DNA from: Balamuthia mandrillaris
Taxonomy: Eukaryota
NCBI GenBank assembly: GCA_031835245.2
Contig: JAVKOQ020000001.1
Location: 186,001 to 250,000 of the forward strand
Direction of reading: 5' to 3'
Length of the DNA stretch: 64,000 nucleotides
A program made the translations under genes and the position numbers. The stretch's first letter is position 1. Each line of letters begins with the position of its first letter. Of this stretch, positions 1-64,000 are shown one piece after another. Below the pieces are notes generated by a model, which had not been told where the DNA came from, did not search any database, and saw only the letters and a list, made by a program, of their open reading frames with translations.

Positions 1-2853
1 TCAGAGCAAATAAACTTCTTATTACTACAATTTCCATCAGTATGTCAATGCTTTTTCATCTGCCTGGGTTTCTTCAACACTATGGCAGTGATCAATCCAG
101 CTCCACATTGTGATAAGATTAATACAAAAAGGAATTTCCCTTCAATAGTAACTATAGCAAGTACATGCTTGGAATACTAAAAGGGAGAAATGAAAAAGGA
201 ACAGGATATATGTTGGCAGGTCATATATGACACCTTTCTAATGGGTACAATGCAAAATGATCCAAAAAATTTGGCTCACAATTCCACTCAAAATTTACTA
301 CCAATTTTTGGATGATTTTTCCCATTTCATATCCCCTTGTCATCAGAATATTGTCATATACAGGAGGGCATGGACATAAGGATACTGTAACTGACCCAAA
401 CTATTGGTCAATATTAAAACCAAAGTATGGCTTTGCCAGTCCTCCAAGGTAGGGACTGTGGAGGGCAGATCAATTATGGTGAGTAGTAAGGACCTTAAGA
501 AGGAAAAGGTGGAACTCTCTGGCATTGTGCTGGCTGAGGAGGGGCATCATAGTGCTGCCTACTGGTCTGACATTGTGAATGAGGAAGGGGATGAGTCCTT
601 TTATAATAGAAAGGAAAGAGTGGCATCCATTCTCCACACTCTAGATTTTAAAGAGATCTTTCCAAAGATTTGGACATCCTGATAGTGTTCTGTTTCTTCC
701 TCAAGAATTGCATGCAGGGCACTTATTATCCTCTTCAGACTACTGAATGGCTTCCCACTTTTTTCTAATGAGCAATCCACAACAGATTTCATCAGTCATT
801 CTTTCCTTGTAATTACTAAGCTTTGTTGTTGTCCAACCACATATCTTTCATTTGTCAAGAAGTAATGCGTTTGTATCCTATGCTCTTGTATCCTCTTTCT
901 CTTTACTCAAGTTAAGGTCCTTATCCTCTTGGCTTTCTTTTCAACATTACTCATTTATTATACCTTTCATTGCTCATTCTCTACCCAAGATAGAGGTGAC
1001 AGAAGTGCAGGGTCATTGTGTAGAAAAAAAAAGGGTCAGAAAACAATGGTAAACTCTCTTGCAAACTAAAATTTCTCTATGAAAATATACCCACCACTAC
1101 TCCGAACCATAGTGCATCGAATGCAAGTAGTTTCACCTTTCAAGAATTTTATTCTCTACCTGAGATAAAGTTGGCAAAAGAGCATGGGTCACTTTGTAAA
1201 GAAAAAAGAAAGATCAGAAAAAATATCAAACTAGTATACACTATGAAAACATACATACCACTATTAAAAATGGCAAAGCCAAAAAGTAAGATCAATGGTC
1301 TGTGTTTATGACACATTGAACAATTCTGCCCAGGCTGAGGGTTGTGAAATTATCTCATCCTGTAATTTCACTGTCATGAAGGTAAGTAAACAAAGCAAGA
1401 GGCAAAGGCAAGCAAAGAACCATCCAGAAAAATAACTTTAACAAATGAACAGTAAATGGTTAGTTCCTATCAAACAACACCTTGGTTTAGTGTCATCATC
1501 ACTCCTTTTTGTTAACTTGCTTTGTGAATTGTTTTGTTATTTATTGAGAATCAAGGGGACTGTGCTCACTCCCATTCTCCTGCAGTTTAACTGCCTTTTC
1601 TCTTCTTCTGCCATAGCACTGAAGAAACCAACACAGATAACAAAGATGAAAGACACTCATGTAATACCTTTTTTCTCCTTTATGAGACGACTGTATGCCT
1701 GATCCCAAGACTGTAGAGGATGGATAGACAGATGGACGAATAGATGGTTGAAAAGACTTCCATGTGGCTTTTGCTGTCCTTGAACAGGCTAGCTCTTGGC
1801 ATTCTGTTGCTGGCAGAATACAACTATACCTTCATTAACATCCTCTGAGGAACTAGCAGGCAGTGTAATAGGTCTCCAGTCAGTGCAAAGTGTTGAGCTG
1901 TGCTGCTTTCTTTCCCAACGAACAATATAGACTATAATACTGATTCAAGTGCACAACAAACTATGAAGATAAAGACCAACAGAAACTTTATAAACAGTTG
2001 ACAGAAAAACCATTGGTTTTACAAACCTGAAAAAGCAAAAGTACGCTAGTTTGGTGTGGTCATTTTCATTTTTATTATTTTTTAAAGATCAAGGCTGATG
2101 CAGCCACAGCTCAACCAAGGAGTGTGGAATCTTGGAGTTCAAAACAGAAACAAATTGCAGCAGACTTACTTAAACGCAAGATGATGGCAAGGTTTCTTCA
2201 TCTTTGTGAAGAAGAAAATATGACGAAGGCACAAAGGAATAACAGCTTTGAGGAACATAAATGCTATTGGACTAAGGAACTGGCTGCACTGTTGAAACAA
2301 CTGTTTGATGATGGTTTGGTGGAACAGATTATCAAGTTTGTGATAACTTTGATGTCAACCAATATCTTGTTAAAATTTCTCTACAATGCTCCTATTTCCT
2401 GCTTTCTCTATTTCCTAATTCTCCGATTTACACGATGTCATCATCCTTGATGCCATCTTTTTTTTTTTGGGAATAGTTTATTGGCTATCTAGTGGGCTGG
2501 GCCGCTCAACCTCATAGGTAAAATTACCCACAGCACCTCTTACTAGCATCAATGCCCATTGGACATAGTGCGTTGGGAGGCACAAAGGCTGCTAGAGATC
2601 GCCTGTTAAACATGTACATGTTATAAGTTGGGCAGGTTTGGTGGGTGTAAGAGTTCGCTTGTTGCAGGTTTCAACAGTGAGATGGCGTGGTAGATATGAG
2701 GTTGACCATTATTGCCATCGGATGAGGCACTGGTTCCACTGGCAGTCCACTGGCGCCTGACCGGTCTGGCAGGTTTTGGGAGGTCCAACCTCCTGGAGGG
2801 TCTCTGCTTTCTGGAAGGGTCAATCGGGGAAAGGTGTGGAACTTTGGTTTTAT

Positions 2854-5800
2854 TTATGAGTTGTTGAGGTAATGCAGTTTTTTGAGTTTCTCATTTCGCT
2901 TGAGGAAGATATTGGTTCTGGTGCTGTCGATAATATGGGTGATGCTGTTGATATCTTTGTTGTTGGTGCTGTGTACAGTTAGATAGTAGATAAGTTCTCC
3001 TTTCCAAAAGTCGAGGTTTTTTGCTTGCTGCACCAGCAAGGAGGAAATCAGGATGTTGTAGGTTTTGATGTCTTCTATCATTTTTGTGGTAAGTTTTTGG
3101 GAGACAACACATGTGGTATAAAGGTGTTCAGTGGTTTCAAGGCATCATTCACCATTCTTCATGCAGATTTTGCAGTACTTATCAGCATACAGTCGTTTAG
3201 ATGAGTTATTTATGTAGTTACAGAGTGGGAGGAGTTCATATTTTGTTCGAATGAGGTGATTGTAATGCCATGTAGAGAGGGGGGAGTGTTTTAGTTGTTT
3301 GTTGGCTTTTGGATGTCTGTTTTTGAGGAGGTTTCTGATATTGTGGTCTTCCCAGGTGCAGGTCTTTAGGTTTCATATCATAGTAACTTCGTTCGGGAGG
3401 AGGGCAAGAGTTATAAGCGAATGCAAGTTGCACACAGCAATTGTTCTTTGGGCTAGGGACGCTTGTTTGTCAGCCTCTCTATTAAGTAGTACTCGTTGGC
3501 CATAGTCGTTTGGATGTAGGAGTCTTTGTTTGGGTATTTTCTCTTTCCATTCCTTTGATGTTTTCTTTTCTTGATGGCTGTAGACATGAGTGATTGAGAT
3601 GTTGTGGGTTTTGAGGTGTTGAGAGATAATTCGCCAGGTAGCAACTGCTTTGAGAGGGGAGCGTTTGGGAGGCTCCTTGAGGAGGTAGACCATGGCTTTG
3701 TTGTCGGATATGATGTGAACAAAAGGGATGGATGCAGTGGCTTCAAGGGCATATGCTATAGCTGAGGCTTCCGCGTTGAAGGATGTAGCTGTCAGTGGCT
3801 ATGAGGAGCGGTGCATCATTGTGAGGAGTGTTTAATGGCTCATGTTTGGTTAGTTGGAAGTCCTCTGGGAATGTGGCGAGGTGAATGTTGGCAATCGTGT
3901 TTGCATCTTCGTTAGAGAGAGGAGCAAAGGGCCATGCCGTGAGTTTGTTTGTCAAACAGGTCGAGGGAGAGGGGGAGTTTTCTTTCGTATAGTAGGAGGC
4001 ATCGTGGTGTGTCTTTAGGTCTGAGGAGTAGGAGTTGGTTATGTTTTGCAGTACATAAAAGTTGTGTGATTGTTTTGAGCTTGCTCCTTGTTATTGCTCT
4101 TGGGTTGTGAAGTTGCAGCAGGTGGTTGGCTGGGTTTGTTGAGGGCTGTGAGTAGTAGTTGTTCATTAAGATATTAAGTGTGCGAGATGCAGAGTTGTCA
4201 TCATTCAGGATTCTGTTGACATAGTGATTCAAGAAGTGGCCGTGCTGGAGGGTGGTAATGTTACGAAGGGAGAGGCAGGTCAGTTTGTTTTTAAATATGC
4301 TTGAGTTGTACTTTCCAAAGATGTGTAGGATGGAGCAGAGGCAGTTTCTGGCAGTACGTACTAGGGTAGCTAATGTTTTTGTTGAAAGGAGGTGAGTGTG
4401 CATTGAATATTCAATTGCAGGGATAGCGATGGTATTTAGAAGGAGCACCTTTAAGTCCACAGGAAGATATTTTCTTGTGATTGCAGAGCAGTACTTGGTG
4501 AACTTTTTTGTGAGATACTCATCTATGGCATGAGGGTTGGCAATGGAGAAGGGGATTCCTAGGTACACACAGAGGTCTTCACACGAAAGCTGTGTTATTG
4601 GTTTGAGCTTATTAGTATAGGTGTCCATCGTGGAGAGAGAAAGGTCAGGGTCTGTACTCATGAAGACAGTTTTGTGTATGTTGATGGTGATAGTATCATG
4701 TGCAAGGAATGTGACTGTGTGGTCAAGGTTGTTTGTGATGTCTGGGGTGTTGTCTGAGATGAGGAATAGGTCATCTGTGAAGGCCATTCCTGCAATTTTT
4801 GTACCAGCTGAGAGGGTATAGCCCGTGTTTGAAGAGTGGAGATAATCAAGAAGTGGGTTGATATAGACGTTGAATAGTGTGGAGGAGAGAGGGTCTCCTT
4901 GTTTAACTCCTTTGGTAATGTAGAATTGGTCAGTGTCTCCGCAGGGAAGGATTACAGATGTTTTAGAGTTGTTGTAGATGCCTTTGAATACATCTATTGC
5001 TTCTTCACTTAGGCCATAGTGGCGGAGGGTCTGGAAGATGGTGTTGTGTGGAACAGAATCAAATGCTTTGTTGATGTCAATCCAGACAATATGGAGAGGT
5101 TTATTTCGTTGTTGGCTGTCTTCAATAATGAGTTTGAGTGTGGTAACATTTGTGGAGGCTGAATGCTTGGGTCTGAATCCATTTTGTGCATCACAGAGGG
5201 TTTCACTGGTTTCAAGAATGTAGTTTAACCTTTTTTGAATGATCTTTGTGTATATTTTGTAGATGGAATGGCATAGTGCAATGGGCCTGTAGTAAACTGG
5301 AAGAGTTGGGTATCCGGTTTTGTAGATAGGCCATATTTTTGAGGTATTCCACTTCTCAGGGACAACATGTGCATTGAGGACTTCATTCAAGATAGTGACA
5401 ATCCGTTCTTTGTTGTGCGGAGAAAGAGATTTATAGACTTCAATGACAAGGCAATCACTGCCTGGGCATTTTTTGTTCTTCATTTTGTTGATAACTGTGT
5501 TGACTTCATGGAAGGTGATGGTTTCATGGAGTTTATGGCTGAGGTCTTTGAGTTTCTTTTGAATATGTGCTACATAGATGTTGTTTGGTGGGGGGCAGTC
5601 TTCATTTTTTTCGATGTCTTCTAGTACTGCGATAAAGGTTTTCTTCGGGTTTGTATTGTGCTCTGGACAGGAAAAGAGTTTTTTCCAGTGGTCTTTAACT
5701 ACTTGTTTGACAGTCTTTGGGTCTGATGTGATTGTGGGTTCACCATTCTCATTGGTGGTGGACACGGATTCAAGTTGTTTGTTGTCATTGGGAAACAACA

Positions 5801-6761
5801 GATTTTTCATCTTGTTGTAAAATACTGAGCTTTTGTGCTGTCCTTCGACAATAAAAGTCCCATTGTTCCAAAAGAAACCAAAGTGAGCACCTCTCCCAGT
5901 CCCCAGAATCCCATACAAGCATACCATGAATGAGAAAGAGATTACTAGCCTCAACCAAACTATACATGACAGCCCGCTTTCCTTTTCTTGTCCTGAAGAC
6001 CACCAAGAAACCTTTCTAGAAATCCTAAAAACTATTGTGCCATGCACTTCAAACAAAGCGCCATGGCAGCTCCCTAAAGCCAAACACAATATCATTGAAT
6101 ACCGTAGAGTCAATAAAGCAATTCGCTACCTCCTGCACAACCCTAACATTCCCACCTCACTAAATCTCAAGCTACAACAGGGAGGAAACACATCTCTTGC
6201 CTCTCTCTTAGAACGTCAGAAAAAACTTAAACTGCAAATAAACCAAACAGAAAAAGAAGAAGAGAGAAGAAAAACACTGTAAAGCAATTGCCAGAAGTTT
6301 TCATTGTCTTTAGGTTCTGCAGGAGCATATACTGCGACAAGGTAAGTGTTTCCCCCCTTTTTACGATGTACATTGAGAATGACTACGCGGTGTTCTATGT
6401 CAGGGTGTGGGGAAATGACACTAACATAGCGTTTCCATTCCTTTTTGACGATCCATGCCGTGTGGATGAGTTGTCGTTTGGTGCCTGGTACAGTTGTTAG
6501 GGAAGATAGCTTGCTGGGATAGAAGAGAAAGTCTAGATGGAGTTGTGGGAAGCAAAGGTTTGGGTTACCAAGTTCTTGGACAGAAAGAAAGTCAATTTTA
6601 TTTTTATCAAGAAGAGAGTTCAGGGAGTTAATCTTTTTTTTCCATCCTTTTGATAGGTTGAAGGTCGTTATCATTGTGAGAGGAGGGGAGGACAGGGGTG
6701 ATGATGGTGGTGAGGGGGTGGGAGAGGGAGGAGTAGCGTTAGGTAGCATTGTTACTACCAT
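2854..6761 (-). pseudogene. LINE ORF2 (APE endonuclease, reverse transcriptase, RNase H, CCHC knuckle), disrupted
   Basis: APE N-half (ITTFN, FLSVQE, VAVYAP). RT motifs PGSD, YRPIAL, QNGFRP, DINKAFDSV, GVKQGDPLS, FTDD, YLGI. RNase H-like IATD...IISD...ITHVYSH...NREADKQA (~3440-3830). Knuckle CKIC...ETTEHLYTTC (~3110-3175). Stops, frameshifts and an internal inversion. Confidence 0.93.
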
Positions 6762-7776
6762 TTGCACTCTTCGGTTGTACCACCTGTACCATTAACACCC
6801 TTTTTTTGTCTTTGTTGTGGTGGATGATGGGCTTTAGCAGCGCGAGGAGGGCTTGGCGGTAGGACGGGAAATGGATGAAGGCGCACCCTTTAGAGATATT
6901 GGTCCTTTTGTCTCTTATTACTCTCAGTTACGTTGGGTGGATGCTACTGTTGTGGAAGGCCTTGAATATCTGCTTTTGGCCAAGGTTCTTAATGTTGCCT
7001 ATCCAAAGTTTAGGTCCTCCTTGCGCTTGTCCTTCCCATAGGCGGTAGCGGGTATTCCCAACTTGTAGGTATTGGTCCGCGAGTAGTTGTTCCTTGTCCT
7101 CCGCTCGTAGTAGGGCGATGCGTAGATCGTTGGAGGGGTAGAGGTAGGTGCTGTGGACGATCGCATGTTCGCTCGCTGCTTCTATGATTTCTGTTGCCGT
7201 GTGCTTGAGTTCTCTGAGGTAGAGGACGTGCTGGGGTTCTGCATCACATTCTCGTTTCCTAAGGTATTGTACGTCAAGGACGGTGCCGGTAGGGAAGAGT
7301 TGCGAAAGGGTGCTTCTCGCGTCTTCAGCATCTTTGCTCTTGGAGAACGCTAGGATGGAAATACTGGCGCTCGTAAAGGAGTAGTCTTCCATGGGGGGAC
7401 AACAGTTGGTTAGGTCAGCATAGCTGCCTGTGAAGCCGTGAACTACGCATACCGAGACGGAGTTTTCTTCGTCGTCATCGACTTCGTCGTCGCTGGTATC
7501 GTCATGTGGAGATTTGCTAGAATGGGGGCGCATGAGTTCTCGTATCTCGCGGAGGGCTTGGACTTTGAGGTTCGTGTACTTGGCGTGCGGCTGGTCCGTC
7601 TTTCTTGTTTGTAGCTGTTCGATTCGATGAAGGGCGGCTTCAAAGTCGTCATCTTCAAGGGTCCAGGAGTTTCCGAGGAGGGCGAGTAGTTCGTTGGCAG
7701 CACTGTCGGGGAGTCGGTTGGCGTTTCCTTCCTCATCGTGGTCATCAGATTCCTCGGATCTCTTCCTCTTGTAGGG
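6739..7776 (-). pseudogene. LINE ORF1, RRM-containing RNA-binding protein
   Basis: One frame runs from PYKRKRSEESDD (7776) to TAA at 6739-6741, with one internal TAA (6928-6930) that splits an RRM: LWIGNI (RNP2) and KGCAFIHF (RNP1). The end overlaps the ORF2 start. The 5' end is interrupted by the Fanzor element. Confidence 0.8.
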
Positions 7777-7779
7777 CTA

Positions 7780-7960
7780 AGGCGGCGCCAAGATCAAGCC
7801 GATCCATGGGACAACGAAAATAAAGCAAAATTAGTAAAAGGAAAACAAAAAACAGAGACACAAAAAATAACCCACCACCTCCGGCGTGCCTAATCACGGC
7901 TTGTCTTACGACTCGCTATAAGCAACGGTGCCGGCACCAAAGCAACCTTACCGCCTACCG
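7780..7960 (-). ncRNA. Candidate Fanzor omega-RNA scaffold
   Basis: Stacked hairpins right after the stop codon on the minus strand: GGTGCCGGCACC, TTGCT-TAT-AGCGA, GTC-GTAA-GAC, CGTG-ATTAGG-CACG. The position between ORF end and element end is where TnpB/Fanzor omega-RNAs lie. Confidence 0.6.
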
Positions 7961-9700
7961 CCCCCTCACAGAGGAGGAGGAGGTGGTAAGTGCTTGCAAC
8001 GTAAAAAAGCGGATCAAGATGTTTCGGGCGGCGTTGGCATCTCGATCCGCCTGGTAGCCACACTCGGGTTGAGGGCACCGAAAGGTCTTGTTTCCCCCCA
8101 ACTGGTGGTGGACTTGGCCGCACTTGCCGCAGGTCTTGGAGGTGTATTCCTCATCGCAGAGGCAGACCGTACAGGACGGAAATTGCTTGGCCTTGTTGAG
8201 GAGCCTCTGCCTGAAGCGATAGTGGGACCAGGTGAGCATGGCTCTGGCCGTTCGTGAGCCAATGCGGCGGTGGCCTCGCCGCACCATCTGCTGGCTCCTG
8301 AACTCTGGCAGAAGGATGAGGGAGAAGTTCCTGACCAACCAAGACACGAGCTTCTTGTGGAGGTCATCCACCAGGTTGCGGATCCTCTGGCGAAGCCGAG
8401 CAGCGGCCCTTCGGAGACGGCGCCGTTGTCTGTGGTTGACCTTGGTGCCCTTACTCTGCATGCGATCCAGGCGGTGGCACAGCTTGCCTATCTCGTTGAT
8501 GTCCGCTTTGCCCCACTCGGTGACCTCCCCGCAGCCGTTGTAGGTGGTCATGAATGTGCGCACTCCTGGATCCAAGGCGATGATGCCTGCCTCTCTCCTT
8601 CGGTGCTCACGGGCTTGGCTCTCGCCCATGAGCTTCAAAGGCTGAGGCACGCAGAGGTAGTAATGGCCCAGTCGAGTGTCCTTCACCAGACGAACGGCAT
8701 AGAGCACCTCTGACGGAACTTTGTAGTTCTTGTCCCTCGCTTTGATTCGCGCCTCCCCGAAGAAGAGTTGGCGGATAGAGCTGTTGTGGTTCCACTCCCT
8801 GGCTTGGATGCTGAGAGACTGGCTCTTGTCCTTCCTACCACGGAACTTCATCTGGAATCCAGTCGTGCCTCTGCCCGCCGCCAAGCTGCTTTTCACGCCG
8901 TTGAAGAAATCATCGACAGCGTCACTCCGAATGAATCGAGGAGTTTCCAACACCCACGCAAGGCTCTTGTTCTCTCCCTTGAAATTGCTGTTATTTAGGA
9001 ATTTCTTCCTGACTTGTTCCTTCATCTCATCACGAGGCATTCCTTGATGTTCACGATGGAACTCCACGGCCTTGTTGTAGGTCCATCGTACTGTGCCGAA
9101 CCACTTGGCCAGCGTCTTCTTTTGTTCTGAGCGCGGATAAAGGCGGATCTTCTCCACTCGCCCCACTACCGGTTTCTCCTCTCCGTTCTTGCCTTTTTTG
9201 GTGAGCTGTACGGCTGGGCGAGACGGAACGAGTCCCTCGATGAGGCCTAACAAGCCTTTCTGGTTTTTCTCCTCTTCTTCCTTCTCCTTCTCCTTCTCCT
9301 TCTCCTCTTCCTCTTCCTCTTCCTCCTTCTCCTTCTCCTTCTTCTTCTCCTCCTCCTCCAACACCTTTTCTCCGTTAGGAATGTGCTTGCAGGCGGTGAA
9401 CCATCCTGAACCACAGGCAAAGGGTTCTTCCAAGCACAAGGCTTCCGGGCGTATTAATCTTCTCCCGATTTCGCTGGAAAACTGGTTCCAAAAGGGCTGG
9501 GCAGGTGCAGCCTGCGGCCTACCACGCTTCTGTGCCCTTGCCTGAGGTGCCGCTGGGGCGTTTTCCGCTCTTCTTTTCCGAGTAGCAGTGGAAGTAGCAG
9601 AAGTAGTGGCGCGACCCCCTTCCTTGTGGACCCGACCGAAGTGGATGGCCAACCCGCGAGAGGTAGCAAACTTTTTTCCGCACTGTGGGCAACTTGCCAT
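7955..9700 (-). CDS. Fanzor2/TnpB-family RNA-guided endonuclease (581 aa) with N-terminal C2H2 zinc finger
   Basis: HTH KIRLYP...WFGTVRWTYN. RuvC-I IALDPGVRTF. ILLPEF at the canonical RuvC-II position, with the alternative Glu in DEEYTSKT. Zn ribbon CGKC...CPQPEC. RuvC-III DRDANAARNI. Uninterrupted ORF. Confidence 0.95.
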   Translation of the reverse strand: MASCPQCGKKFATSRGLAIHFGRVHKEGGRATTSATSTATRKRRAENAPAAPQARAQKRGRPQAAPAQPFWNQFSSEIGRRLIRPEALCLEEPFACGSGWFTACKHIPNGEKVLEEEEKKKEKEKEEEEEEEEKEKEKEKEEEEKNQKGLLGLIEGLVPSRPAVQLTKKGKNGEEKPVVGRVEKIRLYPRSEQKKTLAKWFGTVRWTYNKAVEFHREHQGMPRDEMKEQVRKKFLNNSNFKGENKSLAWVLETPRFIRSDAVDDFFNGVKSSLAAGRGTTGFQMKFRGRKDKSQSLSIQAREWNHNSSIRQLFFGEARIKARDKNYKVPSEVLYAVRLVKDTRLGHYYLCVPQPLKLMGESQAREHRRREAGIIALDPGVRTFMTTYNGCGEVTEWGKADINEIGKLCHRLDRMQSKGTKVNHRQRRRLRRAAARLRQRIRNLVDDLHKKLVSWLVRNFSLILLPEFRSQQMVRRGHRRIGSRTARAMLTWSHYRFRQRLLNKAKQFPSCTVCLCDEEYTSKTCGKCGQVHHQLGGNKTFRCPQPECGYQADRDANAARNILIRFFTLQALTTSSSSVRGR

Positions 9701-11049
9701 TCAGGCCAGCTTCCAGCAGCGTTGTGGAAGAGGCGCACAGAGGTTCGTGATGCTGTTCTTTTTAAACAAAAGAAATCATTCCTCCTTGTGTAGTAGAAGC
9801 GTAGCAATGAGAAATACGGTGGTGCGTGGAGCTTCGTGGATGTGTGTGTCTGTGTGTTTACTTTTGAAAAGAAAGAAATGAAAAGAAAAGAAGAGAAGAA
9901 AAGAAAACGAGTAGCAGAAAAGTGTCAAGGCGAATGACGAGTACCAAAAGTTTATTGGCGGCAGCAGCAGCATGAGCATCCATTCCGTACACCCCACCCC
10001 ACACCCCAACAAAGACGTGGGAGAAGGAAGGTTGTTTTGGCGGGAAACATGCTCATTGGCCCAAAAGACTAATGTCGTGATTTCTTTTTTCGTTGTCCTT
10101 AGATCTTATGATCTTTGCGCCGCCTTATTTCTTTACTGGATTGGACGTTATGACGAAAGGCTTTGTGTGGTTCGTTTTGTTGGTGTTTGTTTTTGTGTGT
10201 GTGTTTGCTTGTGTGTTTGGGCTTATATTTGTGTTTGTGTTAGTATAGGTATTTATTTTCAAAGAAGTAGAGGCGAGAGATTCAAGATTTACAGTTTTGT
10301 GAACAGGGGTATTTCGTGATTTTTCGTATGGGATGGTGGGGGGCGTGCTTAAAGCTACCCATACGTTCAACTTTACCCATAAAAGTCGAACGCACCTTTC
10401 GGATTGACGTGGTTGGGTGTTCCCACGGCACTCGTAAGATTTACATGGGCGAGTGCCCCCATAAAAGGGAGGGGAAGGGTTAACGCCAACGTTCATACCT
10501 TCTCGGCACCGCCCACGCAAGTCAGAGTGAAGATTAGACAGGGGAAAGATAAAGTAGAAAAATCAAAATCAAAAATCAAAGTCAGTTGCTCTCTCGTGGC
10601 CCCCCTTGGTCTGTTTTTCTGTTTGTCTGATGCCATCTCTTCCTTTCCTTCTGATAGCTATGACGCTATCCTATTTCTCCTTTCTCCCGCTCTTATATTT
10701 AAAGAGCTTCTTTATCGTTTGTACTCTAACAGTCAGACAGATAATATACATCTTTTCTTCCACGCATTGTTTCCCTTCCACTGCACACCTCTACTCTTCT
10801 AACATATTTTGCACAATGGCGTGATAAAAAGAAGGCAGCCAGTCAGCAACAAGGAACACGGCGAAGAAGAAAGCGTCAACGCACTTTCTGGGATAACAGT
10901 GATTTTGTTGCTGTAGAAGTTAATGATGATGTTGATATTGCTAGTTGTGTGCCATATCATCTCTCCTCTGCATCCTCATCAACATCTCATTTTCTCTTCT
11001 GCTTCTTCTTTATCAACTTCACATCAACCTCCCTCATGCTCTCATCAAC

Positions 11050-11357
11050 CTTTTACAGCTACCATTTCATCTTCTTTTTCGTCTCCTTCTTCTTCTTCGT
11101 CTCCTTTTCCTCCTCCTTCTTTTTCTTCTTCATCTCCTCTTCCTTCTTGTTCTTCTGCTTCTTCTTCTTGTTCTTCTTCTTCTCTTCTTCTTGTTCTTCT
11201 TCTTCTTCTTCTTCTTCTTCTTCTTCTTCTTCTTCTTCTTCTTCTTCTTTCTCTTCTTCTTCTTCTTCTTCTTCTTCTTCTTCTTCTTCTTCTTTCTCTT
11301 CTTCTTCTTCTTCTTCTTCTTCTTCTTCTTCTTCTTCTTCTTCTTCTTCTTCTTCTA
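11050..11357. repeat. (TTC)n trinucleotide microsatellite
   Basis: Long, near-perfect TTC run (~11150-11357) with a degenerate 5' extension. Confidence 0.95.
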
Positions 11358-12242
11358 GAGGACTCTCAATTGCTGATTATCGACGTTCTCATACAACTTC
11401 TGCAGACCGAGTTAGGTTTGTTACCTTGCAATAGTTTGTTTTATGACCCCTAATCTTTCTTTTGCGACAGGACATCGGACTTTGGTCTTCCAATACCTCA
11501 ACACTGGAACGCAAGGATTCAATCGATAAAGACAGCCAACAAAAGCTTCACCGTTGTTCGTCTCTCTGTTGTGGTGTTGGAACAAAAAAATGGCTTGTTT
11601 ATGTACCCTCTTCACTCTCCAGCCACATTGAGGCGATTATTCTTCTATTCAACAATTTCAAGTCAAACAAAGATCGAACTAAGCACATTCAACTTAACAC
11701 AACGCTTCACTCACAAAACAACAACACAGAAAATGAAGAGGATACCGACGATGAGCAAGAGGAAACTGAAATGTTTACTTTTGCTTTATTATTCCTTGTC
11801 TCATTTCGTCCGCTCTGTGCGTTGGGAGGAAAACACAAGTATGGTGATGGTCATTGTTTTTTCTGCGCAGTAAGTTGGTTGCACACCAAGCCCAAGGTAG
11901 CTCCACACTCTCCTTGTGCTCTCTTCAGTCCTTGCTTACCCTTGCCCACCTTGTCCAGTCTTATTTTTGACAAAAAAGTGACTATGTTCGTTGGTTCTGT
12001 TCATTGTTCACAACAAAAAAAGGCAACTAAAAGGTTTGGCATGGAAAGTTTTGAAGGTTTGGCATGAGGTTTTGGCGGGAGGTTTGGCTGGAATGGTTTT
12101 GAATATTGGTTGGAGGTTTGGCAAAGGAAGAGATGGCGTCAAGGAATGATGACATCGTGTAAATCGGGGCTCATTATTTTATAAATGAAAACCATGCAAA
12201 AAACGCTATTTCAACCCAATGGTGTTTATATTTTCACACTTT

Positions 12243-14231
<1,989 letters not shown>

Positions 14232-14546
14232 TTCCCTAAATTGTAGCCTGTCTGTGCCCCACCCTCCTCCTTTCTCTTTGTGCGGTTGTTTTTTTTCCTC
14301 CCCCTTTTGGGCACACACCCCCAACAGTGGTGTTGGGGTTTAATTTTTATGTTGCGCACTTGCAAATATTTTTTGAGGGGTCATTTGGCTTGTTTTGTTT
14401 TTGATTGGTCGTCACACGCTGCACAAGCTGATGACATGTGGTCCTCTCCTGAGGTTCCCCCAAACCAAAAAAAAATAATAAGAAAAACGTTCCAAAAAAA
14501 AAAAAAGAAGGAAAGCGCTGCAAGGCCTTGCTGGCGTCTCTCGCAC

Positions 14547-16147
14547 ATGTTGCCGTTTTCTGTTTTGTGGAAGGTTTGTCTTATTCTTTTTGTGTTTCGT
14601 TTCTTTCTTTCTTTCTTTCTTTCTTCCTTTTTTATGCTTATTTTCTCTTTTTTAAATGTGGCCGAGCCTCTGCACAGCCGTTAAAGGCGGACTGATCACG
14701 CTTTCTTTCTGTTTAGTGGCTGTGGGTGAACTTTGTGCCATTGGAAGCGGAAGAGGTTGCGCAGGATGAAGATCAGATAGCGGGGATCAAGAAGGACTCT
14801 GTGGCATGTGAATTCCTGCGCTTGAAGGACGTAAACAAGGCCGAAGACAAACGGGCTCAAGTTTTCGCAAAGGCTCTCATTGGGCGCTATCTCTGTCTTC
14901 TTTTCAAAGACTCGCCATTGCTTTCTACTCGTTTCACCGACTCGGAAAACAAAGTCTTCTACATAAAGCGGGTTACTGAAGAAGCGGAACAAGAGGAGCG
15001 AGCCACAACCCTGCCGCCGTTCCCACAGGACTTGCGTGTGCAAATGCTGCGAGAGCTACGGGAAGAACGAATGGGCAGAAGCTCGGCCAGAAATTTGCTG
15101 CAACTCATGACCCAATCGCCTACGAAGAAAAGAACCGCTGTTTCTTGTGGCGGAGAGGAGGACGCTGAAGATAGAGAGAACAGTCCTTCGTCATCACAAC
15201 AAGGCGCTGCGCACGAAGAAATGATGATAGAAGAAGCCGGAGGAGCGGGCGGTGAGGGTGGCGATTTGTCTCCACAGGAAAATGAGGAGGCGGCCTCTCC
15301 CACCCAACCAAGATCAACCAAGAAACAGGCAACCAAGCCTTCCGCCCGCACGAGGGTTGACCTGCCAATAGCGGTCTTGGAACAAGGAACAGAAGCAGCT
15401 GCAGAGACTGTGCTACCAGCAACAGCAGCCACCGCTGAATTTCCTTCCAGCAGCGCGGCTGCAGCTAGCATCCACGCCGCACCCTATCGAGCCTTCCGGC
15501 GTCAAGCCTCATCCCCACTGCTTATGCCCCCACGCAAAGGCCAGACCAGCTCTTCCCATCATTTTTTGCAACAACAAGAACCCTGGAAGCGAGAATTGGG
15601 TGACTTGTGGGCCAAACAATTAGCCACAATGCGCGAAATAAACGCTCTGAAGATCGAGATGGGCCGTCGAGAAGCTGCTCGACAAAGGGAGTTTTTGGCG
15701 ATGCGGCAAGAACTTGACATTATGCGAGGTAGTTTGCCCTCCTCTCCCTCCTCCTCCCCTCCTCTCCTCCTCTCTGTGTTTGACAGCGATTTTTGCGCAG
15801 CGGAACTGTTTAGGATACGCCATGTAGGAGGGAGTGGAGGTGGAACAGCAGCAGATAGACAACGCACAGACGGGAGAAACAAAACCAACAAGACGAAACG
15901 AAAATTACCAGAAGGCAGCAGTGACATGCATGGAGGGGGTGGGGTGGAGGAAACTCCACGAGCAAGCTGCTCCCTGTCAGCCCAGCAGGAGAGCGTCGCA
16001 GCAAGCAGTTCCCAAACAGAAACGAGCGAATACGTGGTAGAGCCATCCCGTCACCTCAAAAGGAAGAAAGTAGAACCAACAGCAAATGCCAAGAACGCTG
16101 TTGTTGATACCTCCATTCCTGGGGCTACCATTCCCCTTAGCACATAA
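14547..16147 (+). CDS. Hypothetical protein with coiled coil and low-complexity regions
   Basis: Exon MLPFSVLWK (14547-14573) joins in frame through a GT..AG intron (14574-14716) to the 473-aa ORF. Confidence 0.6.
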
Positions 16148-16290
16148 GCAATCAGTGTTGGACCAACCTTTGTTTCTGTTGTGGCAGTTTGTAAATTTTG
16201 AAAGTCGTAGGCTAGTATTCATTCATTCCAAGGGGACATAAAGTGAACTTGCATATTTTCAAAGGTGGTGAGACGCGAAGAGGCGCAAAG

Positions 16291-16342
16291 AATTTTGCTT
16301 GATTTTCGTTGTCTCATTGATCGGCTTGATCTTGGCGCCGCC
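16291..16342 (+). repeat. Solo copy of the Fanzor element 3' end/TIR
   Basis: 52 bp match to the reverse complement of 7781-7832, with 3 mismatches by eye. Confidence 0.85.
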
Positions 16343-16461
16343 ATAGACACGTAACCACTTTACCTTCGCTCCTGTCTTACGGTTTGTTCGGTAAAAGCAG
16401 ACTCAATGAAAGAATAGTTACCTCAATCCAAACGTTTATTGTAGGTTAGGCAACAGAACAT

Positions 16462-16977
16462 TTACTTCTTATCACCAGACTGCTTGTTCTTCTTGGTTCC
16501 GCGCACCTTCTTGGCCCTGTTCTTCCTTTCTTTCCTCTGTTTTCTGCCAACAGTTTCTCTCGTGGCCAAGCCAGCCTGGTAAAGGATGTCAGAAACGAAA
16601 ATATAAACACACTGCAGGTGAAAGTTGATTGGTTACCCTCACGAGGCGATACTTGGGCTCGAACTTTTTGGCCGCAGTAAGATTATCATAGATCAGGCCA
16701 AATCCACTGCTTTTACCGCCACCGAATTGTGTGCGGAAGCCAAAAACGAATACGCATTGGGGATCTTTCACCTTGTACATCTTGGCAAGCTTCTCCCTAA
16801 GCTCGGCCTTGGGCACGTTCGGTCGTCCTTGATGAATCACATCCACAACCTAGGGACAACATCAACGAAAAATACGCAAAAAAAAAAAACCGAAGAAAGG
16901 AGGGGTTGTACCATCTGTTTCCTTTGCAGGAGGCGGTTGTTCATGTATTTTCTGGTGCGGATCGTGCATTCGGTCAT
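16462..16977 (-). CDS. RPS24: 40S ribosomal protein S24 (eS24), spliced
   Basis: [68 protein letters not shown]. Confidence 0.97.
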
Positions 16978-17177
16978 GATGGCGAAGGAACTGGGCGGGA
17001 CCAGAGGACGGATGGACGAGGTTTCACGTTGGCTGCTGAAAGTTTTTTTTTGGAGGGATGGAGGATGTGAGAAGGACACCAAAGCGCATCGTAAACTCCG
17101 TAACCCTCGCTCCAATGCTGACGTCGGTTTTTTGTCGACATAGGCAAACAACAAAACATTTTTGAGACCTGCGGTAC

Positions 17178-17229
17178 TAAGGCGGCGCCAAGATCAAGAG
17201 AAAAGTTTTTTTTTTCAAGCGCCGCCTTA
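17178..17229. mobile_element. 52-bp mini-element of the Fanzor TIR family
   Basis: TAAGGCGGCGCCAAGATCAAG...GCGCCGCCTTA flanked by the 10-bp direct repeat CCTGCGGTAC (17168-17177, 17230-17239). Confidence 0.85.
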
Positions 17230-18394
17230 CCTGCGGTACCTCTCTCCCATAATTAAGGGGGCCTGCTCGGATCATAAGGATCAGTCGTGTCGTCTTGATA
17301 AAAGGTCGAGCTTGATCTGTGTTTTCCTGCTTTTGTTGACATTCACCTCGATCAAGGGGATTTTTTTTTGTCGAGCAGGCAAAATGGGTCTTCGTCGAAA
17401 ACGAGAAAGGGAGGAGAAGCAAAGAGAGGAACAGCAGCGACAAAAAGAAGCGCAAGATAAGCTTCAAAGAAGGCGAGCACAAAAAGCTGCATCAAAACGG
17501 CGTCGCCGAGCAGCTTCTTCTGCAAGTTTATGCTTGTCCTTGCCCTCTACTTCGCCCTCGCCCTCGCCCTTGCCCTCAAGGGAACAGTGCCAGCTCCAGA
17601 AAGAAAAACGACGGAAGCAGATGGCCAAGAGCAAACGGCGTCAGAGAGCTCAGCAACAACAAGAAAAGGAGGAACAAGAAGCTAAGACACGGCGAAAAAG
17701 GCAGCTCCAGAAAGAAAGAAAGCAACGCCACCGAAACAAGTGCCTTTCAACACTAGTAGCCCATCCGCCTTCCTGCTCTGCGCCTTTATCTCAGCTCCTT
17801 CTTTTTCCGTAGGTGCAACCCACCGCGCTCCTCTGCAGCGTGAGAGCACAAAAGCTGCACTTCAATAAAACTCTTTGTTTGGGTTGTGCCATCTCAGCAT
17901 TATGAATATTTGGATATTCCCAAAGCGCCCATCTGCACTCGGCGATTGCTGCTGTCGTTTTTTGCCATACGTGGTGGTCCTGTAGGCACAAGGAAGGAAA
18001 CTTGGCTAAGTTAGCTTTCCTTTGCAAAGTAGACTCTAATCCACAAGACTGTTTGTGGGGTTTAAGATATGAGACACGGAGTTACTTTATATCAATGAGT
18101 TAGCATCACTTTGTCCCGTTGGTGTTTGGCTGTTGTGAAGGCCAGGTGTCGTGCCTTGCTCGGTGCTGTTTAATCGTGACGACACAGTGCACTGACGGCA
18201 GCCAATCAGAACGGAGTTTAGACTTCGGTTAAAGTTTTGACCGAAAATTATTGTCCTACCGACCGAAAAATAACCATTCAGAACCACACGAAGGGAGCCC
18301 TACCCCAATTTTTGGTTTGTTGCCTGCGGTCTGTGGTGGTGGTGTATTGTTTTTTCTTGTAGGAAAAAAACCAAGACGTACCAGAAGAATTACT

Positions 18395-19553
18395 ATGTCG
18401 CACGTACGTTGTTTGTTTTGTTGTTGTGGGAAGGGATGAAGAGCTTTCAAGTGTTGTACTGAACTGCCTCCTCACCGCACCATGCAGGACAAAGAGTCTC
18501 TCTTGGAGTTTTTGAATGGGGTGGAGTGGGAAAAATGTAACCTTCACCTCTGCTTGTTATCTTCCTCCCTGTCGTTTTCGTTGCAACATTTTCTTATCCT
18601 GTTTGCTCCGTTACAACAGACATTGATGACGAGGAGGTCAAAAGCCGTGTGATTGAAATTCAGGAACGTGTAGAGAGTCTTGGTGGCGGAGGCGGCGGAG
18701 GCGGAGATGTGGTTAGTTTTCTTTTCCTTGATTTTTTTTTGCTACCCACATTGACCAATTTTTCTCTTGTTCTCTGTCCCCCTTCCCCAATAGGACATCT
18801 CTGGGGCCACCCGTATCAAGTTGGTGGTGGTAGGGGATGGTGCCGTTGGAAAAACTTCCCTTTTAATCTCCTATGCCACAAAAAAGTTTCCAACGGACTA
18901 TGTGCCCACAGTTTTCGAAAACTACACCGCGCAGATGAAGAGAAACGACGAAACTATCCTCCTGCATTTGTGGGACACTGCTGGTTTGTCGATACCTCCC
19001 TCCTCCGCTGTCTCCTTCTTATATTTCGTTGTTTTTTTGTTTTTTTGTTTTTCTTATGGGCTTTGGTTAAGACTAAACCTTTGGTATTCTTTTTACTTTT
19101 GCTGTAGGTCAGGAAGATTACGACAGGTTGCGACCTCTTTCCTACCCTGGTGCTGATGTGGTACTGCTTTGCTTTTCATTGGTAACCAAGGCCTCTCTGG
19201 AGGCCATCCGTGAGAAGTGGTATCCGGAAGTGCACCACTACGTACCCAACATCCCCCACATTTTGGTGGGCACCAAGAGGGACTTACGCGACTCCCAAAC
19301 CGAAGACCCCCACACCGAAAAGTGCGAACCTATTACCAAAGAAGAAGGCAAGGCTATGGCCAAAGCCATTGAAGCTGACAGTTACCTTGAGGTCTCTGCA
19401 AAGACGCGAGAGGGCTTGGACAAGGTCTTTGAAGCCGCTGTTGACCTCGTTCTAGAACGAAGTGGAAAGGGTAAAGAAGAAGGAGAAACTGCGGGTGCTG
19501 AAAGTGCCGCCAAGAAGGACAAGAAGAACCGCAAGGGCTGCGTCCTCATGTAA
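18395..19553 (+). CDS. Rho/Rac-family small GTPase (spliced; start approximate)
   Basis: [47 protein letters not shown]-terminal CAAX CVLM. Confidence 0.93.
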
Positions 19554-19608
19554 TCTTTTCTTCCCTTCGACCTTTCGTGTTTGTACCTTTCAACCTTGTG
19601 TTTGTTCT

Positions 19609-19651
<43 letters not shown>

Positions 19652-19972
19652 ACACCGCTGCTGTAATAAAAATGTCAAAAAAAAACCCTTAGTTTGTCGG
19701 GAATACTTTTTTTTCTCTGCTTTCAACTTGAGTGACAAAACACAAATTTGAACGGAAAACTTGATCCGGCGCATAACGCCATGTGGCTCCATCCCTTCCA
19801 CGCTGGTGTTACTGTGGGTGCAGGAACTTGTGCAAGTTTAGCTTGGCTTGTAGTGTTTTGTTTTTGTTTAATAATAGGAGTTGGTCACTTCTTGGCTTTC
19901 ATGTTTATTGACAACCCTGGCCAATTCCTTCTCATGATAAAGAAAGTATGGGCCAAGCAACCTTCCTAAGAA

Positions 19973-21710
<1,738 letters not shown>

Positions 21711-22581
21711 AGCTTCGCCAAGAGGAAGTTCGTTCTCGTGAGATAAATGTTGGGTGCAGAGTGGGTCGTTGTGCGGTTGGGTTGAGTGAGAAGGTGATTG
21801 GTGGTGCGAACGGCTGTGGGGTTGTTGGTGTTGTGAAATTGGAGGCAGCCGTGGAAAGAACGAGGGACTTGGGCAACCGGACCAACTATGAGCGAAAGTT
21901 TGGGCGAAGCTCCTTTCACTATTTTCTGTTGTGCAGGAGGAAAAGGGGAAGGCGGAAGAAGAAATAGAAGAAGAAGAAGAAGAGGAAGAGGAAGAAGGGG
22001 ACGCAGAAGATGAAGAAGAAAACGAACGAGAGGGAAAGGAGAAGGAAGAGGAGTTTTGTTGGGAAGTGGTTCTAAGCACTTCCCACTTTTGTTTCAAGTC
22101 AACAGTCGGGCTGGTGGCTAGGGGTCCACACACACGAGAGAAAAGAAAGACTTCAATACACGGGTCAAGTCGGAAACCGAAAGAGCGGAACAGTACCTTC
22201 AACTTCCATGAGGGCAGAACGATCGAGGTTAGTCACCACCGCATTAGGACAGTATGCCACTGGGAGGGGGTCTGTTGGTTTATTTGTTATGATGATTTAT
22301 TGTTTGCACAATTTGTGAGGGTTGTCGACAAAAGTTACCAGACAGAAAAAAAATGCACCGCCCATAATGCCAAGGTTGGGGGGGACCTAAACACTCCCCC
22401 GTGCGAAAGCCCGCACACACGCAGGGTGGGTCGGTTTTTTTATTTTATTTCTCAAAACTCTTTTGCTGCTTTTCCTTCTTCTTCTTCTTTAATTTTCCAA
22501 CAACACCACAACAGTCAGTAGCAGCTTGTAGTCGCTCGCGAGCAGCCCTTTTTGTTGCTTCCCCGTTTTCTTACTTTCGAG

Positions 22582-24777
22582 ATGAGTTCCAACATCGAGT
22601 CGGAGTCTGGTATGTTGTTGTAACCGCTACCCTTTTTTTTCCCCCCTCACTCTCTGCAAGGAAGGGGCTAACAGTAGGAGCGTCGTTGCGTTTTCTTGAT
22701 AGGCGCTACTACCTTAAATTGGGCAGATGAGAGCACTGGTTCTTGGGCAGATGAAGCCGAGGCCGAAGAAGAAGGTTTCGCCTTTGCTACTAAAAATAAA
22801 TAGGTCATAGATTTGACACTGACCAAAGTTTTTTTAACCAATTTCGAATCACAGAGGAGCGGGTGCAACCTCGATCGGTGTGGGGAAAACCTGTTACCTA
22901 CGGTGCGTGTTTCGCGTTTGAGCTCTCTCTCTCTCTCTCTCTCTCGTTTTCTCTTTCTTACTCTCTCGTTTTCTCTTTTTCTTTTCTCACACTTCTTGCT
23001 TGCATGCAGCTGCAGCACAGGATGAAGAGTCACCTTTCCTGGATAGGGAGGAATTCCCCGCTCCAGGAGCTCAGCCTACCCGTCGCCCCCTGCGCTCAGA
23101 CCACGAGATGCGCCCTGGAGAGACTCACAAGAGTGGCGGACCTCGCCCATCAAACAATCGCGAGACTTACCCTGGACGAGAGAGAAGGGAATACCCTTCC
23201 CACGACCGAGAATTTGATGCCCCCGGTGGGCGGAGGGGCAGGCCTCATCCATCCCGTGAAGAGAGAGATGTTTATTCCACCAGAGACCAAGACAGAGGAG
23301 ATCGCCCCTTCAGGCGAGAAAGAGAATACGGTGAGAGGGAAGGTTTCGCAGGAAGAGATAGAGACAGTTACAGGGAAAGAGATAGGGACAGAGATGGAGA
23401 AAGGGGCAAGGGGGACCGTTATCGAGATAACGGACGCGCACCTCGGGAAAAGACGCCATTCCCAACTTCAGCTCCCTGGACTGCCTTTTTGGGAAACCTT
23501 TCCTACGATCTTTACGAGCAGGATTTAGATGACTTCTTTTCTGGAGCTGGTTGCAAGGTTTGTTTTTTGTTTGTTGTTTTATTTGTTAGACCTTGAACTT
23601 AACAAGGTCTTCTTTGACAGATTGTCAGTATTAGATTGATGCGGGATGCCGGTGGCCGAACAAAGGGCTTTGGCTACGTCGAGTTTGAGGATGCAGAGTC
23701 GCTGAAGAAAGCACTTGAGAAGGATGACCAGGTTTTTAAACTTGCTCAAATATTTATGGTTGTGTGTTACTTGTCGCCTACTCACTTTGACTAACTACTC
23801 GCGTTGGTATCATATTGAAGGATTTGTTGCAAAGAAGAATTCGTGTGGATGTTGCGGAAACAAAACGTAAGTCACTTTTTTACTTGTGCACGTGTATGCT
23901 TGATATATTTTGACATTGTTATGCAGGCAACGAGAAAAGCGAAGAAGATAACCTGTCTTGGAGGGAAAGGGCACAAAGAGCCCCACCTGCTGGATTTGCC
24001 CGTCGTGGGGATAGTAGTGAGCCCCATCAAAGCAACTTCAGAGAGAGGCGAGCTGACCGCTCACAACAACAACACAAGCACACGGAGGAGCCCAACGAAA
24101 TGACTGAAGTAAACGAGTCATCACCGTCCGCGCCTGCTGCCGCACCTAAAAAGAAGGGCAATCCATTCGGAGAAGCTAAGCCGCGCGACGAACTTGCTGT
24201 TCAAAAACAAATCGAGGAAACAAGGAAGGCCCTCCTCCAGCACCAGAAAAAGGACGAGGAAGTAAAGGAAGCTCCACAGCAACTTCAGCAATCACACCCA
24301 GAAGAGACAAAAGAAGAGAAGACTGACGAAGCGCAGTCCAACAAGCCACGGCCAGAAAATTCTCGCAGTAGCGAAGTTTCATGGAGAAAAGAGAAACAGA
24401 GCACCACAAGCAACAACAATTGGACCGCTCGCAGAAAGGTCGGAAGTGGCGGCAGTAGTGGAGATTCCAGACCCCGCAAAGATAATGTTGGTCGGCGTGA
24501 GGGAGGCAGGCCCCCTCGGACAGGAGGAGGAGATGCCAAGTCCAACCGTAGCCGTGAAGCTCCTCCTCATCACAAAACGGATACCCACAAATGGGAATCC
24601 AGGCAGCAGCAGTCGCAGCCAGAAGCAAAGGCGGCTTCTGCTCCGCGAAAGGAACCCGTCCGGAAAGAAAAGCAGCCCCCCAAGGATAAGAACAACGTTG
24701 GTACTGTCAACCGTGCCCCTCCGGTTGTTGGTGTTGTTAATGCCTTTTCTCTCCTCACCGAGGAGGAGGAGTGCTAG
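22582..24777 (+). CDS. eIF4B/eIF4H-like RRM protein (spliced)
   Basis: SWAD motif, DR-rich tract, APWTAFLGNLSYD (RNP2), KGFGYVEF (RNP1), KKGNPFGEAKPRDE motif. Confidence 0.8.
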
Positions 24778-25204
24778 GGGCTGCTGCTTTTTGAGGGTTG
24801 CGCAATGCGGCACACACAGCAAAAAATGCAATATATTCCAATAAATGCCAATACTTTGCAATATTTGTCAACAACGGGTTGTCAATTTTGTAAATAAATT
24901 AACAAAAGCAAAGTTGTCGGTTACGTTGTTGTTGGACCTCTCTCTCTCTCGACGCGGCCGCACACGGAGCCACCCCACCCACCCTGCCTAGACCCCCTAC
25001 TGCTGCTGCTGCTGCTACCCCTGTGTAACAACAACCGGAAAAAAAAAAAGAAAGAAAAGAACAACTGAAGAGCAAATAACGGAAGCAGCAGGGAATATTC
25101 CCTTCTCATACGTGCCTCATAGCTGCAAGCAAAAACCCCTGACAGAGCCTGGTAAGCGGGCAGCGGAACGGGTGGAGACAAGGAGGCACGCTACACACTC
25201 GAAA

Positions 25205-28200
25205 ATGAAGGACGAAGAGGGGGAGGGCCACTCAAGCCCCAAGAGGAAAAAACTGTTTCACAAGAAGGTGTCCCGAGCGTGCTTGCTGTGCAAGAAGGCG
25301 CATGCGGCCTGTGACATACAGAGGCCTTGCGCCCGTTGTGTGTGCTTGGGAAAGGCTAACGAGTGCACGGATGCCCTTCCCAAAAAGAGGGGCAGGAAGC
25401 CCAAGTTGCTGCCTCACCACAATTCCAGCTTCTACAACGTCATAACCGCCTCCAACCCTCAGAGCACTGCCGCCACCAACAACCACCACCTGGACGAGTT
25501 GGTTGTCAACAGTGACGGTGGAGAAGATTTTGGCAGCGGCCACCAACCCCCCACCACCAAACCTTCTGCTGGAGAAGAGGCCTCTCCCTACTCTTCCAGC
25601 TCCTCTCCTCTCTCCCTGTCTTCTTTCTCTTCCTCCGCCACTCACCTGCTGTCCTCTTCGCAAACAGCACCGCCAACCCTACTCCCACACCAACACCAGC
25701 CCTCCCTCCCCTCTTCCTCTGTTGGTTTACCTCGCCAGCAATCCTCCTATTCTTCCCCTTCTCCCTCCTTCGTCAATAGTACCACTCCTCTCAACGGCAA
25801 CAACAGAAGCTCCTCGCCTCAACATTTTGGCGGTGGTGGTGCGGCGGAATACGAGGAGGACGAGGAGGAAGACGACGATCTACCCCCAAAGAAGTCCCGC
25901 AAAACTTTGCAGCGCAATCGCAGCCGCAGCAGTGGCAAGTCTAAACTTAGGCCTACAAATGTAGCCCGCCAGGACTCGGGTGGAGAGCCTGTTGCTGTTC
26001 TATCCCAACACGCTGCCTCCCAACATAGCTTCCCACAAAGTCTTTCTTTGACTTCTTCCTCCGGCCCCCAACGCACCTCCCCTCCTCCTTCCTCTAACTA
26101 TCAAGGTCTCTTCTCTCCCTCTCTTTATCGTTAGTGCCCTTTTCTTTGTCATTCTCCCTTGCTTTCAAAGAGAAGGCCAAACTAATGTTTTGTGCCCTTG
26201 TTCATACAGTCTATGCTAGCGGCGCACCCGTTGGCCGATCTTATTCACCATCTGGTGACTCTCTTTCTCCTCCTCCTTCTGCCCACCGTCAACACTACCG
26301 CCACCAACACCGCCCTTCAGACCACTCATTGTTGGATTTAGAATCTGACTCTGCGTTCCACACATCTTCAATGCCACAACCATCCGCATCGATTAGTGGA
26401 AGTGAATACGGAGCCACCGACCACAGCGCTACCTCCCCTCTCACACCATTTTCCTTTCCGACGAGCCATCCTCCCCCTCAGCCTCAACACCACCAACACC
26501 GTCACCAGCAGCATCACCAACATTATGCCTATCAGCAACAGCAGCAGAGAGGCGGTGACGAACAGAACTTTCTGATGAAAAAAGAACGGACGGGAAGTCC
26601 TCCGCCCCATGCCATGGTAGCAGGAATGCCATCTTTCGGCTCTGCCTCTGCTGGTCAAGCCTCTTCCACGTCAGCTGGTGCAATCGCAACCACCGCCATA
26701 GCTGCGTCAGATACCTCAGACTCTCTTCCCTTCTCAGCCACTCCTTCGCCTGCTGCCATACTGAGTCGCCACAATCTATCAACCACCACTGGTAGCGGCA
26801 TTGAGGAGCTGCCCAATAGCCACAAGTCAGACCTGTTGTCCAGTCTCCTCCGGGAAATAAGACACTTTAAGAATACCAACCGAGAGCTCACCGAATTGGT
26901 CGCGCAATTGCGCAGCTCCCATCTATCTCTCAAGCTTGCTTTTGAAGAACTCCAGAGGGAGCAGCGAAGGTGTCAGTGGGAGCTTGAAAACATGCGCAAA
27001 GAGCAACTAATCGCCAACGAACGGTTCAGCATTCAAAGTCGGCATTACCAACCCTCATCTTCTCCTTCCACTTCTTCCTCCATGGCCACTCTCTCAGCCC
27101 CTTCTGCTTTGCCCGCACCTTCTCAGGCAGCCCAAACCACACCTACTGAGTACGCTCTCTCTTCTGCAGCTGGATCGCTTTTGGATACGCCACTTTCCTT
27201 TTCTTCTACGTCTTCCTTTACCTCTTCATCCTCACCTTCGTTGATCGACGCAGAACTTCGCTTTCCCTTTTCCTATGCTCAACACCACAATGACTTACCA
27301 GCCCCTAGCAATTCCTCCGAGCACCGCGTTACCCCAAGCACTACCTCCTCTGTCCCCATCTTCTCCGTCTCCGACTCCAACAAACCCTTTGGAATTTTTA
27401 AAAAAGGCCGAAATGATGGGGTGCTCATTGCCGCAAATGATGCTTTCTGTAAATTGTTTCATTTTACTCTGGTAAGCTTGTCCTTTCTGTCTGTCTGCAT
27501 ATATTTCGCTCTCCTTGCACGAGCTTACTACATAATGCGATAGTCTGAGATATTAGGTTTATCGTGGAAGACGTTCGTGGCGCCACAAAGTTTCGAACTT
27601 TGCAAGCAGCTGATCACACCGATGCTTTCCTCCAAATATAGTGGTAGCAGTCCCATTATCACAAAAACAGTGACCTATAAGACCAAAGATGGACTATACT
27701 TTGACGCACTCACCAACCATCAATTGTACTATGACGATAGCGGGATGGCCTCTTGGAGCGTTATGTCCTTTGAGCGAGTGTTGGAGCAACACGGTACAGC
27801 GCCAACAAAGCAATCATCTCATCAACAGCAACAAATTCCTTATTCTGAATCCGAGTTGGATGCAGGAGGGTCACAGCATCAACGGGAGGCACTCAGCCCT
27901 ACCACGTTTTTGTGCGCGTTTGAACGGGGGTCTTCTCCTCCATCGCCACAAGCCTTGGACCTTTACCCCAATCACAGCTCACCTCTGATGATTGACACTG
28001 ATGTTATTACAACTTCTTCCTCCACTTCTACTGAAAGCGTGCTACGGCAAGCAGCGTTATCATCCCAATCTCAAAGCCTACAAACGCACTCTCTTTTGCA
28101 TGGTAGCGGCTCTGCTCCTCAAATGCAACTGCGCAACCCTCTTCACTCTGCCCAAACGGCCCTGTCGGAGGAGCTCTTTGGAGGAATGGCCACCATGAGC

Positions 28201-28425
28201 AATGGTGGTAGCAGCCCTGCCATGCTTGGTCTCTCATCCAGTGAAACTGCCGGCCCAGCCAACCATGTCAGCATTGCCTCTTCCAGCGGCAACAACGCTC
28301 TTCTCTCTGTGCGAGAGCAGCAGCGCTTTACTCAAGACGAATCAGTGCCTTCGAGAGGTCGGAGAGGGGATGGCGGCGAGGAGCAATCCCAGTCCACAGG
28401 GCGCTCTTCTGGTTTTCGCCCTTAG
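25205..28425 (+). CDS. Zn(II)2Cys6 transcription factor with coiled coil and C-terminal PAS-like domain (spliced)
   Basis: RACLLCKKAHAACDIQRPCARCVCLGKANEC followed by KKRGRKP. PAS-like DGVLIAANDAFCKLF-SEILG. Confidence 0.85.
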
Positions 28426-28882
28426 GCCTTCCTTCATTCTCTTTGACTCTCTACAACGCAGCCCACTTCCCAACCCCCAACCAATGCAAAAAATGGCCAA
28501 TTTTGATACCCACCGTGCATACTTATTGCGTGTGTTATTGTTTCTAAACGGAGGTTAGGTTTTGGGGCAAACCGCTGATAACAATCCTTGTCGACACATT
28601 GTAAAAATTATTGATATTGGACAAAAATATTTGTAAATTGCGATAAAATATTTGTCAAACCGAAAAAAACAAAAAACAAAGAGGAAAAAAAAGGGTCCAC
28701 AAGAGAATAGCCACCCCACACGAAATTTCTGTGTGCGCTACACGAACGTTAGAACAAACAACCGCCCCCCCTATCTCCTCCAGCCACCACCACCGTCGCT
28801 CCCGTCTGTCCATCCATCCGCCACGACTGCCTGCGGCAGCACAACCACAACGACACCAGCCAAAACCGCCAACAGCAGCACC

Positions 28883-31506
28883 ATGGAAGCAGAGGTGAGC
28901 AAAGGAGCTGAAGGCGTACCAGCCATGACCCCCAAGTGGATAGACTTCACAGTGGCTAGCACTCAAGTAACCTACTCCCTCCGTTATGTTGACTACGACA
29001 ACGGTCTGAGGGAGTGGTTCGCGGGAGACTTGTATGCACTGCTTTTGGGGGTGAGGGAGGAAGGCGAAAAGAGAAACGAGATCCTGGACAGGCTGCAGAG
29101 CCTCCCTCCCGAACACAGGCACGTGGCATGGGTGTTGGAGCACACTGCCCCACCACGGAAGGTCAAGGTTGTTACCATTCGTCACTCCACCCTCTATCAA
29201 ATACTGGTTCAACACATCGACACCACTCAAGGAGCCGAGGCCCAAGGGCTAATGTCTTACCTTTGCCAGTCCAGCTACTTTGCGCCGACCCCTCCCCAGC
29301 AGTACGTTCTTTCCTCCCCCTTTCCTCCTCCTCCTCTGCCTCCTTTGGCATAGTGCCGGTGACCGTTGGAAAGTAGTTGTTTGGGGGGCCAACAACAAAC
29401 AAGCGGAAATTTCTTGCGGAGGCGTTTGATGCCTTGAAAATCATTTCCCTCCCTCCCCCTCCCCCGCCACACTCCTTCCGTTTCGATGCATTCATGCTTT
29501 CTGTTGTCCCGCTGTTTCTTTGCTGCAACTCTTTTCTCACTTTGTTCAACAACAAAATGGCAGTTTGCAGGACTTCCATTTGGTGCAACATCCGGAAACA
29601 GCGACAGAAATTGGGGAATTCTTGAAACCCCCACCGATACTCAAGGTTAATGCAAAGTTTAAGGAGCTATACTCGGATAACAAGCTGGTCTGCTCTGTAT
29701 CGCTGTTGAAGTTTTGTGAGGCCACTTCAACTATCTTGCGAGCAGACCAGGAATTGGAGGGCGTTCTTTCGGCCACGGTTGATTCCAATGGAGAAGCCAA
29801 GTTCCCCTCTTTGAAGATTACGGGAACAAACACACCGGGCGAAGCTAATATACCCTCTCTCCAACGAGCCGAGGGTCCGCAATATGGCATCTACTGCCTT
29901 GAATTCCAGCTGAAGACAGAAGGAGAGGCCGATTCTGCCGCCCCTCTTTCCGACGCTAAAACAGCAGAAAATGTGGTGAGCAAAGAGATTGTTCGCACCC
30001 TTGATATATGCATCCGTAAATGGCCAAAAAAACGAAAGAGAGAAGATGAAGAGCCTGCTCTGCAATCCACTGAAACCCCCACTCTACTCGGTACCTCCTT
30101 GCCTTTTGTGCCCACTCTATGATATCATTGCTGATTGATTTGGTACAATGTTTTCTGGCAGCTGACAAGGGCATTGCTACCTCAAAGAAGATGAAGGAGG
30201 AATATCCTTCCTTTCCCCCCTCTTCTTCGTTGGACACGCATTCACAACAAGAAGCCATAAATTATTTTTCGGAACAACACCAGCAACAGGTATCCTATGC
30301 CATTCCTGGGCAGGTAACCTTTCCCAACCAGTTCTACGAATTAACTGTTATTATTATTATTTGACACACTGTATCCTTTCATTATGCGACAAAAGAGAGG
30401 GGCAGAGGCGCCTGGTATTGCGTTGGGAAGAGCTGTTGTGCAGCAAAGCAGTGATGGCTTCACACAAATGCAAACCCCTCCCACCTCCACTTCCTCCGCT
30501 ACTTCCTCTACTTCCTCCTCTATAATCTATCCTCAAACCGATACAGTCTCTGCGTCAGGTAGCTTTACACTGCGGCTGCTCATTCTGTAAAAGTATACAA
30601 ACTGACCATTGATCTCACCAACAGGGCAACCACCCGCAGAGGAACTTGTTGGTGAACAAACGCAGCTAGCATGGCAACAATTAACTCCTCAACAACAACA
30701 GATGCATACCTCTCAATTTGTAAGTCGCTTTTCGGAGCAATATCTCAATCCTCCAATGGGACAAGCTCCAGCATCATTGTCATCACTGTCATCAGCCCCT
30801 ATTACTAGCGCACAGCGCCCAAGTCTTGGGGTAGGAAGTACCGCTAAAGAAGAAACAGCGTCAGCTGATAATGGTAGCCAAACCCCTGCTGGCCTTCTTC
30901 CAGAGTTGCCACCGTCACAACAGACAGCAACCCGCAAGCGCGTCCAGAAAGATAGCGCAACCGATCCCGAAGGTTAGTGGATGTTTTGTATTTCTTTTGT
31001 GTGTATTTTATTGTTTTATTATCCATATTTTGTTTTTTATAATTGGAGCTCTTGTTGTGCCTATAATAATTTATCGCTTCGTCGTTACTTTGCAGCTTCG
31101 GCTGAAGAGCCAACATCCGATGAAGCAGCCGGACTTGCTCCTGGGCACGAAGGCCGAATTGACATCACAAAACTTCTTACCCTCCCTCAAAACGAAGCAG
31201 CGGCCAAACTCAAAATGTCTAACGCCACCTTCAGCAAACGTTTTCGTCAGGCAAATGACAACAAACGGTGGCCTTATAGAGCCGTACGTCCCTCTTCTCT
31301 GTCTCTTCTCGTTCTCTCTCTTTTTCAAACAACTTTTAATCTCGGTAATTAACCACTCTACGTATCAACGTGCTTTATCTTAGCTGCAAGTAATTGAGAA
31401 GCAACTAAAGGAAGCAAAAGCAAAGGAACAGAAAGCCACCATTCAAACGCTGGAAGAAAAGAAAAGAGCTTTGCTAGTGCCCGCCTATATCTTTGTACGA
31501 AAATAA
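28883..31506 (+). CDS. RWP-RK domain transcription factor (spliced)
   Basis: C-terminal LPQNEAAAKLKMSNATFSKRFRQ...KRWPYRA-LQVIEK. Confidence 0.8.
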
Positions 31507-31918
31507 ATGCACGAAAATTTTAATCAAACAATTGGTAGTGCTGCTGTGCCCTTATCTGCAACAAGCAACCGCAGCATCAAGGAAGCAAGTCCCCTCTTCT
31601 GTTCTTGCGCTCCTTTCGTTGTAACCCTTCAGCTGCTCTTTTTTTTTTCCGTTGGCCGTGTATTTTTAGGGCAAGATCAGGCCGATCAAACTAGAAAAAA
31701 AAAGCCCATTTCCCGCCAAAAATAATGGCGGCAAGAAAGGGAGGAGGAGGCGGGGAAGGCCTCCGCGACTACCCCTCCCGGCTTGTTTTTATGCTCAAAT
31801 AATAATCGTTATTATTATTATTATTATGGTGGGCTGCAACAGCCATCCCTCTCCTCCTTCCTCTACGCCAGCAGCACCAGCAGCAGCGGTTCCTTGAACA
31901 AACAGCCTCTCCAGTAAA

Positions 31919-34777
31919 ATGCAACAACAAGGGGAGGAGCAAGCGGCAGAAGGGCTTAAAAAAGTCAGAGTGGTGGTGAGGGTTCGCCCATTTGTGAGCA
32001 AGGAGGTGCAAAAGCGTTGTGTGGAAGTAAGGCAGGACGTGCGCTGTGTGGAACTAAGGCAGGGCAAGAGCGCTGACTCGCTTAGATACGCGTAACCTAT
32101 TAACCCCTTTCTTTTTATTTTTTGATTTCCTCACAAAAACTAATTTCATCAAACTTGCGTTCAGGTTTGATGGTGCGTACGACTGCAATGCGGGCCAGGA
32201 AGAGTTATTTCGTAATGAGATAGAGCCTTTCATTGACACTGTATTTCGCGGCCTTAACACGACCATCTTTGCTTATGGAATGACAGGGGCGGGTTCGTGG
32301 GGCTTTGTTCCTTTCTGCGAGCGTTTCTTCCTCGCTAACCACCACAACCTCCCTCCAACAAACAGGAAAAACGTTTACGATGCAAGGCACCGGTGAGGAA
32401 CGTGGTATCATCCCGCGTGTAGCAGAAAAGGTTATCGGCCTTGCACAGCAACGCGCCGCTGCCTCCTCTTTGGACAAGTACTCCATTACCGTTTCCTATC
32501 TCGAGATATACAACGAGAAGGTGTATGACCTCCTGCGCACCACACCGCAAGATCTTCCCATTCGTGAAGATTCTCACAAAAATATATTTATCCCCGACCT
32601 TACCGAAGTTCGTTCCCTCCCTCTCTCCCTCCCTCTCCTCTTTTCTATCGTCCTTCTGCTGTGCTTTCAATACTCGCCTGATGTTCACGCATGTCGTAAA
32701 TCAGGTTCGAGTAAGTACATTGCAGCAGTTTGAGGAGACCTATTTGGAAGGTTGCAGAAATAGGACCACGGCAGCCACCAGCCTCAATGCCAACTCGAGC
32801 CGCAGCCATGCTGTTCTTATCCTAAAAGTAAAGCACAAGCAACTGCAAAGCCAATCACAATCGCGGTGCACCTTTGTTGGAAAGCTTCACCTGATAGACT
32901 TAGCAGGGAGCGAGGACAACCGCAGGACTGATAACACTGGCTTGCGTCTCACAGAAAGCAGCAACATTAACCGATCCCTGTTCGTGCTGGGCAAAGTTGT
33001 CAATGCCCTTAATGACGGCTTGGTACTCCTCTTAAGATTTCTCGTTCCCTTGAAACAATCACTGATCTCTCTCATCTTGTTGTCTTGTTATTTCTTTTGT
33101 AAACATACATCATGACACCGTCATGGGTTCTCCACTATGTGTCCATGCAACACTGTAGAAACGAATTCCATACCGCGACAGCAAACTGACGCGATTACTG
33201 CAGGATTCTTTGGGTGGCAGAAGCCATGGTGTTATGATAGCAAACATCTCTCCAGCGCATACCCACTTTCATGACACCATGAATACTCTCAACTTTGCAT
33301 CAAAATCCCGCATGATTGTTAACAAGCCTGTTGCTCACAGTGTTGCTGGTTCATTCTCTTCTCTCTTCTCCCTTCTCTCTTCTCTTCTCACTCGTTGTAC
33401 TCATCACAACCGAACTCAACAGACATTACACGAAACACAACCGAAGGAGATCGGCGGCTACAGCTAGCAGAATGGAGAAATTCGAAAAAGTGTAATAATA
33501 GCAAATCTGGACGAAACCAAGATTTCAACAAAGAAAATGTGGAGAATGGTAGGCGGAGAGTTCGTAGACAAGGCAGTAATGGGTTGGATGATGACCCAGA
33601 GCGCATGTTGTTGGACATGAAGACTGCTCTGCGGTTAGCCAAAACTTTGGAACAAAAAATGTTGGCTCGTATCGAGAACGTGGATGCCAAAGTTGAAGCC
33701 ATGAGGCAAAGGAGCACTCACGGAGAATTGATGAGCCCCTTTTTACGGCAGAAGAAGCTCTTTGACGAATCCACACAAACCAAGTTGGAACTTCTGGAAA
33801 GAAACATGTTAAAGAACGTTAATGTAACCGCAGCACAACTATTGAGTACAATCTCTGAGCAGAGCGAGCAACAACGTAACTTTGAACAGATGCAACCTGC
33901 AAAGCAACAGGTTGCAATTGCTACTCCTTCATCAGACATACAGTCTTCTCAAGTTGATACAGCGGTGATAGGCCTACTTACACCCTTATCCAGACTCGAA
34001 ACGGCCAAAGAAATGATATCCAGAGCGAAGCTGCTGGAGCGAATGGGAAGGATTAGCGAAGCAATCAGCTTCTATAAGAAAGGTATGTAGCAGGCTAGAA
34101 CCGTGGTCCTTTGGTCGTTACTAATTATCTATCATATCCCATTTCGGTTTATCCACAGCACAACCCCTGTTACCTCCTACCAATTCCAAACTCATCCTGG
34201 AAAAGGTCGCCAAGTTGGAGAAAATGCTTACAAGCCATCCATCGTCCCGTGAGAATATTTCCTCTCCTTATGACGAACACGATGACCAGGGACCCATTCA
34301 TCCTGCGAAACTTCGCTTTGAAGATAGTTCTAGTGTCAAGGAAGACGAGAACCATAACGAAACCTTGCCACAAGTACGAAAGGCGAGGAGGACCCGCCTT
34401 TCCCCGCCTACCACTGAAGATCACCAACCAGAACCGGTGGTTTCAAGAAAATTGGGGGAGAAAACATCAAGTCCGGCAACCGATCAGATATTGCATATTC
34501 TAAATCATGGCACGCTTAAAGAGCTCCTTCAGTTGCATTGCATTGGGAAAAAGCGAGCACAGATGATAATTGAGTACCGCACGGAGAGGCCATTCCTCTC
34601 GGTAAAATTCATGCTCCTCTTTTTCCCTGCTGAATGAAACATACGTTGCTAACTTCAGTTTTGTCCTGCATACAGTTGAGTGAATTGAGTGACATTGGCT
34701 TTGGTGATAAGCTCTTTTGTAGCTTTTTGCAGCGTAACGTGGGTTGCCTCTCTGCTTCAACAACAAGCGATAATTAG
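31919..34777 (+). CDS. Kinesin-10/KIF22-like motor with C-terminal HhH domain (spliced)
   Basis: [55 protein letters not shown]. Hh[16 protein letters not shown]. Confidence 0.9.
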
Positions 34778-34833
34778 TCTCATTTGTAGAGTCAGTTCTA
34801 AGGCGGGCAAAGATCGGTTTGCCTCTTAAATAT

Positions 34834-37800
34834 TTATTGCATTATACATTTTTCCTTCTTTGCTTCCTTCCTCCTTTTATCTTCATTGAGAGTAATAGGA
34901 ACATTCATTTGGGGGAGGGCGTAGTCCTGCACTCGTTCTTCTTCTGAAGAATCCGAGGAGGCAGCAAGCGCACCCGAGAAGCCTCTGCCAGAAGACGAAA
35001 AATGTCTGCTTGTAGTGGCTGGGGCATCGCTCGGCCTGAGTGCAGAAGAAAACGATGGCAGTGCCTCATAGTCTGAAAAATCTGCAATGTTGATGACCCC
35101 AGAGGAAGACCCACTTGCCAACAGATGGTCTTGAAAGTGGAGGCACGACACAGAACCAGTGCCTTCTTGCCACTCATGTGTTCTATGAATGTCCAAGTTG
35201 TTGCGGTCCCATATCTTTTAATTTTGTTTATGTTTGAAACGTTAACCTTCACGACAGTAATAAATGGCCAAAGAAAGCATTGCGTACCTCAAGAGTTACC
35301 TCTTTGCCCCCAGTTAATATTTTGCTCTCATCAAACTGTGTTACAGTAAGACAATTTTAGTGCATTTTTTACTTCCAATAACGTGAAGTGATGTGTGGTA
35401 CCTGTAGACACCATATCATGTTCCTGCCTTTTAATGTGGCGAACTCCGTGAAAGTATTCATGTCCCATAACTTCACCGTGTAATCATTGCTGAGATGTTT
35501 GGCAAGATAGCACGAGGTCAGAAAAACCAGCGTGATTGTTAGAGTGCCGCTCAAATAAAATGAACCTATAAAATAAGAAGGTTATTACATACCTCCCAGT
35601 TGCCAGCATTTGACTATCGAATTGTAAAGCACGAACGCCTTGTTGGTGTCCATGGAGTGTCGCAATTGACGCCTCCATTCGCAAATCCCTTTAGTAATCA
35701 TTACACACATACTCAGAGACCAAGAAAACAAACAAACAAAAAAAACAGAAAGGTGACTGGATAAAGGGATCGCAAACCAAACGCCAACTTCAGAATTTTC
35801 GTAACCAGCAACTACTTTCTGAGTATGACTGTCGTATTGAAGGCACCATACGCCAGCTGTGCTACTACCCTCTTCAAAAATCTGGCCGTTGCTCTTCAAA
35901 ACCCGCGTTGTTTGTCCTCCCAATGATGTCATGGCAAGACCCGTCCTAAAGTCCCACACTGTTATGGTTTAAATGTCAATTGAAGAAGGAGGAGGGCAAA
36001 ACAAAGGAGAAAAAAACAACAAAACCAACATAAGGCAACAGCAAAGATATGAATAAGAACAGGGTAGAACGAGACCTTTTATAGTTTGATCGCGAGAGCC
36101 AGTGACGCAGACATTTTCATCGCACTCAAGACAAAAGATGGCGTTTGAGTGACCTCTCATAGTAGCTATACACTTCTCAAGATCCAAATCCCAAACTTTA
36201 AGAGTATTATCGGCGGTGCCTCCACCTGTAAACAACATATTTTCCTCCACTTGCAAAGACATAACCGAACCGCAATGGTCTTCCAACCTAGTTAGACATT
36301 CTCCAGACGTTATATCAAACAAACAAACTAGAGAGTAAGATAGAGCGGTTGTGGGGTGTTAGTAAGGAAAGAGGAGGGAAAAAAGGGGACCAAAACCGCA
36401 CCACTGCGGTCAGAAGACCCAGAAGCCAAAAATCGGTTATGTTTATCAATTGCAAGACTGTAAACAGACCCTTCATGGCGGCGAAGTTTGGTGTGTTTGT
36501 GGCGACCCTTCATCCAACAGCTTTCCACTTTTTTCCTTTGCCAATACTTCAGTTTCCACTCCTGTGCTGCAATTGTTTCCTTCTTTGCATCGAGCCCAGT
36601 CTCCTCGCTATCTCCTTCAAGCGCTTCGTTGTCTTGAAAAAACAGAATGGGTTCATGCCTCTTTTTCATTGGGTGAGGGGGCGTACCTTCCCTATTGTCC
36701 TTTTTCTCGTTTGCTTGGACGGACCAAGCCGTAAGAAATGATGTTGTTGCTGGTTGGGTTGTAGCACTCTCATTAGTTTCAGAAGATCGCGAAGTTGATG
36801 AAGAAGGAAGACCCCGCAACTGATCCTTCCACCACTCAGCTTCAGAGCGGTGTGGCTTTACGCCCTGCCGCAGCATTCGCTCTCTCTCTATGCTAAGTTG
36901 CTTTTCTGGCGTAGTTACTGGTACGCCTTCATCAGAAGGAACGAATTTGTCGTCCAGCAAGTAAGCAGCAGATTGTTCTCTGTGGCCCTCTAAAATATCA
37001 GTGTTGCCATTGGCTTGCAACGTGTCTCCTTTTCGTTTTCCTGCCACTCGTTCTCCTCCCTCTTTTTCTGATGCCACGCTATTGTTTCCATCGCCGTCAT
37101 CATAGCACTGGGCGCCGAAAGTGACAGCACGCAACCCCAACAAGTTGCTTCTTAGTATATGGGCATCCACATGTTTCCTCTGGTTCATTGGAAAAGACTT
37201 CTTATATGCGTTTTTCCTGTATGCGCCATGTGAGACAACAACCTAACGCACGACCAAACAAACCAACAAAGAGAGAAAGGAAAAGATACCAAAGAGAGCT
37301 ATCTCTGGAGAGGCGGTTAACTTGCCAGTTGATGAGGGAGAGGTTAAGCAGTTCGTCTGACTCACAAAATGACAGTATGTGAATGGCAACCTCCTCGGGC
37401 AGCATGCTGAAATACCAAAACTCTTCTTCCTCCGTCACTCCACGATGCACTGATGCTTCCTCTTTCTCTTCAGCCACCAGATCTTCTTCCTCTTCTTCTT
37501 CCTCTTCTCTCTCATCCTCCTTCTCCTGTTGCTTGCGTTCCTCCATTGGTACCAGCGCAGGTTGCTCTTCGGACAAGTCGGTCGAAGTCAGAAGCGCCCG
37601 CTTTTGCCTCTTTCTTGCTTCTTGCCTTTCTCTCTCTTCCTTTTCGTCAGCTTCTTCAGCTTTTTGTCCGGTCACCACATCAACCGACGACAAGAGGTCT
37701 GCTGTTGTCGCGGTGTTAGCACGTTGTTGCTGTAGTCCTTCCAAGCGGGCGACCCTTTGCTCCCAGGACCGGTCCCTCTCCTCCATTTGCTGTCTCAAGC

Positions 37801-38101
37801 GCTGCTGCTCAACCTTCCACTCCAGTTCCATATGCTCCATTTTTCGTGAGAGCTCACAAAGCTGGCGTTGCAACTGCTTTATCTGTTGCTTTTGTTTGTG
37901 TGGTTCTTCCTCCTCCTCCTCCTCAACAAGCTCAACGTGCTGGACAACCTCTAATTTGCCTTTTGTTGTTGTTGTTGCGGGTGAAACGACTGTGGTCGCT
38001 ACCGCAGTAGCGCTGTCCGCGAGGGTTGGGTTGTTGTTGCTGTATGGAGCGGGGGTTACTGTTGTTGGTTGTTGTTGTGTTGCTTGCCCACTGCTTTGCA
38101 T
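34834..38101 (-). CDS. F-box/WD40-repeat protein (spliced)
   Basis: F-box LPEEVAIHILSFC...SRDSSLW, followed by several GH...WD repeats. Confidence 0.9.
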
Positions 38102-38539
38102 CTCTCCCCTTTCTCTTCCCTTTTTTTCCCAAACCAAAAAATTGTTTTTTATGGGGACCCCCCACCCACCCTTCTCTCTCCTCAAAATTTTTTCTTTGCC
38201 TCACCGTGCTGCTGCTGCTGCTGCTGGGTGGGTGGGTGGTGTGTGGTGAGTACGGCTTAAACGTGGAAGAAGAGGAGAACATCATGCTGCTGGGTAACTT
38301 GGCTTTTCTTTTCTTTTAAAAGCTAACCAGCTAACCGTTTGGTGGGGTGTGTGTGCGGCTTCCGTTAAACAAACACAAAAATCAAAATTAAATAAATAGT
38401 GGGGTCAAAAAGAAAGCAAATAACGGCAGTAGTGTGCACAACTGTGGTGACACCATTTCCTCGGCATCCGAGCGAGAGAGAGAGAGAGAAGAGTGTATGA
38501 GGAAAGGGATTAATGAAGAGGAGGGAGAATCGTTGAGGA

Positions 38540-39646
38540 TTAATGAAGAGGAGGGAGAAGAATTGGGTCGGTGGAGGAACAGCTATCTTGGCCATGTCCC
38601 TCCATGTTATGAGGGCAACTTATGATGGCACCCTCTTTGTCAAGACACATGGTCAGCTCCACAAGGATCTGGCCAGCGGAATGTTTCTCAGAGCGGCAGT
38701 GGAGGAGAGGTGCCTCTCCGTAGGCCGACTTGATGGCTCCCTTAATCTGTGCAGCGGTGTATGTTTTGTGCGAAGATGGCTCTATTGCTGTTTCGGTTTA
38801 AAACAGACACGATGTTAAATGAAAACTCATAAGAGAAGGAGGAAGGGGGTAGTACAGCGAGCATCCAAAGCGGGCTTAATATCGTACAAGGCCCTGTAGT
38901 TGAGGGCTTCGTTGAAGAACTTGTATTGGGTATCGTAGGTCTTGTCACTCTGAGCGCAGGTGCCATGCTTGTCCCATTCGTGCCCCCAGAAGGTGAACTG
39001 CTCGCTGCCGCCACTGTAAAGGTCGGCCCAATACTTGGTGAGGTTGGGAATGAGGTCCATGATGGCGCCCTTGTTGAAGGGGTCCGACTTGTTGCAGAGT
39101 TCCGGCCAACTTTTTTTTAAAGGTTCCATAGTGGCAGGAGGGAGATTGGAGTTGATGAAAGAGAAAAGAAGGTTAGGGAAGACGACTACGCCTATTCGTC
39201 CATTGAAGTTGTTCTTCCTCCTCTTTTTTTCTTTTCGTGTTTGCGGTGTTTGGTTTTCTTTTCCCCTCATCTCTCCCCTTCTTTTAAAAGAGAAGAAGGA
39301 AGGACAAACCCTCCCTCAAGCCGCTGGGGCCACAGGCCGTGGAGAGTCCAGTAGTCCAAGCTCGGGTTAACTTTGCAAGAGTGCATAGAGCATACACTGC
39401 CAGCCCATTGCTGCACCAGCAACAAAAAGTTCCAGCTATGATCGTTACCCCCAGGGAGCATCGCAGAGGGAACTCGTGGTTCCACTACGTTTACCTTTGT
39501 TTTTGTGTGAGCTTCCACTTCACCGTCCATCGGAAGAGGAGGGAGGGAGAGGGAGAGACCTTGGCGGCAGTGCAAAACTGCAAGAAGGAGACCATCAAAA
39601 CGGCCGAAACGACCACTCGGAAGAAGTTGCCAGCAAAAGCTCCCAT
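38540..39646 (-). CDS. Ribonuclease T2 family, secreted (spliced)
   Basis: Hydrophobic N-terminus, CAS I WTLHGLWP, CAS II FWGHEWDKHGTCA. Confidence 0.95.
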
Positions 39647-40498
39647 TTCGTCTCTGCATCGGTAAAAACAATGAGAGTGGTTAACTCCGGTGCGAGCGAT
39701 TTGGTGGTGAAACTCATTCTTGCTTTTTCTCCCACAAGAGCCCTTTCGGGCCAAAATCTCTTTCCTTGCCAAAACCCCATTCGTGTAGCAAACACAAATC
39801 ATGAAAACAAACAAAAACAGCAAACAAAAATAAAATAAAAATCCTGTTTGTTTTGCTTTGCTTTACTTAGTTTCTACGAGTGTGTGATTTGGTTGATGAT
39901 CGATTTGGATTGGTTTTGGTTGTTTGTTGATTTTCTTCTTCTGCTTGTTTGTTTTTGTGGTTGTGGGCACACAACAACAAAAGAGAGGGAGGCAGGTGGA
40001 GGGCAAGGTCACACCCGAGAAACGAAAATTTGATAGAAACAAACTCGAAAGAGAGCAGAGAACCACAAATAGGAAAAACACGCACCACCACCACCCGACC
40101 TGACAAACGTGACACCAACAAAAACAAGAGCAAAAAAAAAAAAAAAGACACACACCACAAAATATAACGGTCGAAAAAAAAAAGGGTAGGGGGGGGGGGA
40201 AAGGCGGTGCGTAACGGTGTACTTACTTGCCTTTACGCTTTCGGCAAGAAATAAAATAAAAGGGGTGTCGCTGTTGGGGGAGAACCGGGGAAGCGGTGTC
40301 AGAGAGAACCACCAAAAGAAAAAAATCAGAACAAAAAGCCGGAGCGCACCCGTTGAATGAGAGACCCTGTGTTAATTGTTGAGTTGTTTTGTGCGGTGGT
40401 GAAGAAAGAAAAAGAAAAAGAAAAAAAAAGGAGAGAAAAAAAAAATAAAAGAAACAGAGAGAAGAATTTGCTTTCCTTTTTGTGAGCAGCGAGGTTGC

Positions 40499-40670
40499 GT
40501 AATCGTACATCAGCACGACAATCCCACCAATCAGACGTCCGTTGAATCAGAGAGACTTGGGTAATTGTGCGATAAAGAAAGAAAAAAAGAGAAACGAAAG
40601 AATAATTTGCTTTCCTTCTTGTTGTGTTTAGTAATCGTACATCAGCACGACAATCCCACCAATCAGACGT
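40499..40670. repeat. Intergenic direct repeat with a 40-bp identical core
   Basis: GTAATCGTACATCAGCACGACAATCCCACCAATCAGACGT at 40499-40538 and 40631-40670. Confidence 0.9.
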
Positions 40671-40757
40671 TGGAAAGCTCCCTATTATTGTGATGTGCGT
40701 AATGCCAAAGGGGCTAAACACAAAGGTTGTTACCGGAGAAACGGAGCAGCTTTTTTT

Positions 40758-43700
40758 CTACTTCTCCTGCTCCGTTTTGGTCCATCTCTTCAACCAGCCA
40801 GAAATATGGTGGTGTTCTCTCTTCAACCACTCACTGTTAGCTTTTATCTTCTCCAACGATTGAGTAACCGCACGTTTCGCTGTAGGTTATTAGAATATTA
40901 AATGTTGGTGAGTCATCAACATGAGAGTGAGAGTGAGAGAGAGGAGAGAGGGAGAGGAGAGAGGAGAGAGGAGAGAGAGAGAGGATTTATACCAGCAGCC
41001 ACTTCGCGCTTCTCAAAGAAGGATTTGATCTCCTCGGCTTTTTCGTCGCTGCTGAAGACGGAAATGGTCGATGATACCAGACGTGACAGCAAGAAACCTC
41101 CAGAGAAGCGAGAGTAAAGCTCATCCCAATGCTCTTGCACAAACTCCCAAGCCTGCTCACACACGTTATAATGAAAGAAGAAGTAAAGCAGAGGAAAAAA
41201 AAAAACAAGAGGAAAAAGGAAAGTACCATATCTCTGCCGGCAGGGTTAGCCGCCACACCACCGATAACAAAGACAGTATCTTGAGACTTGACCTCGTTGG
41301 AGATAGCAAATTCCAAGGTCTTCTTTAACAGATAAGGATCAGAGGCGCTGCCCAAAGAACGCATGCACCTTTCCTTCTCCTCATGCAGATCGGTCTCGCG
41401 GTATATCTTCAAGAGGGCCTCATAGGGAGTAGCATCACCATGCGGCGCATTGCTCAAAACGATTTTGTAGACGGCAGAGCGGAGGTCAGGGGAGAGCGAT
41501 GACGGGTCATTCAAGTAAACATCAAAGCGTTTTCTGGCTTCTTCGATGGTAGCTTCATCGCCTATTAATCAGATTAGGATAATAAGATGATACAGAAACG
41601 AGAGAGACAAATAAATGAGATCAAATATCAACAGAAAGTGAAGTGTTTACCGTAGCAGCCATACTTGGCAAGAGCAAGACCTCGCAAAAGAGAATCACCG
41701 TGGCTCTCCTCTGCTTTGCGGTCCCAACCAACAAGCTTGGTAACCTTTATACAACAACCAACAGCCACGTCGAGGGCAATGAGTAAATGAACAAAGAAGT
41801 TAAGAGTAAAGAAAGGCCAACAACAAACCTGGGAATACATGTGCTTGCAAAACTCTTTGAATAGAGGATAGTCTTCAGTGGCAGAGAGGATAGTGTCAAG
41901 CTCAGAAAGGTTGGTGGACAGGTCGGACCACACAGTGTAATCGTTCTCATAAAGGTAGGCGCTCAACAAAGTAAGGAAATGGGTAGTAGGTACAACGCCA
42001 GCCTTTGCTAGAGCCATGGTGTCGCCCTGAATACTCAGTCGGTCTGCAGCAGATAGCTGACGATCTTGGATTGGGGCGCGCAGGTCTTCCAGCAGCTTCA
42101 GAGAGTATTGCACTGATGTAGTGTAAGCAAATGAAGAAGAAGAAGAAGAACAAGAAGAACAAGAAGGAGAAGGAGAAGAAGGAGAAGAACAACAGCAGCA
42201 ACAACACCAACAAGAAATCAACAAGGAGAAGGAAACATTTTGATGAATAACAAACGAGTAATAATGAAGAGACTACAGTTGGCGCAGGACACAAACCTCG
42301 ATAGAATCCAGAGACGTTTGGATTTACTTTAATCCATTCGTGGGTACCTACAGCTGGAAGAGACAGAGTCGTTTCTTTTTGCTTGACAATATCGGCAAAC
42401 GCAAAGGTATCACCGCCTGAGCTTTCGGTGCTTATGGTCAGAGGTATCCACCAAGTGGTTGTATCCTTGGGATCCAACCCCGTTGATAAGAATCTCTGTT
42501 GCTTGAGAACAAAAGTGCGTTTTCCCTTTTCCTCACTCTTCTTTTCTACGATGGAAACAACAGGATAGCCATCCTACAAAAAAGTTTACATTATTGTACT
42601 GTTTTAAGAAAAGTTGGGCAACGTTAACGCACCTGTTTTGTCCAGTGGTCCATCAGTTCTTTAACGGGCTTACCAGAAGCCTCTGAAAGAGCAGCCCACA
42701 GGTCTTCCGTCAAGGCATTAGCGTACTTGTGCCTGTTAAGGTAAATGTTCAGGCCTTTCTTGAAGGCCTCTTCTCCAAGGAAGTTGGCTAACATTCTTAC
42801 GATGGAAGAGCCTTTGCTGTATGAGATAATGTCAAAGATCTCATCAATGTCAGCGGCATCAGACACCTCCACTTCCACAGGGTGAGTGCTTTTCAACGCA
42901 TCCAGGTTGAATGCACGCCCTAAGTCGGAAAATACGAATTGAGTCCAAATCTGCAGAGCATCATCAGGGTTAAAGGCTACGGACATTAATTTCAAAGAGA
43001 CGGTAAACAAATGGTACATACGTTCCACTCGGGGAAGCTAGGATAAAAATATAGCCAGGATCATAAGATTGATTAGTTCCCACAATGGAGAAAAACAAAA
43101 ACTAAGAACAGAGGAAAGAAGCACCAATAATCTACGCAAAGGTATTCAATCCAAGTTGCAAAACCTTCATTGAGCCACAGATGGGTCCACCAGTCCTATT
43201 CCAAATACAGAACATGAGACACCAAAATATCATAACTTTGTGTAACGTTATGCATACCATTGTCACTATATTTCCAAACCATTGGTGAGCAAGTTCATGG
43301 CCTACCACAAGCGCCACCTTACGCAAAAATCAAAAAAAAAAAAAACACATACATCAGGAGAAGTGAGAATGATAAAAGCAATCAGAGCACAGCCGTTGAT
43401 GGAAACAGGAAGCAAACGTACCCATTGGCGAGTATGCGCGGAGGAACTTTCAGGGTCAACAAGCAAGGCAGTCTCGCGATAGGTTATAAGGCCCCAGTTC
43501 TCCATAGCTCCAGCCGCAAAGTCTTTAAAAAATGAAATAAAAGAGAAGGGCGTTACAATAAAGTACTGGTTTAATCGTGCAGCGTAAGCAACTCAAGCAA
43601 ACCTGGAATGGCGATCAGATCACACTTGGGCAAAGGATACGATATCTTGAAGTAATCTTTACGGATAGAGAGCCGAAACTATCAATAAAAAAAATTAAAA

Positions 43701-44816
43701 AAAATAGGGTAGGAGAGCGTGTACCCTCATAGAAAGGCAAAGTCTTGACAGCAACGTCAAGACCAAAGCGGCCTTGCTCTTTCTTACCCTTTGGTGTGTA
43801 TACACGCACAACCACGCCACTACATTACAGTATTATTAACACTCGAGTTTGCTCCTCTCCCTCTCAGTGCTCTCTCCTTCTCTCTCCTCGCACTCTCCTC
43901 TCTCTCTCCCTCTCTCTTGCTTGCTCTCTCGTTTAAAACGTACTTTGTAGTTGTGTCCTCGAGGTAGTCAAACTCGCCAACTACAAAGGCCAAAAGGTAA
44001 GTTGACATAATGGGCGTGGTTGCGAATTTGACTGTCTTGAATTCGCCTTCCTGTACTTTATCAATGAGAGGCATGTTCGACAACACATCAAAGTGGTTAA
44101 GAGCCGTGATGGTCACATCAAACGTCGCTTTCAAAGCAGGCTCGTCCCAACAAGGGAACGCTCGTCTAGCATCGGTTGCCTTCATTTACAAAAAACCAAT
44201 AAGTTGAACAACAAGATGGAGAACAGAGAGAAGGGGAGAATCCACAAACCTCGAATTGGGTGACAGCCATGAAGGCCTCTTCACCTTTGGCGTTGGTATA
44301 CTTGCTGCGATAGAATCTGCAGAAGAGGAGAGGTAAGCCATGGCAAGGATGAGAGGGTAAGAGAAGATGAAACCAAACCCTTTCATCTTGTCGTTAAGAA
44401 TGCCAGTGAAACGCATGGTGAGGAGGCCCTCTCCAACTTGGAGCGCTTTCTCGAAGGAAAGTGTGGCGATTTCCTTCTTCTCGTCGTAGGCGATGTGCTT
44501 GGCGCTAAGCGGGTCTCTTCCCTGTTCAGTGCTAAAGGAGGCAGACTGGATGACCAGCTCAGCAGCGTTAACGGTAATCACGTCCGTGTCCTCCACGACT
44601 TGCAGCTTCACGGTCACTGAGCCACTGATGTGGAAAAGAGTAGCGTAAAACATTCGAATGAGTTGATCTGTGTATTTTTCAAATAGCAATTGAACGAAAA
44701 GCAAACCTAAAAGTGTGCAGAGCAAGATCAGGTTTGAGCTTCAGGTCGTAGTGGGAGGGCCTCACATTCTTGGGCAAGACCACCCTCGTTTGCGCAGCAG
44801 CAGCGTTTCCTTCCAT
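40758..44816 (-). CDS. M1 aminopeptidase, puromycin-sensitive type (spliced)
   Basis: [42 protein letters not shown]1-like C-terminus. Confidence 0.95.
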
Positions 44817-45258
44817 ATCGTTTCTCCTTTTTCCCGAAGAACGTACCCTCTGGACTTTTAATCCAGACCCGTCTACAAATAATCTTGTACAACCTTCCCT
44901 ATGAAATTCTGTCCAAATCACTTCCCTAATGCTCACACTCACTCATTCGGGAAATTTCTCCTTTCATTTCACTTTTTGTTTTTGTCGACGACGTTCGTCT
45001 TTTAGACTCCTCCGGCAGAAATTGGCATTCTCATCTCCTCTCTTTCTCCTCTCTCATCTCCGCAAGAGAGTTGGCCTCAGCTGAGAGAGAGAAGAAAAGG
45101 CCCACGTCACCCCAGCAAACCCCGATGACGTGGGATAGGAGGACCCTGCACGGCTGCTGCAATACCCCTGGTCAGGAATGAGTAGCAGCTTGCTCCGCAC
45201 TTGTGTGCCCTTCCCTTCCACCCCCACCGCCACCAACAAAGGTTTGGTTTCTCTTCCC

Positions 45259-45296
<38 letters not shown>

Positions 45297-45402
45297 GTTC
45301 TTCTTCTACTTCCCTCCACACTCTCCCGCCGCCCGCTGTCATGCACCACCACACCAAAACAAAACGTACGATGATTAACGTGAGGGAGGAAAAAAAAAAA
45401 GG

Positions 45403-46966
45403 ATGGAAGAGAGTAGTACGCGCAGCAGACGGCTGGACGAGTATTTCAGGGACACGCCCATGTTCCCCAGAGTGGAAGAAGGAAGGGGGCGCTTTCTTGT
45501 CAGCAGGCGCTTGATCAGGAAGGGTGAGGTGCTGCTTGTAGCGCAACCATACGCCATCGCTTGCAAGCAGGTTAGTAGCAGAAACACAAATGGCAACCAA
45601 GCGTCACTCACCGCAGCGAAAAGGTCCAAACAACCTGCGCCTACTGCTTGCGCCATTGCGACAACTTGGACGGGAGTGCTGCTCCGATGAGAGCCCATTG
45701 CGCGGGGTGCAAGGCGGCTTGGTATTGCAATGCTACTGAGAAGGCAATGGACTGGGAGGAAGGACATCACCTCGAGTGTCAATGGTTCAAACGCATCCGT
45801 GAATACACAGGTACACTACCTCTCTGTATTGTAGTCCACGAGTTGGTGATGATTGCTAACCTCTGCTCTGAGATGGTAACAAAAGCGCTCGCGTTGGCAA
45901 CAAACAGGCTCAAGCGCTTAGTTCCTTCGAAGAGGCGGAACTCCGCCTGTTGGTGAAATGCCTGCGGCAGCGTTTTCTTGAGACCATGAAAACCAACCAA
46001 CAACACCATGAGCAACGCTGCTTCTCACGGTGTCATAATACTTTGAGAAGTGAGGGCGGCAGTAAGGATGGAGACCATTCCTCCGCTCTTGACTTACGTT
46101 TTGCCGATTTGCAGATGTTATGGTCCAACTCGGATAGCATCAGCAAGGAGGACGCCGAAAGGTGGACTACCATCCTTCAGCATGTTTTTGGCACTCAAGC
46201 ATCCACAAACCAACAGAGGATGAATAAGGCTAGAAGACGGAATAATCACTATGGAGGCTCCTCCGTTTTGTCTTTGGAGCACCATGACCTTCTTGAATTG
46301 TTATCAAAGGACTTTTGCAATGGTTTTGCTCTTCGGAATAGGGAAGGTGGTGCCTATGCGTTTGGCAGCTATCCCTCTGCCTCTTACTTTAATCATTCCT
46401 GGTTGGATCCTTTTCTCTCCTTTCTCCTCTCCATCTTAGCCCTGGTTAGCTTATCTTGTGTTTGATGACCATCAACAAAGCAATGCCAATGCCTGTCGGA
46501 TACAAGGGCATATATACGACAAAAGAGACGAAATCCTACCGTATGCATACGCATGGTATTGCTCCTTTCCTTCTTATGCAGTTCTTTGTTTTTAATGTTT
46601 TAGAACTCTCACATATTAATGACCAAACAAAGCCTTCGATTTGTAGCATTAAGAGATATCCAACCAGAAGAAGAGATCACGATAAGCTATCTGAATCCCA
46701 CGTTACCGTTGGAAGCTCGACGCTCCTATCTGTCCACTCTCTACTTCTTCAAGTGCGATTGTGAGCTTTGCCGCTACCAACAACACCAACAGCTGGGAGG
46801 GAAGGAAAAGGAGGAGATCAGCAACAAGAGCGAGTTCTTTTATGCTTCCATGGCTTGCGGACAGTGCCACGGGAGGGGTGTGCTCTATCCCAAGCCTTTG
46901 CAACCGTCCAGTTCGATTATACAAGAATGGCGTTACACTTGCAATATTTGTGGCCGTGAAACCTGA
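45403..46966 (+). CDS. SET-MYND (SMYD-like) methyltransferase (spliced)
   Basis: GRGRFLV...IRKGEVL, MYND cysteines (CAGCK..WYC...HHLEC), ASYFNHS, IQPEEEITISY, YFFKCDCELC. Confidence 0.9.
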
Positions 46967-47149
46967 TATTCGATAACGTGGTTGGAGAACGTTGTGGTAG
47001 GATTATATCCACTGACATAAGAAAAACAAATCGCCACCGCCAGTCGTAAACAACATGTAATGACGCACTGATCTCAACGAAAGCCAATTGGTTTCGGCAC
47101 AACACGGTGGACATACCGCGAACATTCAAAGGGATGCCACTGAATGATG

Positions 47150-50100
47150 AAACCTCAAGTCAGAAAGTATTTCCTGTTGGTTACTCCTCGGAGCATCTGT
47201 AGCGACGCCGTCAAGGAAACTTTCTCCTTGTTCCTTCTTCAGGCCTACGCTCCTCAACAAGGCAGGGAATTCCGGTTCTGTTAGGTCTGCCTCTGCGATC
47301 CTCCAAGGGCTCCGATAAGACCTAGGGCAAGTGAGAGAAGAAATCTACTATACAAGTATTTGTTGTGGCACATAACCTCATTGTTTTCGCCTACTGTCAG
47401 CTGCCATTGGTCGCGTGCTGGTGATGGAGTTGAGGAAGAGCTGTGTTAGCATTGCTGCTTTGCCGGGTGCGGAAGTAGTAAGGGATAGTAGGCGGATGTC
47501 GGAGGTACCGTGGGTGGTGGGCAGCGGAGGGAGTTGGTGTTGTTGGCCTTGTAGTGCAATTAAAGTGAGGTGAAAAAGTGAGGCCAGGCCTGGAGAAGGG
47601 AAACTGCACGCTTCTGTTTTATTGTACAACAAGTATGAATGGCGTCAGAGGAGTAAGATTCAGGAGGAAAGGGCAGGCCTATTTCGTTTGCCAATGCGCC
47701 TGTTCCATTGGGGTGAGGGGCACTCTTCCAGCTCCGCTTCTTCCCGTAAAGTTGTCTCCGCAAAGTAACTCCATCCGGTGTGCCCTATTTTTGTTAAAAC
47801 ATTTTGTGAAAGGTGAATAATTGAGAAAAAGAAGAAGGGAGGATTATAAAGGCACTCAACCTGATATAACATTTTTGACAGCATCTTCATTGTGTGCGAC
47901 TTTAACGATAACACGAGCTAACGTAACAATGGCTGCCATATTGGGATTTCGTGCGCCTCTTCCTTTGCTTTGGCTAGTAAAACGCAGAGCAGAGAAATGA
48001 AGGACGAAGCCAAAGAGAGAAAAATCAACAGATTAAAAGTGGATACAAAAGTTAACATCTGCGCATAATGATTGGTAATGAAAGGATGAATACCATAGAA
48101 GATTGTTTTCTCTGTTTGCTGCCACGATCCGGTCCAACAATTTATGTTCTTTGAGGATCTGCAAACAGCGAAACAAAAAACCAGAAAAAACAAGAAAAAG
48201 AAAAAAAAAGGCGTAGACCAAGTTAGCAAGTTGACGATCTTAAGGAAAAAAAGTCAAAGGCCACGAACACTGCATTTTAGAGTAACCAACTCCTTGTGGA
48301 AAAAAACGCTTCGAAAGAGTGTAGTAACAGCATTGTGAAGTACGTTGTTGTTGTGGTTGTTGAACAGGAGATCCATGACCACTTCCCAGAAATTGCATTG
48401 AGACAAACAGGTGAAGAAACGTTGGCGAATGGCACCGGGAACAAAGGAAGAGAGTAAGTGATTAAACACCAACCCCATAAAGCGGGTAGCCTTATATCGG
48501 GTGAGACCGCTCTGGCTTGACGAAGAGCCGCCAGAGATTATGCTGAGTAATAAGTGCAGATTCTCGGTCAGGGCGCTGAACAAGCGATCAGTTAACTGAG
48601 TGCTATCTTCTCCACCTTGTTTTTTTCGTACAGCTCTGGCTTTTTCTAACCGCTCCTTCCCAGTGAGGAGGGGAGGTACCGCTAGCCTATTTGCATCATT
48701 CTTTCGCCGCAACCTGGAACTTTGTTGCTGCTGTGGTGTCACAAACTTATCCTCCTCCTTTTGTTTTTCCTTAGCTACCGGCTGTTTTTCGCCATTTGCC
48801 TCGTCTTCATCCCTCTCTGTCACTTCTTTATATTCGCTTTCTCTTTGCTCAATTTCCTGTAGTACGACTGTAGTCTTCTCTGCCACGGCGTTGGGTTGCT
48901 CCTTCAATTTGGCCATGACCGTGGCCTCTACTTGGGCATCTTCCTGCCGTTGCTCTGTGACCAATGCCTTCACCTTGTTAGTTTTACGGCTGCTGCTGTT
49001 GCTTGTAGACCCTTCATCTCCCCCATCCTCATCTTCATCTTCTTCAGCTCCTGGTTTGTGGCGCGGAGTGTGCACAACGATATTGAGTCCACTTCCCTCT
49101 TGTTGTTCTACTAACACGCCGCCACCGTTGCCACTGCCCGTCGAGTTGAGGGGTGGAACTGGAGTCGCATTGTGCTGCTGCCGTTCCCAGTCGTAGAGTA
49201 ACAATTCCTCCATTATCTCAAGGCCTTCACAGACGACAACGCTATTCTAATGATTTGCAAGTCCATATTAAAAAAAACACACACACGCACCACACACATG
49301 CAAATAAGAGCAGGACCCACCTTATGTGATAAAACTGCCGAGATAAAAGGCTTCAATCTTTCGGTGCTAACTAACTCAAGAAACAACGAAGGAGAGGGCA
49401 TTCTTTTCTTGATATGTCGCTTGGCAAAAATAATGATCTCTTTGTAAATAGCCGCAGCATGCTCAGTCACAACATCGTGCTGTCGTGCGTCGAGCTCTTC
49501 CTCCATTTCCACAATTTCTCTAGGCGTGCTGTTGGCTGGTTTTCTGGGTTCCTGCAAAATGCGATCCAGCAACCCGCTCACAAAATTTCCTTCTATTAAC
49601 CACTTGAAGAGAGTCAGAAGAAAAGTTTCCAGAAAAAAGAAGAGAAAATGGTGAGGGAGAAGAAATGTTGGTTTGAGAGGAAGGCACAGGGATCAAAAGC
49701 AAACCAAGTTGAACAGTTCAGCCTTTTCTGGCCGAATGCCAAACAACACGGAGCCTTTGATGACACCAAACTTGAGTTGATTTGAAGGTTGGGCAGCAAT
49801 AGGCCTACACGGAGAGATCATCGATATTGACGTTACGAGAAGGTTAAATACAGACAAGTGTTGCAGATGGCAAAGCATAGATAAGGTAAAGTCCACAGGA
49901 TCAGTTCTCACTAAATAATGGATTACCTACGGGATAATAGTTGAAAGGTGAGAGAGCGAGCGAGGGAGCGAGAGAATGAGAAAGAGAAAAGAACGGCGAA
50001 GAGAACAGAAGAAGCGCAAGAGGAAAGGGAAGAAAGAGAGCTTTTTAACGCAGGTGGTACTTTTTCTTTGGTGTGAGGCCGAAAGGCTAATATCTGGGCA

Positions 50101-50904
50101 AGGTTGGATATTTGAGGAGGAGGTGGTACGTAAGGGCTTCCCTCACAAAAGAGGCGGTGGGCTTGCTTGAAACGCGAGAAAAAGAAGGCAATCATGCCCT
50201 TCACGTTGTCTGGTGTAAAAATGCCGCCGTTGCTCACTTCGTTTCCCAAAAGCTCCACGCAAACACTTGTGTAACTGTCATGCGTAAACATTTTGGTACA
50301 ATTAAAAGTGAGCAAGGACCCTATTCCCTCTCTCCCTCTCTCTCTCTCTCTCTCTCTGTCTGTCAACAAAGCAAAGATGAAAGGTTTACGGTAATGGTTC
50401 GTCGTGATGAAAAGCAACTTGTAGAGATTGGCTGCAATAAGAGAGTGCATGCGAAGAAGGAAAGGGTCTTCCTTCGTTAACAGCTTGCCATAAGATCTCC
50501 CCAAATACAGACGGCTCGTTCAGACTTAAATGCCAAAAAGAAAATGTGAGGGAAGGGAAAGCAAAGGTAGCAGCAGAGGAGCGAGTTACGCAGTCAGAAG
50601 GTGTTGGTTGCCCAGTCGTGCTTCCCAGAGCAAATGCTCCGGTTCTACTTCCATGAAAAGGTCTTCAAAGCAAGGCCCTCCAGTTTTCTCCTGAACTTTT
50701 AGCCATTCGGTAACGTACTGGTAACCAATGCCATCTGGACGGAGCAATCGGTGATGAAAAACCCTCATTGTTAGGGAGTAAAGAATTGTTTGCAAAAAAA
50801 GAATGAGAGACTTTACCAACACGAGCGGGTGGTCTTTCCGGGATGAACTTCAAGCCGCTTGGTGTTATGATAGGATCTAACGTAAATTTGTACGAGGCCT
50901 CCAT
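47150..50904 (-). CDS. Possible SAPS/PP6 regulatory subunit-like helical protein (spliced; 3' end approximate)
   Basis: Collinear exon ORFs. FWEVVMDLLFNNHNNNVLHNAV resembles the SAPS-domain motif. Confidence 0.55.
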
Positions 50905-51410
50905 CTTTTCCCTCCTCCCGCCAAGTGCTTAACCAGTCATGTGCTATTCCCACTGAGACAAAGGGGGGAAACTGTGATCTCGGTTTTGTCTAGTACTACT
51001 ACCGCTACGGCGTTGCGAGAACAGCAAGAGCAGGGCCGTTTGTAGCGTGGTGGACTTTTTTTTTTTGCTCTTTTGGCGCTATTTATTGTCGACAACACCT
51101 CGAACAAGGAGTGCGCCATCGCGCTACCTCGGGCAGAAGTGATCATCGCATGACTGACGCGAGCGTGCTTGAAGGCTCGCTGGGTGAGGCCAAAAGGACA
51201 TGCTTTTGTGTTGAAAAATCTTCGAGCACTGCCGATGGACTTGCCAAGCGGGATCTTGGACACTACCGACTTCACGAAGCAGCCGCTAAGCAACAACCCC
51301 GGTACGCGTCCAGCCTCCTGGTCTACGCCCAGTGCCAAGTTTCCTCCTTTAAAACGCTGAAAAAAAAACAACAAAACACAAAGCAAGGTTTAAAGTTATT
51401 TATTTTAAGC

Positions 51411-53129
51411 TTAAAGTTTGTTTAATAATGTTTTACAAATTTCAAGACATTCATGAGAAATATGTTGTTCTGCTATAATGGATTGAAGCAATGATTTCAA
51501 CCCGGAATGGGACAGTATGTTCTGGCAGTGTTCTAAGCCATTTAACCAAAAATAATCAGTTCACACAAATCCAACCCAGAAAAAGAAATAGCAAGGAAAC
51601 AAAAGAGAAGGGAAAAGGAAAGGAAAAGAGAAAAGGGAAAAGAGAAGATCTTCTGAAAGGAAAGAAAAAGGACATAAAGACAAAGAAAAAGAAAAACAAA
51701 CCATAAGTTGTAAAAGTAATAAAAGTTGTTAAAACAACTTTTTGTACTTTTTCACTTTTTGCTTGAGTGACAAGTCGCAATAAAAGCTCGAATATATCAC
51801 TCTCTGCTATCATTTTACAATGTTGTTCATTGTTCATGGATAAGTAGTTAACGGCTTGCACTCCTTCTAACTGTAAAATATCAAAAGAAGATTCTAAAAG
51901 AAACTTCAATAAACCTAACCCTCCTTTTTCAATTATTTCTTCTTGTATATTTCCTATTTTTAAAGTGGTTGTGTTTGCTTGTGAATAAAAGAAAGTATAA
52001 ACGAATACAGGAAGAAAATAACATAGACAAAGAGATAATACATCCAAAAGAAAAGTGACAAAAATGAAAATATTAACAAAATAGTTAAAGTAAAAAAAAA
52101 GAAGAAAATAAAACCATTTTCTGCTGTAAGGATAGCTAGGAGTCTGCCTGCTTCTAACTGAATTCTTAAATCCTTTTCTTCTGCGCTATTTTCTTGCTTA
52201 TCTCTTGCATCGATAATAATGGCATCCTTAATCTCAATAAGAGGGGCAAGCCCCCCTGCTTCTACAAATTTGATTCTATTTTCCACTAACAAAAGGCAAA
52301 CATTAAATAAAATTTCATCAAAGCCAATATCAAAATCAACGCTTACTTACCTAAACGCATAAGACTGTTAAGGGCGAGGATGGCTGTGAATTTAACATGA
52401 GCAATGGTTGAGGGAAGTAACTCAATTAATGGCTTAAGGACTCCTTCTTCTACCATTATTTTCTTATTTTCCACTATCAAGAAACAGTAGAAATAATGGT
52501 AAGTAACAAGCTTGCGTGATAATAATTAAAAAAAGCTTGCAGAGAGAGAGAGAGAGAGAGTGAGAGAATAACTGAGAATAGCAAGGTTGCGAATGGCCCC
52601 AGTAGCAAGGTGTTGAACGCGTCCATCCTGAGAGGACAAGAGTTGGATTAAAGGAGGCAATGCTCCTCTTTTTGCGAGTTGCCTACAATGCTCATCTATT
52701 ATAGTTACTTTATTACTTTAAAGAAATCAAAATAAAAGCAGAGAGATAGAGAGAAAACAGCCAATGAAAAGTAGAGAAAAGCAAACCGTTTCGCGCCAGG
52801 TTACCAACTGTCATGGCAGCATTAAGCTGAATGTCAATATCATCAGAACTCAAAAAGTTGAGAAAAGTCTCCAAGTGTTGCAAAAAGTTGACCATGATTT
52901 CATCTTTTGGAATAAATTAAGGAAAACTGAATAAAATGTTTGACATGAAAGATGAAGTACCATGCAGCACTAGTTGTGATATGCAATTCAAGGATGCCTT
53001 TTGCACTAGGCGGTTGGTAGAGTGAGCCGCCTCCATTAATAGTTGCAAGTATTTCGGTCTGTTAAATAGCGGCTTTGTCTCCTCTTTTGGAAAGACTTGC
53101 TTGTGAAAACTGGATCGGAGAGACATATA

Positions 53130-53168
<39 letters not shown>

Positions 53169-54482
53169 AAAAACCGAAGAGCGATAGCATAATAAAAGGT
53201 GAAATATACCATTTGTAGCTAACGTCAAAAGCAATTCAGCAGCTGCTTTTGTAACGTCTTCATCTTCACATTTCGACATAACGGACAATGCAATATCAAA
53301 TCCTCCTTCCAATAAAAATGTTTCTGCATTTTGTACTGTTACAGCCGAAAAAATAAAGAAAACACCATTAAACGTTGCACAAACCACCATAAAAAATCAA
53401 GGTTACCAAGGTTACCATTCTCAAGTAAAGTACTTAAAGCACTCAAAGCCTCATCCAGAACAGCATCGTCTTCAGACTCCTTGAGAAGAAAAATGAGGGA
53501 AGGCAAGCAGCCTGCTTTCACCATTTCCTCATGTACCTCCTCTGCAACCAAAGTAGAAAAGTTATCCCAAAAGATTAGGACAAACGCAATTTTGCTTAAC
53601 ACCTACCATTGTCACCAACGTTAGTGATAACCCGGCAGGCCATACAAAGCGTTTGGGGGTTCTCTTCATCCTTCAACAGTTTGACCAGAGGAGGCAGAGC
53701 TCCTTCTTGCACAACCAGTCTTTTGTGTTGCTCTGCATGAAAAAATATCAGAGGGGGAGACAGAGCTCTGACGAGAATGAGAGAGAGAGAAGCTACCTTT
53801 TCGTGAAGCTAAATTAGCCAGCGCACCACAACTGTTTCGCTTGACTTCAACCACAGGAACGGAAAGGAATGAAACTAAGGAGTGCACTGCCCCCAACTCC
53901 ACAATTCTGTTAATATGCTCCTCTGACAAAGTCCTAATCAGCCATTTGGAGGGATTGCTCCAAGAGAGCAAAGAGACCAGAACGAGTAGCGCTGAAGAGG
54001 GAAAAAGGTAAAAGGGAAGAACAGAAAGCAAACCGTGCTCATAAGAAAGATTGCCCAACGCTCTGGCAGCCCATTTGATCAGTTCCAGGTCGTCAGCTTT
54101 GTTCTTTACAAAGTATACCATACGCTCAAGGACGCTCTCCCCCATCTTATTGCGGTTGTTCTCTGCAATTGCCAATGAGTGGCGCCAGGGGAAATGAGAA
54201 AGTGAAAGATAGTACCAACACGGGCGAGATCTCCAACCAATTCAACAAGATTATGGAGGGTGATGGGCTCCAGATCTTCTCGCATCAACCAAGCGGAGAG
54301 TTGTAGGACGAACTCGTGCGTGATCTCTTGCTGTTTGCTGGTTTCTGGCAGAGGGTCAGCTGAAAATTACAAGGAAACAACACCAAGAGCGTTGAAGAGA
54401 AGGGAACGATAGAGGGCGTGGGCGATGCAATACCATCCGAGAACAAAGAAGCGAGTTCTACGGGTAATTTTTCGGTGGACAT
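51411..54482 (-). CDS. Armadillo-repeat protein (spliced)
   Basis: Repeated WAARALGNLS, SCGALANLA, AAMTVGNLAR and GGLAPLI motifs. Confidence 0.88.
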
Positions 54483-55195
54483 GAGTTTTGCTGCTGCGTG
54501 ACGTGCGGCGCAAAGGCTCTTACTTTTTAGCACTTTTTGTTTTTTTTTTTGTTTTTTTTTGGTGTTTTTTTTTTCGCGTGAGCGAGGGGGGATTTGTTTT
54601 TCGCGGGTGGTGGGGTGGTGGTCCTTGTCGACACTAATTTTTCCCGCGAAAAGTAGCAGGGAAGCGCAAGGACTTTTTTTGCTGCCCTCTGTGCCCTTGC
54701 CATTTCTTTTCAGTCAAGTAAAGAAAGAGGGAAAAAAAACCGCTCAACCTTTTTCCATCCCCGCACCGGTGTTGAGCTTTGTGCAGCTGTACGACGGGTT
54801 CAAGAAATGGAAAAAAGAAAACCAGTTGTTGAAAAAAAAAGTGTTACTACTGATGATGATGATGACAAGCAACCAAAGTTTATCCCTTCCCTTTCCCTTC
54901 CCTTCCTCCTCAACCTCTCTGCCTTTGCATTTACAGCATTTGTGAATAGTACAATAACAATAACCGACTTACCACATAGAGTGCAATCATTCCCTAGCTC
55001 ATCACCAACCTTTACTCTCAAGCCTTGTTGTCACCGTGCAGACTTATAACTGTTTTGTTTTCATGCACCTAAATTTAGCTGTGTGGAACGTTGTCCTTAA
55101 CAACTTCCTCTCCTAAAACAATACCTAAGGATGCTTTTACCTTAGAAGGTTATCCTTTACTTTATTTCTTTTGCTAGTTTTGTTTGCAAACAACA

Positions 55196-58100
55196 ATGAC
55201 CACAGGGCCGCTAGTGCAGCTTTTATGTGTTTCTTTGCTATGTAAGTTTTTTTGTGTTATTGTTTCATAATATCTTCTTAAAAAAAGTGCCTTGTGCCAG
55301 TTAATGCATTTGTGCTTGCATCAAATGACTATATCACATCATGTGAAATAAAGGTGCCTTTTTTCTGTTGCTGGCTGTTTTCTCTTTTTAATGGATAATA
55401 ATCAAATGATCTTTTAGGACTATTTTGAAGCAAATACCACAACTCTTGGGGGCTCCGCTTTTGAGATGAGCACGGCCAACCTTTTTTTTGAATCTGAGTT
55501 GCAATTGTTAAAACCCGATAATTTTTGTCCTTATGTGAACTGTTCAGACCTCAATGTTGCTCCTAGTTGTATGTGCCCTGATAACTGTGACTCAGTAACT
55601 GAGTGTGAAGACCTTGATTGGGAAACGTTATTTGTGGATGATGTCCAAGGAAAGAAGGTGTATCATGTAACACCAGATCTTAAACTTTCTTTTAAGTTTT
55701 TCTTTAATATCACAAGTACTTGTCAAGGAATTGTTGTTCGCCTAAAAGCATTGAGTGGGTTCCCTCGTCTAACTGTTGATGAATCTAGATTTCTCAATAG
55801 TGAACACTCACGAACCTATGAAAACTATTTTACAAATGAAGTTTACATATGTCCTTCAACACATAACACAGGTTGGAAGTTTATTCAAGTTTCAGCACAA
55901 AAGTATGCTCCTGCTGTGTTTAAATTATCACTTCATTCATTAGGTAGGTTGATTTTACTCTCATTTTGTAGAACTTGAAATGTTATTTTTGTGTTGCACT
56001 TTTCTGTCATTTATGATTACAAAACAAATACACTAACTCAAGTGTGAATCAAGCCCATCTCTCTCCAGTTGACACATCACATCACTCAATGGTGACAACA
56101 GGTGTTTCTGAAAGAGGTTTAATTGATAATAATCATATTAACTGCAATGATTCAGTAGTTTTGAATACATTAAAAGATGAGATTACAACTTTCTTTGCAA
56201 TTACAACAATGGAACCAGGAGTGATGCATACTCTCAACTTTCAAAATGATGAAATCCATCGATTCTTATTTACCATTCCAGAAGATATTGCCTGTCCCAC
56301 AATTTTTTCAATACGTGCAGAGGCAAGCAAAGGCAATATAGCATTATGGTTAACACGAGATATATCAAACTTTATCAATACTACATATTGTCCATACCTA
56401 GAACAAACTGACCCAGGTTTTCGTAAACCATGGACTACTTTTTTTCCTTTTAGACCTTATCGTTCACCTGGTAAACCTGAATGGGAAGCTAACAATAATT
56501 TTATTGTCTATGCTGAATCTTATCAAGAAATGGCAGCAGCATTTTGTGCCCATAATGATGGTCTAGGAAATAACATTTATGGAGCAATATGGGCTGAAAA
56601 GCATGAAGAAGAACAAGTTAGTGTTATTATGGATTATAATTCTGGTACATAATTTTTTGAAATATGTTAAATGCCATTCTAATATATCTTTAGAACGAGT
56701 TAAAGTTGTTCCAATGAATAGTATTACACCTTTTGCAGACACTGACTTGTTAATTGGTACAAATTTATAGTAATTACTAGTTACATTATTAACATTGTTT
56801 TTAATAGGTTCATCTGAATTGCGATGTTCTGATTCACACAACACTGATTATAATTTTCATTGTTTTCATTATAATGATGCTAGACAAAATCCATCAGATA
56901 CTAATTGTTTATCTTGGAATCCTCGCTTTCCAAATAAAAACAACATTTATCTTGCTTGGCCTATGCCAGCTGAAGTTCTTCGACGAAGCTCTAGTTCACC
57001 TGATAGGCTCCTTTCACGCCAATGGATAGGTTCACATGAAGTAGAAAATAATCTTTATTCAGCAATATGGTTGCAAAAATTTGCATTACCATTTTCACAT
57101 TTCACTTATGAAAACTATGCAGCATCACGGTATTTTAATTATACACAATGCTCAGTTCACTTTCAAGTAGGAGGATTTTCTAAAATGCTTACATCTAAAA
57201 ATGAGGTATGTAGAAAAATAGATTTGTTAAAATGGAAAATTACATTCAACTAATAATATGTATATTAGATAATTGTTCAACCATTTAGTTTAGCATCTTG
57301 TTCTACTCCAATAACAAATTGTGATTCTGAACACTTAAGTCAAGTAACTACAGAGATGAAATCACTAATAAATGCAATTGAAAATTCAGATTTGTCAATA
57401 ATAACAAATTCACAAGATTATGTATTTTTGGATATGTATAATTTTATTCAAGACTTAACTTTAAAGGTTTGTATTTGCCTATTTTTCAATTATTGTATTA
57501 ACTTTCTTTTATAGGTAGAAATGTTATCTTATTCAACTATATGGCAACAATGTGAACAATATATGGAAAACTTTTTTTCTTATTCAACAAATATTACAAT
57601 ACTTCCTGAGGAAGTTTATTGTTCATTACAATGGATAACTACTATATTTTCCCCAGATCCAAGAGTTGATGAAGTCTTAGATCTTGGAATTACATTTAAT
57701 GATGAGCTTTCTTTAGTCAACTTTATAAGTAATTTTAGTATGGACTTAAGTGGTGAACCATGTTGTTCTTTACGTAAAACTTGGACATCTTATTGTAACT
57801 CACAAGTAATTTACCAGCGTGAAGTATATGAAAAAATAGGTTACTTTGATAACTTAGTGGCTGAAAATTGTTATAAAAAAGTAAGTCATATGTTTTTTTA
57901 ATTTTTTCTATTTAATAATCCATTTTATGATATAGGATTGTACATCCTTTTGGCTGAACACTTATAAAGAAAGAAGTGAAGACAGGATTAATTCAAATAG
58001 TGGTTGTCTTTTCTTCAATAACACTCAAAATGTACGTAAAAGCATTGGAATTTATACATAAACAATTAACTTTCAATTCTAGACTCTGGACTTTTATTAT

Positions 58101-61100
58101 CAAGTAATTGAATCATGGAGAAATTGTGAAAACTTAATTTTTGGCAAGTTATATAAGGGTCATAAATGTATAAATGATGCAGATTGTAAACACTTTTGTG
58201 TTAACAATAGCACTTGTAACTCAAAATGCAATATTGCCACTTTTCAATGTGAAATTTTAACAGAAAATGCAATAGAACAATGGATACAATGCTTTATGTC
58301 AACAACTCCTGCATTTGTACAAGGGTTTATTGGTCAATCTCTTAACATAACAGAAATAACTTTAGAAAACCTTATGGATAAAATTTTAAACTCAGCACAC
58401 TTTATTCAACAAACATGTTATTCTTATTTATTTGACTTTGATCAATCTGATTCATTATTTTCCTTGGGTTCTTATTATCCTTTCTCATCCAATTCAGAAG
58501 ATTGTGTTGATGATTGCAATTTTTCTACAATAAGATGTACAAGTACTTTTTGTGAAATTCCCTTAGAATGTTCAGTACCAAATGAAGAAGATAATGTACA
58601 AGGATTTCCATCTTTGTGTGAAAGAAGTTGGAATTCAAAAGTAATTCAAACGAATGAATCCTGTAATTCATCAACAGTTAAACCTTTTTGTAATTGGAAC
58701 TCTGCTTTAACAACAGAAGTTGAATGTTTACAAGATTGTGATCAAGGAGATTGTACCTTTTGTGGTTATTGTTTATCCAATTCTTCGAAATGTTTAGTAT
58801 ATCCAGATGAATGGTGTGCAAGCCAAGATTCATATTTATTTAATTTTTGCCTTAATCCATTTGATTATAGTTTAGTGTCTTCCACTGAAAAAACTAATTG
58901 TGAAGCATTAAAACTTTATTCAGATAATATTGATGAATTATTTTTTTCTGAAGATGGAATTACTAAACAAGGACTATGTATGTTTGACCCACCTCACTAT
59001 TCAAGGTTTTCTTGTGAACAATGGAATTGGTTGTTATATAGTAGTTTTAGATGCCATAAATGTAAGGATTGGATGCAATACTATGAAGATAGTGCACCAA
59101 GTACATTGTTAGCCATTTGTAATGTTAATATAGAACCAGAGAAAGAAGTATGCTTGAATAACTGGCTTTTGGAACAAAGACCAGTAGACACTACTAATCA
59201 AAGAGAATTTGATTCATTTATATTTAAAAACCAGTCTACTTTTCATGTTGAAGAAAGAGACTTTGCAAATTATGCTGAATGGGAAAACTCTTTTCTTTCA
59301 AATATCTCAACACCTTTTGTCTTTGTGAAGACTCCCTTGGGGTGTATCGTCACGCACCGAGATAAATCTGTTTCAGAAGACTTATGCATGTTAGTACGGC
59401 GGGGTATAACCAACACAAAACTCGATTCATATGCAGATGTGCAAATAGAACGATATTTTAATAGTCTTTCTACATTTATACCAAATCCCGGTGTTGCCTA
59501 TCAAATAGCAGTTAATGCTGCAGTACATGAAATCAACACAATGGTGTTAAACACCACATGGGCAATAAACCCTGGCGTATATTGGGCCTCAAAGTCGCTC
59601 ATTGACCAGCAAAGTGTGTTAAGGGTTTGTGAATCAAAGACACAGTCCTATACACTGTTTGAGTGGCCAAACATTTATTCAGCAAACATTCGTGTAACCG
59701 TTCCAATTATACCAAACCAGAGTGAACTAGTTCGCTTTGGAATGTACGCCTCAGACTGTGAAAGCATTAAAAAATGGCCAGAGGTTCGGCAGGGATTATG
59801 GTTTGACGATGCCAGGCCTACTCCGCGAAGGGAATTGAAACGATGGGTTAATCCTTTTACATATGGAGATCTCTTTGACTTTGCCAAGTTCGCACAAACA
59901 GTTAAGGAGTCTATAGCAGAATACCAAAGTTTGGTTTCGTCATCACGCTTGATGTGCGAATTCAACCCCTTAATCCGATCTATGGAACGTGTATCATGCC
60001 TTTGTAACACAAATGATAAGGACTCCTGCTTCCAGCAAGATGACGGCAGTTTGCCCTTCTTTGTGGACCGACTGTGTCCCAAAGATATCAAGGGCCACTT
60101 CAACTCTTTTTTTGATATTAATTTGGAAGCACCAGACAACTTTGAATGTATAGCAACCACTGGGTTCTATTACTATGAAAACCAAATCATGAATTCAGAC
60201 CCACCGCTGGCCACTTTCTTTAATTTGGTAAAAGAACCACATTCCCTTGAAGTGGTCAAAAACAGCAAAGGCACGTTAGTGGGAGAGGTCTTGGGAACTG
60301 GCTTCAGGTTAAATGTGCAAAACAGTCTTGCAACTGAATTGCAGCTTAAGAGTCTTTGCTTTAGCAGATTTGCAAGATCTCCCGTTAACTCAGAGTATAC
60401 TATCTTTGATATAGGATGGTTAAGTGGAGACACAGTGGTTCCTTTTGGATTGCAACACAATATTTCTTTTGATGCCAATGGTTTGTGCATCAAAGACCAT
60501 ATCATAAGAATTGAAGCTGGTGCCTTTGATTCCAACCACATTTACTTTCCAATATTACGTTTAGAAAACTACGAAGATAAGAGTGATGAACTGTCTTCAT
60601 TGGAATTAAGCATGTTTGTTATTACATCCATTGCCTTCTTTCTTGTGTTCAGCTACGCCATTTTTCTGGAATTATCCCAATTGTTCACCAGAGCCGCCAG
60701 CATTGTTGCAGTTATTGCAGTTTCACTTCTTGTGGTTATGGCGTTAGGTATGACTAAACCCTTTTCGAAGATTTTTCCTTTGTGCTAACTTGACAACAAA
60801 GCTCGCGGATTGTATTTTGCTCTTTTGGCTGGTGAAGTGATCACTGAAGCAGATATTCAAGACTATTTTCTTGTGACACTTCCGTTACTGTTATTCCTGT
60901 TTGGTTTTTCGTTAGTGGCTGCAATGTTGATGTAAGTATATTCTCAACAAGTGATAAGTTGATTCACAAATATTAACACTGTTGGAAATTGCAGTACTGT
61001 GTTTGTCTCTTCTATTGTGCGGGACGCCTGGCCCAACAAACTCATATATGCTTTGTGGTTTACATTCTGCTTAGTATTGTTGTTAGTCTTTTGTGTGACT

Positions 61101-61742
61101 ATCATTCTGTTTGAAACGTTGACGGAGGAGGAAAGTCGCAGTTGTGGAGGCATTGGGGAAGATTCTTCTGATGATGATGCACAGCAAGCTGTACAACTCG
61201 CCTTTTACATATTGTTATTCATCGTTGCTATCGTGATAGCATTAAGTTTTGGAATTTTTGGAGGGAAGATCTACGTTAAAGTGACGGTATTGAAACGAAA
61301 GACCAAGCGAAAGGGCCAAAATAAGGCACATAAACTCTTCATTGTGACGGCACTTGGTGTGGTTGTGTTCTTTGCTCAATCCTTATTGTTCTTGTACCTC
61401 GCAATTGATGGAGACTCTATTGAATCCGACCAGAAGAGCCTTTTTTGCATTATACTATGGTTTATTGAGGTGCTTCCAATAGGAATTATGGCTCAACTAT
61501 TGTTACCTCTGCCGTTTAAGAGAACTCTTCTAGGTTCTGCTTCTACTAAAGATACCAGCTCTGGTCCAACAACTTCCTCTCTCAAGAGTACATCACGTTC
61601 TTCAAGAAATTCATCATCCACGACTTCATTAATGGCTTCTTCAACCACTCAATCCTCATCTTTGTCTCTCAGCCATAGTTCAAGTTTATCAGCAGATGAA
61701 TCTTCAAGCTTATCTTCAAGTTATTCTTCTAGCTTTGAATAA
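55196..61742 (+). CDS. Very large Cys-rich extracellular, multi-pass membrane protein (spliced)
   Basis: Signal-like first exon, long Cys-rich ectodomain with many N-x-S/T sites, about 7 hydrophobic segments from ~60600, Ser-rich tail. Confidence 0.8.
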
Positions 61743-62379
61743 ATAAGTTTCTCAGGAGAACACGGGAAGGTTTAAATGGCCTTAGATTCATTATGTAAAC
61801 ATTCGGGGTGATGTAGTTGCTGATTGTTTCTGCCTACAAGGTTTCTCTGTGAAAAGGAGGCAGCTTTTGTCTCTCAACGGTGAGGAGGTGAAGGTTTGTT
61901 GAGAGAAGCCCCGTTATGTTTGTGGTGACCCAGGCCGTTGCAGGTGCCGTTGTTGGAGGAGTATCGAGGAAAATATTGAGGGGGCCAACACGTTTGAACC
62001 AAGCGCGGATGAATTCTCCACCACCGTCACAACGAAGTCGCGATGCCTTGAACAAGGGAAGGAAGGCGGAGAGAAAAGTCCTAAATGCAAGCACTTTTTA
62101 TTCTAGATTCAGTGACTGAAGTTTATGATTGGGGTGGGTGGAGTTCTTGCGGTTGACGGTGATAAACTCTTTTTGCAGTTGTGGTGGTCTCTTTTTTTAT
62201 TTATTTTTTTTGAAGAGCATAGCCACCCAATAAGATGTGGTGATGCTATCTATTTCAGTGGTGATTTAATTCTTTGGGAAAGAACCAACGACCATCGTCT
62301 TCTGGGGAAGGTTAGGGTTCCAGAACCACAAAAGGGGTTTGATTTCTTCTTGGCGTTTGCCTTCTTGAATTGGATGGTC

Positions 62380-63405
62380 TGATTAGCACGCTATTCCAAC
62401 TCTCCAATGGGCTCCTCGATGCATTGCTGCCCCTCCTTGACAGTGAGTGATGCTGCTCCTACTTGACGAGCCGCCGGCCCTCCATGACCTGGTGTTGCCC
62501 TTCTCCCTGCGGCTTCTCAACGACGAGATGCTGCCCCTCCTCCTCGATGGGACATTGGGCATCCGCAATGCTCAAAAAAGAAGCAAAGAAAAGGCAAGAG
62601 CGAGGAAGAGAAGAAAGGAACTGCCAGAAAAAGAGCGGTACCGTAAAGCTGGTGGACATTTGGCCTTAGATGGTGGCGATGTCGTTCTTTTGGGACCAGG
62701 CAAGCTCCACTGCTTTAGCAAGAGCCTTTGTCTCAAACAGCAATTGATACAAAGAAACCAGAAGCAAAAAGAAAAAAGAAAAAGAGCAACGAAAGAACTA
62801 GAAATAAGTGCACAAAAAGAAAAGCGTTAAAGAAAAACGTTGAAGAAAGCTGTTGATAGATTCTTTCGGTACGTCACTCCAATGCGATTCCGGCAGAACG
62901 TTCCTCAGGACCGTCTGTTCTCTTTCCCTCATATTTAACACGTTCTCAACTGCTGTAAGTCTGCCACGATGCTAGCTTTGCACATCATCAGTCAGAAGCA
63001 TGGATCTACGTAGTATCATACAGTTTTCGCAACAATATACCACGATTTTTTTCTCTTCGGATTAAGGAGCGCTTGTGCCTGTGTGAATGAAAAAAAAGAA
63101 AAGCGCGGGAGAAGAAGCGTGGAAAGTGAGCATGGAAGGTGGTGCCGACGTTGATGGTAACAGTGGTGGCGATTGGTGGTCATTTTCCTCTTTGTCTAAG
63201 ATTTGCCACAGCCATTCCTCTTGAGTCCAGGGAACTTCCCAACCCCCTTGCTTTCATCTGTGTTTTCACAATATATATGCGATAAACAAACTAACGCAAG
63301 TGAAGAGAAGAGTACCCGTATTTTAATGGCGAGGCAGAAGAGGGTGGATTGGCCATCGAACTCGGCGAGCTTCAGGGGAGTATCTGCCCCCAACTAAAAG
63401 CCCAA

Positions 63406-63445
<40 letters not shown>

Positions 63446-63830
63446 AAGAACAAATGAGAGAATCAAGCAGGCGATGGGGGCACAACCTCTCCCTTTCCTC
63501 TCTTTTGTTTTTTTTTTTTCAACAAAGACAAAAAAAAGCGCCGCCAAAAGACAAAAAAGGACCCCTTCGAATCTCCGCCATGGCGAACCTCCCGCCAGAG
63601 GAGGAGCAAATCGATCGCCAAGGGAGAAGCAAAGGGGGACGCGTAACCAACTCGGTCAAACTCGCTGCGCAGCACAGAGAGAAGAGAAGGAGCCTTCCAT
63701 TCTCTCCTCAGCGGGAAGAGGGGAAGGACAAAAAATGGCAGGAGCGGGAGCCCCCTTCCCCTCCGACACGACGCTGCTCACCCGGTGCTCGAGGCAGGGC
63801 TGCGCCGACCGTGACGAGGAGGAGGTGACC
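62380..63830 (-). CDS. Possible small spliced hypothetical gene
   Basis: GC-rich exon-like blocks alternate with pyrimidine-rich GT..AG intron-like blocks on the minus strand. No recognisable domain. Confidence 0.3.
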
Positions 63831-64000
63831 ATGGACGAACGGCCCAACAGGCTGGTCTTTGCTGTGACGGGCGTGTTGGGCCAGTTCGAGGTGCTTGGGC
63901 CGACCAACAAACACGACCGACGGCTCTTTCGGCAGGGGCAACGAGAGGCCACCGCGCGCGTCTCGGCCTTTCCTTGCGTGGAGGACGACGAGCAGGCACA

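Follow-up and report, generated by a model that had tools for sequence, protein, structure and literature searches.

Does a zinc finger at the very front of a compact RNA-guided nuclease contribute to the work of that nuclease, or is it a passenger? The question is raised by a gene in a 64,000-nucleotide stretch of the Balamuthia mandrillaris genome (contig JAVKOQ020000001.1, positions 186,001 to 250,000; referred to here as the window and numbered from its first letter). A preliminary description made from the sequence alone had assigned the gene to the Fanzor2 family and proposed that the roughly 180 residues preceding its TnpB helix-turn-helix (HTH) form an accessory stretch, containing a C2H2 finger likened to those of R2-type retrotransposons, a nuclear localisation signal (NLS)-like motif, an AT-hook-like motif and a charged linker.

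A Fanzor2 protein with a short, unusual leader

The family assignment is borne out. The best solved relative of the protein is ApmFz2 of mimivirus (PDB 9B0L; E 2.3e-27), and Pfam recognises HTH_OrfB_IS605 at residues 184–214, OrfB_IS605 at 370–460 (below the cut-off) and the TnpB zinc ribbon PF07282 at 493–561. The finger, the RKRR and KRGRP motifs and the E/K tract all lie in one and the same frame as these domains (Table 1). The motif D-X(125-275)-[TS][TS]-XX-C4-X(5-50)-RD, as defined in the available text of PMC3627910, is present as D377, T520-S521, C524 and R553-D554, and the catalytic glutamate E517 is invariant and lies six residues ahead of the zinc ribbon (C524), which is where the available text of PMC13565253 places the catalytic glutamate of Fanzor proteins.

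The extent of the accessory stretch, however, has to be revised. An AlphaFold model of the full protein (91-row alignment, mean pLDDT 81) superposes over residues 67–572 on residues 53–518 of the 9B0L chain (Z 21.7, rmsd 4.2, 427 aligned), whereas TnpB chains superpose on it only from about residue 166–179. In ApmFz2, residues 53–130 make up the Fanzor2-specific N-terminal domain (RuvC-R, thumb) and residues 1–53 a disordered NLS segment, according to the available text of PMC11832414. This domain, which plain TnpB lacks, is present in the window protein: a PFW...W motif common to homologues occupies residues 68–101, W100 is invariant in 21 alignment rows and pLDDT block means run from 75 to 92 over residues 71–110. 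Because the domain aligns from residue 67, about 110 of the 180 residues described as accessory (67–178) are standard Fanzor2 sequence, and what is unusual is confined to residues 1–65. The E/K tract is there as described, but it sits inside the normal N-terminal domain and varies in length, rather than forming an accessory linker.

Comparison with ApmFz2 makes the same point. The two proteins share the WED/REC/RuvC/zinc-ribbon core, the rearranged RuvC glutamate and the N-terminal domain (PMC11832414, available text), and both have a basic NLS-type segment in front of that domain. In ApmFz2, though, residues 1–53 are disordered and the gene lies in an IS607 element with TnpA, whereas the window protein has a C2H2 finger and KRGRP in front, an E/K tract inside the N-terminal domain and an element without TnpA.

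Table 1. Features of the Fanzor2 gene, its element and the surrounding retrotransposon (window coordinates)
Feature	Position	Strand	Basis or remark
Non-autonomous DNA transposon with TIRs, present in many copies and containing the Fanzor2 gene, 2,350 bp	7778-10127	minus	Read ends, depth, terminal inverted repeats (TIRs)
Left TIR, 19 bp, ends in TA	10109-10127	minus	1 mismatch to right repeat
Right TIR, 19 bp, ends in TA; predicted 3' end of guide-RNA scaffold	7778-7796	plus
Predicted omega/reRNA region between ORF end and right end	7778-8010	minus	Local hairpins
Fanzor2 ORF, 581 aa	7955-9700	minus	Single open frame
C2H2 zinc-finger sequence, residues 4-25 (C4, C7, H20, H25)	9626-9691	minus	Pattern, Pfam, look-alikes
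RKRR, likely NLS, residues 41-44	9569-9580	minus	Sequence; position as the disordered NLS segment of ApmFz2
KRGRP, AT-hook-like core without basic residues after it, residues 58-62	9515-9529	minus
RuvC-R equivalent with PFW...W motif, part conserved in Fanzor2 N-terminal domains, residues 67-107	9380-9502	minus	Alignment and model
E/K tract, in-frame microsatellite linker, residues about 115-145	9266-9358	minus	Length varies among copies
Basic segment before WED/HTH, likely thumb equivalent, residues 159-178	9167-9226	minus	Aligns with ApmFz2 91-168
RuvC triad D377/E517/D554 and C-terminal zinc ribbon, intact	8039-8572	minus	Invariant in 91-row alignment
Retrotransposon 282-codon ORF1-like frame	6931-7776	minus
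Retrotransposon endonuclease-like frame	6216-6767	minus	By eye, no Pfam match
Retrotransposon reverse transcriptase (RT)	3912-6113	minus	Pfam
Retrotransposon poly-A	near 2458

The finger and its look-alikes

The leader finger has the classical C2H2 spacing, C-x2-C-x3-F-x5-L-x2-H-x4-H, and residues 3–25 match Pfam zf-C2H2 at a sub-threshold 15.6 bits (E 0.022; cut-off 25.2 bits). None of 50,000 shuffles of residues 1–65 produced the C2H2 consensus, and in the six frames of the 64-kb window the pattern is found only twice, one of the two being the Fanzor2 leader; given these two results, the pattern is more than chance. When residues 1–110 were compared with 1.84 billion representative sequences, 186 matches were obtained, 150 of them listed. 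Among the matches listed, and copies of the family aside, the highest scores go to C2H2-type fingers from a wide range of proteins. The best single-finger look-alikes are identical to the leader finger at 13–16 of 22 residues; Pfam was run on 60 of the 148 new look-alike proteins.

The likeness to R2 did not find support in these comparisons. The F-x-T-x-x-G-L-x-x-H of the leader finger presumably resembles the N-terminal fingers of R2, and the nuclease protein of R2, itself a mobile element (a non-LTR retrotransposon), likewise carries an N-terminal CCHH finger, but the finger subtype of the window protein occurs in many unrelated proteins. RT-bearing proteins account for none of the 148 look-alikes, in a search where a protein with one finger hardly scores enough to appear, and none of 20 long candidates scored. 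Among the PDB matches, 60 of 107 were inspected and include no R2 chain; the comparison with R2 was made through these matches. The available text of PMC11204384 describes the R2 architecture as a finger followed by Myb, RT and restriction-like endonuclease domains, with the fingers working together with Myb. Pfam finds no Myb, RT or restriction-like endonuclease domain in the Fanzor2 ORF.

The KRGRP motif is weaker evidence than the finger pattern, its RGRP core appearing in 636 of 100,000 shuffles (0.64%), and there is no Pfam AT-hook match at E<=1 in the ORF. The AT-hook consensus is an RGRP core with basic residues on both sides; here the core and the upstream Lys are present and the QAA that follows is not basic. 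In the full AlphaFold model residues 1–63, for which there are no aligned relatives, have pLDDT <50, and a single-sequence model of residues 1–45 contains no helix (pTM 0.29).

The leader in relatives

Among the best 120 of 288 homologues, the finger is found in one (P0003) and KRGRP in two (P0002 and P0003), both of them B. mandrillaris proteins. No finger is present in the N-termini of the 117 non-Balamuthia homologues, many of which are front-truncated, nor in the 39 non-Balamuthia homologues that have at least 140 aa before the HTH, and at none of 160 related loci does any forward frame contain the C2H2 pattern within 1,200 nt upstream. When residues 1–110 were used for a region search, the two Balamuthia clusters were the only finds among 119 candidates. 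That a module has been added, as had been suggested, is upheld for the leader of finger, NLS and KRGRP, which is a lineage-specific addition, present in sister copies and absent in relatives.

Long leaders are in themselves usual in Fanzor2, with a median of 159 in-frame codons at the 105 of the 160 loci that have at least 700 nt of flank and a matched HTH start (near-duplicate loci included), and Fanzor2 N-termini are described as disordered (PMC10432273, available text) and as highly variable (PMC3627910, likewise). A TnpA motif occurs at 74 of these 105 loci and at 72 of the 74 it lies in the same shifted frame overlapping the leader, near-duplicates again included. A profile of such tnpA-overprinted leaders matches 35 of the 39 non-Balamuthia homologues with at least 140 aa before the HTH; on the window protein its score is 3.8 bits, and the match is confined to the PFW motif. 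Because overprinted leaders are usual at this position and absent in the window protein, residues 1–65 occupy the place of the relatives' tnpA-derived sequence. Inspection by eye had suggested that residues 66–107 overlap a leftover of TnpA in a different frame, which the TnpA profile did not support. As a separate observation, the overprint on tnpA in IS607-type relatives (for example L001, L007, L083 and L135) takes in the structured RuvC-R segment too.

The nearest relatives are IS607-type Fanzor2 and pro-Fanzor loci of giant viruses, phages and metagenomes, with 41–50% core identity; they share the PFW...W motif but have their leader overprinted on tnpA, and none has a C2H2 finger. Alignment scans gave relatives only 25–53% identical (best 80 of 96 and best 80 of 477), and no close relative came out of metagenome and viral contigs when these were scanned with the one protein. 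In a quick tree the window protein has no supported sister, and its core lies about 0.8 changes per site from the nearest relative.

The element that carries the gene

The preliminary description had missed that the vehicle of the gene has TIRs and lacks TnpA. One DNA run and three RNA runs were mapped on positions 2000–11000; reads come loose sharply at 7778 and at 10127, and the flanks beyond are mixed. A TIR match of the kind found at these ends arises by chance at a mean of 0.01 per shuffled window. Summed contig depth, which is not a copy number, is 5,586–13,471 inside the element against 27–636 outside, and 12 near-identical named family proteins are found on 12 contigs, named Balamuthia family proteins being 85–95% identical.

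Hallmarks of IS607 were not found: the element has no serine-recombinase TnpA (best score −1.3 bits, six frames against a profile of 74 TnpA sequences, no trace) and it has 19-bp TIRs ending in TA. Such TA ends point to a Tc1/mariner-type transposase, and no partner transposase was found in the 57 of 93 long frames of the window that were scanned, nor was an empty site seen. IS607 elements, by contrast, are without TIRs and end in GG (PMC13565253, available text). TA is present at both ends of the main element and of a 52-bp mini-element, from which we infer that it is probably the target duplication of the Fanzor2 element.

The element fits the class of Fanzor2*, that is, of TIR-captured Fanzor2, and is apparently unreported for Balamuthia. 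The Fanzor2* of Chloropicon primus and of molluscs (Yoon et al. 2023, PMC10711439) likewise travel in a TIR cut-and-paste vehicle and not in IS607; the Balamuthia element differs in having an amoebozoan host and a finger, the available text of that account naming other hosts and mentioning no finger. ‘Balamuthia’ is absent from the searchable supplement text of PMC10711439, PMC10530073 and PMC10432273, and ‘C2H2’ from that of PMC10530073 and PMC10432273, figures excluded in each case. In the open literature, with Repbase and subscription papers outside the scope, neither a Fanzor with a C2H2 finger nor this Balamuthia family turned up.

The role of guide-RNA scaffold predicted for the right end is taken from the available text of PMC10711439. 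Hairpins across the end of the ORF are more stable than expected over 7930–8000 (z −2.34) and 7880–8010 (z −2.72), and the 243-nt right-end region as a whole is not unusually stable (z −0.76).

Further traces of the family lie elsewhere in the window. A right-end remnant at 16279–16345 has 55 nt at 93% identity to the right end of the element, perhaps with a short left-end piece; the mini-element, at 17178–17229, consists of two TIRs around a T run and has a 10-bp direct repeat outside the TA, which the main element lacks; and at 47093–47299 on the plus strand lies a decayed piece of a Fanzor from this family that has lost internal sequence (83% nucleotide identity over 64). To judge by reads that come loose at 9661 and at 9527, other copies have internal deletions as well. 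The segment just upstream of the ORF (9742–9779) is replaced by a longer one in many copies, both in the three RNA runs and in NCBI models, and there are at least two 5' subfamilies of the element. A viral TIR match (L161) was discarded as a relative, being a bare 19-nt chance match with no further similarity.

The host of the insertion is itself a multicopy non-LTR retrotransposon (about 2458–10800, minus strand), with the Fanzor element near its 5' end. Given a TA target, the retrotransposon frame hits a stop exactly at the insertion point. The window also contains long open frames without a Pfam match, at the thresholds applied, at 58083–60785 (901 codons), 14717–16144 (about 475) and 26098–27540 (481), all on the plus strand, the first of them in an unusually AT-rich stretch of 27–39% GC.

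Sister copies, reads and gene models

The preliminary description had named two things that would speak against the finger: transcripts that start or splice downstream of it, and its loss from homologous copies. Three RNA runs, chosen by species label, place 266 reads on 9370–10135 (123 + 92 + 51; 3–5% of each run), and variants were listed from a threshold of 3 reads from 2 starts. No listed variant affects M1, C4, C7, H20 or H25 (pooled depth about 30–39), in keeping with a finger conserved among copies. As for transcripts, the runs contain no splice joint or gap at 9626–9700, but the reads reveal no start: because they cross both element ends and come from both strands, they could stem from read-through or from DNA and do not demonstrate a dedicated mRNA.

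Could the finger nevertheless go untranslated? An in-frame TGA immediately precedes the ATG at 9700, so an upstream start is impossible without splicing. Translation would have to begin at an upstream ATG, of which there are examples at 9983 and 10050–10056, with a mini-intron removing the cysteine pair; a pyrimidine-rich stretch near 9850–9950, a repeat at which reads were skipped, could be a 5' intron. Six of the 12 NCBI-annotated copies are indeed modelled to start upstream, skip the CxxC and keep the second half of the finger, but two start at MASC with the full finger; of the others, one is in another frame and three start downstream. On the window DNA the skip would need a GT-AG intron of 13 nt, which is implausible because it is too short, the three RNA runs have no joint or gap over the finger, and a perfect C2H2 pattern right after the ATG would have to be a coincidence. 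We take the skip for a gene-caller artefact and consider an untranslated finger very improbable.

Certain signals in the reads were set aside. Read mapping skips repeats, and splicing is not readable in the E/K tract or at 9835–9914; 21 RNA reads seem to jump 116 nt across the E/K tract, a likely artefact since reads are cut at that repeat. One-base deletions in A/C runs of the X1 contigs are likely errors, absent from the Illumina RNA reads (9615, 9672). A sense-strand skew over the finger in the three runs was discounted, the skew being absent elsewhere and the strandedness of the libraries unstated. A soil run (X18) reveals no divergent relative, because its two 151-nt pieces match the window exactly.

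Codons 1–110 contain 16 variant sites, and the only indel listed in the ORF is an in-frame 3-nt deletion, with no frameshift. Seven leader variants are non-synonymous and three synonymous (pN/pS 0.8, p 0.49, n=10), against three of each in the RuvC-R segment (pN/pS 0.27, p 0.11); in this small sample (n=10) there is no sign of purifying selection on the leader. The leader ratio would suit a finger that is a passenger, left by a captured host gene fragment that gave the promoter, ATG and NLS to a young, recently amplified family, as would the facts that the relatives all work without a finger and that no donor can be identified among the look-alikes, which are C2H2 fingers of a generic kind. 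Moreover, little time has tested the finger, because the copies are 85–95% identical at the protein level. On the other hand, all four ligands are preserved, along with the two residues of the finger's hydrophobic core, in a protein whose own core has diverged by about 0.8 changes per site from its nearest relative and whose adjoining N-terminal domain is heavily remodelled, and only three variants fall inside the finger: V24 (silent), I19V and R15H, codon 15 being His in all 30 reads and Arg in the window. We consider a passenger finger rather unlikely.

What the leader may do

At helix positions −1, 3 and 6 the finger has Thr, Gly and Ile/Val, and position 2 varies between Arg and His among copies. 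Base-reading C2H2 fingers typically carry Arg, Gln, Asn or His at −1, 3 and 6, and by this usual code the lone finger would be a poor base reader. For that reason a weak tether or a passenger is likelier than a specificity module.

A finger plus an AT-hook is, all the same, a recognisable DNA-binding pair, which counts for the idea, put forward in the preliminary description, of a leader that binds the element ends or alters targeting. On this reading the finger and KRGRP would recognise a particular sequence, in the TIRs or in DNA next to the target motif, or else would bind the partner transposase. The leader appears when the vehicle changes from IS607 to a TIR element, and in B. mori R2 a single finger contacts DNA sequence-specifically, some other R2 fingers contacting mainly the backbone (PMC12180492, available text). 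Yet the R2 fingers work with Myb (PMC11204384, available text), while the leader has a single finger with neither Myb nor a second finger and with helix residues that are not of base-reading types; the flanks at the left end, as seen in loose read ends, differ among copies beyond the TA, and other accounts of Fanzor2* mention no such finger in the available text (PMC10711439). Specific binding appears improbable to us.

The best reading, which we hold with middling confidence, is that the leader was captured as a start and NLS segment and that its finger adds a weak auxiliary tether to DNA, without deciding which target is cut. A non-autonomous cut-and-paste transposon would have captured an IS607-type Fanzor2 and lost tnpA, a new 65-residue front (start codon, C2H2 finger, NLS-like and AT-hook-like motifs) replacing the tnpA-overprinted leader. 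A transposase encoded elsewhere would move the element into TA sites. RNA from the right end, including the TIR and TA and followed by flank as guide, would then direct the nuclease to the emptied donor site, where it would cut beside a TA-containing motif, and repair would copy the element back; for this donor-site cutting the TnpB/Fanzor homing model serves as the analogy (PMC13565253, PMC10711439, available text of both). The leader would supply the start codon and the nuclear import lost, or needed, once tnpA had been shed, 21 of 22 tested Fanzor N-termini having acted as NLSs according to the available text of PMC10530073, and the finger and KRGRP would form a weak, largely sequence-independent tether to DNA or chromatin.

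A two-module version, in which the finger and AT-hook tie the nuclease to the element ends or extend its target motif and the locus is a third independent capture, we also regard as a distant prospect. Were it true, this would be a natural nuclease with dual recognition by protein and RNA, and a Fanzor domain gain caught in the act.

Significance

The finger-bearing Fanzor2 is a real lineage-specific variant of a known system, and its capture by a TIR element is as notable as the finger. Fanzor2* have been proposed as intermediates between bacterial-type Fanzor2 and the larger Fanzor1, with two cases described in the available text of PMC10711439. The Balamuthia element probably adds another, this time from an amoeba; its gene is intact, its copies are many and short derivative elements accompany it. 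The locus shows what replaced the tnpA-overprinted leader after capture, namely a eukaryotic start/NLS segment with a DNA-binding motif of a folded type. If the finger contributes to binding, a compact RNA-guided nuclease would here have been given an accessory module for DNA binding by nature; should it prove a passenger, the locus would still be useful for studying Fanzor capture and target motifs.
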